DNA of 64,000 nucleotides from Candidatus Moraniibacteriota bacterium. GTDB taxonomy: Bacteria > Patescibacteriota > Minisyncoccia > Moranbacterales > UBA2206. This document shows, in pieces, positions 1 to 64,000 of this stretch. Below the pieces are notes generated by a model, which worked only from the letters and a program-made list of their open reading frames with translations, ran no database searches and had not been told where the DNA came from. Within the stretch, counting starts at the first letter, position 1; each line of letters starts with the position of its first letter. The translations under genes were made by a program, and so were the position numbers. The stretch lies in assembly GCA_049304095.1 (NCBI GenBank), contig JBAQNU010000029.1, positions 98,222 to 162,221 on the forward strand. The letters are read 5' to 3'.

Positions 1-404
1 TGCTGAGCGTTGAAGAGATGGAAGAGGAGAGGCGTTTGATGTATGTTGGCATCACGCGAGCAAAAGAAAAAGTCTATTTGCTGTTCACTAAGATGCGAAC
101 AATCTATGGCTCAACGCAAATCAACGCGCCATCAAGATTTTTGGATGATATTCCGGTGGAGCTTTTGGAAAATGTCCAGGAGTCCATGTTTAATGCTTGC
201 GCGAATCATTACGCAACTGCCCATAAAAAAACTATTCTCACTGAAATGAAAGCCTGCTACAAAGGTGGAGAACGCATTTCTCACGAAAAATTTGGTGAAG
301 GACTGGTGATTTCTTCTCAGGGCGACATTATCACCGTAGCTTTTAAGGCGGTGGGACTGAAAAAGCTGGATAGCTCTTTGGCGCCAATTAGAAAGATTGA
401 ATAA
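1..404 (+). CDS. UvrD/PcrA-type DNA helicase, C-terminal fragment (gene begins upstream of window)
   Basis: ORF is open to the window edge. It contains the helicase motif VI-like LMYVGITRAKEKVYLLF. Confidence 0.6.
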   Translation, partial: LSVEEMEEERRLMYVGITRAKEKVYLLFTKMRTIYGSTQINAPSRFLDDIPVELLENVQESMFNACANHYATAHKKTILTEMKACYKGGERISHEKFGEGLVISSQGDIITVAFKAVGLKKLDSSLAPIRKIE

Positions 405-430
405 AAGATATAAACTAAAAAATCAAAAAA

Positions 431-462
431 ACATCCTGTTGCAATCACTCGGGATGTTTTTT
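431..462. terminator. bidirectional terminator between convergent genes
   Basis: CATCC...GGATG hairpin with an A-run upstream and a T-run downstream. Confidence 0.5.
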
Positions 463-480
463 GATAGACAATAGAGAGGG

Positions 481-1692
481 TTATTTAATAAATCCCTTGA
501 TTACTCGATTACTTTTGGCAATTGTGCGAGTGGATTTTTTAGCCCAACCAGCATAGTTCATTTCAGAAACAGTGAAGCTATCGGAGCTTACGCTAGTGAC
601 AAGCGCCACATGTCCCCACCAAGATTCGGAAGAAACCATAATTGAACCAACGGTGGGAGTTTTGCTGGTGGCGTAACCTGCCGCCTTAGCATGATAGAGC
701 CATGTTCCAGCGTTGCCACCCCAAGGCACAGTTCTTTTTTGAGCAACGTACCAGGTGCAATATCCATAGGGAAACTTGTGACTGCCAGCGCCATTACCGG
801 TAAGCGTTTTGCCGGGTGTTTCAAAGGATTCATAGGGACGAGGGGCGATGCCAAGAGTGCTAGGCACTGGTTTTGGCTTGGGCAACTCTTTTTGCCCATC
901 AGGAATGATAATTTCTTGGCCTTCCTTCACCTCGCCATCAGCGTGCAAAGAGTTAAATGCGATGATTTCTGCTTCATTAGCTTTGAATTGCTTGGCAATG
1001 CTATCAATGTCATCACCCTTTTTGACTGTATAGGAAAGCCCAGAAAGGGGCAAAATAAAGATTTTATCTCCTGGCATAATAGAATCGACATTGTCGAGTT
1101 CATTGGCCCATAAAATAGTATTTATGCTGATGCGGTTGGCTGTAGCAATTGAACCGATTGTGTCTCCCGGTTTTACCTCATAGATAATCACGCCACCGTC
1201 TTCCTCGGGGTCTTTGAGTACGGGACTATTTCCGGATACTAAAGAATTTCCTTCCATAAGAAGTGGATCAGAAGAAGAGTCATTATTATTCATCAAATTG
1301 GGGTTTGGCACGGTACAGGCTTCATTTAAGGGTGCAAGCGCCAGGGAGGTTTTGCGTTCAGCATTCAAAAAGAGTCTATCTTCCAATGGATTGGAATAGT
1401 TATCTTCGCTCCCGAAATAGCCAAAAAGGAATCCACTCGTTTCTCGTCCGGAAGCCAAGTTGGTGGCAGACACCAAAAGGGCACAAGAAACAACAACGAC
1501 AAAAGAAGCATAATTGCGAAAAATATGCAGAATTTTTATTGTGCGGTGCTCTTTGATTGAGCGCACAATATCGATTTGCGCTCGATGAATGGCAGTAATT
1601 ATATTTTTCAGAGTTTCTCGACAAAAAAAGTTTCTCGGTATTGTCCTCGTAAGCTTACTGATATAATTAACCTTTCCATGCGGTTTTAGCAA
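481..1692 (-). CDS. membrane-anchored peptidoglycan hydrolase: N-terminal TM, two LysM repeats, C-terminal CHAP amidase domain
   Basis: Two LysM-like repeats (YEVKPGDTIGSIA..., YTVKKGDDIDSIA...). A CHAP-like Cys/His region (YGYCTWYVAQKR ... WGHVALV). A hydrophobic segment near the N-terminus. Confidence 0.65.
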   Translation of the reverse strand: MLKPHGKVNYISKLTRTIPRNFFCRETLKNIITAIHRAQIDIVRSIKEHRTIKILHIFRNYASFVVVVSCALLVSATNLASGRETSGFLFGYFGSEDNYSNPLEDRLFLNAERKTSLALAPLNEACTVPNPNLMNNNDSSSDPLLMEGNSLVSGNSPVLKDPEEDGGVIIYEVKPGDTIGSIATANRISINTILWANELDNVDSIMPGDKIFILPLSGLSYTVKKGDDIDSIAKQFKANEAEIIAFNSLHADGEVKEGQEIIIPDGQKELPKPKPVPSTLGIAPRPYESFETPGKTLTGNGAGSHKFPYGYCTWYVAQKRTVPWGGNAGTWLYHAKAAGYATSKTPTVGSIMVSSESWWGHVALVTSVSSDSFTVSEMNYAGWAKKSTRTIAKSNRVIKGFIK

Positions 1693-1819
1693 GAATTTAG
1701 CGCTCCTTTTGGGGAATATTGAGCCAAACCTTAAGACTAAAACCTTAATTTTTATCTAAAGGAAAGTATAGCGCGAAGAGCCATTTTTGTCAATCGGGAT
1801 TTTGCTGTAGAATAGGGTT

Positions 1820-2761
1820 ATGGATATCAAGGCATTGAAGACCGAATTTCTGGAATATATGGAAATTGAACGGTCGCGATCACAAAAAACGATTGAAAAC
1901 TATGATCACTATCTTAGTCGCTTTTTGGAATGGGCCAAAATTTCCCATCCCACTCAGATTACGGCGGAATTGGTCCGAAATTTTCGAGTCTATCTCAACC
2001 GCTACGAAGACGCCAATGGTCAAAAACTAAAAAAAGTCACCCAAGGGTTCTATGTAATCGCCCTGCGTAGCTTTTTGAAGTTTTTGGCGAAAAGGGACAT
2101 TTCCACTTTGCAAGCGGAAAAAATCGAAATTGGCAAAACCAGCGCGCGTGAAGTGGAGTTTTTGGAGATGAACGAAGTAGAGCGAATTTTGGCCGAGGCA
2201 GATGGAGCAGACCTCAGAAGTCTTCGTGATCGGGCCATTTTGGAACTTTTATTTTCCGCCGGTCTTCGGGTTTCAGAGTTGACCAATATTAATAGAGAAA
2301 GAATCGATCTTAAAGGACGAGAGCTCAGCGTGCGAGGCAAAGGCGACAAAGTGCGTGTGGTTTTCATTTCTGACTCGGCAGCGCAAGCGATTGCGAAATA
2401 TCTAGACAAGAGGACAGATGTCGATCCAGCGCTTTTTGTGCGTGATATTGCTGGTCTCAAGAAATTTGAAGGCAAAAACGCTAAAAATAAAGATATTTCT
2501 ACTGATTTGCGTCTAACGCCACGGTCAATCCAAAGAATTGTGAAATATTATGCAACTAAGGCAGGAATCGTCAAAGACGTCCATCCGCACACCCTGCGCC
2601 ATTCGTTCGCCACAGATTTATTAATCAATGGCGCTGATATCCGCTCAGTTCAAGCCATGCTTGGACATTCTTCCATCACCACGACGCAAGTTTATACCCA
2701 TGTTACTAACAAGCAACTGAAAGAAGTCCACGAGGCGTTTCATTCGCGGAGGAAGAAATAA
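1820..2761 (+). CDS. tyrosine site-specific recombinase, XerC/XerD family
   Basis: C-terminal catalytic motifs HTLRHSFATDLL ... GHSSITTTQVYTHV. Length 313 aa. Confidence 0.8.
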   Translation: MDIKALKTEFLEYMEIERSRSQKTIENYDHYLSRFLEWAKISHPTQITAELVRNFRVYLNRYEDANGQKLKKVTQGFYVIALRSFLKFLAKRDISTLQAEKIEIGKTSAREVEFLEMNEVERILAEADGADLRSLRDRAILELLFSAGLRVSELTNINRERIDLKGRELSVRGKGDKVRVVFISDSAAQAIAKYLDKRTDVDPALFVRDIAGLKKFEGKNAKNKDISTDLRLTPRSIQRIVKYYATKAGIVKDVHPHTLRHSFATDLLINGADIRSVQAMLGHSSITTTQVYTHVTNKQLKEVHEAFHSRRKK

Positions 2762-2764
2762 GTT

Positions 2765-3541
2765 CTAATTCAAATGCGTAGGTTCTTGATCTGCCGTAAT
2801 TGCCTTCCACATAAATTCAAAAAGTTCCTTATGCAAGCGGATGATATTTTTGTTTTCGATTACCATTGCTATAACCGGCAAGGTGGTTTGGTGGATGAGG
2901 ATTTTGCTTGGTGTAATGGTAATGGAAGCCGAGAGCTGCATATCTTGTGGAAAAATTTTTATCTGCAAATTATATATCGCTTCGTTTTGTTTATATTTTC
3001 TGGCAATTTCCGAATCTTGGAGTAAAAGACGGTTATTGAGCTTTTTTTGTGCGCGTTTTTCCACAAAATTTTCAAAAAATCTTTGGTCTTCTGACATCCA
3101 CTTGGCGGAATCGCTGATAACCCAATAATCCTCTCCGAATTTCACTTCATCTAGGAGATCTAGATGGATATTTTTCACCGCTTCCACGCCTTCGTAGTAT
3201 TTAATTAGACTGCTTCCACCTTCTGCGCTATAGAGCGCCTTGAAATCAACTAATGATTCTTGAAGCTCTTTTTTCTTATTATCCATTATTCTTTCCAATT
3301 TTTCCGGATTTTCCGCAGAAAAAAGGGTTTTCCAGCCGATCTGCTCAACTTTCATGAGGCCTAATTGCTTTAATGATTCAACCGCCGAATAAACGGTGGT
3401 TCTTTTGACTTCTGAGGCCTTGGAAATGGCTAGAATAGTGGTTTTTCCCAAAGAAAGCGCGCTCAAATAAACTAGCGCTTCATTATCGCTAAGCCCTAAA
3501 TTAAGCAGTACTTTGTATAGTTTATTGTCCATATTTGGCAT
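2765..3541 (-). CDS. TrmB-like HTH transcriptional regulator (paralog 1 of 5)
   Basis: N-terminal wHTH pattern LGLSDNEALVYLSALSLG...ISKASEVKRTTVY shared with four other ORFs in the window. Divergent from the small-ORF module. Confidence 0.6.
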   Translation of the reverse strand: MPNMDNKLYKVLLNLGLSDNEALVYLSALSLGKTTILAISKASEVKRTTVYSAVESLKQLGLMKVEQIGWKTLFSAENPEKLERIMDNKKKELQESLVDFKALYSAEGGSSLIKYYEGVEAVKNIHLDLLDEVKFGEDYWVISDSAKWMSEDQRFFENFVEKRAQKKLNNRLLLQDSEIARKYKQNEAIYNLQIKIFPQDMQLSASITITPSKILIHQTTLPVIAMVIENKNIIRLHKELFEFMWKAITADQEPTHLN

Positions 3542-3543
3542 TA

Positions 3544-3560
3544 TGTCCGATAATCGGACA
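3544..3560. promoter_or_regulatory. perfect 8-bp inverted repeat TGTCCGAT-A-ATCGGACA immediately upstream of the TrmB-like start; candidate operator
   Basis: Palindrome read directly. Sits in the divergent promoter region. Confidence 0.4.
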
Positions 3561-3665
3561 ACTATTATTATCCTATATTAAAGTAAAAAATTAGTCAATA
3601 TATTTCTTTGTCGACATAAGTGACACAAGGGCGGTTTTGGTATATACTACGCTGTTAAGATAAAA

Positions 3666-3722
3666 CACCAAAAAAAAGACCAACCCAATCTTAACAAAAT
3701 CTAACCATTAACAAAAAAACCT
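3666..3722 (+). promoter_or_regulatory. conserved 5-prime leader (GTTAAGAT...ATCTTAAC stem, CTAACCATTAAC box), copy 1
   Basis: Same leader upstream of 5766 and 23398(-). Preceded by a TATACT -10 box. Confidence 0.5.
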
Positions 3723-3932
3723 ATGCAAATGCTATTAAACAACGGAGTGGTGATAAATGGTGCCCCAGTGATGTCAGAAAGAGCTAGAAAGTACCTTAGT
3801 CAGTTTTGGAGCTTTCCCTCAAAAGAAGAAATTGAGAAAGAAAAAGAAAAATACTACGTTTTTGACTATAAAGGAGAATGGACAAACAAAAGAGAAGAAA
3901 ACGTTAATGATGAACTAGAGATTCTCATATAG
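3723..3932 (+). CDS. conserved small protein (69 aa), family with 5766..5969 and 23195..23398
   Basis: Three paralogs (MxMLLNNG..ENAP..SE..RKYLxQFW..PSKEE). Third-position synonymous differences between copies indicate a coding constraint. No obvious SD. Confidence 0.55.
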   Translation: MQMLLNNGVVINGAPVMSERARKYLSQFWSFPSKEEIEKEKEKYYVFDYKGEWTNKREENVNDELEILI

Positions 3933-3940
3933 ATTCTAGT

Positions 3941-3996
3941 GGAAGACAAAAAAAAGAATTTCTGTCTTCCCTAGAGTTTATCTAAATCATTAGATA
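3941..3996 (+). promoter_or_regulatory. two conserved hairpins (GGAAGACA...TGTCTTCC and TATCTAA..TTAGATA) between small ORF and cargo; attenuator/terminator-like
   Basis: The same paired hairpins occur after the other two small-ORF copies. Compensatory changes preserve the stem. Confidence 0.45.
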
Positions 3997-4104
3997 GCTC
4001 AATAGTTATTTAAAAATTTAATATTCAGCTAAGACCTAGATTCGCATAGTGCGGATTCATTAGATGCTAAATTGGCTGAGAAAAATTAAAAAAGGAGAAG
4101 AAAA

Positions 4105-4503
4105 ATGAAAAAAGAAATCATCGATTTTATCAGAGCTATTGCAAATGTGCGTAGAAATCATGGAAATTGCACGTGTTTTGAGGCTGCAGCCGTGTTTCCC
4201 TATTTTATGGCCATATCGCAGGAGGATATTGATTTTTACAACCAGAAACTGATGGAGATCCTTCGCGCCGAAGGACTATTCAAAGAGTATCCTCATCTTG
4301 AAAAAGAAATGGAAGAGGATTTTGAATATTTAGGTGTAAATACAACCGAACATCCAATAATGGGCAGGGTAAGAAGTTGCTTTCTTCGGAATAAAAATGA
4401 GGTGGACGAAAAGGCAAAAAATGATTTTCATCTTTTTACTAATCCTTATTGTGCTGAGATGGACACGTTGATATTGAGGCTTATCCAAGTTTTTTCCAGC
4501 TAA
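4105..4503 (+). CDS. hypothetical protein (variable cargo of module 1)
   Basis: ORF with an AAGGAG SD. No recognisable domain. Confidence 0.45.
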   Translation: MKKEIIDFIRAIANVRRNHGNCTCFEAAAVFPYFMAISQEDIDFYNQKLMEILRAEGLFKEYPHLEKEMEEDFEYLGVNTTEHPIMGRVRSCFLRNKNEVDEKAKNDFHLFTNPYCAEMDTLILRLIQVFSS

Positions 4504-4669
4504 AACCACCAAAGCCGAATTTGTTAACACACAAATTCGGCTCCATTTTTGAAATCATTTCATTGACCACAAAAAACAAAGCGGAAAGCTTATCACAGCT
4601 CTCCGCTTTTTTTCTTTTTAATCTAAATCGTGGGACCAGCCCCGCCTCGGCGGGACGACCAAGAGATTA

Positions 4670-4746
4670 TGGTGGGACCAGCTGGATTCGAACCAGCGAC
4701 CAAGAAATTATGAGTTTCCTGCTCTAAACCGCTGAGCTATGGTCCC
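4670..4746 (-). tRNA. tRNA-Met/Ile2 (anticodon CAT), CCA encoded
   Basis: Cloverleaf read from sequence: GGGACCATAGCTCAGCGG...CTCATAA...GGTTCGAATCC...CCA. Confidence 0.8.
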
Positions 4747-4768
4747 GAATTAGCGAACTAGATTTAGT

Positions 4769-5557
4769 CTATCCTTTGTTCGTGATTATGTCTAGACTTG
4801 GTGTGGGATATTGTTTTAATTTGATTTCTGGCAGATTGTCCCAGGCCAATTCAAAGATCCATCTTAGAGTGTTATTGATTTCTGCGCTTTCTATGATTAC
4901 CGCCATCTGTTCTTTACTGGAGATGAGAGCGACTTTTTGATGACCATAGATATCAACTTCGACCGAGAATGGATAGCGGTCTTTTTTAATTAGCTTGCAA
5001 GACCGCAGATGCTGTTGATCCCGGGTGATGATACTCTCAGACAGATATTTTGTTTCTGGCAGAATCGCCCGGACGCGGATATTTTTTTTGACTCGTTTTT
5101 TAATATACCACTCAATCCAATCTTCACCCAGAATATTCCTCACATCTTCTGATCCGAAAGCGAGAATTTCTCCGGAATAGCGTAGCGCGTCATCATAGGC
5201 CTCCATCAAGCCTTCTTTCCCTTCATAAAATTTAATCTTTGGCTTCATCCCGCGGACGTTATAGATGGATTTTAGTTGTGGTAGGATTTCTGAAAACAAA
5301 GCCTCTTTCTTTTCCAGATCCTTTTTGATTTTTTCTGGATCTTCGCCGATAAATAGTCTTTTGGCGCCATTTAGCGTTTCTGCCACCAACCCGGCATTTT
5401 TGAGATCCAAGAGAATGTCATAGGCGGTTGTTCTTTTGATATTGGCCTTTTTGGAAATATCAATGACACTGGCTCCGCCCAATTCCAAGGCTGCGAGATA
5501 TACATCGGCTTTTCGACCAGTGAGCCCAAATTGTTCAAGAGTTTGTTTAGTGTCCAT
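4769..5557 (-). CDS. TrmB-like HTH transcriptional regulator (paralog 2)
   Basis: N-terminal LGGASVIDISKKANIKRTTAY wHTH. Paralogous to 2765..3541. Confidence 0.6.
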   Translation of the reverse strand: MDTKQTLEQFGLTGRKADVYLAALELGGASVIDISKKANIKRTTAYDILLDLKNAGLVAETLNGAKRLFIGEDPEKIKKDLEKKEALFSEILPQLKSIYNVRGMKPKIKFYEGKEGLMEAYDDALRYSGEILAFGSEDVRNILGEDWIEWYIKKRVKKNIRVRAILPETKYLSESIITRDQQHLRSCKLIKKDRYPFSVEVDIYGHQKVALISSKEQMAVIIESAEINNTLRWIFELAWDNLPEIKLKQYPTPSLDIITNKG

Positions 5558-5676
5558 ATAGCCTCATTTTAGCATATGTCGATAGTTTCCGTCAACATTT
5601 GAGAATGGTAATATCAACAAAAAGGCTTTAATAAAGAATATTATTGAAAATAACCGATAATGCTTGACGTGTATAA

Positions 5677-5705
5677 TTGACAATTGCGCCATTTCGCAGT
5701 ATAAT
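5677..5705 (+). promoter_or_regulatory. sigma70-like promoter TTGACA-17-TATAAT for small-ORF module 2
   Basis: Hexamers read directly. Leader follows. Confidence 0.5.
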
Positions 5706-5707
5706 GG

Positions 5708-5765
5708 GCTGTTAAGATAAAAAGCCAAGGCTAATCTTAACAAGCTAACCATTAACCAAAAATCT
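5708..5765 (+). promoter_or_regulatory. conserved 5-prime leader, copy 2
   Basis: GTTAAGATAAAAAGCCAAGGCTAATCTTAACAAGCTAACCATTAACC. Confidence 0.5.
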
Positions 5766-5969
5766 ATGAAAATGCTTTTGAATAATGGAACCGTAATTGA
5801 AAATGCTCCAGCTGTATCAGAAAAAACCAGAAAGTATCTCAATCAGTTCTGGAAGCTTCCCTCTAAAGAAGAAGTAGAAAAGAAAAAAGAGCAATATTAT
5901 GTTTCTGAGTATAAGGGAAAATGGAAAAAAGAGAAGGAAGTCGTAGTTGAACAAGAAATCACAATATAG
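5766..5969 (+). CDS. conserved small protein (67 aa), near-identical to 23195..23398
   Basis: 3 nt differences over 204 nt versus copy 3. Confidence 0.55.
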   Translation: MKMLLNNGTVIENAPAVSEKTRKYLNQFWKLPSKEEVEKKKEQYYVSEYKGKWKKEKEVVVEQEITI

Positions 5970-5978
5970 GTTCTAGCT

Positions 5979-6030
5979 GGAGACAGAAATGTTTTCTGTC
6001 TTCTCTAGAGTTTATCTAAAGTTTTGGATA
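5979..6030 (+). promoter_or_regulatory. paired conserved hairpins after small ORF (copy 2)
   Basis: GAGACAGAAA...TTTCTGTCTTC then TATCTAAAG..TTGGATA. Confidence 0.45.
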
Positions 6031-6080
6031 GCTCGTGCAGTTCTTTTAAAATCACCTACCTCAAAAAAAGGAAATGAAAT

Positions 6081-6437
6081 ATGAAAAAGTTTACTCTTAT
6101 TATTGGTCCAGTGGGGATTTTCGATCGAAAGACAGAAAAACTTCGGAAAAAAGCGGAATCAGTAGTAAAAATTCATTATGATGGGTCAATAATTGAAGAC
6201 CATGGGTCTAGGCGCTGGATGGGCCATAACTGGATGACTTGGCAAAAAGAAGAGATTAAAAGTCTCATAATTGAACCGATTGTGGTGTTTGTGGGTTTTG
6301 CGAGTTGTTCTTGCTGTACGAAGTATGAAACATGGGACATGGTAGTTGAATTAAGTAAGGATTTGAAAAAAATGGGGAAAAGAGTTTCTTTTATTGATAA
6401 CAATAATAATAAATCTGTATTTAGAAAGAGGAGGTGA
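6081..6437 (+). CDS. hypothetical protein (variable cargo of module 2)
   Basis: ORF with an SD. Cys-rich CSCC motif. No recognised domain. Confidence 0.4.
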   Translation: MKKFTLIIGPVGIFDRKTEKLRKKAESVVKIHYDGSIIEDHGSRRWMGHNWMTWQKEEIKSLIIEPIVVFVGFASCSCCTKYETWDMVVELSKDLKKMGKRVSFIDNNNNKSVFRKRR

Positions 6438-6682
6438 TTGAAAAATAAAGGTTTTTGGGAAGTTTATCCTTGGCCACCACGGCCAAAAAACTTCCCACAT
6501 TTTCTCGAGTTCGTCTGAAGTTTCAGGCGGATTCAAGCGAAATGAAGTTCATTAAAAATCAAATATCAGCTAAGGCCCTCTCCAGAATTATTTCGGAGGC
6601 TGTCAGGCAGTAATGTCTGATGTATCAAAGAGTGGAGCTACACTGGCTGAAAAATAGTTTTTGTAGAAAAAGGAGTTTGAAA

Positions 6683-7129
6683 ATGAGTGGAAGAGACAAA
6701 ATTACAGAACAGTTGGCCTCTAATGGTGTAAGTATGGATGAGATTCGGAGTAACTTTGAAGGTCTTATTAGGTGTTATCGCAACAATGAGTTTAGGAGCG
6801 ATTACTCCTTCGTGGAAATAAAAGTGGTAGAGAAAAAAGAATTTGGGTGGGTAGTTTTAATTGAAGATTACTCAAACCAAACATCATGCACTGTTGTAAG
6901 GTCTGAGCTGTTTGTCGTAAGCGAGGGAAAAATAATATCAAAAAGCAAACGAGTTTTTGTGGGGGTATGGAATAAGTGTCCAAAAGAGTGGACACTGGAA
7001 TCGATTTCAGAAACCGATGACGCTTTCATCGTTATCGGGAAGCCTTTTGGAAAGGAGGTGTTGAAAAAATCGGATAAGTTTTTTCCGCGTTGCCCACTTT
7101 CAGGCAAGTGGGAAGAGTTCTTTGTTTAA
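6683..7129 (+). CDS. hypothetical protein
   Basis: ORF. Start chosen at the ATG after the AAAGGAG SD. Confidence 0.4.
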   Translation: MSGRDKITEQLASNGVSMDEIRSNFEGLIRCYRNNEFRSDYSFVEIKVVEKKEFGWVVLIEDYSNQTSCTVVRSELFVVSEGKIISKSKRVFVGVWNKCPKEWTLESISETDDAFIVIGKPFGKEVLKKSDKFFPRCPLSGKWEEFFV

Positions 7130-7254
7130 CTACAAACCGACTTCGAGCCAAGTCGTAAAACATGGCTTTTTTTATTTGTAATAAAACGAAAAAACACCCC
7201 ACATAATATTGAGTGCATAAATAATTATGACTGCAAGTGAAGTGAATTTTTTTG

Positions 7255-7328
7255 TGGTCACTAGTGGACTCGAACCACTGGCCTTCACAATGTCAATGTG
7301 ACGCTCTAACCAACTGAGCTAAGCGACC
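7255..7328 (-). tRNA. tRNA-Val (GAC), no encoded CCA
   Basis: GGTCGCTTAGCTCAGTTGGTTAGAGCGTCACATTGACATTGTGAAGG...GGTTCGAGTCC. Confidence 0.8.
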
Positions 7329-7375
7329 AAACTTTTCAAATAAACGCTTTGCCTACCGACAGACAGGTAATCAAC

Positions 7376-7410
7376 TGCTTGCCTGCCGGAGCTTTGGCAT
7401 AGGCAGGAGC
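7376..7410. repeat. GC-rich hairpin element (CCTGCC...GGCAGG family) inserted in a partial tRNA D-arm copy
   Basis: TAGCTC-[hairpin]-CAGTTG flanks. Same family at 14241, 15096, 15402, 31696 and 44299. Confidence 0.55.
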
Positions 7411-7419
7411 TATACGCCC

Positions 7420-8415
7420 CTATTCTTCCGTTTCAATTGTTTTTATCGTTTCTGTTACTGGCAAAATTGCTGCTTCTTCCTCTAGAACTTCCTCTTCGGC
7501 TAATTTTTCTTTCACTTTCGGCTTAGCGATAACATGAAAAAATAGAACCCAGGCAACTTCGGAAAAAGCTAGAAAGAAAGAATAAAACAAAATCAGGGTC
7601 AAGATGAAAAGCAAAATGGCGCTGATTGCGGTAATGGCTATGCCAATTTTGTGAAGAATTAAATAGAAAAGAAGTCCAATGAGGCCAAAAATAATCAGGA
7701 AAGCGAGGAGGAGAGCGATAATGGCAAAGAAAGAGAGGATGCCTAGAGGGATAAAGAGCAGAGACATTATGATGCTTGCAAGAATATTTTTTTTGAAAAG
7801 GGCGTAGGCATTTTCCGCCGCAAGCCATGGCCGCAGATCCGCGAGTGTGGCATAGAGACAGGCGTAGGTCTGGATATATTTATAGATTACAAGAAGCGGA
7901 ATAATAATCAAAACGGCCAAGATTGCCAGAGGAATGGCAATGAAATAGGTTTTGCTGAGAAAAAGGATGATAACCGGAACAATGAGAATTAGAAGACAAA
8001 AAGCGAGAGCTAGGCAGGAGAACAGGGTGATTTTGAAATTGGGCCAAAAGTATTTTCGACCATCTTTCCAGCCTGTGGCAAATGACGTTGGCTCTTTTTT
8101 GAGCAGTCTCTGGGTGGATTTAATAATTGCACCTTTGCCAATGAGGGAAAGAAAAATGGCGATGATGAAAACGACAAAAGCCACTATTCCCAAAATAGCG
8201 ATTAATTTGGCATGAGTAGCAATGAATTCTTGTGGTTGAAAAACTTGTCCGAACTTTTGCCAATCGATTGGGCTTTTTCCGTCACTTTTTTGAAAGTAAT
8301 CAGGATTGGAGATGCCGGTTAGGAGCATAAAAAAACCAAACCACCACAAAAAGCGGTTTTTCCAGGTGATTTTTAGGGCGTCACGGAAAATTTTTAGGTA
8401 ATCGATGTTTGACAT
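7420..8415 (-). CDS. polytopic membrane protein, hypothetical
   Basis: Multiple hydrophobic helices. Acidic C-terminus. Confidence 0.5.
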   Translation of the reverse strand: MSNIDYLKIFRDALKITWKNRFLWWFGFFMLLTGISNPDYFQKSDGKSPIDWQKFGQVFQPQEFIATHAKLIAILGIVAFVVFIIAIFLSLIGKGAIIKSTQRLLKKEPTSFATGWKDGRKYFWPNFKITLFSCLALAFCLLILIVPVIILFLSKTYFIAIPLAILAVLIIIPLLVIYKYIQTYACLYATLADLRPWLAAENAYALFKKNILASIIMSLLFIPLGILSFFAIIALLLAFLIIFGLIGLLFYLILHKIGIAITAISAILLFILTLILFYSFFLAFSEVAWVLFFHVIAKPKVKEKLAEEEVLEEEAAILPVTETIKTIETEE

Positions 8416-8419
8416 AATT

Positions 8420-10339
8420 TTAATTTGTTTTCACTTCCACTGCCTCAACCTTGTCTTCCTGTCTAAGCTCAGTTTTTGCTTCAGTTGATTCTGTGATAAT
8501 TTCATCCTCGGCTTTTTTTATCGGGGCAATTCCCATAATTTCATTAAACTCAGCTTGTTCGATTGTTTCTTTTTCCAAAAGAACAGTTGAAATCTTGTCG
8601 AGCAACGCTTTCTTTTCAGTGAGGATTTTTTCGGCTACCAAATAGGCATCATTGATGAATTTGGTTACCTGATTGTCAATCTCACGGGAAGTTTCCTCAG
8701 AATAATTTTTTTCTTCATGCATTTCTTTGCCCAAAAAGACCATCTCTTCTTTGTGGCCAAATGTTCGTGGTCCAAGTTCGCTCATTCCATAGCGAGTGAC
8801 CAAATTTCTGGCAATTGCTGTTGCTCGCTCCAGGTCATTGGACGCACCAGTGGTGATGTCGCCAAAAGTCAATCTTTCGCTGAGATAGCCTCCCAAGAAA
8901 ACAGAAAGCTCATCGATGAAATAGTTTCTGGAGTGGAGCGTTTTGTCTTTAGTTGGAGCATTCAACGTGTAGCCGCCAGCATTACCACGAGAAATGATGG
9001 AAATTTTTTGCACCGGATCAGCGTGTTTCAGAGTTGAAGCGACAAGGGCGTGTCCAGCTTCATGATAGGCAATGATTTTTTTCTCATCTTCATCAATGCG
9101 ACGACTTTTTCTTTCCGGTCCCAAAATGACTTTTTCGATTGATTCGGCTAGTTCGGTCATGCCAATCGTTTTTTTGCCACGTCTGGCGGAAAGAATGGCG
9201 GCCTCATTGAGCAGATTGGCGAGGTCTGCACCAGAAAAGCCAGGAGTCCTTTGAGCGATAACTCGCAAATCAATGTCTTTCACGAGCGGTTTGTTTTTAG
9301 AATGAATCTTGAGGATAGCCGTTCTCTCTTCGATGTCTGGCAAATCCATCACCACACGACGATCAAAACGACCGGGACGAAGCAGCGCTGGATCAAGCAC
9401 GTCAGGGCGGTTCGTTGCAGCAATCACAATCACATTAGTATTAGTATCAAAACCATCCATTTCAACGAGAATTTGATTTAAAGTTTGTTCGCGCTCGTCG
9501 TGTCCCCCACCAAGTCCTGCTCCACGGTGCCTTCCAACAGCGTCGATTTCATCAATGAAGACTATGGCCGGAGCGTTTTTCTTAGCTTGCTTGAAAAGAT
9601 CACGCACACGAGATGCTCCCACTCCCACAAACATTTCCACGAATTCTGAACCGGAAATGTTGAAAAATGGCACATTAGCTTCCCCCGCGACAGCTTTGGC
9701 AATAAGCGTTTTGCCTGTTCCTGGAGAGCCCAGAAGAAGGACTCCTTTGGGGATTTTTGCGCCAAGGCTCAAGAACTTTTTGGGAGTTTTGAGAAATTCC
9801 ACGATTTCATAAAGCTCTTCTTTAGCTTCCTTGGCTCCCGCGACGTCGTTAAACACGACGCGATTTTTTTTGTCTTTTGGGTCAATCATGCGCGCTTTGG
9901 ACGTTCCAAAAGAGAGGGCTTGATTATTGCCTCTTTGTGCTTGACGGAGCATAAACCAAATAAATCCGCCAATAAGAAGGAAGGGCAAAAGAAAAGGCAA
10001 GATAGCGCCAAGCCAAACGGTGGAAGTTGAGTCGCCTTTAACTGTAACGTTAATAGCTTTTAGTTTTTCTGGATCAACCCCATAGTTTTTGAGTGTCTCA
10101 GTGATCCCCGCTTCCTTTTCTTTGGTAGTCTTCTCTGTTTTACCGTCATTCATGGTAATGGTCAGCTCATCATTGGTGACAGAAATCTCTTTCACTTGTC
10201 CGCTATTAATCTGTGTTACCAGTGCGGAGAGTGAGATGTCGGTCGGTTTTTTTTCTGGAGAACCGAGGAGCGTGAAGATTCCTGCTACGAAAAGAAAAAC
10301 AACTAAAACCAGACTGATATTTCTGAGTAAATTTTTCAT
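8420..10339 (-). CDS. ftsH: ATP-dependent zinc metalloprotease FtsH
   Basis: Walker [26 protein letters not shown] zinc motif. N-terminal TM. Confidence 0.9.
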
Positions 10340-10371
10340 AATGTTTTTTAAGTTAGATATAAAAAGTTAAT

Positions 10372-11316
10372 TTAGTCCAATTTAATCTTATCACCATATC
10401 GAGTCATTTTCAATCCCGCGCCGGAAACGACTTGGTTTTTGTTTTTCGTGCTTCGGAGGGCCTTTAGGATTTCTTCAATTTGGTTAAAATTTTCCGAGGT
10501 GTTTTTTAACATTTTTCGTGACAATGCTTTTTGCAAAATTCTTTTTTGAATTGCAACTGGTAATCTTAGGATACTTTTCACTGAGAGATCTTGATTTTTC
10601 TTCCAAGCTTTTTCGGCTAGTTCTTCAATTACCGCATAATCTTCCCCAAAAGTTTTGGCGCTCTTTGCGAGCACTTGTTTTAAATTTGGGTTATAATTTT
10701 TTTCGAGATACGGAATTAGTTTATTTCTAATCTTATTACGCAGATAAATTGATTCTTTATTGGTCTTATCGATTCGATAAGTTAATTTGTTTGATTTTAA
10801 ATAATCAATAATTTCTTTTCTGCTTGTCTCAAGTAATGGACGAATAATTCTATTATTCTTGGGTTGCATAGCGGAAAGACCAGAGAGACCCGTTCCACGA
10901 ATGAGACGCATGAGCACAGTTTCTGCTTGATCATCAGCGTTATGGGCAACTACAATCAGATCAAACTTTCTTTTTTCTCGTACCTTTTCAAAAAAAGCAT
11001 AACGAATATCACGCAACTTTTCTTCAGACTTATTTTTTTCTCTAACTTTAGCTTTGAGAATTTCCAGCGGTAAACTATATTTATTGACTAATTTTTTCAC
11101 AAACTGTTCGTCTTTCTCGCTATCTTTCCCGCGCAAGCCATAATTAATATGCGCGATTGCCAATTCTAAATTATATTTATTTTGCAACTTGCAAAAGATA
11201 TCAAGAAGACATGTCGAGTCTGGTCCCCCAGAAACCCCCAAAACAATTTTTGCATCTCGCTCAAAAAGCGCATTGGCAAAAATAGTGTTTTGAATTTTTT
11301 TGATTAAGTTAGACAT
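10372..11316 (-). CDS. tilS: tRNA(Ile)-lysidine synthetase
   Basis: PP-loop VLGVSGGPDSTCLL. Conserved tilS-ftsH synteny. Confidence 0.8.
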   Translation of the reverse strand: MSNLIKKIQNTIFANALFERDAKIVLGVSGGPDSTCLLDIFCKLQNKYNLELAIAHINYGLRGKDSEKDEQFVKKLVNKYSLPLEILKAKVREKNKSEEKLRDIRYAFFEKVREKRKFDLIVVAHNADDQAETVLMRLIRGTGLSGLSAMQPKNNRIIRPLLETSRKEIIDYLKSNKLTYRIDKTNKESIYLRNKIRNKLIPYLEKNYNPNLKQVLAKSAKTFGEDYAVIEELAEKAWKKNQDLSVKSILRLPVAIQKRILQKALSRKMLKNTSENFNQIEEILKALRSTKNKNQVVSGAGLKMTRYGDKIKLD

Positions 11317-11893
11317 TTGTTGTAGCCTGTATTTTTCCTAATTCGTTTTTGATAATTTCAGCGACTTTTTGTATAGTTTCTTCCAGTTTACCCTCTTCAT
11401 TAATTACCTTGTAATCATAAATGTCTTGATGCTTCATCCACTCTTGCGAATATTCCATTCGTTCTTTGACATATTCCTCTGATACATCTTGCCTCCTCCT
11501 GATTCTACTCTCAAGGATTTGTAAACTAGGCGCCATAATAAAAATTGAGCGTATTTCAGGGTGAATTTTTTTGACAGTCATTACCCCTTGCCATTCTATT
11601 TTCCAAACAGTTATTTTGCCAGTTTTTTTAACGCGCTCGATCTCATCTTTGGTTACCCCGTAATAGTTTCCATTGTATTGCTTGGCCCATTCAATAAACT
11701 CATTACTCTCTATTTTGTTAATAAATTTTTCCTCAGATACAAACCAATAGGGAGTTCCATTTGATTCATTTGGCCGCATGGCCCTACTCGTAGTATTTAC
11801 GATTCTTTCGATAGGAAGGATTTTTTGCAAACCTTCCATAACTGAATCTTCTCCAGCGCCAGATGGCCCAGATATGATAAAAATATTTGACAT
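11309..11893 (-). CDS. gmk: guanylate kinase
   Basis: P-loop ISGPSGAGEDS. NMP-binding region TTSRAMRPNESNGTPYWF. Confidence 0.7.
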   Translation of the reverse strand: MSNIFIISGPSGAGEDSVMEGLQKILPIERIVNTTSRAMRPNESNGTPYWFVSEEKFINKIESNEFIEWAKQYNGNYYGVTKDEIERVKKTGKITVWKIEWQGVMTVKKIHPEIRSIFIMAPSLQILESRIRRRQDVSEEYVKERMEYSQEWMKHQDIYDYKVINEEGKLEETIQKVAEIIKNELGKIQATTNV

Positions 11894-11920
11894 AGTTTTG
11901 AAAAATAAATTATAGCAAAT

Positions 11921-13309
11921 TTATTCTGTGCTTTCTTTTTCTTTCTTCTCTTTTTTGACTTTCTTCACTTTCTTCTCGACTGGTTTTTCAGTTTCCTCTT
12001 TAGTTTCTTCTGCCTCAGTTTCTTTGACAACTTTCTCTTTCTTGGCTTTCCTTTCTTTTTTTACAGGCTCAGTTGTCTCTGGGGCAGTTACTTTCTCAGT
12101 GGTGAGGACCAATCCCATGCGGTGACTTTGTGGTTCAATAGAAAGAATTTTCCAAGCATATTCTCCTCCAATTTTAATCAAATCATTAATATTTTTTCCG
12201 GGATTTCGCTCTAGCATTTCACTGATGTGAGCCAGGCCGTGAATATCCTCATCAAGATAGACAAAAGCGCCAAAGTGATTTATTTTGTGCACTTTTCCGC
12301 TCACAACGTCCCCGATGCTATATTTCTTGGCCACCTCACTCCATGGATCAGCTTGTAAGGCGCGAATAGAAAGAGAAATTTTGTCATTATCAATGCCGAT
12401 AATTTTTGCACTTACCTTATCCCCCACTTTCACGATAGTTCGGGGATTTTCAATTAACTGCCATGCCAGTTCTGAGATGTGTACCAAGCCTTCGATTTTT
12501 TCCTCCAACCCTTCTGCTTTTTTGCCGTTAGAGAATTTGACAAAAGCACCAAAGTCAACCACTCCGGAAATTTCACCAGAGATCACATCGCCAACCTTAA
12601 AATTAGAAATGGCTTCTTTTTCTTTTTCACTCTGCGCGGCTTTTTCACTGGCAATCAATTTTTCTGCCTCTCGGTCAATATCCAAAATACAAACTTCCAT
12701 TTCTTTGCCGACTAATTTCTTGAGCAGGTTGAGAATTTTGTTCTTGTCACCATCTTCTACACGAGGATAATTTTGACTAGCTAGTTGTGAAACTGGCAAA
12801 AATCCAGCAATGCCGTTGATTTCCACCAAGAGTCCTCCCTTATTAGCGCTAATAACCTTAGTCTTAATTTTTTCTCCAGAATCTTTTTTCCGCTCAATAT
12901 CTTCCCAGGCTTTTTCATAGGACGCTTCACGAATGGAAAGTTCGATGTAGCCTTCTTCATTTTCCAGTTCCGTTACAGTCGCAGAAACTTTGTCTCCCAA
13001 TTTCATCTTCTGGGTGCCCATGCCATCTTTAATTTCCTTTCCCATCACAATGCCCGTTCCGAATGGTCCGAGATCAAGATAGATTTCACTAGAAGAAATT
13101 TCAAGCACTTTTCCAAAGATGGTGTCACCAACAACTGGAAACTCAATAGAGTTCTCAGCTAAAAGTTTTTCCATGAAAGACATCTCTGTTTCTTTTTCCA
13201 CGGCCACAGGCGTAGTCTTTTTAGTTTTCACTGGAGTAGTGTCGATCTTTTGATCACTGTCAGCAAGCTTGTCTACTTCGCTAGCTAATTTGCTTAGAAT
13301 ATCACTCAT
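11921..13309 (-). CDS. rpsA: 30S ribosomal protein S1 (four S1 domains, Lys/Glu-rich tail)
   Basis: Repeated GDxVxGKV...GLxHISE S1 signatures. Confidence 0.8.
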   Translation of the reverse strand: MSDILSKLASEVDKLADSDQKIDTTPVKTKKTTPVAVEKETEMSFMEKLLAENSIEFPVVGDTIFGKVLEISSSEIYLDLGPFGTGIVMGKEIKDGMGTQKMKLGDKVSATVTELENEEGYIELSIREASYEKAWEDIERKKDSGEKIKTKVISANKGGLLVEINGIAGFLPVSQLASQNYPRVEDGDKNKILNLLKKLVGKEMEVCILDIDREAEKLIASEKAAQSEKEKEAISNFKVGDVISGEISGVVDFGAFVKFSNGKKAEGLEEKIEGLVHISELAWQLIENPRTIVKVGDKVSAKIIGIDNDKISLSIRALQADPWSEVAKKYSIGDVVSGKVHKINHFGAFVYLDEDIHGLAHISEMLERNPGKNINDLIKIGGEYAWKILSIEPQSHRMGLVLTTEKVTAPETTEPVKKERKAKKEKVVKETEAEETKEETEKPVEKKVKKVKKEKKEKESTE

Positions 13310-13534
13310 TTGATTATATTTTTCGCAGCCGACATTAAAGCTACGGGATAATGATTAAAAATGTCAAAAAATTTATTAAAATAAAAAAATTTCCCGTGTG
13401 TTGAGGAAATAATTAAGAAAATGCCACGAAAGGCAAGAAAGCCGAGAATTAAAGCATTCCCCTATTCAATTTTCTTAAATATTTAACTCTACTAAACAGC
13501 CTAGCAGGCTTTTTGAGTTTTGGCAAGTCTTTTG

Positions 13535-13578
13535 TATAAAAAATAATTGGCACACGCGAGTTGCTCTGCGTGTGCCAA
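13535..13578 (-). terminator. rho-independent terminator (11-bp stem TTGGCACACGC...GCGTGTGCCAA plus T-run on minus strand)
   Basis: Perfect hairpin read directly, immediately downstream of 13592..13948(-). Confidence 0.6.
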
Positions 13579-13591
13579 TGGGCGGGAGTTT

Positions 13592-13948
13592 TTAAGCCCC
13601 ACCAGGATAATAACCCGCCAAATTTGCGAAATCTTTTTCTTTTTGGGTGGCATCGGGAAACAGGCAGTTGTCAATGTTTATCGCCTCTATAATTAGAGGC
13701 TCTGCCTGGTTCCAGATGGCAGGCGGAATTTCCACGAGATGTGTGCAGGAGCCATCACAAGCCATAATGCTGGTCTCACGCGTTGGACCGCCTTGGCCAG
13801 GGGGTTTGCCGCGCTCACCGGTTAGTTTTGTGTGGATATGAAAGCTTATACCTGAAAATAGCTTCACACACCAGGCTTGAGTGTGATCAAGATATCCTCC
13901 TGGCCCAACTCGACCGCAGTCTTTGTCGTAAAAAAGTAATCCTTTCAT
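13592..13948 (-). CDS. hypothetical protein, GC-rich relative to surroundings
   Basis: Strong SD (AGGGGGGG) and its own terminator. Composition differs from neighbours. Confidence 0.45.
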   Translation of the reverse strand: MKGLLFYDKDCGRVGPGGYLDHTQAWCVKLFSGISFHIHTKLTGERGKPPGQGGPTRETSIMACDGSCTHLVEIPPAIWNQAEPLIIEAINIDNCLFPDATQKEKDFANLAGYYPGGA

Positions 13949-14052
13949 TAAGCCCCCCCTTTTTTTTATTGTAAATATTTTGAGCTGGTTCAGCTCGGCT
14001 ATAGACTAACTATATAATTAAGCGCATTATTGCGAAAAAGTCAAGTCTTTTG

Positions 14053-14124
14053 TGCCCTCAGTAGGAATCGAACCTACATCTCATCCTTAGGACGGATTTG
14101 CTCTATCCATTGAGCTATGAAGGC
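14053..14124 (-). tRNA. tRNA-Arg (CCT)
   Basis: GCCTTCATAGCTCAATGGATAGAGC...GTCCTAA...GGTTCGATTCC. Confidence 0.7.
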
Positions 14125-14145
14125 TTGGATACTATGGATGTTCTC

Positions 14146-14222
14146 TGGTGGACGATACTGGGTTCGAACCAGTGACCTTACGAATGTGAATCGTACGCTC
14201 TAACCAACTGAGCTAATCGTCC
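14146..14222 (-). tRNA. tRNA-Val (CAC), CCA encoded
   Basis: GGACGATTAGCTCAGTTGGTTAGAGCGTACGATTCACATTCGTA...CCA. Confidence 0.8.
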
Positions 14223-14240
14223 GAATAGTAGAGGATGAAA

Positions 14241-14276
14241 CTGCTTGCCTGCCGGAGCTTCAGCGCAGGCAGGAGC
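14241..14276. repeat. GC-rich hairpin element (CTGCTTGCCTGCCGGAGCTTCAGCGCAGGCAGG) inside a duplicated tRNA-Val 5-prime fragment
   Basis: Flanked by a second copy of AGCTAATCGTCC (the tRNA 5-prime end). Confidence 0.55.
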
Positions 14277-14292
14277 TAATCGTCCAACTCTG

Positions 14293-14365
14293 TGGACCTG
14301 AGGAGGATCGAACTCCTTGCCTCTTCCATGCCATGGAAGCGCTCTACCAATTGAGCTACAGGCCC
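14293..14365 (-). tRNA. tRNA-Ala (GGC)
   Basis: GGGCCTGTAGCTCAATTGGTAGAGCGCTTCCATGGCATGGAAG...GGTTCGATCC. Confidence 0.75.
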
Positions 14366-14497
14366 GACTTGCTAAAATATAAATAAAGAATATTGCTCAT
14401 CAATCATAACAGTTAATATGAGATAGTCAATTTAAAGCTCAGTTTGCGGTTATGGGCAAAAAATACTACACTACTAATAATTATCCTGGCTACTATT

Positions 14498-16276
14498 ATG
14501 GCAAATCTAACTGAAAAGATAGGAAATATCTGGAGGGAAATCAAAAACCAGCCAAAAGACATTTGGTTCTTCTGTTTGTTTTTATTGACTTTTCCTCTGA
14601 GTATAAGAAAAGTGATGATGCAATTTCCCATCAAAGGTGCTTTTAATGAATATGCCAGTGCATATATCTACTTGTCGGATTTGTTTTTTCTTCTGACAAT
14701 GCTAGTCGGGTTGTTTCTTATAATACGCAACAAAAAGCAAGATATGTCAAGTAGTAAGGGGAACTTTTTGACACTTATCCACAGGTTATTCTGTGACAAA
14801 GCTGTGGATAACTCTAATACGCCAGGAGTATCACTAAGAAAAATAACTTTAATTAAAGCCATAAATCCATATTTTCGTGCAATTTTTCTGGGCCTAATCT
14901 TTATAATGCTGTTTGATCATTACTTATGGGATATCTGGCAGGGGCAAGTTCTGTTTTGGGTGGTTTGCGGATTTTTAGTGGGCATTGAGTTTCTAAAATG
15001 TTCCACCCCGAAGAATTCCAAATTGTTCCACGTGGAACATTCTGGAATCACGTGGCAGACGTGGGACAATTTAGGATACAATGGAGTCGCAAAATGTTCC
15101 ATGCCTGCCTATCGGAGCCTCGGCGCAGGTAGGTGGAACATTTTCAGGAAAAGTATTTTCATAATCCCCCTTATTTTAGTTATTTGCTCATTTGTCTCAG
15201 TAAATTGGTCAGAAAATCAGCTAATTAGTCTATATCGATCATTTCGCTTGCTTGAGTTATATCTGTTGTTCATATATATTTCTTTGCGTTTTGTGCCTTA
15301 TTGTGTTGGATGTTTTGCAAAATGTTCCACCCTCCTACGTCAAGACTCCGGCGGGCAGGCGCGGAACAATTATGCAGCTGGAGATTCTGAAAATGCTCCG
15401 CGCCTGCCTGCCGAAGTTTTAGCGCAGGTAGGTGGAGCATTCGGCATTATTATGTTTACAGGAGCGATTCAATCTGTGGTTGGTGTTGTTCAGGTTATTA
15501 TACAACATTCAGTTGGATTATTTTGGCTAAGAGAAAGCATTGTTGCGCCAAACATTGCCGGCGTGGCAAAGATTATTATCAATCATCAAGCCTATATTAG
15601 AGCTTATGGCTTATTCCCGCACCCCAATATTCTGGGTGGATTTTTGTTTTTTTCGATTATAATCACATTGCTTTGCCAAAAAATGTTCCACGTGGAACAT
15701 TTCAAGGAGCAAGATAGTATGAATTGTTCCACGTGGAACATTTCCGGGGGGGATTTTTGGAAAATTGTTCCACGTGGAACAATTTGGAATTATTTAATTT
15801 GGCTTGCTTTGATTATTCAGATTACTGGAATTATTTTTTCTTTCTCTAAATCAGCTATCTTGGCGCTAATAGTTGCTGTTATATATATAATTGTTCCACG
15901 TGGAACATTTCAGGTGGTTAATTTGAAAAAATTGTTCCACGTGGAACAATTTAGGATGCTTCTAATCGCAGGACTTGTCATATTAGGCGGACTGTTTTTC
16001 TTTAGAGTTGAAGTTTATGACTTGTTCGCAAAATCTTTTCAGGAAAGAAAACTCTATATGTTCATCTCAGAGCAGATCATCGCCGATAGTCCAATAGTTG
16101 GTGTCGGGACGGGACAGTTTATTGTGAATGCAGAAAAGTTATTTCCTAATCTTGAAGTCTGGCAATACCAGCCGGTGCATAATGTGTTTCTTTTAATTTG
16201 GTCAGAATGGGGGATTGTCGGGTTGGTTTTGTTTATTTTGTTTTTGTGGAAATTGCTCCACTTTAAAAAATATTAA
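14498..16276 (+). CDS. O-antigen ligase/polymerase-like (Wzy_C family) polytopic membrane protein carrying multiple in-frame palindromic-repeat insertions
   Basis: C-terminal signature GVGTGQF...HNVFLLIWSEWGIVGL and SKSAILALIVAVI. At least 7 perfect 18-bp palindromes translated in all three frames (LFHVEH, CSTWN, VPRGT) without breaking the ORF. ATG at 14498 preferred over the TTG at 14444. Confidence 0.55.
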   Translation: MANLTEKIGNIWREIKNQPKDIWFFCLFLLTFPLSIRKVMMQFPIKGAFNEYASAYIYLSDLFFLLTMLVGLFLIIRNKKQDMSSSKGNFLTLIHRLFCDKAVDNSNTPGVSLRKITLIKAINPYFRAIFLGLIFIMLFDHYLWDIWQGQVLFWVVCGFLVGIEFLKCSTPKNSKLFHVEHSGITWQTWDNLGYNGVAKCSMPAYRSLGAGRWNIFRKSIFIIPLILVICSFVSVNWSENQLISLYRSFRLLELYLLFIYISLRFVPYCVGCFAKCSTLLRQDSGGQARNNYAAGDSENAPRLPAEVLAQVGGAFGIIMFTGAIQSVVGVVQVIIQHSVGLFWLRESIVAPNIAGVAKIIINHQAYIRAYGLFPHPNILGGFLFFSIIITLLCQKMFHVEHFKEQDSMNCSTWNISGGDFWKIVPRGTIWNYLIWLALIIQITGIIFSFSKSAILALIVAVIYIIVPRGTFQVVNLKKLFHVEQFRMLLIAGLVILGGLFFFRVEVYDLFAKSFQERKLYMFISEQIIADSPIVGVGTGQFIVNAEKLFPNLEVWQYQPVHNVFLLIWSEWGIVGLVLFILFLWKLLHFKKY

Positions 16277-16295
16277 ATTGTTCCACGTGGAACAA
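15023..16295. repeat. array of palindromic units TTGTTCCACGTGGAACAA (perfect copies near 15023, 15684, 15724, 15766, 15891, 15933, 16278; degenerate or nested copies near 14996, 15093, 15318, 15405)
   Basis: Read directly. Irregular spacing. Some copies split at their centre by a GC hairpin element. Confidence 0.85.
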
Positions 16296-16383
16296 TTTGA
16301 TTTAAGATCCTCTTATCCCGAGGGGCGAAGTGGATATTGCGAATAATTTGACAAATAGATTATTTTATTATGTAATATTAAAA

Positions 16384-16420
16384 TAAAAAAAGCCCCGAAC
16401 TGAATGTTGCCAGTTCGGGA
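16384..16420 (-). terminator. rho-independent terminator (CCCGAACTG...CAGTTCGGG)
   Basis: Hairpin plus T-run on the minus strand after 16426..16875. Confidence 0.55.
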
Positions 16421-16425
16421 CCGCC

Positions 16426-16875
16426 CTACATATAAATGTATTCAGGGTAGCTTAATTCGTATTTGATATTGCACAGTATTTGTGCAATATCTTTGGCTGA
16501 GTTTGCCTTAAACTCAACCAATTCATAGTGATTGTCATCCCAGTTTGAAACTACAAATTTCCAATCAGCGCGTTTTTTCAGTATAGCATCTAATTTTCCC
16601 CTTATCGCTTTTAGCATCGGTGGGAACGCTTTTTCGGTTGAGGTGTATTCAATAACACGCAGGTTCCCATCTCGAAACCTTTTGGTTTTCTCTACTTGCT
16701 TGAATAATGAATCGATCGTTTTTGGGTCTCCATTGCTACTAGAAAGAGTGATCTTTCCATCTTGCTCATCTATGGTGAAATGGGCAACTATGTATCTTTG
16801 GTCGTCAGGATTGCGTCTCCATTCGCATGTCGTTACCGCTACATTAAATCCTACTTCTACTGTTAATTCACTCAT
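16426..16875 (-). CDS. hypothetical protein (cargo expressed from a leader related to the small-ORF modules, no small ORF)
   Basis: Start chosen at the ATG after the GGGGAGGAGG SD. Upstream TTGACA-17-TATACT followed by GTTGTTAAGAT...CTAACCAT motifs. Confidence 0.45.
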   Translation of the reverse strand: MSELTVEVGFNVAVTTCEWRRNPDDQRYIVAHFTIDEQDGKITLSSSNGDPKTIDSLFKQVEKTKRFRDGNLRVIEYTSTEKAFPPMLKAIRGKLDAILKKRADWKFVVSNWDDNHYELVEFKANSAKDIAQILCNIKYELSYPEYIYM

Positions 16876-17124
16876 GATTCCTCCTCCCCGATATTTAGCT
16901 TTGGCCTCGGGTGCGGGCAAGTATATTGCTATTTATTTGTTAAGGTTCAGTTTTGTCAGATGGTTAGTTTTTACTAATTCATCTTAACAACGTAGTATAG
17001 CAAGTTTTTGGCAAAATGTCAATAATCACGTCAATATAATTTATTATTTAACTGAAAAAGCCTAATATAACGCTAACATATTGACTATTTTTGTGGCTAT
17101 GCTATAATGTAAATGTTGACATAA

Positions 17125-17901
17125 TTGGCGACAAGTAATATTATGCTTGAAAAAGAACTGCAAAATGCTGGTTTAAGCGAGCGAGAATCTAAGGTATATT
17201 TGACTTGTCTTGAAATGGGGGAGACGAGCATCGCAAAATTGGCCAAAAAAGCCCAAATAAAGAGGACAACAGTCTATCTTTTAATTGGATCTCTGCAAGA
17301 AAAGGGCCTTATTGGCCTCATCAAGAAAGGCAATAAGACTTTGTATATTTCGGAGGATCCACGTAAAATTGCAGAAAAGATGGAGCAGAGGAAGTCAGCT
17401 ATTGAAAAGATTTTGCCAGAATTATTGTCGATGACGAATTTTACTAACATAAAACCGCGTATAAAGTATTTTGAAGAAAAGCGGGCGGTTGAAGATGTAT
17501 ATCGAGATACGCTGCTATATCCTGATCAAGAAATACTTTCTTGGTTTCCCGCCCTGCTTGTCCAGGATGATAAAGATTTTTTTAATGATTATTATATTAA
17601 AAAAAGACTAGAGAAAAAGATTTGGGTGAAGGCGATTGCGCCTGACACTGTGGATATGCGAGAATATTTCAATCGCGACAAAACAGAATTGCGTCAAACA
17701 AAACTAATTTCTCAAGATATCTTTAATATTGAAGTTGGAATTTTGCTTTATGGAAAAAGTAAAGTAGGAATTGTATCCTATGAAGAAGGCATGGGACTTA
17801 TCATTGAAAGCCCAAAAATTTATAAAAGCTTAAGAAATATTTTTGACCTGGCGTGGAATTCGTTGCCGGAAAATAAACAACAGCAATCTATTGTTGAATA
17901 A
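17125..17901 (+). CDS. TrmB-like HTH transcriptional regulator (paralog 3)
   Basis: N-terminal LSERESKVYLTCLEMGETSIAKLAKKAQIKRTTVY. Confidence 0.6.
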   Translation: MATSNIMLEKELQNAGLSERESKVYLTCLEMGETSIAKLAKKAQIKRTTVYLLIGSLQEKGLIGLIKKGNKTLYISEDPRKIAEKMEQRKSAIEKILPELLSMTNFTNIKPRIKYFEEKRAVEDVYRDTLLYPDQEILSWFPALLVQDDKDFFNDYYIKKRLEKKIWVKAIAPDTVDMREYFNRDKTELRQTKLISQDIFNIEVGILLYGKSKVGIVSYEEGMGLIIESPKIYKSLRNIFDLAWNSLPENKQQQSIVE

Positions 17902-17928
17902 AAAAGACACCTCATGGTGTCTTTTTCG
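17901..17928 (+). terminator. rho-independent terminator (AGACACC-TCAT-GGTGTCT TTTTT)
   Basis: Read directly. Confidence 0.6.
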
Positions 17929-17949
17929 GTGTCTAAGTTGTGGATAAGT

Positions 17950-20394
17950 CTATAAAACTGTGGTTGCGCTCACTTTATCCCCAGCTTGTGGTCGCATAAC
18001 TCGCACTCCTTGCGTGGCACGGCCGAGGGCGGAGATGCTTTTCAAGGGAATGCGGATAATTTGACCTTTGTCGGAAGTGAGGATGAGGTCGTCTTCGAGA
18101 TTGTCGACGTTCACGATGTTGGCACCGACTAGTTTCCCCGTTTTTGTGGTCACGGATGCGGTTTTAATTCCGGATCCACCACGTTTTTGAATTTTGTAAT
18201 ATTTGATTTCTGATCGTTTTCCATAGCCATTTTCGGTGATGACTAGCAGTTGATTGCCTTTTTGACCCTTGAAAAGCACATCCATGCCTACGACGAGATC
18301 ATCTTTTTTCAGTTTGATGCCACGCACGCCAGTCGCGGAACGACCCATGGAGCGGACATCACTTTCTTTGAAGTGGATGGCTTGGCCAAGGGAAGTAGAA
18401 ATAACCACTTCGTCAGTGCCGGTGGTAGCGCTTACCCAACGCAAGGCGTCGCCCTTGTCGAGTTTTATAGCAATGAGACCAGAACGGCGCACATTTTCAA
18501 ACTCTTCCATGGTTGTTTTTTTGACTGTGCCCATTTCAGTAGCCATAAAAAGATATTTATAGCTATCGTCTTTGCTTCCGGCGATGATGGCAGTCACTTT
18601 TTCTTCTTGAGAGAGTTGCAGGAAATTGACAATTGATTGGCCTTTGGAGATGCGGGAAGATTCGGGGAGTTCATAGGCCTTGGTTTGAAAAACCTTTCCA
18701 TTGTTGGTGAAAAAGAGTAAATTGTCATGCGTCATTACGCCTAGTAGTTTTTCAATTTCGTCTCCTTCTTTAGTGGTTGCGCCAATCACGCCTTTTCCGC
18801 CCCGTTTTTGGACCTTATAGACTGTTGGGTTCATCCGTTTAATATAACCCTCTTTGGAAATGGTAATAATCGCTTCTTCGTTGGGCACCAAATCTTCTTG
18901 ACGAAATTCAGTCAGGCCGGTTTTTATGATTTTCGTGCGACGCTCGTCCCCGAATTTTTCCTTGACACGTGCCAGTTCGTCTTTGACAAGCGAGAGGATT
19001 TTCTTTTCGCTTTTGAGAATGGCTTCTAGTTCTGCGATCAGTTTCAATTTTTCAGCTAACTCGTCTTCGATTTTCTTTTGTTCCAAGCCAGATAGGGTTT
19101 GCAGTTTCATTTCAAGAATGGCGGTGGATTGACGGTCAGATAGCTTAAATTTTTTCATGAGGTTCACATGCGCCTCTTCTTTGGTTTTGGATTTTTTGAT
19201 TGTTTCAATGACAGCATCGATGTGATCAAGAGCAATTTTTAGCCCTTCGAGGATGTGGGCCCTATCTTTGGCTTTTTCCAAATCAAAACGAGTGCGACGG
19301 GTAACCACTTCTTTTCTGTGTTTAATATAATATTCAAAAATAGATTTCAAATTAAGCACAGTTGGTTCGATGCCATCAACTAATGCGAGCATATTGACGC
19401 CAAAGTTTTTTTGCAAATCAGTTAGTTCATAAAGTTTGTTCAGAACTTTTTGTGGGTAGGCGTCTTTTTTTAGTTCAATTACGAGGCGCACTCCGTCTTT
19501 GTCTGATTCGTCGCGAATGTCGCGAATACCGACAATTTTTCCTTCTTTGACAAGGTCTGCCATGCGTTCGATCATAGTGGATTTGTTGGTGGCATAGGTC
19601 ATTTCAGTCACAATAATTTGAAAAGCGCCAGCTTTAGTTTCATGGATGTCAGCTTTGGCGCGGGTGAGAATCTTTCCACGACCAGTTCTGTAAGCTTCAA
19701 TAATATCCTTTTTATTGTAGATTATTCCGCCAGTGGGGAAATCTGGGCCTTTGACAAACTCACAAAGATCTTCCACGGTGGCAGTGGGGTTGTCAATCAA
19801 ATGATCAATGCCTTCAATTAGTTCAAAGAGATTGTGTGGAGGAATATTTGTGGCCATACCAACGGCGATTCCCATTGAGCCATTTAGAAGCAATTGAGGC
19901 AAGTTGGAAGGAAGAACAGACGGTTCTTTGTGTTGTCCATCAAAGTTTGGCACAAAATCAACCGTGTTTTTTTCAATGTCTGTGAGCATTTCTTCTGCAA
20001 TGGAAGACAGTTTAGCTTCAGTATAACGATAAGCCGCGGCCGAGTCGCCGTCCATTGAGCCAAAGTTTCCTTGTCCCTTGACTAGGGGATAGCGCAAAGA
20101 AAAATCTTGCGCCATGCGCACCATTGAATCATAGACTGCCACGTCGCCGTGTGGGTGATATTTTCCCAGCACTTCTCCAACCACGGTGGCGGATTTGCGG
20201 AATTTGGCGTTAGCACGAAGGCCTGTGTTCCACATCGAGTAGAGAATTCGACGATGAACTGGCTTCATGCCGTCCCGGACATCGGGAAGCGCGCGAGCCA
20301 CAATCACACTCATGGCATAATCCAAATAGGATTGTTGAATTTCTTCGGTTATTTCGCGGGGTTGAATATTTTCCAGTTCAATTTTCATTTCCAT
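17950..20394 (-). CDS. gyrA: DNA gyrase subunit A
   Basis: Active-site region [26 protein letters not shown]. GyrA-box QRGGKG. C-terminal beta-pinwheel repeats. Confidence 0.9.
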
Positions 20395-20425
20395 ATTAGT
20401 ATTGGCTTAGTGTTATTTATAAAAA

Positions 20426-20722
20426 TTAGTTTGACGGAGCGGGAGCGTTTTCAGGTTTAAAGGCTTTATTGAGGTCATCGAGGGATTTTTTTGTTTCTTT
20501 TGTGGCATCCTCGAGGGATTTTTTCTGCAACTCAAAATCATTGAGAATGGCTTGATTTTTCAGTTTTTGGGCACGATCGTCCTTTTTTGTCCCGGCGAAA
20601 AAAGAAAAAAACCAAATCAGGAGCACAAAGACGAGCGAAATGGCCATGAGCGCATAAATATAGCGCAACTTAATATGTTCCGGTTGGCGTCTAATTTCTT
20701 CGATTTTTCGCTCAATATTCAT
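20426..20722 (-). CDS. small membrane protein, hypothetical
   Basis: Single TM plus a charged coiled tail. Confidence 0.4.
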   Translation of the reverse strand: MNIERKIEEIRRQPEHIKLRYIYALMAISLVFVLLIWFFSFFAGTKKDDRAQKLKNQAILNDFELQKKSLEDATKETKKSLDDLNKAFKPENAPAPSN

Positions 20723-20733
20723 CTTGGCCTGGC

Positions 20734-21393
20734 TTATTCGATACCCATTATGACAATTTCCATATTCTTTCCTTCAAAATCCTTGCTTTTCAGATTTAGT
20801 TTTGAGGGTCTTTCTTTTACGCAATAGCCCATTTCAGCGCAGAATTTGCTTTCATCTTCAATGTCCGCCGTTGTGCCTTTCAGTTTGAAATGGATGGGGA
20901 TAATGATATTTGGTTCAATTTTTTTGATTAGTTCAATGGCTTTTTTGTGGTCAATCGTATAATTTCCACCGATAGGAATCATGAGCACATTGACCGTGCC
21001 GATTTTTTCTAGTTGTTTTTCTGTGAGGTCAGAGCCGAGATCGCCAAGATGGCAGATTTTGATTTCTTCACTATCAACGAGATAGATTGTGTTTAGGCCT
21101 TTATCTTTGCCAGCATTGGCATCGTGATATGAGGGGATACCAATAATGTTAATGCCTCGAACGGAATATTCTCCTGGCAGGTCAATGACACGTGGTTCGC
21201 CTTTGAGCGCCTCGACATTATTGTGGTCTGGATGATTGTGCGAAACTAGCACAACATCAGCTTGCCCTTGGGGTGGGCGAAGACCAATCGATTTGTCAAA
21301 CGGATCAATAAAAAGATTAACTTCTTCTTGACCACGCCCTGCGGGTTTAATGGAAATCTTAAAGCAAGAGTGGCCATAGTATTGGATATTCAT
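20734..21393 (-). CDS. metallo-beta-lactamase fold hydrolase
   Basis: VVLVSHNHPDHNN motif. Confidence 0.7.
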   Translation of the reverse strand: MNIQYYGHSCFKISIKPAGRGQEEVNLFIDPFDKSIGLRPPQGQADVVLVSHNHPDHNNVEALKGEPRVIDLPGEYSVRGINIIGIPSYHDANAGKDKGLNTIYLVDSEEIKICHLGDLGSDLTEKQLEKIGTVNVLMIPIGGNYTIDHKKAIELIKKIEPNIIIPIHFKLKGTTADIEDESKFCAEMGYCVKERPSKLNLKSKDFEGKNMEIVIMGIE

Positions 21394-21499
21394 AGTTTTT
21401 TGTTGAAAGTTGGTTAAATAATTTCGTCACAAACACGCAAAATCTAGACCAAGTCTAGTTTACTTATATATATTAGCATGAGAGAAATTGTCTGTCGAG

Positions 21500-21555
21500 T
21501 GGATAAAATAAAAAAAGCCATGTTTAGAGACTTGGCTTGAAGTCTTTTTTGTCTA
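21500..21555 (-). terminator. repeated terminator-containing element (AGACTT-CAAGCC-AAGTCT ... AGCCATGTTTAGAGACTTGGCT), copy 1
   Basis: Near-identical to 22598..22655. Confidence 0.45.
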
Positions 21556-21726
21556 CACCTCCTTTTTGGGTGTTTTGGTCAGATGGCGACCAAGGCCGTG
21601 CGAGAGATTTCGCGTGATGATCGCAATAACAGCGTGTTTCAGGCTGTTTTTTCGCATATTTTTATATGCTTCGCGAGCATCCTCTTCGGAACCATTTCTG
21701 ATTTTGTCGAAGAGCTCATCATCCAT
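21556..21726 (-). CDS. possible small ORF (57 aa) overlapping the stop of 21719..22504
   Basis: Read by hand (MDDELFDKIRNGSEEDAREAYKNMRKN...). AGGAGG-like SD. Below the size cut of the ORF track. Confidence 0.25.
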
Positions 21727-22504
21727 TTTCTATCACCTCCTTTCCGAGTAAGTATGCAATTCTTGGTGAATATTTCTCTTCAACCATTCTAATATATTTC
21801 TCATCTCTTGTCAGGAGATGGAGAAAATACATTGATCTGGCTGTTGGGCGAACGGCTAGGGTTTCCTGCGCCAGTCTGATTGCCTCTTGTTCTTCGTTCA
21901 CCAAAAGCAAATAGCTGGATAGGTTTTCTTTGGTGGCAATCATTCCTGGGCAAATCTTTTCCGCTTCGGCTAGAATCCTTATTTTGCAATAGGGATTTTT
22001 TTCCAGCCAAGCCTGGGAGATCATTCTTGAAGCTGTAACTGCTTCCCAAAAAGGAAGCGCCTTAATCTTTGGGTGAGAAACGTTCCTTTCGAATGGAATG
22101 GAAAGTGGTTCAAATTGTTTTCCATCAACGACGAGCACACTGTGTGGCTCCTCATACATCAGGAGCTCCTCGAAAAAGGAATCTGGCTGGTCAGGGTTTC
22201 CCCGAAGCATATCCAAAAGGATATTGCGAAAAAAATCCTCCAGTACTTCGCCAAACATGATTTTGGCATTCGGGAATTCTTTTTCCACAACCGCTCCGGC
22301 TTGAGCCACCTTTCCCAGACAACCGCGATTATCTAGGCTCAGGTTGTAATTTGCAATCTGGTGCTGGTCGATACTTTGACCAGTGGAAAAATCAAAAGGG
22401 AAATTTTTCAGTAGCGCAAACGCGGCGCTGAAATTTTTTTCATATTTTTTTCCTTCGACTAGTCTGTGAGCGATTTCCCGGACTTCCTGAACTATTTTTA
22501 ACAT
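21719..22504 (-). CDS. hypothetical protein
   Basis: ORF only. Confidence 0.4.
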   Translation of the reverse strand: MLKIVQEVREIAHRLVEGKKYEKNFSAAFALLKNFPFDFSTGQSIDQHQIANYNLSLDNRGCLGKVAQAGAVVEKEFPNAKIMFGEVLEDFFRNILLDMLRGNPDQPDSFFEELLMYEEPHSVLVVDGKQFEPLSIPFERNVSHPKIKALPFWEAVTASRMISQAWLEKNPYCKIRILAEAEKICPGMIATKENLSSYLLLVNEEQEAIRLAQETLAVRPTARSMYFLHLLTRDEKYIRMVEEKYSPRIAYLLGKEVIENG

Positions 22505-22597
22505 ACCGCACCCCCTTCGTTGAATTTTGTAGGAACTTCAAAGCCAAGGCTTCGACTCAATATGGTAGCATTATTTGTTTGGATTGTCCAGCCAGTA

Positions 22598-22655
22598 AAA
22601 TAAAAAAAGCCATGTTTAGAGACTTGGCTTAAAGTCTTTTTGTTTACAATTCCTT
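22598..22655 (-). terminator. repeated terminator-containing element, copy 2
   Basis: Near-identical to 21500..21555. Immediately downstream of 22678..23094(-). Confidence 0.45.
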
Positions 22656-22677
22656 TTAAGCTTGTAAAGTGTTATTT

Positions 22678-23094
22678 TTAAACCTCAAGTTCGTTTTCTC
22701 CGAATCCGAAGCGAATGAAAAGTTTTCCTTCTGCTTTTCGTATAGAGGTTACTTTTGTAGACATGCGAAACCCAATCACTCCGTCATGGGTGGTTCTATA
22801 CAGACACATCCCGTACCGATCTCCAATGACACGAGGGTCGTTTCCTGATAAATCTACAACAACCGCGAACCTTGTGGAATAGTCTTCGGTTGATCCTCCA
22901 GATCTTCCACTAAAACAATTGGTGGACCATGCTTGTTTTGCAACAACCATGATGTCATCTTCTCTGCTCACTTGATACATACCGCCGTTGTCGGTGCCGA
23001 ATAATCCCCTGACAAATGCTGCGGTTGCAGTGTCTGTCAGTTTTTCTGCGGCACTTTCCAAGTCCGCCAATCTTACTTGTTCCGATGTTTCCAT
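22678..23094 (-). CDS. hypothetical protein (variable cargo of module 3), GC-rich
   Basis: ORF with a GAGGAG SD. Follows the conserved hairpins. Confidence 0.4.
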   Translation of the reverse strand: METSEQVRLADLESAAEKLTDTATAAFVRGLFGTDNGGMYQVSREDDIMVVAKQAWSTNCFSGRSGGSTEDYSTRFAVVVDLSGNDPRVIGDRYGMCLYRTTHDGVIGFRMSTKVTSIRKAEGKLFIRFGFGENELEV

Positions 23095-23133
23095 CTTTTA
23101 TCTCCTCATTCTAAGTTTTTAAATAACCAGCCT

Positions 23134-23186
23134 ATCTAACCAATTTAGATAAACTCTAGAAAAGACAGAAAACATTTCTGTCTCCA
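23134..23186 (-). promoter_or_regulatory. paired conserved hairpins after small ORF (copy 3)
   Basis: TATCTAACCAATTTAGATA and AGACAGAAAACATTTCTGTCT. Confidence 0.45.
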
Positions 23187-23194
23187 GCTAGAAC

Positions 23195-23398
23195 CTATAT
23201 TGTGATTTCTTGTTCAACTACGACTTCCTTCTCTTTTTTCCATTTTCCCTTATACTCAGAAATATAATATTGCTCTTTTTTCTTTTCTACTTCTTCTTTA
23301 GAGGGAAGCTTCCAGAACTGATTGAGATACTTTCTGGTTTTTTCCGATACAGCTGGAGCATTTTCAATTATGGTTCCATTATTCAAAAGCATTTTCAT
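23195..23398 (-). CDS. conserved small protein (67 aa), copy 3
   Basis: Near-identical to 5766..5969. Confidence 0.55.
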   Translation of the reverse strand: MKMLLNNGTIIENAPAVSEKTRKYLNQFWKLPSKEEVEKKKEQYYISEYKGKWKKEKEVVVEQEITI

Positions 23399-23478
23399 AG
23401 ATTCTTGGTTAATGGTTAGTTTTGTTAAGATTAGCCTTGGCTTTTTTGGCTTTTTATCTTAACAACGTAGTATACACC
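23399..23478 (-). promoter_or_regulatory. conserved 5-prime leader, copy 3 (with a 9-bp AAAAAAGCC duplication)
   Basis: Reverse complement matches the copy 2 leader. Confidence 0.5.
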
Positions 23479-23656
23479 AATTTAAGCTAATCGTCAACAA
23501 ATATGCCTAAAAATGGTGGAAATAATCTACTAAAAATAGTCATATTAAGCTTAAAATAAAGCAACAAGTATTTTGATAACAGAATAGTTGTCAAAAACGT
23601 TGACTATTATGCTAAATCGTGCTAAAATAGGAACATAAGCAATAAATCGCGCAATT

Positions 23657-24436
23657 ATGGAACATTTGATTGAACCACTGAAAAACTTAGGACTAAGCGA
23701 AAAAGAAGTGCTGGTCTATCTGGCATTACTTCAACTTGGCTCAGCGACGCCCTATCAGGTTGCCAAAAAATCGGGGATTAAAAGGCCAACAGCCTATGTG
23801 ATTGCGGAAGAATTGGTAAAAAAAGGTTTGGTTGTGCATATTCCTGGCGAAGAAAAAAAGCGCTATATTGCCAAAAACCCGGATGCTTTTTTTGAAGAGC
23901 AAGAAGAAAAACTGGCAATGGCGAGAAAAATCTTGCCAGAACTGCGCTCATATCAGAAAAATGTGGCGGAAAAACCGAGCATATTGTATTTCGAAGGGCT
24001 TGAGGGATTGCATCAAGCCTATGAGTATCGGCAGAAAGAGCTGCATGGAAGGGAGATCGTGGGATTTTTTGCATCTAATGAGGACTCAACGCCTGAAGTG
24101 ACGCAGTATTTTGTGAAATGGAATGAATATCGAGAAAAACATAATACGCCGGTGCGGGGAATTACAGTCGATGCGCCGGAGCTTTTGCCTTATGCTAAAT
24201 TTTTTGGAGAAGGCGTGGGAGCTATGACACTTAAATTTTTGCCTCGCAATATGTATGGTTCTAAAATTTCCATCGAATCTTGTGATAATCAATTTGTGCG
24301 CATATTCCTTTTTGAAAGCGTGGAAACGCTAATTATTGAGTCGCCAAAATTTGCAGTGGCCGTAAAAGAAATCTTTGAATTAGTCTGGAAATCGACGGAG
24401 GGGAAATATGAAAAGCCGGCGACGTGGGTTAGGTAG
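23657..24436 (+). CDS. TrmB-like HTH transcriptional regulator (paralog 4)
   Basis: LGLSEKEVLVYLALLQLGSATPYQVAKKSGIKRPTAY. Confidence 0.6.
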   Translation: MEHLIEPLKNLGLSEKEVLVYLALLQLGSATPYQVAKKSGIKRPTAYVIAEELVKKGLVVHIPGEEKKRYIAKNPDAFFEEQEEKLAMARKILPELRSYQKNVAEKPSILYFEGLEGLHQAYEYRQKELHGREIVGFFASNEDSTPEVTQYFVKWNEYREKHNTPVRGITVDAPELLPYAKFFGEGVGAMTLKFLPRNMYGSKISIESCDNQFVRIFLFESVETLIIESPKFAVAVKEIFELVWKSTEGKYEKPATWVR

Positions 24437-24481
24437 AAATCAAAATTCGCCATTTCCTTTATTTTTTGCTAGACTAGCGGT

Positions 24482-25972
24482 ATGCAAAAAGAAAAAAAGT
24501 TAAATTTTGATATCCCTGCGCATATCCTTTTGGTGATGGAGAAATTGGAAGTAGCGGGATTTGAGGCGTATGTCGTGGGTGGTTGCGTGCGGGATTTGTT
24601 ATTGGGAAAAGCGCCAAAAGATTGGGACGTGGCGACCAATGGGAAACCAGAAGAGGTGCAAGAAATTTTCCCTGATAGCGTCTATGAAAATGAATTTGGA
24701 ACTGTTGGGATTAAAATCAGAAATCAAGACGCAGACGAAAAAGAAATTGTTGAAGTGGTTGAGGTGACGACATATCGCATTGAGTCAAAGTATTCAGATA
24801 AACGGCATCCAGATGCGGTGAAATTTGCAAAGACTCTCGAGGAAGATTTGTCTAGGCGCGATTTTACGATTAATGCGTTGGCGATCAAAAATCAAAAAGA
24901 GAATTTTGAGCTAGTAGATTTATTCTCTGGGCAAGATGATTTGAAAAATAAATTGATTCGGGCGGTGGGGGATGCTAACGAAAGATTTAATGAAGATGCT
25001 CTGCGTATGATGCGGGCGGTTCGGTTTTCGGTAACGCTGGGTTTTGCGATTGAAGAAAAAACATTTTTGGCAATTAGGAAAAATGCTGAGAATTTAAAAC
25101 ATATTTCACCTGAGCGAATCCGGGATGAATTTGTAAAAATTATTTTATCACCAACGCCAGCGAAGGGAATTGAACTTCTGCAAGAAACGGGAATTCTCCA
25201 AATAATTTTGCCGGAAATTGAAAGTGGCATTGGTGTGACGCAAAGTCATCATCATTATTATGGACCATACAATACCGTTTACAAACATCTCGTGGCATCA
25301 TTGGAAAAATGTCCATCGCCGAAGTTGGAAGTGCGCTTGGCGGCACTTCTGCATGATGTGGGAAAGCCGAAATCTAAACGCGGCGAAGGCGAAAATGCCA
25401 CGTTCTATAACCATGAATATATTGGAGAAAAATTAACCAAAAATATTTTGGAGCGCTTGCGTTTTTCGCGGCGCGTAATTGACAAAGTGACGTTACTCGT
25501 GCGCAATCACATGTTCTATTATAACGTCGATGAAGTCGGCGAAGCAGGTGTGCGGAGAGTTGTGCAAAAAATTGGCTTGGAAAATATCACAGATCTAATT
25601 GATGTGCGTATTGCTGACCGGCTCGGTAGTGGTGTGCCAAAAGCAGTGCCCTATAAACTCAGACACTTTCAGTTTATGGTAGAAAAAGTTTCGCATGATC
25701 CAATCTCAGTGAAACAGTTAAAGTTAAACGGCAATGATTTAATGACCGAACTTAGTGTGGAACCAGGACCAAAGATCGGGGCAATTTTGGCCGTGCTTCT
25801 TTCGCAAGTTATTGATGAGCCGAAACTGAATGAAAAGAAAAAGCTGTTGGCGCTGGCAAAAAAATTAGCAAAAAGCAAAGTCGAAGATCTGCGCAAGATG
25901 GCGGAAGATAAAATTAAGGCTGAGCAGAAAAAAGAAGAGGAACTGATCAAAAAAAAGCATAGGGTTTCGTGA
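24482..25972 (+). CDS. cca: CCA-adding tRNA nucleotidyltransferase (class II NTase head plus HD domain)
   Basis: GGCVRDLLLG...DWDVAT head motif. LLHDVGKP HD motif. Confidence 0.75.
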   Translation: MQKEKKLNFDIPAHILLVMEKLEVAGFEAYVVGGCVRDLLLGKAPKDWDVATNGKPEEVQEIFPDSVYENEFGTVGIKIRNQDADEKEIVEVVEVTTYRIESKYSDKRHPDAVKFAKTLEEDLSRRDFTINALAIKNQKENFELVDLFSGQDDLKNKLIRAVGDANERFNEDALRMMRAVRFSVTLGFAIEEKTFLAIRKNAENLKHISPERIRDEFVKIILSPTPAKGIELLQETGILQIILPEIESGIGVTQSHHHYYGPYNTVYKHLVASLEKCPSPKLEVRLAALLHDVGKPKSKRGEGENATFYNHEYIGEKLTKNILERLRFSRRVIDKVTLLVRNHMFYYNVDEVGEAGVRRVVQKIGLENITDLIDVRIADRLGSGVPKAVPYKLRHFQFMVEKVSHDPISVKQLKLNGNDLMTELSVEPGPKIGAILAVLLSQVIDEPKLNEKKKLLALAKKLAKSKVEDLRKMAEDKIKAEQKKEEELIKKKHRVS

Positions 25973-25993
25973 AATTTTTTTAAAATAAAATCA

Positions 25994-26659
25994 ATGGCTT
26001 CTCAAATCGCGCATATTGTTTATGCGAAAAAATATTTTGAGTCGATTGATAACGGAAAGACCGATCCGGATTTTTTGGATGAAACAAAAATACTTGGGGC
26101 GCAAAAAATTAATCGTGATGAGTTTATTCTTGGTGTTGTTTTTCCAGATATCAGAAGGATTGAGCCAAGCATCAAAAGAGGGGAAACGCATTTGAAATTT
26201 CCGGTGGTCAATTTGGATTTTTCAGGTCTCACCTCCTTTGAAGCTGGTTGGAAATTTCATCTCTATTGTGATATGCGTCGAGAAGAACTTCTTAATAAAC
26301 GTAGTTTCTATGAGCTAGAAAATACAGAAAAATTGGCGCATATGCCGGCAAAGCTCTTGGAAGATGAGCTTCTATATGACAGTTATAATAATTGGGAAAA
26401 ATTAGTGAGCTATTTTCGCAATCCGCCGCTAATTGAGCTGGGTACTTTAGTTGATAGAAAGACCTTTGTTTTGTGGTATGCAATTTTGGCTAAATATATT
26501 GAAGAAAAAGTAACCATAAAAACGATGCGTGTTTTTCTCTCTAAGCAACCTAAATTTGTCAAAGAGATAGATACTCTGATAGAAACTGTCATAGCACTTA
26601 AGAAAAATAGTTTAATAGGGAAAACTCTAGTAACGGTTAAAGATGAAATTATTAAATAA
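25994..26659 (+). CDS. hypothetical protein
   Basis: ORF only. Confidence 0.4.
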
Positions 26660-26669
26660 CTACAAAATT

Positions 26670-28340
26670 ATGAAAACAGACATTCAAATTGCAAAAGAGT
26701 CAAAGATGGAACCGATCGAAAGTGTGGCGGATAAAATTGGTCTTGCGAAAAGTGATCTGGAATTGTATGGAGACCATAAAGCTAAACTGAAACCACAGCT
26801 ATGGGAAAAAATTAAAAAGCAAAAAAATGGAAAGCTAATTTTGGTGACAGCAATCAGCCCAACTCCTGCCGGAGAGGGAAAAACGACGACTTCGATAGGC
26901 CTCGCAATGGCGATGAATCGGTTGGGAAAAAAAACAATGCTGGCTCTGCGCGAGCCGTCACTTGGACCGTGCATGGGCGTGAAGGGTGGTGCGGCTGGTG
27001 GAGGATACGCGCAGGTGATGCCGATGGAAGAAATCAATTTGCATTTTACGGGCGATTCGCATGCGATTACCACTGCCAATAATTTACTCTCGGCCATTAT
27101 TGATAATCACATTTTTCAAGGCAACGAGTTGCAAATTGACGCGCGGCAAATTCTGTGGAAGCGGGCAATGGATCTCAATGACCGGACGTTGCGAAGCATG
27201 GTGGTTGGCTTGGGTGGAAAATCACAGGGCGTGCCACGGGAAGAAAGTTTTAATATTACCGTTGCATCAGAGATTATGGCCATTCTTTGTCTTAGTGATA
27301 ATTTAGCCGATCTCAAAAAACGATTAGGAAATATTTTGGTGGCTTATACTTTTTCTGGTGAACCGGTTTATGCGCGTTCTCTGAAAGTTGTCGGAGCGCT
27401 CACAGCAATTCTGAAAGACGCGCTCAAGCCAAATCTTGTGCAAACATTGGAACATACGCCAGCCATTATTCATGGCGGACCGTTTGCCAACATTGCACAC
27501 GGATGCAACAGTATTTTGGCAACACGCTATGGATTAAAATTGGGTGACTATCTCGTGACAGAAGCCGGTTTTGGCGCAGATCTTGGAGCGGAGAAATTTT
27601 TCAATATCAAGTGTCGCGTCGCGGGACTGAAGCCGGATGCGGTCGTGATTGTGGCGACAGTGCGGGCACTGAAATATTCTGGTGGAATGGAGAAAGAAGC
27701 TCTTGTGATGCCAAGTCTACCGCACCTTAAAAAAGGTTTTGCTAATCTGGAAAAACATGTGGAAAATTTGAAAAAATTTGGCGTGCCGGTGGTGGTCGCT
27801 GTAAATGTTTTTCCGACTGATACGCAAAAAGAATTGAAATTGCTCGAACAGATGGTGAAGAAGCTGGGCGCTGCCTACGCGCTTTCGCACGTTTGGGAAA
27901 GGGGCGGAGCAGGTGGAGAAGATTTAGCCGAAGTTGTTTTGGAAACGCTGGCCAAGAAAAAAGCGAATTTCAAAGTGCTCTATTCTGAGCAGTCGCATAT
28001 CAAAGTGAAAATTGAAACTATCGCGCAAAAAATTTATGGCGCGAAAAATGTGGAGTTCAGCGCCAAAGCCCAAAAACAAATGGAAAAATTAGAAAAAGAT
28101 AAATTGGACAAATTACCAATCTGCATCGCGAAAACCCAATATTCTTTTTCCGATGATCCAAAACTCTTGGGACGACCGAAGGGCTTTACTTTGAACATTC
28201 GAGAACTGAGAATTTCCAACGGCGCCGGATTCATCGTGGCAATCGCCGGAGAAATTATGACCATGCCAGGACTACCAAAAGTGCCTGCAGCGGAAAAGAT
28301 TGATGTGAGTGAAGATGGGGAGATTGAGGGGTTGTTTTAG
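26670..28340 (+). CDS. fhs: formate--tetrahydrofolate ligase
   Basis: [15 protein letters not shown] and the rest of the Fhs signature. Start at the internal ATG to avoid overlap. Confidence 0.9.
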
Positions 28341-28716
28341 AATATACTATTGACAGTAACAGATCTATTATGTAAAGTGTAAGCAATGATTGTGTGAAAG
28401 CCTCCCTTTGTAACACTGGCCCTAGTGTTTGGCGGTGGGTCACTTTTTACAGGTGGCATGGTCGATCGAAGCATGATCGCGGGAGACGAGAGGGCTTCAT
28501 TATAAACCCAGACCGATAGCTAAGGTTAGTTAGGAGGTATTTCGCCTGGTGCGAAGTCTAGAACCGAAGCTTCGGGTGCTCAGTAACGGCGCGGTAGCGC
28601 AATCATTTTCTCAAAGGCCCTGCTCTATAAATTAGTGCGGGTCTTGTTCTTTTATTAGTGTAAGTTGAAGTTAAAATTAACTTTGATTATCCACGAAAAA
28701 CAATGGGAGGAGATTA

Positions 28717-28916
28717 TGAAAAAATTTGTGGGGTATAGTTTGGCAAGTTCTTATGTGGATGGTTCGGATGTTCGCATAGACAAGATGGATGGGACATCTG
28801 TTATTATCATTGGTGATTCCTTTGATATTTCAAAAGATCCAGTAATCGGAAAAACAAGGGACGGCGCGGATGTAGAAATCTATGAAGCCGACATAGATAA
28901 TGTTGTTCGCATCTAG
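28717..28916 (+). CDS. small hypothetical protein
   Basis: ATG preceded by a GGGAGGAG SD. Confidence 0.3.
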
Positions 28917-28986
28917 TCTCTCAAAGAAAGTGTGTGTACCCTCTTGTCTGATTAAATTCGGCCAAGAGGTATTTTTTTTGAAAATT

Positions 28987-30165
28987 TTATATATATGTAG
29001 AATTTATCAATTCTTCTGGCAGATAGTCTTGCTCACGACTATCTTCGAGTGGGGTGTATTTGTAGCCTTTGCTATAGCCCAATTCTTTCATCAGTTTTGT
29101 TGGGGCATTTCGCAGATGCAGTGGGACTGGGAGATTGCCGAATTTTTCCACGTCTTTTTTGGCTCGGCCATAGGCCTCGTAGGCGGTGATGTCTTTTTTG
29201 GATTTCGCCATATAGATCACGCATTGAGTGAGGTGGACGTTGCATTCCGGATAGCCCAGCTTGTGGCAAGCATCAAAAACGGCATTGGCCAAAAGCAGGG
29301 CGGTGTTGTTGGCGAGGCCAATGTCTTCGCTGGCAAAACGGACGAGGCGTCGGGCGATATAGAGTGGATCTTCTCCGCCTTCAATCATGCGCGCGAGCCA
29401 ATAGACGGAAGCATCGGGGTTTCCGCCGCGCATCGATTTGTGGAGAGCGGAAATAATATTGTAGTGTTCTTCGCCGGATTTATCATAAAGCAGATGGGAT
29501 TTTTGCAGGACTTCTTTCACGAGTTCCGGGGTGATATTTTCCGTCTGGTTGACGCAAGCCTCGAGAGTGTTGAGCGCCATGCGCGCATCGCCATTGGAAA
29601 GATTCGCAAGTAACGTTATCGTGTCAGAAGCTATTTTAATTTTTTTCTCAGTTTTGATTTTTTCTAGTGCGCGTTCGATTATTTTTTTCAAATCAGTCGG
29701 CGTCAGTTTTTCCAAAACAAAAACACGAGTGCGGGAAACTAAAGCGGAGTTGACTTCGAAACTGGGGTTTTCGGTGGTGGCGCCGATGAGGGTTATCGTG
29801 CCATTTTCAACATAAGGAAGGAGCGCATCTTGCTGGGCTTTGTTCCAGCGATGGATTTCATCAATGAACAGAATCGTTTTTTTGTTTTGGAGTTTATTCT
29901 CATTGGCTTTGGCAATAATTTCCAAGAGCATTTTTTTGCCGGACGAAACGGCGCTGATTTTGAGAAATTCTGATTTGGTGGCAGTGGCGATGATGTGGGC
30001 GAGAGTGGTTTTTCCGGAACCGGGCGGACCCCAAAGAATCATCGAAGGAATGGAGTCATTTTCAATGGCACGAAAAAGATAGGAAGTTTTTCCGATGAGT
30101 TTTTCTTGGCCGAAAAAATCAGCGAGATTTTGGGGACGGATGAGATCGGGGAGTGGGGTAGGCAT
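28987..30165 (-). CDS. rarA: replication-associated recombination protein A (AAA+ ATPase)
   Basis: LWGPPGSGKTTLA Walker A. LFIDEIHRWNKAQQDALLPYVE. Confidence 0.85.
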   Translation of the reverse strand: MPTPLPDLIRPQNLADFFGQEKLIGKTSYLFRAIENDSIPSMILWGPPGSGKTTLAHIIATATKSEFLKISAVSSGKKMLLEIIAKANENKLQNKKTILFIDEIHRWNKAQQDALLPYVENGTITLIGATTENPSFEVNSALVSRTRVFVLEKLTPTDLKKIIERALEKIKTEKKIKIASDTITLLANLSNGDARMALNTLEACVNQTENITPELVKEVLQKSHLLYDKSGEEHYNIISALHKSMRGGNPDASVYWLARMIEGGEDPLYIARRLVRFASEDIGLANNTALLLANAVFDACHKLGYPECNVHLTQCVIYMAKSKKDITAYEAYGRAKKDVEKFGNLPVPLHLRNAPTKLMKELGYSKGYKYTPLEDSREQDYLPEELINSTYI

Positions 30166-30253
30166 AGTTTTTTGATTAATTTATAGAGTTAGTATATCAC
30201 TTTTTATATTTTCTTTGCAAGCTAAGTTTTTGGTATGTGCTATAATGAGTTAT

Positions 30254-31093
30254 ATGACAAAAATAATCGATGGGAAGAAAATATCAGAAGAAATAAAAGA
30301 AGAGCTGAAAAGCGAAGTTTTGGCTTTGGCGAAGAAGGGAATCGTGCCAGGACTCGCGGTGATTTTGGTTGGTGAGGATAGTGCTTCGCAAATTTATGTC
30401 AAAAATAAAGAACGCGTGGCGAAAGAGGTTGGAATAAATTCGGAAGTGATGAGATTGCCCGTTTCGACTTCACAGGAAGAATTGGAAAAAATAATTTTGC
30501 AATATAATGCTGATGAGAAAATTCATGGGATTTTGGTTCAATTGCCATTGCCAGAAAAAATTGATGCGAAAAGAATTATCAATTTGATTGATCCGAAAAA
30601 AGATGTGGATTGTTTTCATCCTGAAAATGTGGGACGGATGATGATTGGGGACGCGCGGTTTTTGCCTTGTACGCCGGCGGGAATTTTGGAACTCCTCGAT
30701 CGAAGTGAAATTTTAGTCGAAGGAAAAAATGTTACGATTGTGGGGAGGAGTAATATTGTGGGAAAACCACTAGCGGTGATGCTTATCAATCTTGGAGCAA
30801 CGGTGACGGTTTGCAATTCAAAAACTAAAAACTTGGGTGAAATTTGCGCGCAGGCGGATGTTTTGGTTTCGGCGACAGGGCGCGCGGGACTGATTTGTGC
30901 TGAGATGGTAAAACAGGATGCGGTGGTTGTGGACGTAGGAATTAACCGTAATGTCGATGGGAAATTAGTGGGTGATGTGGATTATGTCAATGTTTGTAAT
31001 AAAACACATTGTATTACACCAGTGCCGGGCGGAGTGGGGCCGATGACGATTATGATGCTCATGCGAAATACAATAATAGCTTCCAAGCTTTAA
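30254..31093 (+). CDS. folD: bifunctional methylenetetrahydrofolate dehydrogenase/cyclohydrolase
   Basis: FolD-like throughout (…HGILVQLPLP…GRSNIVGKP…PVPGGVGPMT). Confidence 0.85.
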   Translation: MTKIIDGKKISEEIKEELKSEVLALAKKGIVPGLAVILVGEDSASQIYVKNKERVAKEVGINSEVMRLPVSTSQEELEKIILQYNADEKIHGILVQLPLPEKIDAKRIINLIDPKKDVDCFHPENVGRMMIGDARFLPCTPAGILELLDRSEILVEGKNVTIVGRSNIVGKPLAVMLINLGATVTVCNSKTKNLGEICAQADVLVSATGRAGLICAEMVKQDAVVVDVGINRNVDGKLVGDVDYVNVCNKTHCITPVPGGVGPMTIMMLMRNTIIASKL

Positions 31094-31102
31094 TTAAAAA
31101 AT

Positions 31103-31396
31103 ATGCAAATAGAAATTAAAAATGTATTAGGTAATCCGGTAAATAACTTGCGCCGGTTGGGGTATGCGTTTCAGCGGCATGAGGGTGATGAGATGAGTTT
31201 TGTGCGTCCAATGGCCGCGGCTGGTTATCCCAGATTTCATATGTATGTCAAAATGAATGGCACAGATATGCTAATCAACATTCATCTTGACATGAAAAAA
31301 GAAACTTATGGCGATGATACGCGTCATCATGGAGAATATGGCAACGATGGAGCATTGAAAGAAGAAGTGCGAAGACTTAAGACACTTTTGGAGTAG
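31103..31396 (+). CDS. hypothetical protein
   Basis: ORF only. Confidence 0.35.
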   Translation: MQIEIKNVLGNPVNNLRRLGYAFQRHEGDEMSFVRPMAAAGYPRFHMYVKMNGTDMLINIHLDMKKETYGDDTRHHGEYGNDGALKEEVRRLKTLLE

Positions 31397-31445
31397 TTGG
31401 GTTGCTAAAATCGTTTTTACGTCGTATGATGAATTGTGCGTGGAG

Positions 31446-31529
31446 GGGCGAATGGCGAAATTGGCAGACGCGCTAGCTTCAGGTGCTAGTCCTAGCAATA
31501 GGGTGGAGGTTCAAGTCCTCTTTCGCCCA
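31446..31529 (+). tRNA. tRNA-Leu (CAG), long variable arm
   Basis: GGGCGAATGGCGAAATTGGCAGACGCGCTAGCTTCAGGTGCTAG...GGTTCAAGTCC. Confidence 0.8.
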
Positions 31530-31553
31530 CAAGAGCACGGAAAATGGAATAAT

Positions 31554-31637
31554 GCCCAGATGGCGGAATTGGTATACGCGCCAGTCTTAGGAACTGGTTC
31601 TCGCAAGGGATTGGAGGTTCGAGTCCTCTTCTGGGCA
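31554..31637 (+). tRNA. tRNA-Leu (TAG)
   Basis: GCCCAGATGGCGGAATTGGTATACGCGCCAGTCTTAGGAACTGG...GGTTCGAGTCC. Confidence 0.8.
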
Positions 31638-31695
31638 CAATTAAGTTAAGTCACGCGTCCCGCCGAGGCGGGATTCTCGCAAGGGATTGGAGGTT

Positions 31696-31756
31696 CCCTG
31701 CCTACGCTGAAGCTTCTACCTTCGTTGAAACTTCGGTAGACAAGTCGGCAGGCAAG
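31696..31756. repeat. GC-rich hairpin element inserted in the T-loop of a duplicated 3-prime half of tRNA-Leu(TAG)
   Basis: TTCTCGCAAGGGATTGGAGGTTC-[element]-GAGTCCTCTTCTGGGCACAA duplicates the tRNA 3-prime half. Preceded by the GTCCCGCCGAGGCGGG hairpin. Confidence 0.6.
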
Positions 31757-31782
31757 GAGTCCTCTTCTGGGCACAATATGTT

Positions 31783-32742
31783 ATGCAAAAAATAATCATC
31801 ACAAAAGAAATTGCCGGTGAGCGGTTGGATAAATTCCTTAGTAGTGGGAATTTTTTTGATGGTCGTGTCACTCGGAGTGAACTTTCTCGGCAGATTAAAG
31901 CTGGGACAATTTTGGTGAACGAGGGAATGATAAAATCAGGTTATATCCTCAAAAATAATGATGTGATTACTTTTGATTTCAAATTCAGCGAGGAGAAAGT
32001 ACTTTTGCCAAAAATTAAAAAAGCATTGTCGATAATTTTTACTGACGAAAATATTATTGTGATTGACAAACCGGCTGGGATGCAAGTGCACCCGGATGAC
32101 ACGCGAAAAGAGGAAACTTTGGTGAATTATTTGGTGGCGCAGTTTCCCGAAATCGAAACTGTTTGTGATGACACTAAGGAAGGAAGATTGCGACCGGGAA
32201 TTGTGCATCGATTAGACAAAGATACGAGCGGAGTTATTGTGGTGGCGAGAAATATGAAAGCATTTACCGAACTGAAACGTCAATTTCAAGACAAAGAAGT
32301 AGAAAAAAAGTATCAAGCGATTGTGTATGGCGTGCCTGATCCGGCGGAGGGTGTGATTGAAAAAGCCTTGGCTCGTTCGGCAGATTATCGTCGGCAAGTG
32401 GTGGCAGGACGAAAAACTAAGACAAAAATTCGCGAAGCAGTGACGGAGTATCGAACGCTAAAAACTCTGGGAGATGATTTTGCTCTTCTGGAGCTTTACC
32501 CAAAAACTGGTCGGATGCATCAAATTCGGGTGCACTTGACTTCAATTGGGCATCCGATTGTGGGGGATAAGAAATATTTTTTGCGAGGCATCGAGAGGCT
32601 CGACTTTGCCAGAAGACAGCTTCTCCACGCGCAATCGATCAAATTCACACTTTTTGGTAATGCTTATGAATTCGATTCCCCACTTCCGCAGGATTTTTTG
32701 GATTTTGACCGATTCCTTGACGAAACCGCTGGAAAGAGATAG
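31783..32742 (+). CDS. rluD: RluA/RluD-family 23S rRNA pseudouridine synthase (S4 domain N-terminal)
   Basis: HRLDKDTSGVIVVARN catalytic motif. Confidence 0.8.
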   Translation: MQKIIITKEIAGERLDKFLSSGNFFDGRVTRSELSRQIKAGTILVNEGMIKSGYILKNNDVITFDFKFSEEKVLLPKIKKALSIIFTDENIIVIDKPAGMQVHPDDTRKEETLVNYLVAQFPEIETVCDDTKEGRLRPGIVHRLDKDTSGVIVVARNMKAFTELKRQFQDKEVEKKYQAIVYGVPDPAEGVIEKALARSADYRRQVVAGRKTKTKIREAVTEYRTLKTLGDDFALLELYPKTGRMHQIRVHLTSIGHPIVGDKKYFLRGIERLDFARRQLLHAQSIKFTLFGNAYEFDSPLPQDFLDFDRFLDETAGKR

Positions 32743-32848
32743 TATAAAAAAGCGAAAAATCACGCCAGTAGGCGCAATTTTTGGTGAAGTTTGAAAGGCT
32801 GTTTTTGGCCTATTTTAATTTAAAGTAATAATTTGCTATAATAACCGT

Positions 32849-33301
32849 ATGGAAAAGAAGATTATCGAGTTCAATAAGACTCAAAGAGCATTAAAAGACA
32901 CGCAGGAATTTCACAGTGGAGATGTTGTAAAGGTGTTTTTGCGGATCAAGGAAGGCGCGAAAGAAAGAACGCAAATTTTTGAGGGACTCATTATCGCGAT
33001 TAAAGGCGGACAAAGCTCTTCCCCAACTATTACTGTGCGCAAAGTGACGCATGATGTGGGAGTGGAAATGATTGTGCCGATTGGTTCCAAGAATGTGGAA
33101 AAAATTGAGCTAGTGAAGCGGGCCAAGGTACGTCGCGCAAAGTTGTATTATGTTCGAACACTCACGACCAAGCAAAGTCGCATGAAATACAAGGACATTA
33201 AAGATGTAAATAAGAAAGATAAGCCAAAGGTAGGGGCTGTAAAAAAAGAAGCAGTTGTGGCTGAGAAAGTAGAGGAAAAAGTTGAAAAAGCTAAAGCCTA
33301 A
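32849..33301 (+). CDS. rplS: 50S ribosomal protein L19 with Lys-rich C-terminal extension
   Basis: FHSGDVVKVFLRIKEG...RTQIFEG L19 signature. Confidence 0.8.
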   Translation: MEKKIIEFNKTQRALKDTQEFHSGDVVKVFLRIKEGAKERTQIFEGLIIAIKGGQSSSPTITVRKVTHDVGVEMIVPIGSKNVEKIELVKRAKVRRAKLYYVRTLTTKQSRMKYKDIKDVNKKDKPKVGAVKKEAVVAEKVEEKVEKAKA

Positions 33302-33311
33302 ATAGTTTTTC

Positions 33312-33405
33312 GCGCCTTCGTGGTGGAATTGGTATACACACATGCAAGAGGCGCTGGGTCGCAAGCCCGCCGCGGCGGGGGGTTCGAGTCGCGTGTCTTG
33401 AGGGA
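33312..33405 (+). pseudogene. tRNA-like remnant (tRNA-Leu-type D-arm and T-loop) disrupted by a CCCGCCGCGGCGGG hairpin
   Basis: TGGTGGAATTGGTATACAC and GGTTCGAGTC present, but no foldable anticodon or T stems. Confidence 0.3.
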
Positions 33406-33459
33406 GACTTTAGTTGGGATGAGAAAATGAATTGGCTTGTGGTATAATAAAAGCTCAAG

Positions 33460-33543
33460 GGGCGGATGGCGGAATTGGTATACGCGCAAGCTTGAGGTGC
33501 TTGTGGGAGCAATCCCTTGGAGGTTCGAGTCCTCTTTCGCCCA
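33460..33543 (+). tRNA. tRNA-Leu (GAG)
   Basis: GGGCGGATGGCGGAATTGGTATACGCGCAAGCTTGAGGTGCTTG... Confidence 0.8.
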
Positions 33544-33550
33544 CAATCCT

Positions 33551-33623
33551 GGATCCTTAGCTCAATGGCTAGAGCACCTCGTTTACACCGAGGGGGTTAT
33601 AGGTTCGAGTCCTATAGGGTCCA
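33551..33623 (+). tRNA. tRNA-Val (TAC)
   Basis: GGATCCTTAGCTCAATGGCTAGAGCACCTCGTTTACACCGAGG...GGTTCGAGTCC. Confidence 0.8.
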
Positions 33624-33627
33624 CAGA

Positions 33628-33950
33628 GCCGAGTTAGCTCAGTGGTAGAGCAGAGGACTGATTTTCGGTCCGCTCTGAAGTAATTCAGAGATGAGAATTG
33701 GATGAATTCGAGGAAGCCTAAAACTAATTTTATTAGAAATGGTAATCTCGAGCTAAGCTTCAAAGGGCGTAAGGTTTTGAAGAAAGTGTAGAGACTAGCA
33801 AGTGAGTCCCAACAATAATCTTGCATTAGCGTCCGATATCCTATTTTGCTAAGTAGCAAAAGGATAATGAAATAGTCCGATCCTTGGGGAAACTCAAGAA
33901 AAATGAGTAGGAAAATCCTTGTGTCCCCGGTTCAATCCCGGGACTCGGCA
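33628..33950 (+). tRNA. tRNA-Phe (GAA) interrupted by a ~251-nt intron between positions 33 and 34
   Basis: Exons GCCGAGTTAGCTCAGTGGTAGAGCAGAGGACT / GAAAATCCTTGTGTCCCCGGTTCAATCCCGGGACTCGGCA closely match a canonical bacterial tRNA-Phe. Confidence 0.7.
33660..33910 (+). other. putative group I self-splicing intron in the tRNA-Phe anticodon loop
   Basis: 5-prime exon ends in U paired with a G of the internal guide GGUCC (P1 GGACU/GGUCC). Intron ends in G. R-like AGAGACUAGC and S-like AAUAGUCCG elements. No ORF. Confidence 0.55.
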
Positions 33951-33954
33951 CGGA

Positions 33955-33982
33955 TTGCATAAAATTGAACCTGTGGTATAAT
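33955..33982 (+). promoter_or_regulatory. promoter TTGCAT-16-TGgTATAAT (extended -10)
   Basis: Read directly upstream of 34011. Confidence 0.45.
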
Positions 33983-34010
33983 TTATCTATTAGCCATAGG
34001 TTCAATTTTT

Positions 34011-34694
34011 ATGAGAAAAGATAAAGTCAAAGCGCTAGCGCTTAGAAAAAAAGGTTTTAGCTATAATGAAATTAGCAAAAAACTAGAAGTTCCTAAAAGC
34101 ACGCTAAGTTATTGGTTGGCAGATGTAGTAATTTCACAAAAAGCGAAAAACAGAATTGCAAGTAGGGTTTTTGCAGGAAGTGTGAAGGGGCTGATTGAGA
34201 GAAATAAAAATCAAACGGCACTAGCGAAAGAAAGAGCAAAAGCTATTCGAGAAATTGCAAAGAAAGAAGTTAGAAATTTAATGAAAAACAAATTATTTTT
34301 GGTGGGCATTTCCCTGTATTGGGCGGAGGGATATAAAAAGGGTGCTTATGGAAGTAAATGGAAAGCAGTGGATTTTGCCAATTCCGATCCTGAGTTAGTG
34401 AAAATAATGATGAATTTTTTCAGAAAAGTTTGCAGAGTAGAAAGTGAAAAGATAAAAGTTCAGCTAATTGCTCATAAAAATATTGATATGGACGAAGCGG
34501 TGAGCTATTGGTCTGGGCTTATGAAATTATCGAAAAGTCAGTTCATGAAAACAAGTTGTGCGGTGAGTAGCGCGAGCAAAGGCAAGAGAAACAAAAACAG
34601 TTTGACGCACGGAACAGTTCATATTAGGATAAATGATGTAAGGCTATTTTTTCGGATTATTGGCTGGATCGATGGATTGAAGTTGTATATATAG
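34011..34694 (+). CDS. HTH-containing protein with a single LAGLIDADG-like motif (LFLVGISLYWAEGY); candidate free-standing homing endonuclease
   Basis: N-terminal HTH (GFSYNEISKKLEVPKSTLSYWL). Motif resembles the LAGLIDADG core. Position next to the intron-containing tRNA. Confidence 0.35.
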   Translation: MRKDKVKALALRKKGFSYNEISKKLEVPKSTLSYWLADVVISQKAKNRIASRVFAGSVKGLIERNKNQTALAKERAKAIREIAKKEVRNLMKNKLFLVGISLYWAEGYKKGAYGSKWKAVDFANSDPELVKIMMNFFRKVCRVESEKIKVQLIAHKNIDMDEAVSYWSGLMKLSKSQFMKTSCAVSSASKGKRNKNSLTHGTVHIRINDVRLFFRIIGWIDGLKLYI

Positions 34695-34742
34695 CTTATA
34701 GTTATTGTTTTTGGCGGGCTTGCCCGCCGAAGCGTAGCATAG

Positions 34743-34814
34743 GCGGGTATCGTATAGTGGCTAATATACGTCCTTGCCAAGGACGAGCGACGGGTTCGAT
34801 TCCCGTTACCCGCT
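34743..34814 (+). tRNA. tRNA-Gly (GCC), discriminator U
   Basis: GCGGGTATCGTATAGTGGCTAATATACGTCCTTGCCAAGGACG...GGTTCGATTCC. D-stem has a G10-U25 wobble. Confidence 0.7.
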
Positions 34815-34953
34815 CAAGATGGCAGAAGCGACTCTTTTTTGGGTCGTTTTTGCTTTAGATAAGTCAAAAGTATCCAGTTCGAGAAAAGTCGAGGACGGTC
34901 CTCGATTTTTTATACTGCTTTACGCTAGATTTATGCTATAATTGACCAAATAT

Positions 34954-35568
34954 ATGAAAATACTGATAGCAACCCATAATCAATCAAAGTTCAAGAGATA
35001 TAAAAAAATCTTAGAAGCTATCGATTTTATCGAGCCAGTGTCATTGGCTGATTTGGGTATTACTGAAAAAGTTGAAGAAAATTATTTAACAAATGTTGAA
35101 AATGCCTTGTTTAAAGCTAGAAGTTATGGAAAAATGTCTGGCCTTATAACTGTGGCAGTGGATGAGGCTTTGATGACAAATTTCTTGCCAGACAATGAAC
35201 AGCCAGGCGTTTATGCCAGAAGATTTGCCAAAGACAAGAAAGAATTAACCGATGTTGAGCTGATTGATGTTTGGAAAGAAATATTTAAACTATACCCACA
35301 AGAGGACAAACAATTTATTTGGAATTTTGCAGTGGCCTATTTTAATCCACGCAATAATTCGGAAGGCGTAGAATGCATTGAAGGAATATCGCATATTGCA
35401 AAATACTTTTCTGCTCTCAAGACAAGTGGTTATCCGATGTCGACATTGTTATCTTCAGCAAAAGACGGAAGGCCGTATATTGAAATGAGCCAAGATGAAA
35501 AATATAAAAAAGACAAGATTAATTTCAAACACTTCATCAGAATATTTAAGGAATGGTTAGAAAAATAA
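34954..35568 (+). CDS. rdgB: non-canonical purine NTP pyrophosphatase (Ham1/RdgB family)
   Basis: KILIATHNQSKFKRYKKIL, YLTNVENALFKAR and PGVYARRFA align with the RdgB motifs. Stop is 4 nt before the RT start. Confidence 0.65.
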   Translation: MKILIATHNQSKFKRYKKILEAIDFIEPVSLADLGITEKVEENYLTNVENALFKARSYGKMSGLITVAVDEALMTNFLPDNEQPGVYARRFAKDKKELTDVELIDVWKEIFKLYPQEDKQFIWNFAVAYFNPRNNSEGVECIEGISHIAKYFSALKTSGYPMSTLLSSAKDGRPYIEMSQDEKYKKDKINFKHFIRIFKEWLEK

Positions 35569-35572
35569 ATAT

Positions 35573-37072
35573 ATGGCAAAAAATGTATTAAATTTAAATC
35601 AAAAAAGTGCAAAAAAATTCTTTCTTAGTCAAGAATGTTATTTGAACATCGAATTGCCGCCATATTTTAAGTTTGATGAGTTGCTTGCAGAAGTTGACAA
35701 CGAATCAAATTCGTTGATATTAAGCGAAAAAGATTTAAAGAAAGCGAAGAAAAATGAAACAATAAATCATATTTTATATGGCAACAAGGATGGTAAATAT
35801 GCTTGGAGAAAATATGAAATTATAAACCCACTGATGTATGTATCGCTGGTAAACGTTATTACAGAAAAGGATAATTGGGATTTTTTAAAAAATAGATTTA
35901 ATGAATTTCAAAAAGATAGCAATATAGAATGCGAAAGCATCCCAGTTTTAGCTGGCACTAAATCAAAACAAAGAGCATCTCAGATTTTACGCTGGGTCAA
36001 TAGAATTGAAAAAAGGTCACTTGCACTAGCGTTGGAATATAAGTATTTATATCAAACAGATATTTCTGATTGTTATGGTTCTATATATTCTCATTCATTG
36101 CCTTGGGCCATACATACCAAAGAAACATCGAAAAATAATAGGGGCTTCAATGGTTTGTTTGGAAATAAGATTGACCAGCACATACAAGCTATGTCTTATG
36201 GAGAAACAAATGGCATACCGCAAGGGAGCACTTTAATGGACTTTATAGCAGAAATTGTTCTTGGTTATGCGGATATGCAATTGTCAGATAAATTAAAAAA
36301 AGAATTAAGGGAAAAGAAGTTTCATATTTTGAGATATAGAGATGATTATAGAATTTTTGTAAACGATGTTGCTGACGGGGACATTATTTTAAAGTGCTTG
36401 AGTGAAGTTTTATTAAACTTAGGATTCAGATTGAATGCCAATAAAACATCCTTTAGTGATGATGTTATTGGCGGGTCAATAAAAAAAGATAAAATTGACG
36501 AATTACGAATAGAGGAAACACCGAAAAAGTTATCCAAAAAGGGACTACTTAGACAATTGCTTATAATTCAACAACTGGGTAAGCAATTTCCTAATTCTGG
36601 AACAGTAGTTAGGCGACTCTCTCACATTTTGGATAATGTTAAACCAAAGGATTTTTATTTGCAAGAGAAAATAATAGTAAGTGTGCTTGCTGATATAGCC
36701 TATAACAACCCAAACTCCTTTCCTCTTGTGGCTGGTTTAGTTTCAAGCTGTATCGCCAAGGTATCAAAAAAAGAGAAAGGGGAGCTGTTAATTTCAATAC
36801 AAAAAAAGGTTTGCTTGCTTCCAAATGCTGGCCTTTTGGAAATATGGACGCAAAGGATAGCTCTTGGAATAAAACTTAAATTGGAATTAAATGAAAAACT
36901 TTGTTGTTGTGTTTACGACTCAAATTTTAAGATATTCGAAACGAATTGGATAGAATATCCCAGAATTAAGGCTATTATAGACGACGGTTCTTATGTTGAT
37001 ATGGATAAAATAGAGAAACTTAAGCCGATAATAAGCAATAAAGAAGTCCAAATATTTACTTATGGCGGTTAA
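35573..37072 (+). CDS. reverse transcriptase, defence-associated/Abi-UG type (RT domain plus alpha-helical C-terminal extension)
   Basis: RT motif A DISDCYGSIY, motif B-prime GIPQGSTLMDFIAEIVL, motif C RYRDDYRIF and a downstream NANKTSF. No retron VTG. No DGR SQ motif. Confidence 0.75.
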   Translation: MAKNVLNLNQKSAKKFFLSQECYLNIELPPYFKFDELLAEVDNESNSLILSEKDLKKAKKNETINHILYGNKDGKYAWRKYEIINPLMYVSLVNVITEKDNWDFLKNRFNEFQKDSNIECESIPVLAGTKSKQRASQILRWVNRIEKRSLALALEYKYLYQTDISDCYGSIYSHSLPWAIHTKETSKNNRGFNGLFGNKIDQHIQAMSYGETNGIPQGSTLMDFIAEIVLGYADMQLSDKLKKELREKKFHILRYRDDYRIFVNDVADGDIILKCLSEVLLNLGFRLNANKTSFSDDVIGGSIKKDKIDELRIEETPKKLSKKGLLRQLLIIQQLGKQFPNSGTVVRRLSHILDNVKPKDFYLQEKIIVSVLADIAYNNPNSFPLVAGLVSSCIAKVSKKEKGELLISIQKKVCLLPNAGLLEIWTQRIALGIKLKLELNEKLCCCVYDSNFKIFETNWIEYPRIKAIIDDGSYVDMDKIEKLKPIISNKEVQIFTYGG

Positions 37073-37135
37073 TTTCAGATAAATCCTTTGTTCATAAGCC
37101 CAGTTCTAACCGTATTAACTAAGTAGCTCAGATAA

Positions 37136-37172
37136 AACAAAAATCTCCATCAATGGAGATTTTTGTTTTTTT
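37136..37172 (+). terminator. rho-independent terminator (AAATCTCCAT-CAA-TGGAGATTT TTGTTTTTTT)
   Basis: Read directly after the RT gene. Confidence 0.65.
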
Positions 37173-37346
37173 GCGGTAGTTTTTCGAAATGGAGATGGTC
37201 TTATTCAAAAAAATGCTTTTCCGTTGGCATGTTAATTCGGCCTAGGACCGTCTTCGATTTTTTGACTAAAGTTGACTTTTCTACATATCAATCCCATTTC
37301 CACAAGTGTATTATAAAAAATTAGCTCCCAATGTTATAATTGAATT

Positions 37347-38087
37347 ATGAATATGGCAATAAATTGTGGCTTTGAGGATAAGGGAGAAACAACCTGGTTT
37401 TTTCGACTAAGTCATAATGAGAAACGTGAATTATTTTTTTGGATACTGTGGGATAAAATAAAACCCTCTTATTTTTTTGATGGGCTAGATAATAGCGAGC
37501 AGGATATAAAAAATATCGATCATATCTCATTCCATAAGGACGGAACAATTCATATTCGATTTTATGATCAGTCGAGTAATGCTGAAAAGATTATTCATAC
37601 AAAACTCGTGAATACTATCCTAGGAATGGAACAAGATAAATATGGACCTCTTTTGACAATATCCATCTATGACTCAAATCTATTTAAAAAATTTATTGGA
37701 AAAGATAATCCAGTGGTTTTTAATAAATTTCAGCATACTCAATTGAAATGGGATATTGAGGGAATTGAAAAATTCAGCCTTGTGTTCTTTTTGGTTGGTG
37801 GACATATAAATCACAGATTGATGTTGGAGAAAAATTTCCCCGGTATGTTTAATATGGGTGCCTCCCCGTATTTAATGAACTTCTTTGGAGATGATAGCAA
37901 GCTTGAGATGGAAAATGGAGAAGTTAGAAAAGTTAATGATCTAGGGTTATTGGTGGCGTTTACAACAAAAACCATTCCGCGACCTCCCAAAGAAGCTATA
38001 ACCGGCACAAGGAAGTTTGATTGGATTGAAATTCCATTAGGCATAAATATAACTCCCTCTGATGAAAAAATAAGGAGAATGACTTAA
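37347..38087 (+). CDS. hypothetical protein, third gene of the AT-rich RT island
   Basis: ORF only. AT-rich. Confidence 0.4.
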   Translation: MNMAINCGFEDKGETTWFFRLSHNEKRELFFWILWDKIKPSYFFDGLDNSEQDIKNIDHISFHKDGTIHIRFYDQSSNAEKIIHTKLVNTILGMEQDKYGPLLTISIYDSNLFKKFIGKDNPVVFNKFQHTQLKWDIEGIEKFSLVFFLVGGHINHRLMLEKNFPGMFNMGASPYLMNFFGDDSKLEMENGEVRKVNDLGLLVAFTTKTIPRPPKEAITGTRKFDWIEIPLGINITPSDEKIRRMT

Positions 38088-38330
38088 TTTATTTGTTGCT
38101 TATGCCTATTTTCCGTATTTCTTTGTCTAAATTACAACAAATAAAGGTTAAATTGTATTTTTCCTTAATTAGTTCGTGGTAAGAATTCACCGCTCTTAAA
38201 AAACAAAAAGTTCTTCCTTGTGGAGAGTTTTTTGTTTGCTAGAATATATTCCAAACTTTGACCTTCTATCTATTTATGCTATGGTGGAAGGGCAACGGGG
38301 GTAAATATCTCCAATTTAAGAAGCTAATGG

Positions 38331-40334
38331 TTGGGAGATATGAAGAAATATACACTTGGGTATTATCTTAGAGAGATTTTTTGGGGTGTCGTGGGCGCTC
38401 TTTTCATGGTGTTTTTAGGCATAATGATTGCCACTTTTTTTATCTATAAAAACCAAACTCCCAGCGTGGGAGAGATTTCCAGTTATCGGCCACCACAAAC
38501 TTCAGTTATATATGATCGCACGGGAAAAATCGTGCTCTACAAAATTCATGGTGAAGAGAATCGCAAGGTGCTCTCTCATGATGAAATTCCTGATGTGGTG
38601 CGAATTGCTACAATTGCGACGGAAGATAAAAATTTCTATGCGCATTTTGGAATCGATTTTTTGTCGATTTTGCGAGCATTGCGAACGAATGTGGAAAAAG
38701 GAGAAATTTCCCAAGGCGGTTCAACCATCACGCAACAACTGGCGCGCAATGTTTTTCTCACACGGGAAAAAACACTACGCAGAAAATTCATGGAAACGCT
38801 AATTGCCTTCAAGATTGAAAAGAATTTTTCTAAAGATGAAATTTTAGACCGCTATCTCAATCAAGTGCCGTATGGTTCCAATGCCTATGGCATTTCTGCT
38901 GCAGCGGAAATATTTTTTGGCAAAAGCGCGAAAGATTTGACACTTTCCGAAGCGGTTTTTCTAGCTGCACTTCCTAAAGCCCCGACGTATTATTCACCCT
39001 ATGGAGACAACACCAGTGAACTGGTTACGCGTTATCGAAATATCCTAGATCAAATTGCGCAACTGAAAAAAGTCTCTACAGCTGAAATTGAAGAAGCCAA
39101 GAAAACCAATATTTTGGCGAAAGTTGAACCATTTCGCGAGCCGATTCTTGCCCCACATTTTGTGTTTTATGTAACAGCGCAACTGGAGGAAAAATATGGA
39201 CGTGATTTTTTGGAGCGCGGGGGACTTAGGATTATTACAACCTTGGATTATGATCTACAAAAGATTGGTGAAAAAATCGTGGCAGAAGGCGGTGCGCGTA
39301 ATGTTTCTTATGGTGCAGACAATGCGGCATTAGTGGCAGTTAATCCGAAAAGCGGAGAAACGCTTGTTATGGTAGGTAGTCGTGATTTTTTCAATCCCGC
39401 CATCGATGGGCAAGTAAATGTGGCAGTTCGTCTGCGTCAACCAGGCTCATCATTCAAACCAATTGTTTATGCAACAGCGTTTGAAAAAGGTTATCAGCCA
39501 GAAACACTGATTGCTGATGTGCCTACGAATTTTGGACCAGATGGTGGAGGGCTAGACTATATTCCCCAAAACTATGATGGAAAATTTCACGGTGTACTTC
39601 CAATGCGAAAAACTCTCGCCATGTCACTCAATATTCCCGCAATCAAAACGCTTTCGCTCGTAGGGATCGATAGTGCGATTGATATGGCGCATCGTTTGGG
39701 AATTACAACTCTAAATGACCGCAAACGCTACGGACTTTCTATGGCAATTGGTGGGGCGGAGGTGAAGCTAGTTGATATGGCTAGTGCTTTTAGTGTTTTC
39801 GCAACAGAAGGAGAAAAACACCCACAGCATGCAATTTTGGAAATTATAGATAGTCTCGGAGAAACTTATTTTGATACAACGCAAAGTTCTCGTGTGGTTG
39901 ATCAGGAAGTAGCCCGAAAAATTAATTCTATTCTTTCAGATAATGATGCTCGCTCAGCTATTTTTGGAGCAAATAGTCCACTGCATATTCCCGGGCGCAC
40001 AGTGGCGGCAAAAACAGGAACATCTCAGGATTTTCGTGACGCATGGACCGTTGGTTATACGCCAGACATCGCCGTGGGTGTTTGGGCGGGGAATAATGAT
40101 TCAAGTCCAATGCGCGCCGGATCTGACGGCGTGTTTGTGGCAGCTCCGATTTGGCGCAGTTTTATGGACGCAGTTTTGTCGCGCTATCCAAATGAAAATT
40201 TTACAGGCTATCAGACGGTGCTCAAGGACGATAAAGTTGTTCTAAGTCAAGATCAGGTTGATCAGCTGGCCCAGGATCAAAAAAACGCGGAGAAAGAGCA
40301 AAGAAAAGCCGATAAGAAGAAAAAGAAGCATTAA
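38331..40334 (+). CDS. mrcA: class A penicillin-binding protein (glycosyltransferase GT51 plus transpeptidase)
   Basis: GT51 motifs ATIATEDKNFYAHFGID and GGSTITQQLARN. Transpeptidase SxxK (GSSFKP). Confidence 0.85.
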   Translation: MGDMKKYTLGYYLREIFWGVVGALFMVFLGIMIATFFIYKNQTPSVGEISSYRPPQTSVIYDRTGKIVLYKIHGEENRKVLSHDEIPDVVRIATIATEDKNFYAHFGIDFLSILRALRTNVEKGEISQGGSTITQQLARNVFLTREKTLRRKFMETLIAFKIEKNFSKDEILDRYLNQVPYGSNAYGISAAAEIFFGKSAKDLTLSEAVFLAALPKAPTYYSPYGDNTSELVTRYRNILDQIAQLKKVSTAEIEEAKKTNILAKVEPFREPILAPHFVFYVTAQLEEKYGRDFLERGGLRIITTLDYDLQKIGEKIVAEGGARNVSYGADNAALVAVNPKSGETLVMVGSRDFFNPAIDGQVNVAVRLRQPGSSFKPIVYATAFEKGYQPETLIADVPTNFGPDGGGLDYIPQNYDGKFHGVLPMRKTLAMSLNIPAIKTLSLVGIDSAIDMAHRLGITTLNDRKRYGLSMAIGGAEVKLVDMASAFSVFATEGEKHPQHAILEIIDSLGETYFDTTQSSRVVDQEVARKINSILSDNDARSAIFGANSPLHIPGRTVAAKTGTSQDFRDAWTVGYTPDIAVGVWAGNNDSSPMRAGSDGVFVAAPIWRSFMDAVLSRYPNENFTGYQTVLKDDKVVLSQDQVDQLAQDQKNAEKEQRKADKKKKKH

Positions 40335-40354
40335 TAATGTGTTTTTGTCGTAGC

Positions 40355-40377
40355 AAAGCCCTTTTGGGGCTTTTTTG
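40355..40377 (+). terminator. rho-independent terminator (AGCCC-TTTT-GGGGCT TTTTT)
   Basis: Read directly. Confidence 0.6.
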
Positions 40378-40550
40378 ACTTTTATGGCTTATTCAAGCTA
40401 AATCAGCCTAAAAGTCAAAAGCCAGATGGCTTATTTAAGCCAAAAAATCGCTGTAACACTTGACTTTTGGACGATTATTTGCTATGATACTAGGTCAATC
40501 TGAAAAAGGGTCCTAGAGCCCGATTGACGCTTAACAATTAAAGTTTATAT

Positions 40551-41120
40551 ATGCGTATTAGCACGAAATTGGCTATTGTAGCTGGTTTTGCTGTCATTTC
40601 TAGTTTTGGATTGATGGTGGAAACAGTGAAAGCTGACGAGTCTAATCAAACAAAAATAAACTTCAATATCGTAGAAAATATCCTCACACTTGGTCAGACT
40701 AATGTTTGTATGGCCGAAGAACTCGCTCCAACAGTGGAAGCTGTAGAAAAAGAGAAGGTGGAGGAGGTAAAAATAGAAGAAAAAGTTATAATTGAAACTA
40801 AAAAAGTACCTAATAATAGCAATCTTCCCAAGGGAAAGTTCATCATCAATGCTTCAGCATATACTGCTGCGGCGGATGAATGTGGTAAAAGTGATGGAAT
40901 CACTGCTTCGGGAAAGAAAGTAAAAGAAAACGAAACGATCGCTTGTCCCAAGAACTTTGCTTTTGGTACAAAGGTGAATATTGAAGGCTATGGAACCTAT
41001 ATTTGCCAGGATCGTGGAAGTGCAATCAAAGGTAATAAGATTGACATCTATATGGAAACAAAAGCCGAGGCCTTTGCTTTCGGTAGACGAAACTTAGTGG
41101 CTGAGATTGTGATTGAATAA
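40551..41120 (+). CDS. secreted 3D-domain (MltA-like) protein
   Basis: Signal/TM N-terminus. C-terminal 3D-like region TKVNIEGYGTYICQDRGSAIKGNKIDIY. Confidence 0.55.
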   Translation: MRISTKLAIVAGFAVISSFGLMVETVKADESNQTKINFNIVENILTLGQTNVCMAEELAPTVEAVEKEKVEEVKIEEKVIIETKKVPNNSNLPKGKFIINASAYTAAADECGKSDGITASGKKVKENETIACPKNFAFGTKVNIEGYGTYICQDRGSAIKGNKIDIYMETKAEAFAFGRRNLVAEIVIE

Positions 41121-41124
41121 AAAA

Positions 41125-41157
41125 AGAGCACCCCGAGCAATCGGGGTGCTTTTTTTG
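41125..41157 (+). terminator. rho-independent terminator (AGCACCCCGA-GCAA-TCGGGGTGCT TTTTTTG)
   Basis: Read directly. Confidence 0.7.
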
Positions 41158-41271
41158 TTTTCGATTTTTCTAATAAAAAAACCCCTTCACTATGATTAGC
41201 AAAGAGGTTTGGAGCGGTGGGATTTGGGGGATATGTTGAGAAGTTTGGTGAGGCGCGGAGTCTGAAAAGAA

Positions 41272-41982
41272 TTAGGCGACCTTTCGGAAAAGTACAGAAT
41301 GAATTTTTATGCCGTTGATTTCATCTTCCGGGCAATTTTCCATGTAGTCGACGACCTTCAGAGATGGAAACTCAGCGATGAGTTTTTCGATTGTGAAACA
41401 GCGCATATAATGTTTGTCCCACAGACAGAAATCTTTGCCTTTTTTGACTTTGAATTTTTCTGGCAAAGGATCGGCGAATTGCGAGCTGATTAGATATCCG
41501 CCGACTTCGAGATGATCCAATATATTCTTTTTGTATGCAGTCAAATAGGCGCGTCTGATATGGTCCATTACAGACCAGTCAATTATCACATCGAATTTAC
41601 AAGGCCCAAATAATTCAGTAATTGTATTCGGTACTGACATATCTCGGTAATCAAGATACAGTTTATCATCTTTGCAATATTTCTCGAACTTAATTTTGCA
41701 GTGGTCCAAGGCGATTTTTGAAATATCAATTCCAAATACAAAGTGCCCCTGATTTAAGAAATATGTTGCATTACGTCCGTCAGCACCAATCCCAATGTCT
41801 AGAATTTCTCTGTAATATTGAGGATTCTTTGGTCGAATTTTCTTGGATAGCGTTACCATCGACGGGCTGGGAGTTGTTGCCCAGCCATATCCTCTCTCGA
41901 GTCGTGTTTCTGGATCCCGATACGCTTCGTCGTAAAAATCTTTTTCATTTTTAAGGTGCTTTGGTTTCATTTTAGTCATCAT
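41272..41982 (-). CDS. class I SAM-dependent methyltransferase
   Basis: Motif I ILDIGIGADG. Confidence 0.6.
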   Translation of the reverse strand: MMTKMKPKHLKNEKDFYDEAYRDPETRLERGYGWATTPSPSMVTLSKKIRPKNPQYYREILDIGIGADGRNATYFLNQGHFVFGIDISKIALDHCKIKFEKYCKDDKLYLDYRDMSVPNTITELFGPCKFDVIIDWSVMDHIRRAYLTAYKKNILDHLEVGGYLISSQFADPLPEKFKVKKGKDFCLWDKHYMRCFTIEKLIAEFPSLKVVDYMENCPEDEINGIKIHSVLFRKVA

Positions 41983-42400
41983 CCTTTCCGCCGTCTCTGG
42001 CGATTACATCCGTAAGTTTCAATTCGGGAAAGAGGTTCTGATAGAAGGTCAAGATTTCACCCTTGATTTCATTGAGAACTTTTTGAGGTGCTCGGCCATA
42101 GCGTGCAGAGTAATCATGAATTAGTAACGTGTTCTCATAGCAATCTACGCTTCCTCCACCTATGGTGCGTTCGATGCAATGATTAATAAAATACCGACGA
42201 TGTACCACGGCTTCTTTCATGTTCTTGTGATATATGTCTGCATATCCATCTTTTGACCAAATAATTTTTGGTGCCAACAATACTAACGGTGGCTGATCTT
42301 CCATGAAAAACAAGAGATATTTATCTGGCATTTTAGGAAATGGGTCGCATTCTTTTGCAAACCGCCAAAAGTCATCCGGCGCTAATCTAATAATATCCAT
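41972..42400 (-). CDS. hypothetical protein co-transcribed with the methyltransferase (11-nt overlap)
   Basis: ORF. Overlapping stop/start. Confidence 0.4.
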   Translation of the reverse strand: MDIIRLAPDDFWRFAKECDPFPKMPDKYLLFFMEDQPPLVLLAPKIIWSKDGYADIYHKNMKEAVVHRRYFINHCIERTIGGGSVDCYENTLLIHDYSARYGRAPQKVLNEIKGEILTFYQNLFPELKLTDVIARDGGKDDD

Positions 42401-42491
42401 ATTCTGTGCTCCTTTTTTAAGGTTCTATAATTTGTCTCCCTGAAATTATTTCTCAGCTTGACTCCAGAGTATATCACGCTGAAAGATAAGT

Positions 42492-42511
42492 GTCAACAAA
42501 ATATTGTTGAC
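42492..42511. promoter_or_regulatory. inverted repeat GTCAACA-AAATAT-TGTTGAC overlapping the -35 of a TTGACA-17-TATAAT promoter (42507..42535); candidate operator
   Basis: Read directly in the divergent region between 41972..42400(-) and the TrmB-like gene. Confidence 0.45.
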
Positions 42512-42650
42512 AGCAATGAGAAATTGATGTATAATGGGTCTAGGATAAGCGAAATTTGGTTTTGGTGTCACTTTGTGGTTGACGGGCGTTAGGTGACTAT
42601 TCGGCGATGTAGTGCATAATAGGCATAATTTTTTATTAAAAAATATTTTT

Positions 42651-43397
42651 ATGGAACAAGAACTATTAGCTTTGGGGCTGACTTGGAATGAAGTTAAAGC
42701 ATATAAGAGTCTTATGAAACTGGGCGAGACGCAAGTTGGTGGAATTATCACTGATCTCAAGATTCATCGCCAGATTGCCTATAACGCCCTTGACGCACTG
42801 GAAAAGCGCGGGATGGTGACGAAAACGAGCAAGAACAAAGTTCAACATTATAAAATAGTCGATCCAGAAGTGATTGTGGAAAATGTCAAAAAGCAGGAAG
42901 TTTTGGCAGAAAGGTTGGCGCGGACGATCAAGCACGAGATGAAAAAAAGTCGGCATGAGCATGAAATTAGTCTCTATAATGGCCGAGAAGCGGCTCGGCG
43001 ATTTTTTATCCAGTCATTTAAGAAATTCCCAGTTAGCGCTACTACCTACATCATGGGGGTGCCCGTTAATGACTATACTGAAGCAATGGGGGCGGATTTT
43101 CTGGCTGGCCCCTATAATAAGATTCGCAATCAGAGAGATATCCGTTCTCGATTACTGGTAAGTGAGAGAATGCGTGAGGAAAACAAGGACTATGAAAAGC
43201 TAGTTAATCCGGTTTTGCGCGAGACACGCTATTTGCCCTATCAAGTACTCAATCCAATCTCCACTCTCATTTGGGAGGATCACATTTCTTTTATTTCTAT
43301 AAAGCCAGAATTCTTTATTATTGATATTTTGAGCCAAGCTTTTCGGGACTCGTATAAGGAGCATTTTGATATGCTCTGGAAGATGGCGAAAAAATAG
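42651..43397 (+). CDS. TrmB-like HTH transcriptional regulator (paralog 5, most divergent)
   Basis: LGLTWNEVKAYKSLMKLGETQVGGI..IHRQIAY. Same overall length and layout. Confidence 0.45.
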   Translation: MEQELLALGLTWNEVKAYKSLMKLGETQVGGIITDLKIHRQIAYNALDALEKRGMVTKTSKNKVQHYKIVDPEVIVENVKKQEVLAERLARTIKHEMKKSRHEHEISLYNGREAARRFFIQSFKKFPVSATTYIMGVPVNDYTEAMGADFLAGPYNKIRNQRDIRSRLLVSERMREENKDYEKLVNPVLRETRYLPYQVLNPISTLIWEDHISFISIKPEFFIIDILSQAFRDSYKEHFDMLWKMAKK

Positions 43398-43443
43398 AGC
43401 TTTTTGTTGACTTTAACGTCTTGGCTTGGTAGTATTTACCTAT

Positions 43444-43514
43444 GGTCCGGTGGCCGAGCGGTTAGGCAAAGGTCTGCAAAACCTTTTACAACAGTTCAAC
43501 TCTGTTCCGGACCT
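43444..43514 (+). tRNA. tRNA-Cys (GCA), discriminator U
   Basis: GGTCCGGTGGCCGAGCGGTTAGGCAAAGGTCTGCAAAACCTT...GTTCAACTC. Confidence 0.8.
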
Positions 43515-43581
43515 CAAATTTTTCTAAAAGCTATTGTTATGGTATACTTATGGAGTGATACTAACTAATAAGTATACCACT

Positions 43582-44052
43582 ATGAGAAAAAGAAGTTGGA
43601 CAGAGGACGAATTAAAAAAAGCAGTTAAATTATCCACAAGCGTTAGGCAGGTTTTAAAAAGATTAAAGCTGAAAGAAGCGGGTGGAAACTATTCTCAAGT
43701 AAAAAAGTTTTTAGAACTATATAAAATAAACACAAAGCATTTCACGGGAAAGGGCTGGAATAAAGGAATGCAAGGAATAGGAAAGCCCCGGAGAAAGTTA
43801 GAGGAAATTCTAAAAAAGAACACTGACTTTCAAAGCTTTAAATTAAAGAAAAGATTATTTTTTGCAAAACTAAAGCCAAAACATTGTGAGGAGTGTGGGT
43901 GGCATGAGATGTCTGATGATGGTAGATTGCCACTAGAACTTGATCACATCAATGGCGACAGTAAAGACAATCGATTGGAAAACTTGCGAGTGCTTTGTCC
44001 TAATTGCCATAGTCTAAAACCAACACACAGAGGAAGAAATCGAAAAAAATAA
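43582..44052 (+). CDS. HNH endonuclease located between two tRNA genes
   Basis: ELDHINGDSKDNRLENLRVLCPNCH HNH motif. Confidence 0.7.
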   Translation: MRKRSWTEDELKKAVKLSTSVRQVLKRLKLKEAGGNYSQVKKFLELYKINTKHFTGKGWNKGMQGIGKPRRKLEEILKKNTDFQSFKLKKRLFFAKLKPKHCEECGWHEMSDDGRLPLELDHINGDSKDNRLENLRVLCPNCHSLKPTHRGRNRKK

Positions 44053-44056
44053 TTTT

Positions 44057-44139
44057 GGGCGAGTGGTGAAATGGTATACACTCGACACTTAAAATGTCGC
44101 GGAGCTTGCTCCATGAGGGTTCGAGTCCCTCCTCGCCCA
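44057..44139 (+). tRNA. tRNA-Leu (TAA)
   Basis: GGGCGAGTGGTGAAATGGTATACACTCGACACTTAAAATGTCG...GGTTCGAGTCC. Continuous, no intron. Confidence 0.8.
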
Positions 44140-44177
44140 CAGTGAGTTTAGTATTGAAAAATCGCCGATGAGGCGAT

Positions 44178-44789
44178 TTATTTTTCTTCTTTTTCAATTT
44201 TTGCAATAATCTTCGGAATCCGTTTGAAATCTTTGATCAGTGTTTCGCGCATTCCGCCATTATAGAGCGCCGCGGCGGGGTGGTAGAGAGTATAGAAAAC
44301 CTGCCTACCGGCAGGCAGGCCTGGCTTGCCCATGCCTTCAATTTCTCGGCGCATGGCTTTGCCGTGGACTTCGGAAATCTTGAATCCGGGTAAAAATCTT
44401 TCCATGGAATGGCGGCCGAGAGTGACGATTAATTTTGGCTGGATGATTTCAATTTGCGCAAGAAGCCATGGCCAGCAAGTGGAGATTTCTTCGGGCAGTG
44501 GGTCGCGATTTTCCGGTGGGCGACATTTACAGACATTGGCGATGTAGACGTCTTCGCGTTTGAGCTTGATCGCGTCCAGCATTTCGTTCAAGAATTTTCC
44601 AGCTGATCCAATAAAAGGCATGCCAGTTTCGTCCTCTTTTTTTCCAGGCGCTTCGCCAATAAACATAATTTTCGCGCTCTCTGATCCAGCGCCAGGGACG
44701 ACCTGAATGCAACCTTTGCGCAAAGCACATTTGGTGCAGGCGAACATTTCCGCGTTTAGTTTTTCGAGTTGGTCTTTTTTGGATTCCAT
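44178..44789 (-). CDS. uracil-DNA glycosylase, family 4 (Fe-S)
   Basis: CTKCALRKGC...IMFIGEAPGKKEDETGMPFIGSAGKFL. Confidence 0.8.
   Translation of the reverse strand: MESKKDQLEKLNAEMFACTKCALRKGCIQVVPGAGSESAKIMFIGEAPGKKEDETGMPFIGSAGKFLNEMLDAIKLKREDVYIANVCKCRPPENRDPLPEEISTCWPWLLAQIEIIQPKLIVTLGRHSMERFLPGFKISEVHGKAMRREIEGMGKPGLPAGRQVFYTLYHPAAALYNGGMRETLIKDFKRIPKIIAKIEKEEK
44299..44318. repeat. GC hairpin element copy (CCTGCCTACCGGCAGGCAGG) lying in-frame inside the UDG gene
   Basis: Encodes the GKPGLPAGRQV segment of the ORF. Confidence 0.4.
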
Positions 44790-45093
44790 ATATTTTTCTG
44801 ATTATGACAAAAATCTTTGAAGACATTATACGCCCAATTGTCATCCTCGCGAAGGCGGGGATCTAGTCACTAATCTATCTTAGGATATGAGTCGTTATGT
44901 TTAGAATAGTTTCGAGGGAACGGGTGTATTTTTAAAAGGCTTAGTATTTTTGCCTGTTGAAATACAGAAATAATGATTATTTTCTAAGTCTATCCACTGG
45001 ATTCCCGCCTGCGCGGGAATGACAAGTTAGTTAGGTTTGTTTTTTTGCAGCCTTATGTCATTTGCGTATTTGCAAGAATGACGCACGTGATAT

Positions 45094-45597
45094 TTATTTC
45101 AAATCATGAACTCTCAATAATTTAAAACCATCATTTTCCGTATCCCACACTGCAAATGTTGGCAAATAAATTTCTCCGGCAACATTGCCGGGATTGAGCA
45201 TTTTGCAATTGCCAATCATTTCTTCCCAGGGTTTGTGCGTGTGGCCATGGAAAACAAAATTATATTTTCCGGACTCGGCTAATTTTCTGGCTTCTCGTGG
45301 GAAATGCACAAAGGCAATGGATTTTCCGTCGATTTTGGCTTCGCCGAAATTTTTGTACATAAAAGTATTGCGATATTTGGAAGTTGAGTCAAGTTCGCGC
45401 AGTTCAGTATAATCGGCGTTGCCGAAAGTATAATATATAACGCCTGAAAAATTATCATTCATGAGCTCTAGAATTTCTCTGGAAGCCAAATCGCCACAAC
45501 AAATGAGCGTTTCAATTTTTTGCTCGGCGCAATAACGTAAAACTTTGTCTAAATTTATTTCATTATTATGGATGTCGGAGGTGATGGCGATTTGCAT
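45094..45597 (-). CDS. metallophosphoesterase (YfcE-like)
   Basis: DIHNN, GDL and GHTH motifs. Confidence 0.7.
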   Translation of the reverse strand: MQIAITSDIHNNEINLDKVLRYCAEQKIETLICCGDLASREILELMNDNFSGVIYYTFGNADYTELRELDSTSKYRNTFMYKNFGEAKIDGKSIAFVHFPREARKLAESGKYNFVFHGHTHKPWEEMIGNCKMLNPGNVAGEIYLPTFAVWDTENDGFKLLRVHDLK

Positions 45598-45729
45598 AGC
45601 ATTTTATTTATAGTTTAGGCTATTTGAATTGTAGCAGGGTTTGAAAACGGTAACAATATGGACATTTTGGGCAAATAAAAAACCAGTCAAAGCGGGACTG
45701 GCACCGGTAAGAGTTGATTGATTTATTGC

Positions 45730-46251
45730 TTAAGTCAATAATAATTCAAAAAACTGGCAATGAACACAAGAAAATGTGTTGACTTTAATTTTGATGGCAA
45801 AATCAATGCATTCTCTCACATCGCTGTCCTCACATATCTTGCATCGATGAAGATCTTCTTCATCACCGATGAAAGGACGGGATAGTTTAATTATCGTTAT
45901 TTTCCTTCCGGCTGGGGTGATGGTGGTATATTCTTCCAGAAGTTTAAATTCGCGATTCCTATTCTTATTCTGTCCTTTTCTTTCCTTTTTAATATCACCT
46001 AATGTTGGTAGCGGCGTTAGTTTTGGAGGGATTCTGGGGTTGGGTCGTAAAATAGCTTGGGCGTCCCTTTTTGCTTTTATCCAGGAATCAGCACTAAATC
46101 CAAGCGACTCAATCCAAGCTGTCGGTGTTTTTTTGCCACTTTTTGCAAAAAGCAAATCATCCGTTTTGTTCATCCAAAAACGCGGATCTTTGGTCATTTC
46201 TAATGATTCTCTGACCCGCTTCTTGTCACCATCAGTCAATTCTTCAACCAC
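45730..46251 (-). CDS. hypothetical protein
   Basis: ORF only. Cys-x2-Cys pairs near the C-terminus. Confidence 0.35.
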   Translation of the reverse strand: MVEELTDGDKKRVRESLEMTKDPRFWMNKTDDLLFAKSGKKTPTAWIESLGFSADSWIKAKRDAQAILRPNPRIPPKLTPLPTLGDIKKERKGQNKNRNREFKLLEEYTTITPAGRKITIIKLSRPFIGDEEDLHRCKICEDSDVRECIDFAIKIKVNTFSCVHCQFFELLLT

Positions 46252-46330
46252 TGCACACCTCCTTTTGTCGGTAGGATTAATTTTATTCTAAAGAACTGAT
46301 TTATTAGCTTAAGGCAAAAACTATTTTTAG

Positions 46331-47152
46331 TCAACCTCTAAATTTATTAAGAAGGTTAACATCTTCTATTATTTTATCGTGTTCAGTTTCCAAAATCATA
46401 TCAATGTTATTCTTACTTGCAAATGCGACAATATCGAGGAAAGCCTTCTCTCCAATCCTGCCTTCTCCGATATGGGCGTGGCGGTCGCGCTTGGAATCAA
46501 ATTCGGTCAAACTGTCGTTGGCGTGGATTAGTTTTATATTTTCCAAGCCTAACTCTTGGTCGATTCTTGCAATTGTTTTTTTGAAATCTTGCCAATCATA
46601 GCCAGAAGCGAAAGAATGTTGAGTGTCGAGACAAATTCCGGCGATGGATTTATTGTTTATGCCATCAATAATGGTTTTCAAATCTGCTAGTGAACTGCCG
46701 ATGATTTCTCCGGCTCCGGCGCTGTTTTCCAAAAGCAACTTTGTCGATCCAGAATAATTTTCTAGAGTCTTTTTTAACATGTCAATCACTTTTTGGATTG
46801 ATTCGTCGTGCGTCATGCCTTTAGCGGAGCCAAGATGTGTCATTACATATTTTGCACCAATCAGTGTGCCACGCTCCAATTCGTCTCGAACGATACTTAC
46901 CGAACCGTAGCGGATTTTGTTATCTAGTGAAGCGAAGTTGATATAATACGGTGTGTGAATGAAAGTATTTTGTATTTTAAATTTTTTGGATAAAGTTTTA
47001 AATTCATTACAAATTTCTGGTGTGAGTTCAGGCGCTTTTCCGCCACGTGGTGAGCGAGTGAAAATTTGCATCACTTCGCAACCCAAAACGCTTGCGCGTT
47101 CTGGTGCGTTTTGGATTCCGCCAGCGATGGAGATGTGGGCGCCTATGTTCAT
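46331..47152 (-). CDS. nfo: endonuclease IV (AP endonuclease family 2)
   Basis: IGAHISIAGG ... FIHTPYYINFAS ... HLGS ... HANDS. Confidence 0.8.
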   Translation of the reverse strand: MNIGAHISIAGGIQNAPERASVLGCEVMQIFTRSPRGGKAPELTPEICNEFKTLSKKFKIQNTFIHTPYYINFASLDNKIRYGSVSIVRDELERGTLIGAKYVMTHLGSAKGMTHDESIQKVIDMLKKTLENYSGSTKLLLENSAGAGEIIGSSLADLKTIIDGINNKSIAGICLDTQHSFASGYDWQDFKKTIARIDQELGLENIKLIHANDSLTEFDSKRDRHAHIGEGRIGEKAFLDIVAFASKNNIDMILETEHDKIIEDVNLLNKFRG

Positions 47153-47218
47153 GTGCGTTAGTGGGCTATTTTGTTATGGTTTTATTTTAGCACAAAGTAC
47201 GAGTAGCAAAAAAGTTGC

Positions 47219-47345
47219 TCAAATTTTTAATTTTGTAATTTTTAAATAATATTTAATTTTTTAATGGCTAAACTAAGATAGCTGTTGATTCGGGTAATTT
47301 AAAACATTGAAAATTATTTGAAAAATTAAAAATTATAAAATTAAA
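47219..47345. repeat. AT-rich intergenic element, copy A (shares CATTGAAAATTATTT-AAAAATTAAAAAT with 62082..62190)
   Basis: About 30-bp near-identical core plus flanking AATTTTTAATTTT similarity. Confidence 0.5.
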
Positions 47346-47349
47346 AATT

Positions 47350-48309
47350 CTACTCTATCTTCCACCCATTTTCCGTCTCGACAATTTTACCTTTAATTTC
47401 AAAGCCGGATGCGAGGGTGTGGCCGCCTCCGCCGAACTGGGCGGCGAGAGTGGAAACATTGACGCCTTTATATTTCTCAGAGCGAAGACTGCCCTTGATG
47501 ATGCCGTCGCCTCGTTCAGAAAGAATGAGGGCGAATTTTGTGCCGGGGACGGTGTTGAGGATGGTGGCGACTTGAGCGATGTCTTCACTAGTTGCGCCAA
47601 AATCAGCCAAATCTTTTTGAGTCAGCACTGAAACAATCATGCCGTTACTTTCATTGATACGTGCCCGCTCAAAGGCGCGACCCCATAATTTCAAAGTGGA
47701 GATTTTTTTGCTATTAAATGTGGCGTTGATGATTTTGCTCATGGGAGCGCCTTTTTTCATGAGCGCGGAGATGATTTCCAGAACGTGAGAAGTGGTGTTG
47801 GAATGTTGGAGCATGCCGGTGTCGTTTAGAATGCCGAGCATCAGATAGGTGGATATGCTTTGCGTGATTTCAATGTCTTGCGAGCTCAAGAAATTGTAGA
47901 TTAACTCACAAACGGAAGAATATTCGGAATCGATAATGGTGATGTCAGCGCTAAGTGTAATATCAGGATGATGATCGATGACAGCGGTAATTTGATCTGG
48001 ATTGAGACGAGAAAAAATTTTTTCAAAACCACGTTCCACGCTATCCGCAGCGATGATTAGTTTATATTTTTTCAAATCCAATTTTTCTGGGTCGAGGAAT
48101 ATTTCGCTGGAAAAGGATGCGAGGTAATCAGGGAGTGGGTCGTAGCAGGCAATGTCAGCAGTTTTGCCAAGTTTTTTGATATATTCTTTGAGCGCCAAAA
48201 CTGACCCGACGGTGTCTCCGTCGGGGCGCGAATGAGCAAAGAGTAGGATTGAATCACAGCCCTTGATTGCGTAGTTTAGGGTGTGAAATTCATGAAAGAA
48301 ATTTTGCAT
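47350..48309 (-). CDS. nrnA: DHH/DHHA1 phosphoesterase (NrnA-like bifunctional oligoribonuclease/pAp phosphatase)
   Basis: FAHSRPDGDTVGS DHH motif. GGGH DHHA1 motif. Confidence 0.75.
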   Translation of the reverse strand: MQNFFHEFHTLNYAIKGCDSILLFAHSRPDGDTVGSVLALKEYIKKLGKTADIACYDPLPDYLASFSSEIFLDPEKLDLKKYKLIIAADSVERGFEKIFSRLNPDQITAVIDHHPDITLSADITIIDSEYSSVCELIYNFLSSQDIEITQSISTYLMLGILNDTGMLQHSNTTSHVLEIISALMKKGAPMSKIINATFNSKKISTLKLWGRAFERARINESNGMIVSVLTQKDLADFGATSEDIAQVATILNTVPGTKFALILSERGDGIIKGSLRSEKYKGVNVSTLAAQFGGGGHTLASGFEIKGKIVETENGWKIE

Positions 48310-48343
48310 AGAAAAAGCAGGAATTTTGAGTGCCAGGTGTGAA

Positions 48344-48676
48344 TTATAGTTCTTTCAGTATCTTCTCAATTTTATCCGCTTTAGTCTCAGTAAAGTCTTT
48401 GATAAACATGATGCGGGGAGTGGGCTTGATGCGCAGTTTTTGGTTTAAATTGTGTTGAAAGAGGTGTAGCTCTTTTTCTAGCGTCTTTGTCGCATAATCA
48501 AACTCACTCTCTGGAAAAACACTGACGAACACTCGAGTATAGCGGAGATCACAGCTTGTGTCAACCTTGGCAACCGTCAAGAAAACCCCACTTTTTAGGG
48601 AGAGTTCTCGAAGAATCGTGTCATTGACATATTTCTTCACTAGTTCATTGACTTTTAGGACGCGGTTTTCGGACAT
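48344..48676 (-). CDS. rbfA: ribosome-binding factor A
   Basis: RbfA-like KH fold sequence downstream of infB. Confidence 0.7.
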   Translation of the reverse strand: MSENRVLKVNELVKKYVNDTILRELSLKSGVFLTVAKVDTSCDLRYTRVFVSVFPESEFDYATKTLEKELHLFQHNLNQKLRIKPTPRIMFIKDFTETKADKIEKILKEL

Positions 48677-48835
48677 AGGCTAGGTTGATTTTATGACTTG
48701 TTCATTTGCCTTGGAAAATTATTAAAAGCGACGTTTTCTCATTTTGGTCAGTTTTCTGCTGGTTTATCAGGGGATTGGGGCGCTAAAAAAGATGACCGGT
48801 AATAATTTCCCCAAGGCAAACACGCAGGTTTCTTT

Positions 48836-50617
48836 TTATAATACTTTCTTTTTTAGGCTTTCTTTGAAAGAAATCAAAGTGTCATCAACTTTAATTTTAG
48901 TTTCTCCAATAAACGTGATGCCACATTCGTTGGGTGCAGTGCAGTCGTTGACATTAACTTTGTTGGATTGCAGATTTCCCATTGAACCCTTACCAATAAT
49001 CACGTCTTTTCTTTCTACTTCCAGGAGAGAGTTGTTTTCAACGCGTCCGGTTGTGACTCGCCCACCAATGATCATGTCGTTCTTGCCAGTCTTGAAAATG
49101 GCTAGCACTTTCATCTTGCCAAAATCTTCTCTTTCAAATTCATCGGGAAGCATGGCGATGAGACGAGCTTTTATGTCATCGATCAATTCATAGATAATTT
49201 TGTAGTTTTTCACTTCTACATCAGTCCCTTCGGCCATTCTCTTGGCCACAGGAGTAAACTCCACGTTAAAGCCAAAGATAATTGATTTGGAGCTTGCTGC
49301 GAAGCGTACATCGGATTCAGTAATGTTTCCCACTCCAGTGCCAACATAGTCAATGGCGACTTTGTCTGACTTAATCTCCCCGAGTATTTGCTGGATAGCT
49401 TCCAAGGATCCTGCCACATCTGCCTTGATAATTATATTTAATTTTTCCGTGTTGCCACTATTGAGGCCAGAATAGATTTTTTCCGTGTTTAGGCCACTGC
49501 CACTTTCGGCGTGAGAAAATATTTTAGTTTCATTTAATTTTGTCTGCCCGATGGATTTAGAGGCAACTACTTGCAAGATATCATTTGAATTGGGCGTAGC
49601 GCGAAGGCCAATGAGACTGACTGGTGTTCCCGGTAAGGCTTGCGAAATTCTTTTCCCAGTAAAATCTTCCAAGCGGCGGACGCGTCCAAAAGTGGCTCCG
49701 GCAATCACATCTTGACCTTCCTTGAGAACGCCGGTTTTCACGAGAACTGTCGAGACGGGTCCTTTGTGGGGATCAAGATGCGCTTCCAGGATGATACCCA
49801 GTGCGGTTCTTTCGTTATTTGCTTTGAAGTCTTCCACTTCGGCGATGAGGAGAATGTTATCCAAAAGATCATCAATACCAATGTTTTGTTTGGCGCTGAC
49901 CTTGGAAGACAAGACTTGCCCACCCCACTCTTCAAGTAGGATGCCATTTTCAGCCAATTCTTGTTTGACACGTTGCACGTTCACGCCCGGTTTGTCAATT
50001 TTATTGATTGCCACGACAACGGGAATTTTTTTAGCTAAGAGATATTCAATAACTTCTTTGGTCTGCGGTCGCACTCCGTCGTCCGCTGCCACAACCAAAA
50101 CGGCAATATCAGCCAGACTTACTCCGCGTTCGCGCATAGCGGAGAAAGCAGCATGTCCTGGTGTGTCAATGAAAGTGATTAGTTGCCCTTTTTTCTTAAC
50201 TTGATAGGCACTGATGTGTTGAGTGATTCCACCGGACTCTTTCATAGCTACACTAGTTTTGCGAATCGTGTCAAGGAGCGTTGTTTTGCCATGATCAACG
50301 TGGCCCAAGATTGTGACAACTGGAGGACGGGCTTTGAGATTTTCTCCGGATTCAATTTCTTTCTTGCAAAGCTCCAGGAGGTTTTCTAGCGTCATGGCGT
50401 TTCCGGTATCGCTAGCTTCTGGAGTCGTTTCGTAACCAAGGTCTCCTGCGATAATGGACGCGGTTTCAAAGTCAATCTTTTCGTTAATAGTAGCAAAAAT
50501 GCCATTTTTGATCAGTTCTGTGATGACGGTGCTCACAGGCAAACCCAAGAGCTCACTGAATTTTTTCAGTGTGACCGAAGGAGGAAGAATTATTTTTTTG
50601 GGGGAAATTTCAGGCAT
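48836..50617 (-). CDS. infB: translation initiation factor IF-2 (short N-terminus)
   Basis: GHVDHGKTTLLD G1 motif. DTPGH motif. C-terminal beta-barrel domains. Confidence 0.9.
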   Translation of the reverse strand: MPEISPKKIILPPSVTLKKFSELLGLPVSTVITELIKNGIFATINEKIDFETASIIAGDLGYETTPEASDTGNAMTLENLLELCKKEIESGENLKARPPVVTILGHVDHGKTTLLDTIRKTSVAMKESGGITQHISAYQVKKKGQLITFIDTPGHAAFSAMRERGVSLADIAVLVVAADDGVRPQTKEVIEYLLAKKIPVVVAINKIDKPGVNVQRVKQELAENGILLEEWGGQVLSSKVSAKQNIGIDDLLDNILLIAEVEDFKANNERTALGIILEAHLDPHKGPVSTVLVKTGVLKEGQDVIAGATFGRVRRLEDFTGKRISQALPGTPVSLIGLRATPNSNDILQVVASKSIGQTKLNETKIFSHAESGSGLNTEKIYSGLNSGNTEKLNIIIKADVAGSLEAIQQILGEIKSDKVAIDYVGTGVGNITESDVRFAASSKSIIFGFNVEFTPVAKRMAEGTDVEVKNYKIIYELIDDIKARLIAMLPDEFEREDFGKMKVLAIFKTGKNDMIIGGRVTTGRVENNSLLEVERKDVIIGKGSMGNLQSNKVNVNDCTAPNECGITFIGETKIKVDDTLISFKESLKKKVL

Positions 50618-50655
50618 AAATTAAATTAAAAAATGATTTGAATTAGCTTTATAGG

Positions 50656-51162
50656 TTATTTTTTCTCCAATGCCGCCATCTTCACAACTTGCTTTTCTTC
50701 CTCAGAAAGCGGGAAGTCTGGGGAATCGCCATTGGTTAAGGCTTTGGAATAGACGCGGGTGCCTTCTTTGGTGTAGAGGGCGGTAATGGTGAGGCCATTA
50801 TTTTTTCCATCCAGTAGGGCAATGGAGAAGCTTTGATTCCCCCCAACATCCTTGAAGGGATTGAAGCGGATGGCGGCAAATTTGTGGAGACTGCGCAGGG
50901 CTAGGGTGTTTATGGTGTTGGAAATCGCATAGAGCTCCTGGATGTCTTTGTCGAGAACTTTGAGATTCTTGGCTTGAGCCAGAAGAATTTCCTCCAGATC
51001 AGTCGCTTTTTTCCCTCGAAAGAATTCTCGACTGAATGTGCCTAGGCGATTGAGTTTTAATTGTATAAAAATATTCCAAATGCCAAGTAAAAGCAGAATA
51101 ACAAAAAATCCAAGCAGGAGAGCAAAGGAATTTTTTTCAATTAGGAGGTTAAGGTTTTCCAT
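50656..51162 (-). CDS. membrane-anchored hypothetical protein
   Basis: N-terminal TM. No recognised catalytic motif. Confidence 0.4.
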   Translation of the reverse strand: MENLNLLIEKNSFALLLGFFVILLLLGIWNIFIQLKLNRLGTFSREFFRGKKATDLEEILLAQAKNLKVLDKDIQELYAISNTINTLALRSLHKFAAIRFNPFKDVGGNQSFSIALLDGKNNGLTITALYTKEGTRVYSKALTNGDSPDFPLSEEEKQVVKMAALEKK

Positions 51163-51287
51163 AAATGAGGCTTTTTTCCTTGTTTTTACTTATTTTAGGC
51201 TAGCATCAAAACGCTCCGTTGTAAAGCTGTTGTGATTTTTCCCAATTTATTGTAAGATGGAAGTAGTTAAAATTTTTATAAAACAAA

Positions 51288-51842
51288 ATGGAAGATAATA
51301 ATATTGCCTTTGGTGTTAAATTTATTAATCCCCAGGAGATTATTGCCACATTGGAAATTGAGGCGGGAATGAATGTCGCTGATTTTGGTTGCGGAACGGG
51401 CTACTTTACTTTTCCATTAGCCGAGCGCGTAGGGCAGACTGGTCGCGTGTATGCGCTGGATATCCTCAAAGACAAATTGGAAACAGTTGAATCGGAAGCG
51501 AAAATCTTAGGCCTGGGCAATATCTTACCCAAAAGAGTCAATTTGGAAGCAATTGGCGGATCAAAACTAACTGATGCCAGCTTGGACTGGGTATTTTTGG
51601 TGACAATGCTTTTTCAAAATAAGGACAAGGAAGTGATTATCAAGGAAGCAAAACGGGTGTTGAAGACTGGAGGCAAGATTTTGGTTATTGAATGGAACAA
51701 GAAAGACGCTTCTATTGGTCCGGCAAATAATTTGCGCGTGGCGGAAGATGAAATATCGACACTCTTTCAAGCAAACGGCCTCACCATGCTTAGCGAGATA
51801 AAAATTAGCGACTTTCATTTTGGCTTAATTTTTCAAAATTAA
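51288..51842 (+). CDS. class I SAM-dependent methyltransferase
   Basis: VADFGCGTGYFT motif I. Confidence 0.7.
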   Translation: MEDNNIAFGVKFINPQEIIATLEIEAGMNVADFGCGTGYFTFPLAERVGQTGRVYALDILKDKLETVESEAKILGLGNILPKRVNLEAIGGSKLTDASLDWVFLVTMLFQNKDKEVIIKEAKRVLKTGGKILVIEWNKKDASIGPANNLRVAEDEISTLFQANGLTMLSEIKISDFHFGLIFQN

Positions 51843-51918
51843 AAAATTAGGAGTTACGCGTTTTACCTCGTAGTCAATACGGCTGACTCGGATAAATGTG
51901 TAAGTCATAACAATAAGT

Positions 51919-53298
51919 ATGCGAAACAAATGGAAAATCTTTTTAGGCGGACTTTTGGCACTGAGTTTTTTTGTGCTCATTTCCGGTTGTGGTTGCAAGC
52001 CAGTGACGCAAAAATATACGGTAGATCTGGAAGTCTGGGGACCAGTGGATGATACGGATAGCTATGCGGAGATTTTCAATAACTATCGAAAGCTCAATCC
52101 TAACGTAGGCAATATTGTTTATAAAAAACAAAGAATTGAAACTTACCAGCAGGATTTGATTGATGCCCTGGCTTCAGGCAATGGTCCGGATATATTTTTG
52201 ATGCACAATGACTGGCTGGCCAATTTTTCTAACAAAATCGCCCCTGCGCCAAAAGATATTTTGACTGAGCAAAAATTCCGTCAAAATTTTGTGGATGTGG
52301 CGGTAACCAACTTTGTTTCAGAGGGAAATATTTTTGCTGTTCCGCTTTCGGTCAATTCGCTTGCGCTTTTCTATAATAAAGACTTGTTTAATGCGGCTGG
52401 CATTGCATTGCCTCCTCAAACTTGGGATGAATTTGTGGAAGATGCTGTGAAGCTAACAAGGATTAACTCAAATGGAGAATTAACGCAAGCTGGCGCAGCA
52501 ATTGGCACGGCCTACAACATTAATCGTTCAACGGACATCCTCAATCTTTTGATGTTGCAAAATGGCCTCTCTATGGTGGACGCCACGGGTCGGTTGAATT
52601 TTGGTCGGGAAGCGGGAGCAAAAACGGCATTGGAATTCTATGCGCAGTTTGCCAAAAGCAATTCGGGAAAATATGTTTGGAATCCGACACTGCACAATTC
52701 CATTGATGCTTTTTCGGAAGGGATGCTTGGCATGATGCTCAACTATTCCTGGCAGATAGCGACGCTTCGTAATAAATCACCCAAACTTAATTTTGCTGTT
52801 TCCGGCGCGCCTCAATTTCCCGGAGTTACTCCTGTGAACTTTGCTAATTATTGGGCCTATGGCGTGGCGAAAAATAAAGCGACAAATGCAAATGCTGCCC
52901 CCACGCAAGCAGCGCCAGTGTCAAATGATTTGCGCATTGCTGAGGCTTGGAAGTTTTTGACTTATCTCACCACCAAAGGTGAACCGCAGACAGCTCAGGC
53001 GACCGCGACAACTGGAGTGGGACGCGTGTTTGATCCGAATTTTGATCCGGCCGAAAACTATTTGAAAAAAACCAATCAGCCTTCAGCGCGTCGAGATTTG
53101 ATTGAACGGCAAAAAAGTGATCCAGAATTGGGTGTATTTGCGCAGGGTAACCTCATCGCCAAGGATTGGCAAAAAGACAACCCGCTACTTGTGGAAACAG
53201 TTTTTGCTGAGATGATTGACGCAGTAAATCGCGGAATGCTTTCCATTTCCGACGCCGTGAGTGGCGCGGAAAAGAAATTGACAAAAACAGGTTATTAA
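51919..53298 (+). CDS. lipoprotein, ABC-transporter solute-binding protein family 1 (sugar-type)
   Basis: Lipobox LISGCGC. SBP-like composition. Confidence 0.55.
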   Translation: MRNKWKIFLGGLLALSFFVLISGCGCKPVTQKYTVDLEVWGPVDDTDSYAEIFNNYRKLNPNVGNIVYKKQRIETYQQDLIDALASGNGPDIFLMHNDWLANFSNKIAPAPKDILTEQKFRQNFVDVAVTNFVSEGNIFAVPLSVNSLALFYNKDLFNAAGIALPPQTWDEFVEDAVKLTRINSNGELTQAGAAIGTAYNINRSTDILNLLMLQNGLSMVDATGRLNFGREAGAKTALEFYAQFAKSNSGKYVWNPTLHNSIDAFSEGMLGMMLNYSWQIATLRNKSPKLNFAVSGAPQFPGVTPVNFANYWAYGVAKNKATNANAAPTQAAPVSNDLRIAEAWKFLTYLTTKGEPQTAQATATTGVGRVFDPNFDPAENYLKKTNQPSARRDLIERQKSDPELGVFAQGNLIAKDWQKDNPLLVETVFAEMIDAVNRGMLSISDAVSGAEKKLTKTGY

Positions 53299-53317
53299 AT
53301 TTTTTAGGTTAAACAAA

Positions 53318-54085
53318 ATGCAAAATAAAAAATATTTTTTTGGTTTGGCGGTTTCGATGGTTGCTTTTTTGGGAGTTTTTGGATTGAGGAGCGAGGCTGG
53401 AGCGGCAAATGTTGGATGTTATGATGCTATTGCTGGATCTTGCAATGAATTAGATAAAAGCGGGGGTGCTACATGTAGCTCTCCTGCTACCTGGTGCGCG
53501 AGTGATGCCAGGTGTAACGGTACTGTCTGTGCTTCAACCACCATCCCAACTTCTGGTACTCAGACTCCGACCGAATTTACCAATCCACTCGGATTTAGTT
53601 CAATCGACGGTGTGCTGACGAGTCTTTTGGGATCGCTTAAGGGTTTTGTGGTAATTTTGGCGATTATTTTTATTGTAATCGGCGGAATTATGTATATGCT
53701 GTCCGCCGGAGATCCAAAGATGGTCGAGCAAGCAAAAAAAAGCTGGCTCTATGCGGTGATTGGTCTGGCTATTGTGGTTGCAGCGCCGACATTTCTCAAA
53801 CAAGTGCAAGAAATTTTGGGTGGAACTTTGACCGGTGGAGGAATCGAAACTGCGCGTAGCGTGAAAGATATTGCTAATGGAATTTTGAAATTTCTCTTGT
53901 CGATTACGGGAATCATTGCTATAATCAGTTTAGTGATTGCTGGTGGAATGTATATGACAGCTTATGGCGAAGAAAAACAAATCACCACAGCAAAAAGTAT
54001 TGGAAAGTGGGCGATTGTGGGCATCGTTGTGGCGCTCGGTTCGCTCACCATCATCCAGCAAGTTTCCAAATTGATTACTGGTTAG
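53318..54085 (+). CDS. TrbC/VirB2-like (T4SS-pilin-type) membrane protein with Cys-rich N-terminal domain and two pilin-like modules
   Basis: Signal peptide. Cys-rich ectodomain. Duplicated motif LxxIxGxIAIIxxVIAGxMYMxAxGEEKxxxxAK. Confidence 0.5.
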   Translation: MQNKKYFFGLAVSMVAFLGVFGLRSEAGAANVGCYDAIAGSCNELDKSGGATCSSPATWCASDARCNGTVCASTTIPTSGTQTPTEFTNPLGFSSIDGVLTSLLGSLKGFVVILAIIFIVIGGIMYMLSAGDPKMVEQAKKSWLYAVIGLAIVVAAPTFLKQVQEILGGTLTGGGIETARSVKDIANGILKFLLSITGIIAIISLVIAGGMYMTAYGEEKQITTAKSIGKWAIVGIVVALGSLTIIQQVSKLITG

Positions 54086-54131
54086 AGTTAGGGATAAAAA
54101 TAAAATTATAAAATAGAATGGAGGTGTTGAA

Positions 54132-54491
54132 ATGAAAAACAAAATTAAATTAGCAGGTTATTCAGTGCTTTCTGTTGCGATGACTTTTCCAGCTGTTGCT
54201 TTTGGCGCTTTTGATCCGAACGTTGGTGGTGCTACTGGTTTGCCAAAAAGCTCTCTGATGGATATTATCAGCAACATCATGCAATGGCTTCTCACAGCAG
54301 TGGGTATTGCTGGCGTGATTGGATTTGTGATTGCAGGCCTTCTCTACCTCACCGCAGCGGGAGATGAAAAGAAAATCGCAACAGCCAAACAAGCCATGCT
54401 CGCTTCTATTATCGGTGTGATCGTGGCGATTGCTGGAGTTGTTGCTCTCAACGTGGCGAAAAGTTTGCTCGGAGGAACGCAAAATTTCTAA
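54132..54491 (+). CDS. TrbC/VirB2-like pilin paralog
   Basis: Signal peptide plus ISNIMQWLLTAVGIAGVIGFVIAGLLYLTAAGDEKKIATAKQAM. Confidence 0.5.
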   Translation: MKNKIKLAGYSVLSVAMTFPAVAFGAFDPNVGGATGLPKSSLMDIISNIMQWLLTAVGIAGVIGFVIAGLLYLTAAGDEKKIATAKQAMLASIIGVIVAIAGVVALNVAKSLLGGTQNF

Positions 54492-54515
54492 CAAATATTT
54501 TTTTGAAATTTCAAA

Positions 54516-54548
54516 AACCACTCCAAGATCGGGGTGGTTTTGTTTTTG
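54516..54548 (+). terminator. rho-independent terminator
   Basis: CCACTCC...GGGGTGG followed by a T-run. Confidence 0.5.
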
Positions 54549-54595
54549 ATTTTTTTTGTGCTATAATTTTTGTATAATAAATTAAACTTAAAAAA

Positions 54596-54961
54596 ATGAC
54601 AAAAAAAATCATTTCCACAATTAGTCTGGGCGCAACATTTTTATTTGTGTCTGCGCAAAAAGTTTTTGCTGATTGGGCTGCTGGCATGAATGCAGCAGGA
54701 AGTTATGGTCTTCCAGAGGCGAGACTTTCTACGATCATTGCTAATATTCTCGATTGGCTGCTCACAATTGTGGGTGTGGTGGGGGTAATTGGTTTTGTGA
54801 TTGCTGGCATCATGTATCTCACGGCTAATGGAGATGAGAAAAAAATCGGGGACGCTAAAAAAGCCATGATGGCTTCCATCTATGGAGTGCTTGTAGCGAT
54901 TTGTGGCATGGTGGTGCTTTGGGCAGCGACAAATATATTGAGTGGAACACCTTTATTTTAA
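54596..54961 (+). CDS. TrbC/VirB2-like pilin paralog
   Basis: IANILDWLLTIVGVVGVIGFVIAGIMYLTANGDEKKIGDAKKAM. Confidence 0.5.
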   Translation: MTKKIISTISLGATFLFVSAQKVFADWAAGMNAAGSYGLPEARLSTIIANILDWLLTIVGVVGVIGFVIAGIMYLTANGDEKKIGDAKKAMMASIYGVLVAICGMVVLWAATNILSGTPLF

Positions 54962-54975
54962 GTTCTAAAAACAAT

Positions 54976-55659
54976 ATGCAAAACAAAACAAAAATATTAT
55001 TCAGTTCAGTCGCGATTTTTATGTTCAGTTTTCTTTTGGCGGGAGAAGTGATGGCCGGTTCTTGTGAGGACATTACCGGACAACTTTGCAAAGCTAATGA
55101 CTGTGACTCCTATGGCATGGATGTTGCCACCCCTGCTTCTGCTTTCACTTGCGATCCCAGTTTTGTTTGTTGCAAACCAAGGCCCAGCAACACAGGCGTT
55201 CAAGATTATTGTGTTAATTTAGCCGATGGCGAGGCTTGCCTTACATTTAATAGCGAACCGGGCACTTGTAGGAATAAAACGTGTATTGCTACTGATGGAG
55301 GAGATGGTGGTGCTGGCGGAGAGGATAATAGTGGCGACAGTAGCGGTGGTGGTGGAGGAGGTAATGGTGCCTCTGGTTGGAGTTCAAATGATTTGCGCAT
55401 TTTTAATTTGCCAGAAGCGCCGGTTTATATGATTATAACTAATATTCTCGACTGGCTACTCACGATTGTGGGAGTTATCGCGCTCATTACGCTTGTTATT
55501 GCTGGTATGCAATATTTCTTTGTGGCGACAGATGAAAAAATGCTAGAGACAGCTAAAAAAACCATGCGCGCAGCAATTATTGGAATTGTTGTGGCTCTTT
55601 CTGGCATGGTGGTAATTTATGCGGTGGAAGGCATTCTCACGGCGCAGCCACTTTTTTAA
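54976..55659 (+). CDS. TrbC/VirB2-like pilin paralog with Cys-rich plus Gly-rich ectodomain
   Basis: Start at MQNKTKI. 12 Cys then a GGDGGAGGEDNSGDSSGGGGGGNG linker. C-terminal pilin module. Confidence 0.5.
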   Translation: MQNKTKILFSSVAIFMFSFLLAGEVMAGSCEDITGQLCKANDCDSYGMDVATPASAFTCDPSFVCCKPRPSNTGVQDYCVNLADGEACLTFNSEPGTCRNKTCIATDGGDGGAGGEDNSGDSSGGGGGGNGASGWSSNDLRIFNLPEAPVYMIITNILDWLLTIVGVIALITLVIAGMQYFFVATDEKMLETAKKTMRAAIIGIVVALSGMVVIYAVEGILTAQPLF

Positions 55660-55670
55660 TCTTAAAAAAT

Positions 55671-56405
55671 ATGCAAAACAAAACAAAAATATTTTTAGTG
55701 GTGATGGGGGTTTTGGGGTTTGGAGTTTTTTGGAGTGGGGATGTGCTTGCAGCTGATTGTGTTTGTGGAAGTGCTAATAACCAATCATCTGTAAATGCCC
55801 CGACAACTAATCTTTGTTCCACTGGAACGGCATCCTCTATTGATACCGAGGATGCTATTAGGTGGGAGTGGACTTGTATTGGAGACTCTTGTGGAACAGT
55901 TAGTTGTTCTGCGACAAAAGCGGTAGATCTGAACGCCTGTGCTTGTGGAAGCGCAAATGGACAGTCATTTGCTACGACGCCAACAAGCAATCTTTGTTCC
56001 ACTGGAACAACTTCTTCTGTTACTGGATCAGGACCTTGGACTTGGAGTTGCACGGGAAGTTGTGGTGCTTCTGCTAGTTGTTCTGCTAACAAAACTGGCA
56101 CAACACCAACTCCCGGAACTGGAATAGAAATCCCGACTGATACAGGGCTTCCAGCTAATACTGGTCTAGTGAAAGGAATTCTCACTAATGTGGCTAATTG
56201 GCTTTTGGGCATTATTGGTATTATTGCTATTATTGGTTTTGTAATTTCTGGATTGCAATATTTTCTAGTTGCAACAGACGAGAAAATGCTCGAAACGGCC
56301 AAAAAAACCGCCCAAGCTTCGGCAATCGGAATCGCCGTGGCGCTTTCGGGTTATATTGTCATCGCCGCGATTGAAAAAATCCTCAAAGGCACGAGTTTGT
56401 TTTAG
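55671..56405 (+). CDS. TrbC/VirB2-like pilin paralog with an internal tandem Cys-rich repeat
   Basis: Two ~50-aa repeats (CVCGSANNQS...LCSTGTASS... / CACGSANGQS...LCSTGTTSS...). C-terminal pilin module. Confidence 0.5.
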   Translation: MQNKTKIFLVVMGVLGFGVFWSGDVLAADCVCGSANNQSSVNAPTTNLCSTGTASSIDTEDAIRWEWTCIGDSCGTVSCSATKAVDLNACACGSANGQSFATTPTSNLCSTGTTSSVTGSGPWTWSCTGSCGASASCSANKTGTTPTPGTGIEIPTDTGLPANTGLVKGILTNVANWLLGIIGIIAIIGFVISGLQYFLVATDEKMLETAKKTAQASAIGIAVALSGYIVIAAIEKILKGTSLF

Positions 56406-56429
56406 TTTTTTAACTTTTTTAGGAATTAA

Positions 56430-56467
56430 AAAAGACCGTTGCATTTGTGCATTACGGTCTTTTTTAT
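56430..56467. terminator. bidirectional rho-independent terminator (AGACCGT...ACGGTCT)
   Basis: Hairpin flanked by an A-run and a T-run between convergent genes. Confidence 0.6.
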
Positions 56468-56495
56468 CACCTCCTTTCAATGAAGTTTGTGATTG

Positions 56496-57668
56496 TTATT
56501 TTCTTGTGAGAATAATTTCTCTTGTGCCAGGCGGAGGGAAAAAGCACTGTGTTGTTTCTTGCAACACAAGCATCTCTCCTCCTGTAGCTCGGGTTCCTGT
56601 TTCAAGTATTTCTCGAACACGGGTTTCCCTGGGATGCACTTTCCATTCGCCTACTTGAATCCTTTCGGAGTAGGGTTTGTTGCCATTGACAGGTATTATA
56701 TATCTGTCAATCCTGCTTCTACCTCCAGGCTGAGCGATACCTTGATGAGCGGTGCTCGGATTTTTTTTCTGCATTTCGACTTGGAGACGCAGTTCTTCCA
56801 GGCGTTGTTTTCTGGCGATTTCATCAGCCTCGAGTTTTGCTTTAGCCGCCTCAGCTGCGTCAGTCTTGGCTTTCTCGCCACTAATAATCTTCAAGAAGTT
56901 TTCCCAAGCTTTTTCTGAAGCTATTTTTGTTTCATCAGACACGCCGGGGGTCAACTTCTTTGGAAAACGATAAGAAATCTCATCTATCATTCCGTTTCCA
57001 AGAAAGGCAAGAAGAATGAAGAATGAAATACCGTAAAATATTTTGCTCCGTTTCCAGACTGCGAAAATGAATGTCGCAAGGAATAAAACGAAAATTCCAT
57101 AGAGACGTTCATTTTTTAGACCTTCGACCGTTGGGAAAAATGCTTTTCCAATAATGCCCATGTCGCTGACTTGATGTTCTTGATAAAAAAGAAACATCCA
57201 AGCAACAATCAAGATACCAGACGAAAATCCCAAAAACGACTTCATTCGTCCATTGGTAGTAGCATCAATTTGGATCATGCCATAAATACCAGCAGCCGCG
57301 AAAAGTGGCAGGCCGACGACAGCCCAATTGAATACGCTGTCGATTTTTCCGATCAGGATGATTAAAATCAATCCTGCCATGGCCGCTAAAGACCATGCTA
57401 GATATGGGCGGTCTCTCGAAATGACGGCGGCGGTAATCAGCCCGCCGATCATCAAAATCCAGATTCCGTTGTCAACTGATCCAGCTCCTGCTGATGTGCC
57501 AGAAGCACAAGAGCGGAAACCGGTGATCGCAATTAAGGAAAAAAACAACATAGTGCAGATCCTCGTAATCGTGTCTGCAGAAAGACCAGTTAAAGTTGCA
57601 ATGCGGTTACGTGCTACAAACACACCAACCAGGATAGTCAGTACAACTATTACTATAAAAGTTACCAT
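56496..57668 (-). CDS. polytopic membrane protein with charged/coiled C-terminal domain (possibly a T4SS VirB6/TrbL-like partner)
   Basis: About 8 TM helices then EAAKAKLEADEIARKQRLEELRLQ. Confidence 0.35.
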   Translation of the reverse strand: MVTFIVIVVLTILVGVFVARNRIATLTGLSADTITRICTMLFFSLIAITGFRSCASGTSAGAGSVDNGIWILMIGGLITAAVISRDRPYLAWSLAAMAGLILIILIGKIDSVFNWAVVGLPLFAAAGIYGMIQIDATTNGRMKSFLGFSSGILIVAWMFLFYQEHQVSDMGIIGKAFFPTVEGLKNERLYGIFVLFLATFIFAVWKRSKIFYGISFFILLAFLGNGMIDEISYRFPKKLTPGVSDETKIASEKAWENFLKIISGEKAKTDAAEAAKAKLEADEIARKQRLEELRLQVEMQKKNPSTAHQGIAQPGGRSRIDRYIIPVNGNKPYSERIQVGEWKVHPRETRVREILETGTRATGGEMLVLQETTQCFFPPPGTREIILTRK

Positions 57669-57690
57669 GAAAAGCCTCCTTTTCTTGATT

Positions 57691-58404
57691 TTAGCTTAAA
57701 ATCCAGATTATAAATTGAATAACTGCCCATGGGACCATAACTGTTCCAATGAGAATCTCAATCCGAAATTTTTTCAAAACGTGAATTTTTGGCAAGAGAT
57801 TTCTGCGGAGTGCACGTTTTTTTTGTCTTTCATAAACCGTTCCTTCCGCGTTATCACCTGTTACTTTTTCTGCTAATAATTCGGACAAAAAAGCTTCGGC
57901 AGAATCATTGATGGTTATCTTCTGGAAAGACAACCTTTCTGTCTGTTTGGCTTCAGGCGAGGGATTTTTGCTTTGCTCTATGAATCTTCTCCGAAGTCCA
58001 ACTAGATTAATGATATATCGAATGGGATCATAGATGCCTTCTTTGTCTAGATTCTCTTCGAACTCTTCTGCTACGGTTTTTGCATCTGGTTCTGGATGAG
58101 AGTCTTTTATTTGGCTATACTCATCATCATCATCGTGAGTCATACCTGGAAAAGCTTCCATAAGCCAGATTGGCATTTGTTTTTCTGATGTTTCTCCTGG
58201 TTGCTGTTGATTGCCTCCTTGGTTTGGTCTTCTGAGACCAAGGGTAACCAGGAAAAGCAACATTGCATTTTCCATGGCCTCCATGATAATTGGCGTGATC
58301 CATCTTTTCTTGGTTGGCGCTTCGGGCTGATTTGCCTTAGACGTAGCTTCTGCGGGATTTTCCTCTGCCGGTTTTCCTGTATCCTTCTGATTTTTTCTAG
58401 CCAT
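57691..58404 (-). CDS. hypothetical protein with C-terminal TM anchor
   Basis: ORF only. Confidence 0.35.
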   Translation of the reverse strand: MARKNQKDTGKPAEENPAEATSKANQPEAPTKKRWITPIIMEAMENAMLLFLVTLGLRRPNQGGNQQQPGETSEKQMPIWLMEAFPGMTHDDDDEYSQIKDSHPEPDAKTVAEEFEENLDKEGIYDPIRYIINLVGLRRRFIEQSKNPSPEAKQTERLSFQKITINDSAEAFLSELLAEKVTGDNAEGTVYERQKKRALRRNLLPKIHVLKKFRIEILIGTVMVPWAVIQFIIWILS

Positions 58405-58795
58405 GGTTGATTCTCCTTTTTCTGTAGTTGATATATAAAATTGTCAAAGAACCCGGTAATTTGGGCTCTTTTCTTTTCTTGAGCCTAAGTCGGCGTGACT
58501 ATCACGTCAACTGTATATCTTAGCACAAAACGGGAGAAAAGTCAAATTGACGTAGCGTAGTATGCAAATTTAGGTCTTGGATAAGCCATAAAAAAGTCGG
58601 GGATTTTTAGTGAAAAGGTGTTTTGGGCTTTTGTTGAGCCAAAGTTTGGGAAAAACGAGCCAAGTGGATGGAAAATAGTAAAAATGGCTAGAAATAAGCA
58701 ATATCACGCAAAAAGAATCAAAACGAGGCTTGAATTAGTAAGAAAGGTTGCACCCGATCTACATTTAAGGCAAATCAATGTTCATTTCGGTTGAT

Positions 58796-58825
58796 TTGAC
58801 AAAAACCACTCTTGCGGGCTATAAT
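58796..58825 (+). promoter_or_regulatory. promoter TTGACA-18-TATAAT upstream of nusA
   Basis: Read directly. Confidence 0.4.
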
Positions 58826-58923
58826 GGAAACGCTATTGGATAGATTATCAGGTTCGCGGGAAGCGGACTTTTTATTTAGCCAAAATTAAGAGGAATAACA
58901 AATTAATTAAGAAATATAACTAT

Positions 58924-60231
58924 ATGGCCAGAAAAAAAGTAGTCAAAGAGGAAGAGGTGGAAAATAATGCCGGGGGGATGGGCGACTTTGGTAGTGCGAT
59001 CACTGCGCTGTGTGAAGAGAAAGGCATTTCCAAAGAAAAAGTAATTGAAACGATTTCTGCCGCCCTGGCCGCAGCTTACAAAAAAGACTATGGCAAAAAA
59101 GGACAAAACATTCGTGCGGAATTTGACGTGGTGAGTGGCGGGACCAAGTTCTATTTAGTTAAGGAAGTAGTTGACGAGACAACACGAGAATTTGCCGTGG
59201 AAAAAGATGAACTAGCCGTAGGGGATAAAGAGCAAGAGGTGAAAGCTAGAAAAGTAGAAGCAATAATGGAAGAAAATGAAGAAAAATTACCTCGTTTCAA
59301 CGCCGAGCGTGATCTGACGCTGGAAGACGCCAAGAAGATTAAGAAAAATGCGGTAGTAGGAGATATTATTGAAACAGTTTTGCCAGAAGAGAAAGATTAT
59401 GGTCGCGTCGCAGCGCAAACAGCTAAACAAGTTATTATTCAACGCATCCGCGAAGCAGAACGGGATTCGATGTTTGAAGAATATAAGAACAAAGAAGGTG
59501 AAGTGCTTTCTGGTGTGGTGCAACGCATTGAAGGGCGGAATGTTTTCATTGATTTGGGCAAATCAATTGGGGTGCTTTTTCCTCATGAGCAAGTGGAGCG
59601 GGAAAATTATCGCATCGGGCAACGATTGAAAGTCTATTTGGAAAGCGTGGACGCTGGAAACAAAGGGCCGGGACTTGTGCTTAGTCGCACTCATCCAGAA
59701 ATGGTGAGACGCATGTTCGAGTTGGAAGTGCCGGAAATTTTTGCTGGAACAGTGGTGATTAAAGAAATTGCCAGAGAAGCGGGAGAGCGCACCAAGGTTG
59801 CTGTTATGTCAACAGAAGAAGGGATTGATCCGATTGGTTCTTGTGTTGGTCAAAAAGGGACGCGTGTGCAATCGATTATTGAAGAATTGAACGGAGAAAA
59901 GCTTGATATCATTCTTTGGAATGAGGATCCAGCCAAATTTGTGGCAGCGGCGCTTAGTCCTGCCAAGGCTTTGCGAGTGGACTTGCATGAGGACGAAAAA
60001 AGAGCGGAAGTGCTTGTGCCAGAAGATCAATTATCGTTGGCTATTGGCAAACGCGGACAAAATGTGCGCCTAGCAGCCAAACTGACCGGATGGAAGTTGG
60101 ATATTTTGGGAGCGGGAGAAGTAGCTGAAAATAGCGAAGAAAAAGTGGATGAATTAAGTGAGGCAGAGGAAGTGATTGAAGAGAAAACAGAAGAAAAAGC
60201 TGCTGAAGATAGAATCGAAACAGAAGAATAA
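58924..60231 (+). CDS. nusA: transcription termination/antitermination factor NusA
   Basis: N-terminal domain plus S1 and KH domains (GSCVGQKGTRVQSI...GKRGQNVRLA). Confidence 0.85.
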   Translation: MARKKVVKEEEVENNAGGMGDFGSAITALCEEKGISKEKVIETISAALAAAYKKDYGKKGQNIRAEFDVVSGGTKFYLVKEVVDETTREFAVEKDELAVGDKEQEVKARKVEAIMEENEEKLPRFNAERDLTLEDAKKIKKNAVVGDIIETVLPEEKDYGRVAAQTAKQVIIQRIREAERDSMFEEYKNKEGEVLSGVVQRIEGRNVFIDLGKSIGVLFPHEQVERENYRIGQRLKVYLESVDAGNKGPGLVLSRTHPEMVRRMFELEVPEIFAGTVVIKEIAREAGERTKVAVMSTEEGIDPIGSCVGQKGTRVQSIIEELNGEKLDIILWNEDPAKFVAAALSPAKALRVDLHEDEKRAEVLVPEDQLSLAIGKRGQNVRLAAKLTGWKLDILGAGEVAENSEEKVDELSEAEEVIEEKTEEKAAEDRIETEE

Positions 60232-60252
60232 ATAATTTAAAATTATAAAACT

Positions 60253-60783
60253 ATGAATCTATGGCATGATGTTCCCCTTGGGGAAAAAGCTCCGGAGCAG
60301 TTTAATGTAATTATTGAAATTCCAAAAGGGTCGAAGAATAAATACGAGATTGATAAAAAGACCGGTCTTATCAAATTGGATCGCGCGATGAAATCGGCGC
60401 AAGATTATCCATTTGACTATGGTTTTGCTCCGCAAACCTTGTGGGATGACAATGACGCGCTAGATGTGATTGTGCTTTCAACTTATCCACTAATAACTGG
60501 AATTTTAGTGGAAGTGCGACCGGTGGCAGTGATGCGGATGACTGACTCAGGAGAGAGTGATGATAAGATTGTTGCGGTACCAGTGTCTGATCCTCGTTGG
60601 GCGGAAGCGCATGATTTGGCTGATCTTAACAAACATTCTATGAAAGAATTCAAACATTTTTTTGAAACCTATAAATCAATTGATGGAAAAGTGGTGGAAA
60701 TTACCAATATCGAAGGCAAAGAAAAAGCCATGGAAGCAGTGAAGCGAAGCGTGGAATTATATCAGACTAAATTTGCTAAATAA
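60253..60783 (+). CDS. ppa: inorganic pyrophosphatase
   Basis: IIEIPKGSKNKYEID...DNDALDVIVL. Confidence 0.85.
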   Translation: MNLWHDVPLGEKAPEQFNVIIEIPKGSKNKYEIDKKTGLIKLDRAMKSAQDYPFDYGFAPQTLWDDNDALDVIVLSTYPLITGILVEVRPVAVMRMTDSGESDDKIVAVPVSDPRWAEAHDLADLNKHSMKEFKHFFETYKSIDGKVVEITNIEGKEKAMEAVKRSVELYQTKFAK

Positions 60784-60787
60784 AACT

Positions 60788-62071
60788 ATGATCAAGAATT
60801 TACCTAAATCAAGAATAGAAATTGAGTTGACAGTTGAGTGGAAAGAATGGGAAAAATATATCGCGCCGGCTGTGGCGGAAATTTCGGCTGAGTTTAAATT
60901 TCAGGGGTTTCGTCCGGGAAAAGCGCCGCGAAATTTAGTGGAGCAAAAAGTAGGCAAAGAAATGATATTGAATAATGCAGCGGAAAAGGCGATTGGAAAA
61001 AGTTATGCTGATTATATATTGCATGAGAAGATTGCCGTAATCGGGCACCCAGACGTTACGATTGATAAGATCTTGGAAAACGAAGACTTGGTTTTCAAAG
61101 CGGTGGTAGCAGTGATGCCAAAAATTGCGGTAAAACCGGCGTATAAAGAAGCCATAAAAAAAATCAACGAAGCTTATGCAAAAAAAACAGTCGAAGTTGG
61201 TGAGGATGAGCTGAGTTTGGAAATTGATAAATTAGCAGCTAGTCGGGTGAAATTGGTTACTGTTCGACGCGCCGCAGCAAATAATGATAGTGTGGAAGTG
61301 GATTTTTCGGTCAGCATTGACGGCAAGGTAATTGAAGGTGGGGAGAGCAAAAATCACGCACTGATTATTGGCAAGGGTGTGTTTATTCCTGGCTTTGAAG
61401 AAAATTTGATTGGCACTCGCGAAGGAGAGGAAAAAGAATTTTCTTTGTCTTTTCCGGTCGACTATTTCAAAAAAGATTTGGCAGGAAAAGAAGCCAATTT
61501 CAAAGTGAAGATGAATTTGGTGCAAGAGAGACAATTGCCGGAAATTAATGATCAATTTGCGGTTTCTCTGGGAAATTTCAAAAACCTAGAAGAGCTCAAG
61601 AAAAATATTAAAGAAGGCATGGAACATGAAAACGAGCATAAGATCAAGGAAGAAAAAAATACCAAATATTTGGACGAAATCGTGAAAAATGTCGAAGGCG
61701 AAATTCCTGATGCACTGCTTGCTGATGAAACAAATCGGATGATGCAGGAGTTCTCTGGACAAATTCAAGCTGCTGGAATGACCTTGGACGATTATTTGGC
61801 TAAGTTGAAAAAGACCAAAAAAGACCTGGAAAAAGAATGGTCTGGTCAAGCGGAAAAGCGCGTTAAATCAGCCCTAGCACTCAAGGAAATTGCCAAGATG
61901 GAAGAAGTGAAAGTGGAAACGACAGAAGTGGAGGCGGAGATGAACAAAACTGTGCAGTATTACAAAAATGTCAAAGACTTTGAAAAAACTGTTGATATGC
62001 AACGGCTCTATAGCTATGTGAAGGGAACACTGGAGAATGATAAAGTTTTTGAGATACTTGAGAAGTTATAA
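60788..62071 (+). CDS. tig: trigger factor
   Basis: N-terminal ribosome-binding region FQGFRPGKAP. Followed by clpP. Confidence 0.85.
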   Translation: MIKNLPKSRIEIELTVEWKEWEKYIAPAVAEISAEFKFQGFRPGKAPRNLVEQKVGKEMILNNAAEKAIGKSYADYILHEKIAVIGHPDVTIDKILENEDLVFKAVVAVMPKIAVKPAYKEAIKKINEAYAKKTVEVGEDELSLEIDKLAASRVKLVTVRRAAANNDSVEVDFSVSIDGKVIEGGESKNHALIIGKGVFIPGFEENLIGTREGEEKEFSLSFPVDYFKKDLAGKEANFKVKMNLVQERQLPEINDQFAVSLGNFKNLEELKKNIKEGMEHENEHKIKEEKNTKYLDEIVKNVEGEIPDALLADETNRMMQEFSGQIQAAGMTLDDYLAKLKKTKKDLEKEWSGQAEKRVKSALALKEIAKMEEVKVETTEVEAEMNKTVQYYKNVKDFEKTVDMQRLYSYVKGTLENDKVFEILEKL

Positions 62072-62081
62072 TAATTAGAAT

Positions 62082-62190
62082 TTTTAATTTTTAATTTTAT
62101 AATTTTTTAAAAAATGTTTTAATTTTAAAATTAACTCATTGAAAATTATTTAAAAATTAAAAATCAAAAAATTTAAAAATTGTTACAATA
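62082..62190. repeat. AT-rich intergenic element, copy B
   Basis: CATTGAAAATTATTTAAAAATTAAAAAT core. Confidence 0.5.
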
Positions 62191-62192
62191 AT

Positions 62193-62789
62193 ATGGGTAA
62201 AGTAGTTACAAATCAATATTTCATCCCAACAGTGATTGAAAAAACTAGCCATGGTGAGCGGTCCTATGATATTTATTCAAGGCTTTTGCGTGACCGCATC
62301 ATCTTTTTGGGTAGTGAGATTGATGATGGCCTGGCCAATAGCATTATTGCGCAGTTACTTCTGCTGGATTCGCAAAGCTCCAAAGAGGATATCAAAATCT
62401 ATATCAACTCTCCAGGCGGATCAGTCAGCGCGGCTCTGGCGATCTATGACACAATGCAATATGTCAAGGCGGATATCTCCACGATTTGCGTGGGTATCGC
62501 TGCCAGCGCTGCGGCTTTGCTTTTGGCAAGTGGCGCCAAAGGCAAGCGTATTGCACTGCCGAACAGTGAAGTTCTGATTCATCAAGTGATGGGAGGGACG
62601 CAAGGTCAGGCAACTGATATTGACATTCACGCGCGGCACATTTTGAAAATGAAAGATCGCCTAAATGAAATCCTGGCCGAGCACACCGGACAAAAGCGCA
62701 CAAAAATTGCTTTGGACGTGGAAAGAGATTATTTCATGAGCGCGCTGGAAGCTAAAAAATATGGGATTGTGGATAAAGTTATCAAATAA
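62193..62789 (+). CDS. clpP: ATP-dependent Clp protease proteolytic subunit
   Basis: [20 protein letters not shown]. Catalytic Ser context. Confidence 0.9.
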
Positions 62790-62829
62790 CGGCGATTAGA
62801 AGTTAGCAAGCAAGCTAGATTAATATAAA

Positions 62830-62855
62830 AAACGCAGGTAACTGCGTTTTTTTAT
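62830..62855 (+). terminator. rho-independent terminator (ACGCAG-GTAA-CTGCGT TTTTTT)
   Basis: Read directly. Confidence 0.7.
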
Positions 62856-62892
62856 TGGACCTTGTTATTTGCTGGTGCGGCTCATTTTTTGG

Positions 62893-64000
62893 CTACTGCT
62901 TGCTACTAATCAATAGTGGCAATAGGCTCTCTCCTGTTATCTCTTTTGGTTTTTCAATCTTGAATAGATCTAAAATGGTTGGTGCGATGTCGCTGAGTAG
63001 TCCTCCAACCTTGAAATCAGAAGAATCTCGGGGTTTTTCTCGGTGGTTTTCGCTTGTGACAAACCAAAGAGGAACGGGATTGGTGGAATGTTCGGTGTCG
63101 TTTTCTCCAGTTTTAAGGTTAACCATTTCTTCCACGTTACCATGATCAGCAGTAATTAAAAGACATCCATCTTTTAAAAGTACAGCGCTAATGAGTTCCG
63201 CTAGGCACTTGTCAATTGTTTCCACGGCAATGGTGGCTGCTTTCTCATTTCCCGTGTGTCCAACAATATCAGCATTAGCATAGTTCAGGAGAATGAAATC
63301 ATATTTTTCTCTTTGCACAAAATCAATCACTTTTTCAGTTAGTTCGTGTGCGCTCATTTCTGGCGCCCCGTCAAAACGAGGAACATCTTTGGAGGGGATA
63401 ATGACACGATCTTCCCCGGGAAAAGCTTCTTCTTCTCCGCCATTAAAAAAATAGGTAACGTGGGCAAATTTTTCCGTTTCCGCAATGCGTAGTTGGGTTA
63501 GTTTGTTTTTGGAAAGTATTTTTCCAAGACAAGTGGAGACTTCGATGACGGGAAAGGCAATCTCAACAGGCAAGTCGCTCTCATATTGCACCATGGTGAC
63601 AAAAAAAAGATTTTCGAGAGGCTTTTTTTCGAATTTATTGAAACCAGGCAGCACAAAAGCCTTGGTGATTTGGCGAGCCCTGTCTTCCCTGAAGTTGAAA
63701 AAGATAATAGCATCATTGTCTTTGACGCGGCCAATTGGTTGGCCATTTTTGACAACAACAGCTGGCAAAATGTATTCGTCAAGCACTTCTTTTTTATAGG
63801 ATTGGTCCAGATATTTGATGGGATCTTCAATTTGCTCTCCGATGCCACTAACCATCGCGTCATAGGCCAGTTTTACTCGATCCCAATTATTATTGCGATC
63901 CATGGCGTAGTAGCGACCGCCGATGGTGGCAATTTGACCGAGTGATTCTTTAGCTAGGCGTTCTTGCAACTCCCGGATAGATTGTGCTCCGGACGTTGGT
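62893..64000 (-). CDS. gpmI: 2,3-bisphosphoglycerate-independent phosphoglycerate mutase, C-terminal part (N-terminus beyond window end)
   Basis: ADHGN...HSTNPVP and GGRYYAMDRD-type regions. ORF is open to the window edge. Confidence 0.75.
   Translation of the reverse strand, partial: PTSGAQSIRELQERLAKESLGQIATIGGRYYAMDRNNNWDRVKLAYDAMVSGIGEQIEDPIKYLDQSYKKEVLDEYILPAVVVKNGQPIGRVKDNDAIIFFNFREDRARQITKAFVLPGFNKFEKKPLENLFFVTMVQYESDLPVEIAFPVIEVSTCLGKILSKNKLTQLRIAETEKFAHVTYFFNGGEEEAFPGEDRVIIPSKDVPRFDGAPEMSAHELTEKVIDFVQREKYDFILLNYANADIVGHTGNEKAATIAVETIDKCLAELISAVLLKDGCLLITADHGNVEEMVNLKTGENDTEHSTNPVPLWFVTSENHREKPRDSSDFKVGGLLSDIAPTILDLFKIEKPKEITGESLLPLLISSKQ

Follow-up and report, generated by a model that had tools for sequence, protein, structure and literature searches.

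Several operons of uncultivated Moranbacteria (CPR bacteria), all from one small group, open with one common cassette of ~310 bases, which consists of a conserved 67-amino-acid gene and two RNA hairpins, and each of these operons adjoins its own TrmB-type regulator gene. The window, i.e., the whole stretch of 64,000 nucleotides analyzed here, holds three complete modules and two TrmB modules without the small ORF. The order in a complete module is a TrmB-family gene, a divergent sigma-70-type promoter, a 5' stem-loop, an ORF of 67-69 aa, two hairpins and SD-led cargo, and a conserved 3' terminator element closes two of the three. All parts that an earlier note had assigned to these three units were recovered in place. 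Neither the protein nor the RNA of the cassette matched a described family in Pfam, Rfam, PDB, PADLOC or the literature searched. We consider it evenly poised between right and wrong that the translated leader cassette regulates read-through into the accessory genes, that its ORF codes for a functional micro-protein, and that gene conversion spreads it. The features are as follows (strand in parentheses).

2765..3541 (-), module 1: TrmB-family regulator, TrmBL2-like domain layout, 258 aa (PF01978, 49.6 bits)
3620..3648 (+), module 1: promoter GTGACA-17-TATACT (10/12 match to TTGACA-17-TATAAT)
Within the promoter region (+), module 1: candidate operator, a TGTCGAC..GTGACA palindrome across the -35, read from the sequence
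3654..3695 (+), module 1: 5'-terminal leader stem-loop GTTAAGAT..ATCTTAAC (pattern count, covariation)
3701..3712 (+), module 1: CTAACCATTAAC box, consensus CTAAnCATTAAS (cassette alignment)
3723..3932 (+), module 1: small ORF, 69 aa micro-protein (open, selected reading frame)
3932..3978 (+), module 1: hairpin 1, pairing from the final base of the stop codon onward
3979..4016 (+), module 1: hairpin 2 (3979-3996), conserved GCTC (3997-4000), then the GTTATTTAAAAA tract (alignment, covariation)
4025..4079 (+), module 1: extra leader RNA element 'X', a CAGCTAAG..TGGCTG closing stem enclosing an inner hairpin
4105..4503 (+), module 1: cargo, 132 aa orphan (AAGGAG SD)
4513..4552 (+), module 1: intrinsic terminator (terminator call)
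4769..5557 (-), module 2: TrmB-family regulator, TrmBL2-like domain layout, 262 aa (PF01978, 42.9 bits)
5677..5705 (+), module 2: promoter TTGACA-17-TATAAT (12/12 match)
5711..5741 (+), module 2: 5' leader stem-loop (pattern count, covariation)
5766..5969 (+), module 2: small ORF, 67 aa (open, selected reading frame)
5969..6034 (+), module 2: hairpin 1 (5969-6012), hairpin 2 (6013-6030), GCTC (6031-6034) (alignment, covariation)
6081..6437 (+), module 2: cargo 1, 118 aa orphan (Pfam search)
6566..6650 (+), module 2: RNA element 'X', intercistronic copy (z = -3.2)
6620..7129 (+), module 2: cargo 2, orphan, probable start ATG 6683 (148 aa, AAGGAG upstream)
7131..7175 (+): conserved 3' terminator element GACTTCGAGCCAAGTC..CATGGCTTTTTTT, found also in module 3
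23657..24436 (+), module 3: TrmB-family regulator, 259 aa (PF01978, 63.1 bits)
23424..23497 (-), module 3: promoter TTGACG-17-TATACT (23497-23469), 5' leader stem-loop (23463-23424)
23195..23398 (-), module 3: small ORF, 67 aa, 2 aa apart from the module 2 copy
23125..23195 (-), module 3: hairpins 1 and 2 (model R1 match 23109-23200, 83.9 bits)
21553..23094 (-), module 3: cargo of 138 aa (23094-22678), 261 aa (22504-21719) and 57 aa (21726-21553)
16426..17901: TrmB module without the small-ORF cassette, regulator 17125-17901 (+), cargo 16426-16920 (-)
41272..43397: second cassette-less TrmB module, regulator 42612-43397 (+), cargo 41972-42400 (-) and 41272-41982 (-)

The earlier claim that the small ORF encodes a real protein is borne out by the 25 distinct cassettes from Moraniibacteriota contigs on which the cassette statistics are based. 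The ORF is open in 25/25 copies, with 102 and 169 stops in the other two frames, its pairwise differences by codon position are 0.27/0.20/0.46, and the median dN/dS of 0.17 indicates purifying selection. The ORF had been called real "despite" the missing SD; it is real, but the missing SD is nothing unusual, as only 18/52 long ORFs have an SD-like motif. Across cassettes the micro-protein measures 66-69 aa, and its first 45 residues are strongly conserved, distant homologues without hairpins included, which is more than cis-acting leader peptides need; the ORF contains no run of regulatory codons. The suggestion of a mere leader peptide is therefore not upheld, and the conservation argues for a functional micro-protein. 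Its C-terminal types tend to track genome or contig rather than regulator type.

The non-coding parts of the cassette are likewise conserved. The leader stem GTTAAGAT..ATCTTAAC occurs exactly three times in the window (0 expected), with two pairs of its helix changed on both sides and G.U pairs tolerated, the hairpin core CTAGAGTTTATCTAAA also has exactly three window matches, and the -10 box is conserved across cassettes. The hairpins are better conserved than synonymous sites. In the 25-copy alignment 95.9% of their cells are paired, compared to 35-52% in slid controls, and 10 pairs are changed on both sides, a level reached in 0/500 shuffles; invariant U.G pairs occur as well. Compensatory changes had already been proposed from the window copies, where the hairpin-1 difference is in fact a one-arm indel; the covariation is real, but in the 25-copy alignment only. 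A covariance-model search of related contigs, suggested in the earlier note, bore out the hairpins: model R1 scores known copies at 82-102 bits in sense and 18-30 bits in antisense, and L030 at 58 bits. The hairpins are strand-specific, and their G.U pairs fit the transcribed strand. All 28 sense matches lie directly 3' of the small ORF, except that for L005 (94-184) the contig ends and the ORF is not visible; no stand-alone match was found in 261 kb.

The geometry of these elements makes the earlier idea of an attenuator plausible. Hairpin 1 starts inside the stop codon in 25/25 copies, and neither of the two hairpins accounts for a conserved (R)CTC 3' of hairpin 2. In 24/25 copies hairpin 2 could instead extend into a longer helix ahead of a U-rich tract, a form predicted in 19/25 (RNAfold, first 15 nt from the stop codon masked). 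Points against the idea are that hairpins 1 and 2 are not called as intrinsic terminators, that the U-rich tract is weak and offset, and that predictions show a competing hairpin UUAGAUAGC/GUUAUUUAA in 9/25 copies only; moreover, the GAG of the hairpin-1 3' arm is invariant and gives no covariation signal for the extended form. We infer a gating switch from this, together with its direction and any trans function of the micro-protein. An accessory operon would be controlled by its own divergently transcribed TrmB-family regulator with TrmBL2-like domain layout, and the sigma-70-type promoter would yield an mRNA with a stem-loop, the micro-protein of 66-69 aa, two hairpins and SD-led variable genes, which may pass further conserved RNA modules before the cargo and would often stop at the conserved terminator element. 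A ribosome finishing the small ORF would have to melt the 5' arm of hairpin 1, which would leave the invariant GAG of its 3' arm free for pairing with the CUC conserved 3' of hairpin 2, so that the short hairpin 2 could become a longer helix followed by the U-rich tract (GUUAUUU). Small-ORF translation would thereby gate the transcription or translation that reaches the cargo.

In attenuators of the trp/his/pheA type, a short leader ORF is translated up to a stop codon that lies directly against the 5' arm of a hairpin, the helices downstream exclude one another, and the structural genes have their own ribosome-binding site. The cassette shares the translated leader ORF, the abutment of stop codon and hairpin, the possible alternative helices and the separate RBS of the cargo. 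In contrast to these attenuators, its ORF has 66-69 codons with 45 residues conserved as protein, regulatory codon runs and a canonical GC-rich stem with U-run are absent, the cargo is not a biosynthetic pathway, and the cassette is multi-copy and exchangeable. The control regions of the enterococcal pheromone plasmids (prgX and prgQ-IRS1 of pCF10, traA and iad-t1/t2 of pAD1) also combine a regulator gene divergent from the promoter with a small ORF and one or two hairpins; there the hairpins are terminators, and regulated read-through expresses the genes downstream. Their small ORF encodes a 22-23 aa precursor of a secreted inhibitor peptide, the regulator is of the RRNPP type, and termination is enforced by an antisense RNA. 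The cassette modules showed none of these features, nor is there a sequence relationship.

A distinctly less probable reading is that the small ORF is a plain first gene of the operon and its product acts in trans only, for example as a co-factor or anti-repressor of the TrmB regulator in a feedback like that of TF-small-protein modules, with the hairpins merely stabilizing or processing the small-ORF mRNA and setting the ratio of micro-protein to cargo. The strong protein-level constraint, the likeness of small-ORF copies within a genome, and the persistence of the family and the divergent TrmB gene in distant relatives in which hairpins are undetectable are consistent with this, as are the typical stable-mRNA layout of a 5' stem-loop with 3' stem-loops and the lack of a canonical terminator. 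However, it leaves unexplained that the start of hairpin 1 lies in the stop codon in all 25 copies and that the CUC and the GUUAUUU tract are conserved, and cassette-less modules occur. Moreover, the micro-protein showed no structural or sequence relative hinting at an activity in Pfam, structure and database searches (its AF2 model is poor, pLDDT 63). In linear plasmid-like phages, TF-smORF modules place a transcription factor gene beside a small-protein gene under its control, whose product inactivates the cI repressor (Silpe et al., 2023; PMC10432266). The pairing of a regulator gene with a small-protein gene is similar, a likeness of logic rather than of sequence, whereas those phage-borne modules lack conserved RNA hairpins and variable downstream cargo (PMC10432266) and the present ones are chromosomal, with no relative found on viral contigs. 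In the gating reading, too, purifying selection and the within-genome likeness of copies suggest that the micro-protein probably has a trans-acting role on a partner that all modules share, for which the TrmB-family regulators would be the obvious candidates. Cassette swapping among regulator types argues against paralogue-specific protein-protein pairing.

The TrmB-like nature of the regulators, proposed earlier, holds: the three window genes score 42.9-63.1 bits with PF01978 (Pfam cut-off 25.6 bits). The module 1 regulator shares 25-31% identity with the other two. For the module 2 regulator, the AF2 model (pLDDT 86.9) has TrmBL2 (E 1e-13) and TrmB as best PDB matches, and the C-terminal domain looks PLD-like, matching PLD3/PLD4 chains. 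Like TrmBL2 and TrmB of Thermococcales (PDB 5bpd, 3qph), the module regulators combine a wHTH, a coiled coil and a C-terminal domain, with ~260 aa as in TrmBL2; unlike these archaeal proteins, they are bacterial (CPR), only 14-18% identical, far under the NCBIfam equivalog cut-offs, without a sugar-binding subdomain, and present in 64 kb as five or more divergent paralogues, each next to the operon it targets. The TrmB gene lies divergent and upstream in 24/24 close cassettes, L005 included, and in 4/5 distant homologues with informative upstream sequence; the contig of P0020 begins at the ORF. Two TrmB modules without a cassette (~16.4-17.9 kb and 41.3-43.4 kb), overlooked in the earlier note, suggest that the cassette is not essential for TrmB control; the first has the same promoter and 5' stem-loop as the cassette modules.

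The proposal of a portable 5' unit ahead of unrelated cargo is supported, as cassette identity is uncoupled from regulator identity. Cassettes 96.6% identical in nucleotides lie behind TrmB regulators 32% identical in amino acids, and regulators 96.5% identical go with cassettes only 69% identical. It is thus highly improbable, and the more so given the sharp mosaic boundaries and hairpins that covary and surpass synonymous sites in conservation, that the modules are an ordinary paralogous family in which whole TrmB and small-gene operons were duplicated, with residual similarity and nothing portable or regulatory, even though ten TrmB orthogroups each occur with the small ORF and regulators of the module type are widespread in Parcubacteria. 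The self-contained, exchangeable unit would extend from the transcription start to hairpin 2. L020 and the first window copy have a near-identical cassette with a different promoter and a different downstream gene, and between the cassette-less module at 16426..17901 and its orthologue L023 the gap of ~310 nt (300 gapped columns, alignment A5) is the cassette. Sliding-window comparison reveals a replaced segment; in two independent cases near-identical cassettes have their right-hand boundary at the hairpin-2 loop, and other breakpoints lie within the leader and within the cargo gene, as homologous recombination predicts. Spread by gene conversion between loci is the best reading, with the conserved cassette ends as substrate, placing the same cassette behind different regulators and ahead of different cargo.

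The presence or absence of this block at an orthologous site, and near-identical cassettes in different contexts with that right boundary, would also suit a MITE-like mobile element or, with hairpins as folded recombination sites, an integron-like cassette served by the adjacent Xer-type recombinase; a tyrosine recombinase gene (1820-2761) indeed adjoins module 1, and the leader 5' arm is an imperfect inverted match to the hairpin-2 5' arm (pair I2). We regard this as very unlikely, if slightly less so than an ordinary paralogous family. In all cases seen the cassette has one orientation and position, behind a TrmB-controlled promoter; it encodes a protein under purifying selection, its strand-specific G.U pairs agree with the transcribed strand, target-site duplications are not visible, the copies show no covariation of the I2 match, and the breakpoints within leader and cargo favor homologous recombination. 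The recombinase is XerA/C/D-like (131.6, integron-integrase cut-off 265) and adjoins no other module, and no copies were found on viral contigs. The modules resemble integron gene cassettes in having variable, mostly orphan genes behind a common upstream platform, a tyrosine recombinase gene nearby and a conserved structured element closing each cargo block, but lack an integron-type integrase and attC architecture, the 3' element being a terminator-like hairpin with a U-run.

The cargo is unrelated, as the earlier note had supposed, and strain-variable. The first cargo genes form at least 15 BLAST-unrelated families, mostly orphans, and an SD precedes 24/24 of those with a callable start; at the same chromosomal site, the CCA-enzyme/lactamase_B site, cargo differs between the window, L001, L015 and L029. 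The 132 aa cargo of module 1, without a match in Pfam or PDB, falls in only 2 clusters among 5.8 billion proteins. The second cargo gene of module 2 is probably shorter than the 169 aa first assigned to it, with its start at ATG 6683. Recognizable cargo comprises stand-alone receiver (REC) domains and one SLOG/LOG domain. Strain-variable, lineage-restricted cargo of this kind, and toxin-antitoxin genes near one distant small-ORF homologue, could point to polymorphic toxin/immunity or anti-phage defence cassettes with swappable effector genes at a common expression site. This reading, whose toxin/immunity analogy was drawn in the earlier note, now seems highly improbable: no window protein matched a toxin, immunity or defence family, the PADLOC matches being generic wHTH (TrmB genes) and one weak cargo match (E 0.011), a pattern of toxin-immunity gene pairs and a common N-terminal trafficking domain are lacking, and the cargo is not fused to the conserved ORF.

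Two further RNA elements had been overlooked. A conserved element occurs ahead of some cargo genes (4025-4079 and 6566-6650), and the element 'X' of 6566-6650 is also present in the leaders of L009, L022 and L024. The conserved 3' terminator element lies at 7131-7175, 22598-22645 (-) and 21506-21553 (-), and both cargo sub-blocks of module 3 close with it (cores 22636-22621 and 21544-21529).

The window contains three units of one architecture, in which a TrmB-family regulator gene is divergent from a promoter that is followed by a leader stem, a cassette (a box, a small ORF and hairpins 1 and 2) and cargo genes led by a Shine-Dalgarno (SD) sequence. Two further TrmB modules lack the cassette:

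2765-4503: module 1; TrmB-family gene, divergent promoter, leader stem, box, small ORF, hairpins, SD-led gene
4769-7129: module 2; layout as module 1
21553-24436, minus strand: module 3; layout as module 1
16426-17901: TrmB module without cassette, divergent cargo; orthologue at L023, a locus from outside the window (regulators 94% identical)
41272-43397: TrmB module without cassette, divergent cargo

The shared architecture put forward in the earlier note holds, as all parts are found at the described places in each of the three units. The promoters are of the sigma-70 type, with 12 of 12 consensus positions in copy 2 (TTGACA-17-TATAAT, 5677-5705) and 10 of 12 in copy 1. The leader stem (GTTAAGAT..ATCTTAAC) has exactly three matches in the 64 kb, where none is expected, the hairpin core CTAGAGTTTATCTAAA likewise has exactly three, and the CTAACCATTAAC box is present in each unit. 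The window copies can be aligned over ~450 nt, and beyond that there is no similarity. We conclude that the cassette is a real, lineage-specific and undescribed regulatory unit of a micro-protein gene and a structured RNA, linked to regulators whose domain layout is TrmBL2-like, and that it recombines independently of regulator and cargo. Its architecture, the selection on its ORF, its covariation and its mosaicism can all be read directly from the copies compared.

Genome and metagenome scans and contig look-ups gave 30 loci, which after removal of duplicates represent 25 distinct cassettes. The small protein forms seven clusters (90% identity) among 5.8 billion proteins, both source-named ones from Candidatus Moraniibacteriota, and a profile search of 1.84 billion representatives returned 13. 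The census of modules per genome suggested earlier yields up to five cassettes: five lie on one 322-kb metagenome contig and five in the ELA543 MAG, over four contigs, and side-by-side pairs occur on several contigs, as in the window. An NCBI Moraniibacteriota MAG (locus tag prefix WA064) encodes a protein with 100% identity to the 132-aa cargo protein of module 1 and is also the source of a further small-ORF variant, P0002; the source genome of the window thus probably carries at least four cassettes.

Several properties identify the small ORF as a gene. All 25 copies are open, against 102 and 169 stops in the remaining two frames, the pairwise difference per codon position is 0.27/0.20/0.46, the median dN/dS is 0.17 with a dS of ~1.5, and indels are in frame. 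These properties bear out the proposal of a real protein, and the codon-position pattern, dN/dS and in-frame indels rule out a structured non-coding RNA in place of the ORF. The ORF does lack an SD, as had been remarked, but this is not unusual in this genome, where an SD-like motif near a plausible start was found for only 18 of 52 long window ORFs; a strong SD (AAGGAG/GGAGG) is present at every first cargo gene with a callable start. Residues 3-45 are conserved (MxLNNG..P..SEKTRKYLxQFWxFPSKEExEKEKEKYY), with 25 invariant columns in a 10-sequence alignment, and the final ~20 residues are variable. The product is hydrophilic and K/E-rich, has no signal or hydrophobic segment, and gave no match in Pfam, NCBIfam, PADLOC or the PDB, including a profile search against the PDB. 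Its AlphaFold2 (AF2) model, a beta-hairpin and two helices, was too weak for a fold search (pLDDT 63, pTM 0.23). A micro-protein family of 66-69 aa is hereby added to proteins so far annotated just as "hypothetical protein". Since the 45-residue conservation is kept in distant homologues without hairpins detected by our covariance model of hairpins 1 and 2, the micro-protein probably has a function of its own; most economically, it may act on a partner common to all modules.

Some observations touch on the small ORF itself. At distant homologues (L031, 5250-6482, and a contig of JGI 3300075153) the next genes encode proteins with a PEP-utilizers mobile domain (PF00391), which in one case is fused to an HTH. 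P0014 (L073, 4001-6124) is a 707-aa protein of a large-genome bacterium with eight tandem repeats resembling micro-protein residues 9-31 (..SDDEKRQLQQFW..); it was set aside as uninformative, its genomic context being unrelated. On the strand opposite the small ORF there are hydrophobic F/L-rich ORFs, at 5564-5842 (minus strand) and 23210-23419 (plus strand); these are probably the mirror image of the K/E-rich coding sequence rather than genes.

The hairpins are supported by covariation. In the alignment of 25 copies, 95.9% of the cells are paired and 10 pairs have changed on both sides; none of 500 shuffles was as good, and slid controls were 35-52% paired. Compensated changes include TCTAG/CTAGA to TCCAG/CTGGA, GAAGACAG/CTGTCTTC to GAAAACAG/CTGTTTTC and TATCTAA/TTAGATA to TGTCTGG/CCAGAGA, and one U.G pair is invariant (25/25). 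The compensatory stems described earlier therefore stand, but the covariation shows up only in the larger set; the hairpin-1 difference within the window is an indel in one arm. The covariance-model search found 28 copies in sense orientation, all directly 3' of a small ORF with one exception at a contig end, where the ORF is not visible; stand-alone hairpins were absent by this model in 261 kb. Sense-strand scores (82-102 bits) lie far above antisense scores (18-30 bits), which assigns the structure to the transcript. A hairpin 3 (UUAGAUAGC/GUUAUUUAA) was discarded, as it forms in only 9/25 copies, and so was a small ORF inside the hairpin-1 loop, whose AUG occurs in some copies and is not conserved. 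Apart from tRNAs and one group I intron, no Rfam family reached its gathering score in the window and 17 loci; at an E-value threshold (window 3540-7200) nothing relevant appeared, the best sub-threshold match being freshwater-2 (25 bits vs 49.9).

The position of the hairpins suggests how they might work. In all 25 copies, hairpin 1 opens with a base pair that involves the final base of the stop codon, and a ribosome terminating on the small ORF would cover the hairpin-1 5' arm. GAG, invariant in the 3' arm, could then base-pair with a conserved (R)CUC downstream of hairpin 2; this pairing, with a single bulged U, would lengthen hairpin 2 to 10-11 bp, followed by AGUUAUUUAAAA. Such an extended hairpin 2, which would compete with the base of hairpin 1, can form in 24/25 copies and, GAG being invariant, shows no covariation; with the 15 nt that begin at the stop codon masked as a ribosome footprint, RNAfold predicts it in 19/25. 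Such an alternative would explain the conserved CUC and the U-rich tract, which reads GUUAUUU; a terminator scan called no canonical terminator at hairpins 1 and 2. We infer from this geometry, which is that of a trp-type attenuator, that the cassette may gate, up or down, expression of the cargo. Upstream, the mRNA would begin with the 5' stem-loop, which starts within a few nt of the predicted transcription start; 5'-terminal stem-loops are common stabilizers of mRNA. That the leader stem is instead a DNA operator is unlikely, since its arms are 15 to 26 nt apart, depending on the copy, and the stem accepts changes of the G.U type.

Between the leader stem and hairpin 2, the 5' arms (CTGTTAAGATAAA and TTTATCTAAATAG, respectively) show 85% complementarity over 13 nt, and the two sites coincide with the ends of the exchanged unit (L023 4938-4950 and 5243-5255; equivalent window positions 5709-5721 and 6011-6023). 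A long-range pairing or terminal inverted repeat was rejected for this match, as it does not covary and changes in hairpin 2 are compensated locally. A MITE-like element was rejected as well: apart from this weak inverted match there are no terminal repeats, context and orientation of the cassette do not vary, and no target-site duplication is visible at the junction of the indel that separates the ~17-kb window module from L023.

A TrmB-family gene lies divergently upstream of the cassette in 24/24 cases with enough upstream sequence, and also at four of five distant small-ORF homologues with informative upstream sequence, with one exception. The three window regulators score 49.6, 42.9 and 63.1 bits for PF01978 (Pfam cut-off 25.6) and are 25-31% identical to each other; in total, the regulators fall into at least 10 orthogroups. 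Regulators of this type number over 415 clusters, the named ones including Parcubacteria and Moranbacteria, and have a much wider distribution than the small ORF. The AF2 model of the module 2 regulator (pLDDT 86.9) consists of a wHTH, a long helix and a C-terminal alpha/beta domain, as in TrmB/TrmBL2, and its best Foldseek matches are TrmBL2 (5bpd, E 1e-13) and TrmB (3qph, E 1.5e-9), with TM-scores of only ~0.4 because the domain orientations differ. The C-terminal domain matches PLD3/PLD4 structures, not TPR proteins, and thus looks PLD-like. Orthology with the sugar-sensing TrmB or TrmBL1 is not supported: NCBIfam equivalogs reach 17-38 bits against cut-offs of 500-650 and match residues 1-115 only, and the window regulators (258-262 aa) lack the sugar-binding subdomain. 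Full-length sugar-sensing TrmB/TrmBL1 proteins, which carry this subdomain at the C-terminus, have ~340 aa. Candidate operator palindromes overlap or flank the -35 box and differ between regulator types; judging from the promoter and these regulator-specific palindromes, each TrmB paralogue probably controls the promoter divergent from it.

Regulator and cassette have separate histories. Their identities are nearly uncorrelated (Spearman 0.17): the cassettes of window copies 2 and 3 are 96.6% identical in nucleotides with regulators of only 32% aa identity, and copy 1 and the related locus L014 have regulators of 96.5% aa identity with cassettes of only 69% nt. In a sliding-window comparison of the latter pair, identity is ~90% in the regulator, falls to ~70% over the leader and the greater part of the cargo gene and returns to 95% at the 3' end of this gene, a high/low/high profile indicating that a segment was replaced. 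In L020, the copy-1 cassette (one amino acid different) stands behind a different promoter and before a different gene, with similarity from the -10 box to the hairpin-2 loop. The ~17-kb window module, compared with L023, lacks ~310 nt (300 gapped columns) comprising the box, small ORF and hairpins 1 and 2, and keeps the 5' stem-loop and the pre-cargo hairpin. The idea of a portable cassette in front of unrelated cargo is thus supported by L020, the discordant identities and this presence/absence pair. Since the breakpoints vary, the exchange is most simply explained by homologous recombination or gene conversion. By its C-terminal types, the small ORF tends to group by genome or contig, not by regulator type, which suggests partial concerted evolution. 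The leader loop of the ~17-kb module contains CTAACCAT, the start of the box.

The first cargo genes belong to at least 15 families without BLASTP relationship among them, most without a Pfam hit, in agreement with the earlier view that cargo differs completely per copy, and do not make up one known family. The window cargo has no relative in Pfam, NCBIfam, PADLOC or PDB sequence searches, and the 132-aa protein forms two clusters in 5.8 billion proteins; recognizable cargo at related loci comprises stand-alone receiver (REC) domains in several modules, one SLOG/LOG-like and one radical-SAM protein. The resemblance to polymorphic toxin/immunity systems was not borne out, as neither toxin, immunity nor defence domains were found for the window cargo or related loci; PADLOC returned generic wHTH matches of the TrmB genes and one weak cargo match (E 0.011). 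Comparison between strains, also proposed previously, reveals two conserved chromosomal sites at which related genomes carry different module content.

Module content at two conserved sites (cargo gene products in aa)
CCA-adding enzyme to lactamase_B, window: 138+261+57
CCA-adding enzyme to lactamase_B, L001: 91
CCA-adding enzyme to lactamase_B, L015: 99+57+259
CCA-adding enzyme to lactamase_B, L029: 137+102+261, and a whole extra module
Xer to membrane protein/FtsH, window: two modules
Xer to membrane protein/FtsH, L012: one module and a 171-aa gene
Xer to membrane protein/FtsH, L021: one module with three REC-like genes

At the second site, a Xer-type tyrosine recombinase gene (1820-2761, plus strand) abuts module 1, with the same synteny in L012 and L021.

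Cargo blocks end in a conserved 3' element, CACAAAnnGACTTYRAGCCAAGTCnnnAAACATGGCT(T)n, with 16 copies in 223 kb, always in small-ORF orientation and in 15/16 cases downstream of a cassette at the cargo-block end. Thirteen copies are in the collected loci and three in the window, where copies of a further RNA element, X, are also found:

7131-7175, plus strand: 3' element
22598-22645, minus strand: 3' element
21506-21553, minus strand: 3' element
4025-4079: element X
6566-6650: element X, between the module 2 cargo genes (z = -3.2)

The 3' element folds as a terminator (hairpin GAGCCA..TGGCTC, then a T-run), overlapped by a small stem (C/A)GACTT..AAGTC(G/T), in which one base change is compensated; L008, L009 and L011 have a longer stem and another sequence in place of the T-run. 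Module 3 has two such elements, after the 138-aa gene and after the 261+57-aa pair, which makes its cargo appear as two stacked blocks. Optional RNA elements recur, in varying combinations, in the stretch from hairpin 2 to the cargo SD. In element X, a closing stem CAGCUA/UGGCUG encloses inner hairpins that vary; the element is also found in the leaders of L008, L009, L012, L014, L020, L022 and L024; element Y (GCCGCCUGUAUCGGCGGGGUAGAAAUGGAGCAAGGAG) occurs in L008, L011, L013, L019, L021, L022 and L024. Neither has an Rfam match, the best being again the sub-threshold freshwater-2.

In its logic the cassette resembles leader-peptide attenuators and the prgQ-IRS1 and iad-t1t2 regions. Enterococcal pheromone plasmids have, in these regions, a divergent regulator, a small ORF and terminator hairpins followed by cargo. 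Like leader-peptide attenuators, the cassette has a short translated ORF in its leader, here under coding selection, that is placed so that the ribosome would cover one arm of a hairpin, with the stop codon in hairpin 1. Attenuators typically have regulatory codon runs in an otherwise unconstrained peptide and mutually exclusive antiterminator and terminator (stem and U-run) structures; unlike these, the small ORF is without regulatory codon runs and is conserved over residues 3-45. In ribosome-arrest peptides (SecM, MifM, TnaC, Erm leaders), the 10-20 residues that precede the stall site, adjoining the regulated RNA structure, include a conserved arrest motif; here no C-terminal motif of this kind is present, and the residues by hairpin 1 are the most variable. 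In contrast to RRNPP and Rgg-SHP modules, there is neither a secreted or hydrophobic pro-peptide nor a TPR receptor. The modules also resemble TF-smORF modules (PMC10432266), from which they differ in having no phage context. A phage origin was not supported either: none of the protein relatives is on a viral contig, and the 36 exact 15-mer matches on such contigs have no hairpin context. Membership in the attenuator, pheromone-plasmid or TF-smORF families was rejected on the absence of regulatory codon runs, a C-terminal arrest motif, a secreted peptide, a TPR receptor and a phage context. An integron, too, was rejected: with the integron-integrase subfamily model (cut-off 265) the recombinase at 1820-2761 reaches 131.6, and with the XerA/C/D models ~236, attC was not found, and the 3' element, unlike attC, is a terminator-like hairpin. 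By kind, the cassette is a translated regulatory leader or a regulator and small-protein module, and this variant is new.

CPR/Patescibacteria are uncultivated and have very few transcription factors, and to our knowledge almost nothing is known of their gene regulation; the literature searched held no paper connecting TrmB with Patescibacteria or CPR bacteria. The single 64-kb window has five TrmB-type modules, three of them with an undescribed protein and RNA leader cassette before lineage-restricted orphan genes that differ by strain. If the cassette gates expression, it would be a compact, transplantable regulatory part, a marker for variable accessory genes (some perhaps for host interaction), and a natural case of a conserved expression platform with cargo turnover by homologous recombination, not by dedicated recombinases. 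A broader idea, which we regard as rather unlikely in full, is that of a self-homogenizing module in which the micro-protein is the universal partner of the TrmBL2-like paralogues and the hairpins are a translation-sensing gate. Together these would be the main circuit for strain-specific accessory, possibly host-interaction, genes of reduced CPR genomes, with cargo turnover by gene conversion at the conserved 5' part and the 3' terminator element.

Elsewhere in the window, a tRNA gene at 33626-33950 (plus strand; acceptor GCCGAGT..ACTCGGCA, anticodon loop CTGAT|..|AA) is split by a group I intron (33650-33899, 75 bits in Rfam) and was not called by ARAGORN; judging from its anticodon loop it is probably tRNA-Ile GAU. 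Just 3' of it, a 227-aa ORF (34011-34694, plus strand) containing LYWAEGYKK may encode a homing-endonuclease-like protein. A 172-aa ORF situated between tRNA-Cys and tRNA-Leu(taa) (43534-44052, plus strand) has an HNH-like C-terminus (CEECGW..HINGD..N..CPNCH).

Follow-up and report, generated by a model that had tools for sequence, protein, structure and literature searches.

The question raised by this locus is what kind of element a short palindrome can be that recurs along one membrane-protein gene and is translated in several reading frames. In the window, by which we mean the whole 64-kb stretch of Candidatus Moraniibacteriota DNA that was analyzed, the exact 16-bp core TGTTCCACGTGGAACA is present in seven copies spanning 15024-16294 (Table 1), and it is highly probable, in our assessment, that these palindromes are a chromosomal parS array situated within the coding region of a single conserved WaaL/Wzy_C-like gene of the Moranbacteria, which are very small, uncultured bacteria. 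An earlier note on this DNA had counted at least seven perfect 18-bp palindromes; the palindromes are real and its positions were off by no more than 1 nt, but it is the 16-bp core that occurs seven times, and the exact 18-mer TTGTTCCACGTGGAACAA is found at three positions (15765, 15932 and 16278). In parS 4 and parS 6 the palindrome is perfect over 24 bp (15762-15785 and 15929-15952, respectively). No other match to the core was found elsewhere in the window with up to 3 mismatches allowed, and at the same tolerance 100 shuffles gave a mean of 0.13 matches and a maximum of 2 per shuffle. The degenerate or split copies described in the earlier note were also found, each consisting of two 8-nt half-sites around an insert. 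Its statement that all copies lie inside one ORF is correct for six of the seven perfect sites, which together use all three frames, but parS 7 lies beyond the stop codon; nor does that last copy supply the stop, as had been proposed, since the TAA is at 16274-16276 and only the A-rich flank of parS 7 overlaps it, by one base. The core variant TGTTCCACGTGGAACA (C/G) is, as the note had observed, free of stop codons in every frame, and depending on the frame it encodes CSTWN, FHVE(H/Q) or VPRGT.

Table 1. Features of the parS array and its host gene, in window coordinates.
Feature	Position	Strand	Description
WaaL/Wzy_C-like polytopic membrane-protein gene, host of the parS array	14498..16276	+	Start at ATG 14498 probable
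Two perfect DnaA boxes, inverted	14775..14811		TTATCCACA at 14775-14783, TGTGGATAA at 14803-14811
Split and nested site	14999..15068		Half-site TGTTCCAC, 54-nt palindromic insert with parS 1 at its centre, degenerate half-site GTGGGACA
Perfect parS 1	15024..15039		Frame 1, LFHVEH; nested in the split outer parS
Split parS	15095..15140		TGTTCCAT, 30-nt GC-rich hairpin, GTGGAACA
Split parS	15323..15368		30-nt hairpin in opposite orientation; right half-site degenerate, GCGGAACA
Split degenerate parS	15394..15439		TGCTCCGC, 30-nt GC-rich insert, GTGGAGCA
Perfect parS 2	15684..15699		Frame 1, MFHVEH; palindrome perfect to 22 bp, 15681-15702
Perfect parS 3	15725..15740		Frame 0, CSTWN; 41 bp after parS 2
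Perfect parS 4	15766..15781		Frame 2, VPRGT; 41 bp after parS 3
Perfect parS 5	15892..15907		Frame 2, VPRGT
Perfect parS 6	15933..15948		Frame 1, LFHVEQ; 41 bp after parS 5
Remnant half-site	16254..16261		TGCTCCAC; C-terminus, where orthologues have an intact ...WKLFHVEQ site
Perfect parS 7	16279..16294		Beyond the ORF, starting 3 nt past the stop codon

Bacterial chromosomes are segregated mainly by the parS/ParB system, and the sites in the window match the parS consensus tGTTNCACGTGAAACa, a 16-bp palindrome. The same 16-mer as TGTTCCACGTGGAACA constitutes parS2 and parS3 of P. aeruginosa (PMC4368675 Table 1) and is the parS listed for P. putida, with the M. xanthus consensus differing by one base (PMC7022226 Table 1). 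When one genome per species was scanned, the exact 16-mer was accompanied within 8 kb by the ParB signature AGERRxRA at 20 of 120 loci, and at more of them with a looser pattern; two parB neighbours were confirmed by Pfam as having the ParB_N, HTH_ParB and ParB_C domains. Clusters of the same site were identified in other CPR lineages as well, namely in Kerfeldbacteria (L120) and Patescibacteria (L026). The 24-bp palindrome was considered as a lineage-specific sequence and rejected, based on a metagenome scan in which GC-rich contigs from other phyla often contained it, some of them together with parB.

The host gene is a member of the Wzy_C/WaaL family by domain and fold, with a putative ligase activity. 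The longest ORF extends over 14444-16276 from a TTG start at 14444, and comparison with orthologues indicates that the ATG at 14498 is probably the start codon. Pfam identified a Wzy_C domain at residues 454-598 of the 610-aa ORF (54.8 bits versus a gathering cutoff of 31.7, E = 1.2e-14), the polytopic fold is WaaL-like, and H561, R517 and P559 are, along with many other residues, invariant in 119 sequences. When the sites were mapped onto the loops of the protein, as the earlier note had proposed, all of them fell in predicted cytoplasmic loops, which alternate along the protein, are rich in K/R and have low pLDDT values. The 592-610-aa ORF reads through six perfect and four split sites in frame and, as previously claimed, stays open across all of the palindromes. 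Neither of the two conserved loops, 336-377 and 507-562, contains a parS site. Relative to the WaaL O-antigen ligase (PDB 7tpj), the host protein has a sequence identity of only 13%, cytoplasmic loops that are enlarged by the peptides that the DNA sites encode, subgroups that differ by the permutation of one TM segment, and a setting in a bacterium without LPS. A tblastn search with the host gene against 120 parS-bearing loci of other phyla gave no match, which indicates that the association of parS with this gene is specific to the lineage. An Rfam search of the upstream non-coding region (13250-14500) returned three tRNAs and nothing else.

Within the lineage the arrangement is conserved. 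Seven orthologous loci contain 9, 4, 9, 4, 5, 11 and 12 sites with at most 1 mismatch, all inside the gene, the four sites of L124 including the canonical TGTTTCACGTGAAACA with 2 mismatches. The flanks of these loci (~18 kb each, ~125 kb in total) had no site with at most 1 mismatch, in a census that covers part of each genome only, and their sole weaker match was a 2-mismatch sequence in gyrA. Six further metagenome contigs bearing the gene had 28 of their 29 sites within it. The confinement to a single gene that the earlier note described extends from the window (up to 3 mismatches) to the flanks of the orthologous loci (up to 1 mismatch). At least two of the pentapeptides encoded by parS were present in 119 of 120 homologues representing 90% clusters and in 109 of 117 further representatives of 50% clusters, or 228 of 237, with a mean of 6.4 per homologue in the first 120 and a maximum of 18 among all 237, compared to 0.002 in shuffled sequences.

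The nucleotides beneath these peptides are constrained as well. In 49 of 50 pentapeptide occurrences the codons were exactly those of parS, where the codon usage of the genes themselves predicts 0.3-1.5%, which argues for selection on the DNA and supports the earlier proposal that the repeats arose at the DNA level and not as a protein motif. As judged by alignment, most copies are probably not recent insertions, since the sites occupy orthologous positions, each with a constant frame, in homologues that are only ~45% identical. Some units do vary between closer relatives: the homologue P0002 (85% identical) is without two of the sites of the window, and at a site that is intact in the window it carries a nested insert. 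The orthologues also have their C-terminal parS inside the ORF, unlike parS 7 of the window.

The split sites revealed a second element. The inserts that separate the half-sites enter exactly at the parS dyad, and their lengths were a multiple of 3 in all of the inserts seen in DNA. The split site at 15095-15140 folds as a hairpin (z = -3.9), and the nested architecture, CST-PKNSKLFHVEQFRITGQA-WN, was present in 11 homologues. Hairpins of this type also occur in intergenic positions and in frame within another gene. The sequence CCTGCCTRCCGGYAGGCAGG has 10 exact copies across the window and four Moranbacteria loci and none in the other 244 loci searched, ~240 of which are from other phyla; longer relatives are located at 7377-7406 and 14243-14271. 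The hairpin is thus a dispersed, lineage-specific, GC-rich palindrome that resembles REP/BIME elements in being short, imperfect, found in intergenic regions and inserted in both orientations, but it differs from them in that it enters the parS dyad without target duplication and can bear a parS at its tip. No RAYT or IS200-type transposase was identified among the ORFs in a non-exhaustive scan. The 30-nt hairpin was also considered as an element that acts as RNA, but it is found in either orientation with respect to the coding strand, which favors an element at the DNA level, and no clear covariation was seen. A ParB dimer would not be expected to bind the split sites in its usual mode.

There were no ParA, ParB or DnaA genes in the 64-kb window, based on Pfam scans of the ORFs and a six-frame motif scan, and no ParB signature in the seven 20-kb orthologous loci. 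A literature search on parS and ParB in Patescibacteria, CPR, Moranbacteria and Parcubacteria found nothing relevant. We infer that the sites would be bound by a Moranbacteria ParB, and that the array would serve to segregate the chromosome or to load SMC. The two DnaA boxes are read in frame, as LIHR ... AVDN, within a low-pLDDT cytoplasmic loop of the host protein, and their position (gene offset 277) is kept in L121, L123 and L126; conserved DnaA boxes also occur after gyrA. The cumulative GC skew has a local minimum at the 5' end of the gene in five of eight loci (it is absent in L122, L124 and L127). These features hint that the array may be close to the origin, as is usual for chromosomal parS.

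Could the palindromes be operators for some other DNA-binding protein, such as a TrmB-like HTH protein that regulates the surface-glycan gene, with their likeness to parS coincidental or convergent? A TrmB-like gene does lie near the array (17125-17901), and L121 and L122 have one at the corresponding downstream position; in addition, the vicinity showed no parB, and the conserved site is wider than the 16-mer (AAW-core-WTT). We nonetheless regard this as very unlikely, because an identity of 16/16 with experimentally defined parS is improbable as a coincidence, a series of 7-12 operators along 1.3 kb of coding sequence would be an unusual regulatory layout, none of the five TrmB paralogues scattered in the window has a parS beside it, and the occurrence of the 24-mer in other phyla, in some cases with parB, means that the flanks are not lineage-specific. 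The protein-level reading, by which selection acts on the pentapeptides as a loop motif and the palindrome in the DNA is incidental, has a negligible probability: the peptides do recur at conserved loop positions, but one DNA sequence in three frames gives three unrelated peptides, one site is outside the ORF, the loops are low in model confidence, and the single codon set in 49 of 50 occurrences effectively refutes it. It is also scarcely conceivable that the ORF is spurious or a pseudogene, a non-coding array left open only through stop-free parS. While sites without stops in any frame would by themselves tend to keep an array open, the segments between them have the Wzy_C domain, the WaaL fold and the many invariant residues, all DNA-level inserts are multiples of 3, and the ORF is intact, at 1.5-2.1 kb, in 7/7 orthologous loci. 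Of the two outcomes that the earlier note had considered damaging to its reading, a pseudogene is thus contradicted for the gene as a whole, whereas a binding-site array in a spurious ORF is half right, since the array does consist of binding sites but the ORF is genuine.

The reading favoured by the earlier note was that the palindromes behave like Rickettsia palindromic elements (RPEs), i.e., as a selfish mobile palindrome that inserts into coding sequence and persists only where the frame is preserved. RPEs are ~100-150 bp long and dispersed over many genes and intergenic regions, and they are not known to have a binding protein. The likeness is real, in that palindromic DNA of DNA-level origin is tolerated in frame, is read in several frames and adds peptides to loops. 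In favor of the RPE reading, the ORF is intact although it contains copies in each of the three frames, some units differ in presence between close homologues (P0002), and the tandem 41-bp units suggest local duplication. The Moranbacteria element is, however, only 16-24 bp, far under RPE length, its copies are not dispersed (outside the one gene, the window is blank at up to 3 mismatches and the flanks in seven related genomes at up to 1), its sequence is that of the universal parS, a known protein-binding site that adjoins parB in many phyla, and its positions and frames are orthologous at ~45% identity with selection at the nucleotide level. An RPE-like origin of the palindrome is therefore extremely unlikely. 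RPE-like behavior does fit the second element, the GC-rich hairpin that splits some of the parS sites, which the earlier note had not separated from the first.

The parS centromere array is thus a known element, and what is new is its lineage-wide arrangement in frame. Like the chromosomal parS arrays of ParABS systems (P. aeruginosa parS1-4, 22 sites in M. xanthus and 10 in B. subtilis), the sites are multiple and clustered in one region. Unlike them, the whole local cluster occupies ~1.3 kb in frame within a single protein-coding gene, the lineage as a whole uses that one host gene, and there is no parAB nearby; the number of sites in the host gene is seven in the window, reaches 12 in the orthologous loci and, as inferred from a homologous protein, can be as high as 18. 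Location within coding sequence has precedents, as nine of the ten parS sites of P. aeruginosa are in coding sequences (PMC4368675) and the parS of plasmid SCP2 is inside parT (PMC12260392). Those single sites are likewise within an ORF and translated, but there is one per gene and the genes are unrelated, in contrast to an array at orthologous loop positions of a single gene, with recurrent 41-bp spacing and hairpin-split and nested copies.

In the mechanism that we propose, the parS sites would be centromere-like ParB loading sites that form a ParABS partition complex, and each would be read through in its own frame, adding a short peptide to a predicted cytoplasmic loop between TM helices, which is what a TGTTCCACGTGGAACA without stops in any frame allows. 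The same DNA would then be under two constraints, with the ParB sites kept at the nucleotide level and the frame of the membrane protein kept as well, and this double constraint would account for the indels of the array, including the hairpins that split parS, being multiples of three. Beyond this we can only speculate. There may be a functional reason for the array to stay within a membrane-protein gene that is actively translated, as a "coding centromere". In cells whose segregation toolkit is minimal, the ParB-parS complex might be tethered to the membrane through the coupling of transcription, translation and membrane insertion, and perhaps the same tether also holds a nearby origin marked by the in-frame DnaA boxes. 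Alternatively, the binding of ParB to the sites might gate the expression of the surface-glycan enzyme through the cell cycle. The hairpin might turn single centromere sites off, or on again upon cruciform extrusion. We consider it unlikely, taking both parts jointly, that the host gene is an obligate coding centromere and the hairpin a new mobile or self-templating element of the palindrome-into-palindrome kind.

For the Moranbacteria, parS in the WaaL-like gene offers a sequence marker by which the centromere could be found in hundreds of assemblies. Many of the "hypothetical" loop peptides in annotated proteins (CSTWN, VPRGT, FHVEH) are by-products of DNA sites, and the gene offers a clear example from nature of binding-site and reading-frame constraints that bear on a single DNA stretch, which is useful for the study of how overlapping codes evolve. 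The hairpin-split and nested copies of parS pose a testable question about palindromes that grow inside palindromes.

The palindrome is a genuine repeat, but the earlier note's count of at least seven perfect 18-bp copies at 14990-16300 was too high: the window has three exact copies of the 18-mer TTGTTCCACGTGGAACAA (15765, 15932 and 16278) and seven of the 16-bp core TGTTCCACGTGGAACA (15024, 15684, 15725, 15766, 15892, 15933 and 16279). No other core match, even at three mismatches, was present in the rest of the 64-kb window, and shuffled sequences yielded a mean of 0.13 core matches and never more than two. Six of the perfect sites and all split sites are enclosed by the ORF at 14444-16276. 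The degenerate or split copies noticed previously were recovered as four split sites, each comprising two 8-nt half-sites and an insert. The reading of the palindrome in all three frames was borne out by the six perfect sites within the ORF (LFHVEH, MFHVEH, CSTWN, VPRGT, VPRGT and LFHVEQ); the last copy does not supply the stop codon, as had been thought, the seventh perfect site beginning 3 nt after the TAA.

The 16-mer matches, base for base, parS2 and parS3 of P. aeruginosa, experimentally defined as perfect ParB-binding sites (PMC4368675, Table 1), and is given in a review as the parS of P. putida, the M. xanthus consensus being one base different and the general consensus being tGTTNCACGTGAAACa (PMC7022226, Table 1). 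When bacterial species were scanned with one genome each, the exact 16-mer was present in many phyla, often at 2-5 copies per 8 kb; by our own arithmetic, chance would give ~140 single matches in 596 Gb, and lone matches are thus expected. The strict ParB motif AGERRxRA was found within 8 kb in 20 of the 120 returned loci, a looser pattern adding more, and ParB_N, HTH_ParB and ParB_C were confirmed in two of those ParB-motif loci. In two other lineages of the Candidate Phyla Radiation (CPR), Kerfeldbacteria and a Patescibacteria MAG, 16-mer clusters were located at gene boundaries and inside valS. Given the identity with defined parS, the co-occurrence with ParB genes and the clusters in other CPR, the repeat is, judged by its sequence, an ordinary bacterial centromere site, parS, and not a new palindromic element. 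The conserved DNA around the core spans ~22 bp (AAW-core-WTT, with A at 89-98% at -3 and -2 and only A/T at -1), a form that a scan of metagenome contigs found not to be lineage-specific. In one locus of an uncultured Bacilli (L058), two perfect parS sites 53 bp apart have a Noc-type binding site, ATTTCCCGGGAAAT, exactly between them.

The host gene is real. Its ORF scored 54.8 bits against Pfam Wzy_C (E = 1.2e-14, above the gathering score) and matches, at 100% identity, a Candidatus Moraniibacteriota protein in NCBI whose annotation reads O-antigen ligase family protein, which upholds the Wzy_C/O-antigen-ligase-like identity proposed in the earlier note. Judging from the N-termini of orthologues, the ATG at 14498 is the likely true start, for a protein of 592 aa. 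Chromosomal housekeeping genes in the window comprise S1, FtsH, TilS, Gmk, GyrA, IF-2, NusA and trigger factor. The 740 bp between S1 and the tRNA cluster (13310-14050) are relatively GC-rich (0.47), with no convincing ORF and no Rfam match, and may be a decayed gene because relatives have a 228-aa gene at that place. Of five paralogous TrmB-like genes in the window, one is near the parS gene, as is also the case in L121 and L122.

Seven orthologous Moranbacteria loci of about 20 kb each (L121-L127) were fetched. Synteny was partly kept: gyrA is 0.7-5.4 kb away from the host gene in six of them, and no gyrA is within reach of the fetched L124 locus. Every parS in these loci (4 to 12 per locus, at most one mismatch, except that one of the four in L124 is the canonical TGTTTCACGTGAAACA, with two mismatches) was inside the orthologous gene and none was in the flanks, the sole other near-match being a conserved 2-mismatch sequence in gyrA. 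In six further metagenome contigs with the host gene, 28 of 29 sites were within it. At least two parS-encoded pentapeptides were detected in 119 of the 120 closest homologues (mean 6.4, versus 0.002 in shuffled sequences) and in 109 of 117 further 50%-identity cluster representatives (E 1e-87 to 1e-45; maximum 18 per protein); homologue clusters at E <= 1e-30 numbered 240. An alignment of 119 sequences placed the sites at orthologous positions, with a constant frame for each. Site turnover was also apparent, in that an 85%-identical homologue is without two window sites and, at a position where the window site is intact, bears a nested insert. These comparisons indicate that the in-gene arrangement is lineage-wide and not a set of recent insertions. 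In L127, a parS triplet spaced at 41 and 50 bp is present three times over in the host gene (10680-11485), indicating segmental duplication within the array.

In eight genes with DNA available, VPRGT, CSTWN and FHVE were encoded by the exact parS nucleotides in 49 of 50 occurrences, the chance of that codon set per occurrence being 0.3%, 0.3% and 1.5%, respectively, under the genes' own codon usage. Selection, on this codon evidence, acts on the DNA. A protein motif was ruled out by the three unrelated peptides from one sequence and the one site beyond the ORF. The window variant of parS is stop-free in every frame, the canonical TGTTTCACGTGAAACA would give TGA in frame 0, and in the orthologous loci T/A-variant half-sites occur at six sites, all in frame 2, where this is harmless. 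The earlier note had likened the palindrome to Rickettsia palindromic elements (RPE). That comparison could not be sustained: RPE are defined by dispersal, whereas the window palindrome is not dispersed through the rest of the window or the flanks of the seven orthologous loci, has a known protein partner and occupies orthologous sites across the lineage.

It is instead the GC-rich element associated with the split sites that behaves like an RPE or REP. TGTTCCAC and GTGGAACA directly flank a 30-nt insert (consensus CCTCCTACGCCAAGGCTCCGGCGGGCAGGC), which is present in either orientation and with no target duplication. Three of four folded insert-parS composites formed a long hairpin (z -3.9 to -5.6), and the inverted window copy at 15323 gave no hairpin (z 0.0). 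Proteins of the family commonly have inserts of 7, 10, 14-15 and 18 residues, those of 18 residues holding an inner parS (e.g. FH-PEESGIVPRGTIPDHGAG-VE). At the DNA level, the length of every insert seen is divisible by three, which would be expected under selection for the reading frame. No split sites of this kind were found among 120 loci of other phyla. Across the window and four Moranbacteria loci, the 20-nt GC-rich perfect palindrome CCTGCCTRCCGGYAGGCAGG was counted 10 times as an exact match, against zero in the 244 remaining loci compared (about 240 from other phyla), and longer hairpin relatives matched a model of the 30-nt insert (nhmmer E about 1e-5). The insert belongs to a lineage-specific GC-rich palindrome family. 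A palindrome could have come to lie at the dyad of another if a transposase inserted it at the tip of a hairpin, if the template was switched from one hairpin to another at the replication fork, or if array members underwent gene conversion.

Hydropathy predicted ~12 TM segments in the host protein. All intact and split sites and two DnaA boxes are in alternate loops (76-117, 170-218, 275-316, 397-431 and 467-487), which are predicted to be cytoplasmic because they are K/R-rich, and the conserved loops 336-377 and 507-562, home of invariant residues, have zero sites. The site-bearing loops are low-confidence stretches of the structural model (pLDDT < 50 at 88-104, 177-213, 285-296 and 415-421). 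This placement fits a working membrane protein that would tolerate DNA-dictated peptides in its predicted cytoplasmic loops. The TM segment YFRAI..FDHYLWDIWQGQ (610-aa ORF, residues ~150-190; window about 14890-15010) is mid-protein in close homologues, C-terminal in more distant ones and at yet another position in two; recombination between parS repeats possibly produced this permutation.

Coordinates of sites, inserts and other features (window positions unless a locus or the reference protein is named)
Feature	Location	Detail
Split and nested parS	14999-15068	54-nt insert, perfect site 15024 at its centre
Split parS	15095-15140	30-nt GC-rich insert
Split parS	15323-15368	30-nt GC-rich insert, inverted
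Split parS	15394-15439	30-nt GC-rich insert
30-nt insert copies		window 3; L121 4; L123 2; L126 2
Insert length variants		21 nt in L125; 39 nt in L124
FHVE, 119-sequence alignment	reference residue ~399	61 sequences
CSTWN, same alignment	reference residue ~412	45 sequences
VPRGT, same alignment	reference residue ~426	53 sequences
VPRGT, same alignment	reference residue ~468	63 sequences
FHVE, same alignment	reference residue ~482	63 sequences
V(P/S)RGT, same alignment	reference residue ~525	62 sequences; missing from window gene
parS triplets	L127 10680/10721/10771; 10959/11000/11050; 11379/11420/11470	
CCTGCCTRCCGGYAGGCAGG copies	L121 9561; L122 7558; L123 2076/2203/3334/8713/8934; L126 7829/9674	all nine intergenic
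CCTGCCTRCCGGYAGGCAGG copy	44300-44319	in frame within ORF 44178-44789 (minus strand; UDG (uracil-DNA-glycosylase)-like by reading of its translation), encodes ...GKPGLPAGRQVFY...
Longer hairpin relatives (CTGCTTGCCTGCCGGAGCTT..GC..AGGCAGGAGC)	7377-7406; 14243-14271	adjoin tRNA genes
Perfect DnaA boxes	14775-14783 (+); 14803-14811 (-)	in frame (LIHR...AVDN), predicted cytoplasmic loop of host gene
Perfect DnaA box	17939-17947	11 nt past gyrA stop; conserved in L121 and L126
Noc-type site between parS	L058 2034-2102	
TrmB-like HTH paralogues, ~260 aa	2765-3541; 4769-5557; 17125-17901; 23657-24436; 42612-43397	five in 64 kb
Group I intron	33650-33899	Rfam 75 bits; just downstream of tRNA 33551-33623
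Small HTH (transposase-like) and reverse-transcriptase (RVT_1) ORFs	34011-34694; 35573-37072	after the group I intron
Three consecutive ORFs	53318-56405	T4SS-pilin/TrbC-like C-terminal domains

By analogy with the ParABS literature, the intact sites would be recognised by ParB dimers, which would load, spread and seed a partition complex across the host gene, and the function of the membrane protein would keep the reading frame open. Sites recur at a start-to-start spacing of 41 bp, about four helical turns, which arises from orthologous loop units; we speculate that this spacing may phase neighbouring ParB dimers. Pfam scans of the window ORFs and a motif scan found no ParB gene of the Moranbacteria lineage in the window or the orthologous loci. 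Proximity of the array to the origin is only suggested. Cumulative GC skew has a local minimum at the 5' end of the gene in the window, L121, L123, L125 and L126, with no such minimum in L122, L124 and L127, and there is no dnaA gene within reach of the array. The position of the first DnaA box is conserved in L121, L123 and L126, and the boxes may form a cluster that is related to the origin or titrates DnaA.

Both intragenic parS and dense arrays are already known: in P. aeruginosa, nine of ten parS sites are in coding sequences (PMC4368675), plasmid SCP2 has one inside parT (PMC12260392), and M. xanthus has a dense array of 22 sites (PMC7022226). We found no published work on ParB/parS in Moranbacteria or CPR, nor any previous description of a whole local parS array in frame in a single gene, of the same parS host gene conserved across >200 protein clusters of a lineage, or of a second palindrome that splits parS sites and is nested with them. 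These features are of relevance to chromosome segregation and to CPR genome biology.

Follow-up and report, generated by a model that had tools for sequence, protein, structure and literature searches.

A 30-nt GC-rich hairpin inserted at the centre of predicted parS sites in a Moranbacteria lineage and repeated across bacterial phyla

Results

Predicted parS sites cluster within an O-antigen ligase gene

The window analysed here, a 64,000-nt stretch of DNA from a Candidatus Moraniibacteriota bacterium, contains a gene of the Wzy_C/O-antigen-ligase family, the product of which is 100% identical to an NCBI protein annotated as a Candidatus Moraniibacteriota O-antigen ligase. The gene adjoins gyrA and encompasses two perfect DnaA boxes as well as a series of palindromes, which a sequence-only reading of this DNA had described without naming them. 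Judged by their sequence, these palindromes are identified as canonical parS centromere sites. With a 16-bp palindrome matching TGTTNCACGTGAAACA or TGTTCCACGTGGAACA taken as the definition, seven perfect copies of TGTTCCACGTGGAACA, the textbook ParB-binding sequence, were found, identical to parS of Pseudomonas putida and P. aeruginosa (PMC7022226).

14444-16276, + strand: Wzy_C/O-antigen-ligase family ORF, 610 aa (Pfam Wzy_C, E=1.2e-14)
14995-16299, no strand: predicted parS cluster, seven perfect TGTTCCACGTGGAACA 16-mers plus split copies
15024-15039, 15684-15699, 15725-15740 and 15766-15781: first four perfect sites
15892-15907, 15933-15948 and 16279-16294: last three perfect sites
14995-15075, within the cluster: one predicted parS nested in another

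The 14-mer GTTCCACGTGGAAC occurred 7 times against 0.10 expected, with all occurrences confined to 15025-16293. A clustering of 7-10 sites per 1.3 kb was observed in the window and four related contigs, and the orthologues of the gene in L148, L149, L150 and L152 carried 7-9 perfect sites each, in frame. The sites were read in three reading frames, giving CSTWN, VPRGT and FHVE(H/Q) in the homologues. The parS units were gained and lost in steps of 41-42 nt and were also nested in one another. No ParB was found among the 46 window ORFs scanned with Pfam.

A 30-nt element splits predicted parS sites at their dyad

Besides the seven perfect sites, the ORF hosts several split ones and three copies of a GC-rich element, all in frame, and it remains open despite the inserted copies.

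15104-15133, - strand: copy C, CCTACCTGCGCCGAGGCTCCGATAGGCAGG (nhmmer E=4e-5), splitting the parS at 15093-15145
15330-15359, + strand: copy D, CCCTCCTACGTCAAGACTCCGGCGGGCAGG, splitting the parS at 15320-15371
15403-15432, - strand: copy E, CCTACCTGCGCTAAAACTTCGGCAGGCAGG, splitting the parS at 15392-15443

The gene was aligned with the orthologous DNA of three related metagenome contigs (L144, L145 and L146). Site C was empty in all three, reading TGTTCCAC joined directly to GTGGAACA, and the window had exactly 30 bases more. L144 shared the insert at site D with the window, L146 had this site empty, and site E was filled in the window, L144 and L149 and empty in L145 and L146. Contig L001 yielded no empty site, as it came from the same strain as the window. 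The orthologous empty sites confirmed at single-base resolution what had been proposed from the letters, a 30-bp GC-rich hairpin at the centre of three palindromes, all three at the positions first given for them. The hairpin is a discrete inserted element.

The insertion point was the dyad (CAC^GTG) with an ambiguity of 1 nt, because the element begins with C and a C follows it, so that the point could equally lie one base leftward. No target-site duplication was detected at the three parS sites with orthologous empty sites, which separates the element from a MITE with its terminal inverted repeats and fixed-length duplication. When folded as single-stranded DNA, the composites at C (-13.7 kcal/mol, z -4.2) and E (-14.9 kcal/mol, z -3.6) were predicted to form continuous hairpins, and the composite at D had decayed (z about 0 to -1). 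The A4:T23 pair of copy C was compensatory, and the two parS arms around copy E showed a compensatory double change (GCTCC/GGAGC).

Across the window and seven related loci, 14 of the 15 element copies within Wzy ORFs were located at the parS dyad, at one phosphodiester bond, in the layout TGTTCCA, 30-mer, CGTGGAACA. They represented several subfamilies (CCTACC.., CCCTCC.., CCAACC.. and a 60-nt composite), and the CCCTCC subfamily of copy D was also found at parS dyads in L148, L150 and L152. Landing at the parS dyad is far more frequent than chance or selection can explain. Since at least four subfamilies, including the 60-nt composite, occupy these dyads, several insertions came from non-parS donors without flank homology, and several independent insertions at parS centres took place in this Moranbacteria lineage. 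Two copies in L150, at 6274 and 6681, were nearly identical and 407 nt apart; for this pair, part of the spread within the cluster could be local duplication or gene conversion.

The element folds into a covarying imperfect hairpin

In the 30-nt consensus, CCYGCCTRCGCYRAGGCTTCGGCRGGCARG, an imperfect palindrome of 26 nt is followed by a 4-nt tail. The tail reads CARG, which on the other strand becomes a 5' tetranucleotide CYTG at the hairpin foot, the layout of REP sequences. Among 121 copies from 120 genome loci, positions 1-30 were conserved and the flanks carried about 0 bits. In a set of 84 distinct copies drawn from many phyla, conservation reached at least 90% at about 20 of the 30 positions, 14 of which were fixed by the search pattern; four element positions that the pattern left free were conserved as well.

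The structure ((((((.(.(((..))).).)))))).... accounted for 94% paired cells. Compensatory change was observed in five pairs and 90 cells, a level reached by none of 500 shuffles, and controls with slid partners collapsed. The 9-bp stem register that followed from the motif first proposed (CCTGCCTGC/GCAGGCAGG) showed no covariation and was rejected. Two mismatches in the stem, T7.C20 and C9.T18, were invariant, as would be expected for a folded strand recognised by a protein. The loop closed by the covarying pair 12:15 is 2 nt long, a point in favour of DNA rather than RNA, and G.U pairs were common at pair 8:19 (28/84 sequences).

The flanks showed only two signals, a C at +31 (71%) and an under-representation of G at position 0, and the analysis of flank conservation revealed no conserved target tetranucleotide at the copies. 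Direct repeats of at least 5 nt flanked about 12% of the census copies, mostly as pre-existing heptamer arrays; repeats of this kind are not predicted by a model of single-stranded DNA moved by an enzyme acting in trans. Tandem arrays of the element were present in L034, L005 and L115. Copies occurred in both orientations inside one gene, and they lacked a T run, poly-A tails and other retro-element signatures. Even with E as high as 10, no Rfam family matched the elements, and only tRNAs and one group I intron reached the gathering score in the window.

Copies at tRNA sequences and in the UDG gene

The motif CCTGCCTGCC, with at most 1 mismatch, occurred 9 times in the window against 2.15 expected (0/100 shuffles reached 9), and the stem-pair pattern gave 22 matches on both strands against 0.73 expected. 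tRNA-associated loci made up 7/12 of the family loci in the window, and the element occurred in size variants of 14, 20/21 and 60 nt.

7378-7407, in 7347-7420, - strand: copy A, 5' tRNA-like fragment GGGGCGTATAGCT-element-CAGTTGATTA
14244-14273, in 14239-14285, - strand: copy B, GGACGATTAGCT-element-CAGTT
31674-31775, + strand: duplicate of the 3' part of tRNA-Leu(tag), T loop GGTTC^GAGTCC holding a 60-nt composite at 31697-31756
44300-44320, no strand: short 20-nt form CCTGCCTGCCGGTAGGCAGG (coding strand) in the UDG gene
34719-34747, - strand: degenerate copy, its final 5 nt GCGGG being the first 5 nt of tRNA-Gly (34743-34815)
4641-4654, no strand: 14-nt stem-only form CCCGCC-NN-GGCGGG, 16 nt past the 3' end of tRNA-Met
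31659-31672: 14-nt stem-only form in the spacer of the tRNA-Leu duplication
33366-33379: 14-nt stem-only form in the variable arm of a tRNA-Leu-like pseudogene

Copies A and B had been placed in the D-loop of partial tRNA-Val copies. Both were present, with the junction at the boundary of D stem and D loop (GCT^C/GCTC^A) of short 5' tRNA fragments. The fragment around copy A (GGGGCGTATAGCT), located upstream of tRNA-Val(gac) (7254-7328) together with a possible 21-nt short form at 7347-7367, proved to be no copy of this neighbouring tRNA-Val. A 17-nt stretch duplicating the 5' end of the neighbouring tRNA-Val(cac) harboured copy B, 16 nt upstream of the genuine gene (14146-14222), and the arrangement was conserved in L144.

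The proposed insertion in the T loop of the tRNA-Leu duplicate was found there, as a 60-nt insert that consists of one element within another: the outer element (31697-31714 and 31745-31756) is interrupted between its positions 18 and 19, in the mismatch bubble, by a diverged inner element (31715-31744). The same composite was located at a parS dyad in L144 and a related one in L148, and the 60-nt element-in-element moves as a unit.

The UDG gene (family-4, 44178-44789, - strand, Pfam UDG) carries an in-frame insertion of 21 nt, or 7 aa, which was shared with P0123, P0134, P0137 and P0141 and absent from the closest orthologues (P0122, P0124, P0125, P0126 and P0129). At the DNA level, the site was filled in L155 and empty in L153 and L154. 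The in-frame copy noted earlier in this gene is a real insertion of the short form, and its empty site was neither a palindrome nor a hairpin. The comparison of filled and empty sites suggested with the first reading revealed precise gains of 30 nt at parS and 21 nt in UDG.

The overlap of the element with the 5' end of tRNA-Gly recurred in L038 and L065, and an overlap of 2-6 nt with the end of a tRNA gene was observed for 5/121 copies, where about 0.1 would be expected. Besides the parS dyads, insertions thus took place at unpaired tRNA-type positions (T loop, D stem/loop edge, tRNA ends) and in the bubble of another copy.

The same 30-mer is found across phyla

A scan of one genome per species gave at least 120 loci against about 1 expected by chance. 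The same 30-mer, with sharp ends and random flanks, was found in ~18 phyla (at least 18) among the loci listed, the hosts belonging to CPR, Bacteroidota, Verrucomicrobiota, Planctomycetota, PVC, Acidobacteriota and other phyla. It was present in the isolates Niastella soli MAH-29 and Flavihumibacter petaseus NBRC 106054, in closed chromosomes and on 22 viral contigs, and the closed or isolate genomes with the element also included CP185379.1 and OZ252053.1; viral contig L133/L141 carried six copies and no transposase recognisable by eye. The plasmid collection gave only partial chance matches, in GC-rich taxa. In other genomes, the copies were mostly intergenic (24% in long ORFs against 55% of random positions).

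The sharp ends, random flanks and mostly MAG hosts raised the suspicion of a sequencing or assembly artefact such as an adapter-like oligonucleotide. It was rejected because the orthologous insertions had diverged between samples, the stems covary, and isolate and closed genomes carry the element. The element is undescribed in the literature searched: full-text searches with its DNA and six peptide readings gave no relevant match, and the literature on palindromes, parS or REP in CPR held nothing specific to it.

Targeting of hairpin or palindrome apices, the most general claim of the sequence-only reading, was upheld in this lineage by the parS dyads (14/15), the T loop, the D stem/loop edge and the bubble of another copy, and was not upheld outside it. 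In a sample of many phyla, the junction of the reconstructed empty site lay in a predicted loop in 14.5% of cases, two controls giving 10-11%; inverted repeats that abut each other directly were found at 5% of the empty sites against 1% in controls. The refuting outcome named with the sequence-only reading, no enrichment at hairpin apices, came partly true. The near-control loop fraction, together with the absence of a hairpin at the UDG site, indicates that apex targeting is a trait of the parS and tRNA sites of this lineage and not of the family.

Search for a mobilising enzyme

A RAYT or IS200-family TnpA had been suggested as the mobilising gene. Neither these nor any HUH/Y1 transposase was detected by Pfam scans among the 46 window ORFs. 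A jackhmmer search with IS200 and IS608 TnpA queries against the ORFs of 1.13 Mb (the window and the loci) revealed no TnpA, a weak negative. No recurrent neighbour gene family was found within 2.5 kb of more than 120 copies, and the ORFs between paired copies had no Pfam match or encoded a histidine kinase.

Two other enzymes of the window were considered. An XerC/D-like recombinase (1820-2761) scored 236 bits, above the cut-off of NCBIfam NF040815 (recomb_XerA_Arch), described as 'site-specific tyrosine recombinase/integron integrase'. A reverse transcriptase (35573-37072) was identified as an AbiP2-type defence enzyme (PADLOC E=1.5e-177) and was rejected as a mobiliser.

Discussion

Comparison with known systems

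The closest anatomical likeness is to REP/REPIN sequences, in which a hairpin is combined with a conserved foot tetranucleotide (PMC6006769). Both are imperfect GC-rich palindromes of 20-40 nt with a foot tetranucleotide and conserved stem irregularities, the present element being a short imperfect palindrome with 94% paired cells and five covarying pairs, and both are high-copy, mostly intergenic and sometimes in frame in genes (PMC3733652, PMC6006769). The REP/RAYT analogy drawn from the sequence holds for the anatomy; no RAYT gene was found in the window, at the loci or between paired copies. Furthermore, the tetranucleotide is CYTG instead of GT[AG]G or CGTC, REPs are normally species-specific whereas the element is common to ~18 phyla, and the element behaves as a mobile unit in single 30-nt copies, unlike REPs, which move as doublets, and strongly prefers the parS dyad and tRNA sequences. 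No hairpin matching the element was present in the REP tables of the PMC6006769 supplement. Anabaena REPs share TGCCYGCC but have the arms in the opposite order, and were rejected as relatives.

The ends of IS200/IS605 elements share with the hairpin a folded imperfect structure with mismatches, the absence of target duplication and single-stranded targets, presumed for the element. However, IS200/IS605 depends on a TnpA gene, on hairpins that differ between the two ends and on a conserved tetranucleotide in the target 5' of the left end, and the element was seen with none of these. No conserved target tetra- or pentanucleotide was found at its left end, and the suggested IS200-type transposition, which would require one, is not supported.

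The small dispersed repeats (SDR) of heterocystous cyanobacteria, said to have been described by Elhai et al. in 2008, are reportedly mobile sequences of 21-27 nt. Like the element, they are said to be nested, to occur in heptamer tandem repeats and to lie inside otherwise conserved sequence. To our knowledge, SDR are specific to cyanobacteria and unlike the element in sequence, and we know of no link between them and parS. The mobile GC clusters of yeast and other fungal mitochondria are likewise short GC-rich palindromes in an AT-rich genome, nested and found in frame in genes, but they differ in their organelle host, unrelated sequence and AT-dinucleotide target duplications.

Rickettsia palindromic elements (RPE) are selfish palindromes in frame in genes, tolerated in protein loops (cited in PMC3733652). 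They differ in being about 100-150 bp long and confined to one lineage, and they are not known from parS or from within tRNA sequences. The IS110/IS1111 family targets the centre of REP and attC palindromes (Tobes and Pareja 2006, as cited in PMC3116915). In both cases the target chosen by a mobile element is the middle of a palindromic repeat, but IS110/IS1111 elements are autonomous, 1.2-1.5 kb long and encode a DEDD transposase, whereas the invader at parS is a 30-nt hairpin.

Possible routes of mobilisation

What is observed is a discrete element, spread across phyla, which is gained as precisely 30 nt without target duplication, recurs at the parS dyad and folds into a hairpin with covarying pairs and mismatches that do not vary. 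Our leading interpretation, to which we would give roughly an even chance, is that the 30-nt hairpin is a non-autonomous miniature mobile element moved as folded single-stranded DNA by an enzyme acting in trans. The element would travel as a folded strand, a structure-specific enzyme, for which an HUH/RAYT-like nuclease is the best guess, would cut and rejoin it, and it would enter transiently single-stranded DNA. Palindromes such as parS and tRNA genes may present unpaired loop nucleotides amid paired DNA. As apex targeting is unsupported outside the lineage and no RAYT/IS200 gene was found, we infer the single-stranded intermediate, the enzyme class and the reason for the parS/tRNA preference. 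Its length of 30 nt, and the fact that most reading frames through it are open, allow the element to survive inside genes.

Mobilisation without any dedicated transposase, by template switching at stalled forks, hairpin-primed synthesis or short-homology gene conversion, is possible and on balance unlikely. The parS sites are near-identical 22-bp repeats, so that, after a first parS had acquired the insert, their 11-nt half-sites could serve as homology arms for its transfer to other sites and every copy would automatically arrive at the dyad. Such host repair would be consistent with the lack of an enzyme candidate in the window, near the copies or in 1.13 Mb, with the near-identical L150 pair, and with the nested parS units gained and lost in 41-42-nt steps. 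Direct repeats or heptamer arrays at 12% of the copies and some tandem arrays are what slippage gives, the double change in the arms of copy E is what quasi-palindrome correction gives, and tRNA sequence was partly duplicated around copy B and the tRNA-Leu T-loop composite. However, at least four subfamilies at parS dyads imply non-parS donors, identical sharp-ended 30-mers have random flanks in ~18 phyla, and hairpin-templated copying would erase the two invariant stem mismatches.

We regard as improbable that a tyrosine recombinase of the Xer/integron-integrase type joins the folded hairpin to palindromic core-like targets, in the manner of IntI on folded attC or XerCD on the folded CTX-phage strand. 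Integrases classically target T loops and the ends of tRNAs, the parS site (7-bp arms around a centre) and the tRNA T arm are shaped like a core site, and the partly duplicated tRNAs would represent att-like scars. When read as 10 + 6 + 10, the 26-nt palindrome is as large as a core site, and its invariant mismatches resemble the extrahelical bases of attC. The XerC/D-like recombinase of the window carries little weight since Xer is near-universal. Moreover, no core or overlap sequence is duplicated beside the parS insertions, a circle of 30 nt could not accommodate a normal two-site synapse, and no integrase recurs beside the copies.

An RNA route, in which the hairpin is freed from tRNA precursors by RNase P/RNase Z, joined into RNA loops or reverse-transcribed and returned to the genome, is very doubtful. 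With copies abutting or overlapping the 5' and 3' ends of tRNAs, tRNA processing would excise them precisely; G.U pairs are frequent at 8:19, and a reverse transcriptase is encoded in the window. Nevertheless, that enzyme is of the AbiP2 defence type, a 2-nt loop closed by the covarying 12:15 pair is impossible for an RNA hairpin, both orientations occur within one gene, and retro-element signatures such as poly-A tails are absent. That the copies are unrelated or convergent non-mobile GC-rich hairpins (terminators, RNA stabilisers), the alternative named with the original claim, is hardly credible, as their mostly intergenic location elsewhere is outweighed by precise 30- or 21-nt presence and absence at orthologous sites, the missing T run, in-frame copies within ORFs, the lack of an Rfam match and the conservation of the 30-mer.

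Significance

A wider and speculative reading, unlikely as it stands, is that the element is an undescribed pan-bacterial selfish DNA without an element-specific transposase, which would ride universal enzymes for processing single-stranded DNA and hairpins into the unpaired nucleotides of conserved structures. If true, this would explain the persistence of the same sequence in ~18 phyla, including minimal CPR genomes, and the element would rank among the smallest known mobile units.

If the family is what it appears to be, one 30-nt sequence has colonised genomes of CPR, Bacteroidota, Planctomycetota and Acidobacteriota, which counters the rule of species-specific REP-type repeats and raises the question of a conserved machinery. 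The two cultured hosts, Niastella soli and Flavihumibacter petaseus, open the way to experiments, and filled and empty parS sites in metagenomes constitute a natural target-site assay. The in-frame inserts of 10 aa and 7 aa (PACAEASAGR, LPAEASAQA, GLPAGRQ), together with CSTWN, VPRGT and FHVEH, account for many odd low-complexity inserts in predicted CPR proteins. Finally, repeated base-precise insertion at the predicted parS sites indicates that selfish DNA can erode centromere sites, and such erosion may explain why these organisms carry 10 or more parS copies.

A parS cluster inside a Wzy_C gene

The palindromes at whose centres a GC-rich hairpin had been seen lie within one coding gene:

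14444-16276, + strand: ORF of 610 aa, Pfam Wzy_C (O-antigen ligase, E = 1.2e-14), containing 15093-15445

The reading frame is uninterrupted along its whole length, and the product had 100% identity to an NCBI entry for a Candidatus Moraniibacteriota O-antigen ligase, which places the organism among the CPR/Patescibacteria. Seven perfect copies of GTTCCACGTGGAAC were found in the window (0.10 expected), all between 15025 and 16293, and three more were split by a GC-rich insert (element copies C, D and E). A full-text literature search with the palindrome 14-mer returned solely papers on ParABS chromosome segregation. The parS published for Pseudomonas putida and P. aeruginosa is the 16-mer TGTTCCACGTGGAACA, from which that of Bacillus subtilis and Myxococcus xanthus is one base off (PMC7022226). 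Read in three frames, the palindrome gives CSTWN, VPRGT and FHVE(H/Q), peptides abundant in homologous Moranbacteria Wzy proteins, and four more metagenomic relatives (50-77% aa identity, ORFs of 575-726 aa) contained 7-9 perfect in-frame parS each. Because they correspond to published parS and are kept in homologous Wzy genes, the palindromes are, judged by sequence, a conserved cluster of centromere sites within a coding gene. No ParB was detected among the 46 window ORFs scanned with Pfam.

Moranbacteria relatives at 50-77% aa identity (L144-L146 and L148-L152) retain the cluster with 7-10 perfect sites, in frame in the Wzy_C membrane-protein ORF (14444-16299 in the window), with gains and losses of parS units about 41-42 nt at a time. 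In the interval 14995-15075, parS dyads enclose further palindromes that bear parS, at two levels in the window and three in L144. The Wzy ORF also carries two perfect inverted DnaA boxes (TTATCCACA) at 14775-14783 (+) and 14803-14811 (-), conserved in L144-L146; a third is located at 17939-17947 (-), adjoining gyrA. This ORF and the replication-origin region may overlap.

Anatomy and size variants of the element

The window copies supplied a degenerate 26-nt pattern, and a search with it through one genome per species (596 Gb) revealed at least 120 loci, with about one match expected by chance. In the 121 copies listed, the four positions left free by the pattern were still conserved (C 97%, C 98%, Y 95% and G 76%) and the flanks were random (about 0 bits) except for C at +31 (71%) and a scarcity of G at position 0; this delimits a discrete element of 30 nt whose consensus is CCYGCCTRCGCYRAGGCTTCGGCRGGCARG.

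Pair counting over 84 distinct sequences gave 94% paired cells for the structure ((((((.(.(((..))).).)))))).... and compensatory change in five pairs (90 cells); pair 3:24 was C-G in 50 and U-A in 28, and pair 12:15 was C-G in 41 and U-A in 34. These values were matched by none of 500 shuffles, and slid-partner controls collapsed. The 9-bp stem register implied by the earlier motif showed no covariation and was rejected. Two stem mismatches are invariant (T7.C20 and C9.T18). The element is a 26-nt imperfect palindrome with a CARG tail, which on the opposite strand is a CYTG tetranucleotide at the 5' foot of the hairpin, as in the definition of REP (PMC6006769). Pair 12:15 closes a 2-nt loop, which speaks for folding as DNA rather than as RNA.

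Size variants of the element
14 nt, stem-only form CCCGCC-NN-GGCGGG: 4641, 31659 and 33366
20/21 nt, short form: 44300-44319, in the UDG gene; also in loci L034 and L083
30 nt, standard form: copies A-E
60 nt, composite form: 31697-31756

In the composite, one copy is interrupted between its positions 18 and 19, at a conserved mismatch, by a second, diverged copy. This composite was also found at a parS dyad in L144, with a related one in L148, and its presence both there and at a tRNA T-loop site indicates that it travels as a unit. The short form in the UDG gene had been listed earlier as an in-frame copy. It is a true insertion of 21 nt (7 aa), present in the window and some relatives at 75-85% identity and missing from the closest ones at 85-92%, but its empty site, GATATGGGTCGTCAA/GTTTTT, is not palindromic.

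In Bacteroidota (L034 5189-5480, L005 at about 3086-3192, and L115), tandem element arrays alternate with spacer units of 7-19 nt; in L034 the spacer between 30-nt and 20-nt forms is the 8-mer cataacct.

Insertion at the parS dyad

Empty and filled sites were read from an alignment of the window gene with the orthologous DNA of L144, L145 and L146:

15104-15133, copy C: filled in the window; empty in L144, L145 and L146
15330-15359, copy D: filled in the window and L144; empty in L146
15403-15432, copy E: filled in the window and L144; empty in L145 and L146

This comparison, proposed in the sequence-only reading, confirmed the insertion of a hairpin at the palindrome centre. All three relatives have TGTTCCAC/GTGGAACA at site C, where the window carries exactly 30 additional bases. 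The gain at C, D and E was always 30 nt, in frame (10 codons), without target duplication. CAC^GTG marks the insertion point to within 1 nt, since the element starts with C and a C follows it.

A metagenome scan for the parS left half joined to the element yielded four further contigs with 1-4 split parS apiece, all of the form TGTTCCA/30-mer/CGTGGAACA. Taken together, the Wzy ORFs of the window and of seven related loci hold 15 element copies, of which 14 lie at a parS dyad and the remaining one has the parS left half only. These copies belong to the subfamilies CCTACC.., CCCTCC.. and CCAACC.. and to the 60-nt composite, so several of the insertions were independent. In L150, however similar insertions arise elsewhere, one pair of parS-borne copies is nearly identical, which shows that duplication or gene conversion also acts locally.

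tRNA genes and other contexts

Seven of the 12 family loci in the window were associated with tRNA sequences:

7378-7407 (copy A) and 14244-14273 (copy B): D stem/loop edge of 5' tRNA fragments
31697-31756: 60-nt composite in the T loop of a partial tRNA-Leu duplicate (3' part)
34719-34747: degenerate copy sharing 5 nt with the tRNA-Gly 5' end
Stem-only forms: beside tRNA-Met, in the tRNA-Leu duplication spacer and in a tRNA-Leu-like pseudogene

The T-loop placement suggested earlier was upheld, the two supposed D-loop copies being shifted to the stem/loop edge. The fragment at copy B repeats nt 1-17 of the tRNA-Val next to it, an arrangement kept in L144. Among the census copies listed, 5 of 121 overlapped a tRNA gene end by 2-6 nt (about 0.1 expected). 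The degenerate pseudogene (33318-33400, +), upstream of tRNA-Leu(gag), has a 14-nt GC stem, CCCGCCGCGGCGGG, in the variable-arm region.

A general preference for hairpin apices was only weakly apparent: in reconstructed empty sites the junction fell in a predicted hairpin loop for 14.5% of copies versus 10-11% in two controls, and inverted repeats of at least 5 bp directly abutted 5% of census copies versus 1% of controls. Flanking direct repeats accompanied 12% of copies versus 1%, with a peak at 7 nt and often within heptamer tandem arrays. At loci below 50% GC, long ORFs held 24% of copies and 55% of random positions; most copies, though not all, are intergenic. In Verrucomicrobiia (L031, L077, L113 and L119) it stands directly 5' of another widespread GC hairpin (CCCTCTCCC...GGGAGAGGG) at sites that look paralogous or orthologous. 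Miniature hairpins of different families appear to occur in clusters.

Hosts among the matches listed comprised many CPR lineages, Bacteroidota (the isolates Niastella soli and Flavihumibacter petaseus, and closed Saprospiraceae chromosomes), Verrucomicrobiota, Planctomycetota, Acidobacteriota, Ignavibacteria, Omnitrophota, Spirochaetes, Alpha-, Gamma- and Deltaproteobacteria, Chloroflexi, Actinobacteria, Armatimonadota, Cloacimonadota, Calditrichaeota, Fibrobacteres, Endomicrobia, TM6 and one bin labelled archaeon. The element was present on 22 viral contigs, and a 7.3-Gb plasmid collection gave no true match. An assembly artefact was rejected because insertions at orthologous sites have accumulated differences from one sample to another, the stems show covariation and the element also occurs in genomes of isolates. 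No description of it was found in the searchable literature.

Search for a mobilising gene

No HUH/Y1 transposase was found among the 46 window ORFs (Pfam, with NCBIfam and PADLOC on selected ORFs). The RAYT or IS200-type TnpA suggested earlier was likewise not recovered from 1.13 Mb by jackhmmer with IS200/IS608 TnpA queries, a weak negative. No gene family recurred near element copies, and the ORFs between paired copies were uninformative as to a mobiliser. Profile searches identified the following window ORFs:

1820-2761: XerC/D-like tyrosine recombinase
34011-34694: HTH protein
35573-37072, +: AbiP2-type defence reverse transcriptase (PADLOC E = 1.5e-177)
43534-44052, +: HNH/homing-endonuclease-like ORF, between tRNA-Cys (43444-43515) and tRNA-Leu(taa) (44057-44140)

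The reverse transcriptase gene belongs to a stretch of low GC (0.32-0.33, about 35-38 kb) that begins shortly after tRNA-Gly and looks like a small defence island, and locus L154 has an HNH ORF in a similar place to that of the window. The anticodon loop of tRNA-Phe(GAA) (33627-33951, +), not called by ARAGORN, is interrupted by a group I intron (33650-33899, Rfam RF00028, 75.4 bits). Five paralogues of about 260 aa, each with a TrmB-type HTH domain at the N terminus (2765-3541, 4769-5557, 17125-17901, 23657-24436 and 42612-43397), represent an unusual density per 64 kb for a small genome. Another repeat family (about 57 nt, 89% identity, hairpin AAAAAAAGCCATGTTTAGAGACTTGGCTT; 21493-21549, 22585-22641 and about 7100-7140) may be terminator-like. 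Tandem paralogous genes with T4SS-pilin/TrbC-like domains and internal repeats occupy 53318-56405 (+).

Discussion

The observation of nested hairpins held, and the structure-targeting mobilisation read from it was supported in part. The element may move as folded single-stranded DNA, cut and rejoined in trans by a structure-specific enzyme. It would enter unpaired nucleotides, such as the 4-nt apex of an extruded or lagging-strand parS hairpin, tRNA-gene loops, its own mismatch bubble and perhaps slipped heptamer repeats. The leading alternative, enzyme-independent spread through template switching and gene conversion, accounts for local copies and duplications but leaves unexplained the multiple subfamilies at dyads and the invariant mismatches.

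Among known kinds, the element does not belong to IS200/IS605 or to MITEs. REP/RAYT is the closest, from which it differs in its tetranucleotide sequence, its lack of species specificity and the RAYT gene, none having been found so far. It is best filed as a REP-like miniature hairpin that is unusual both in its breadth and in its target, namely centromere sites and tRNA sequences.
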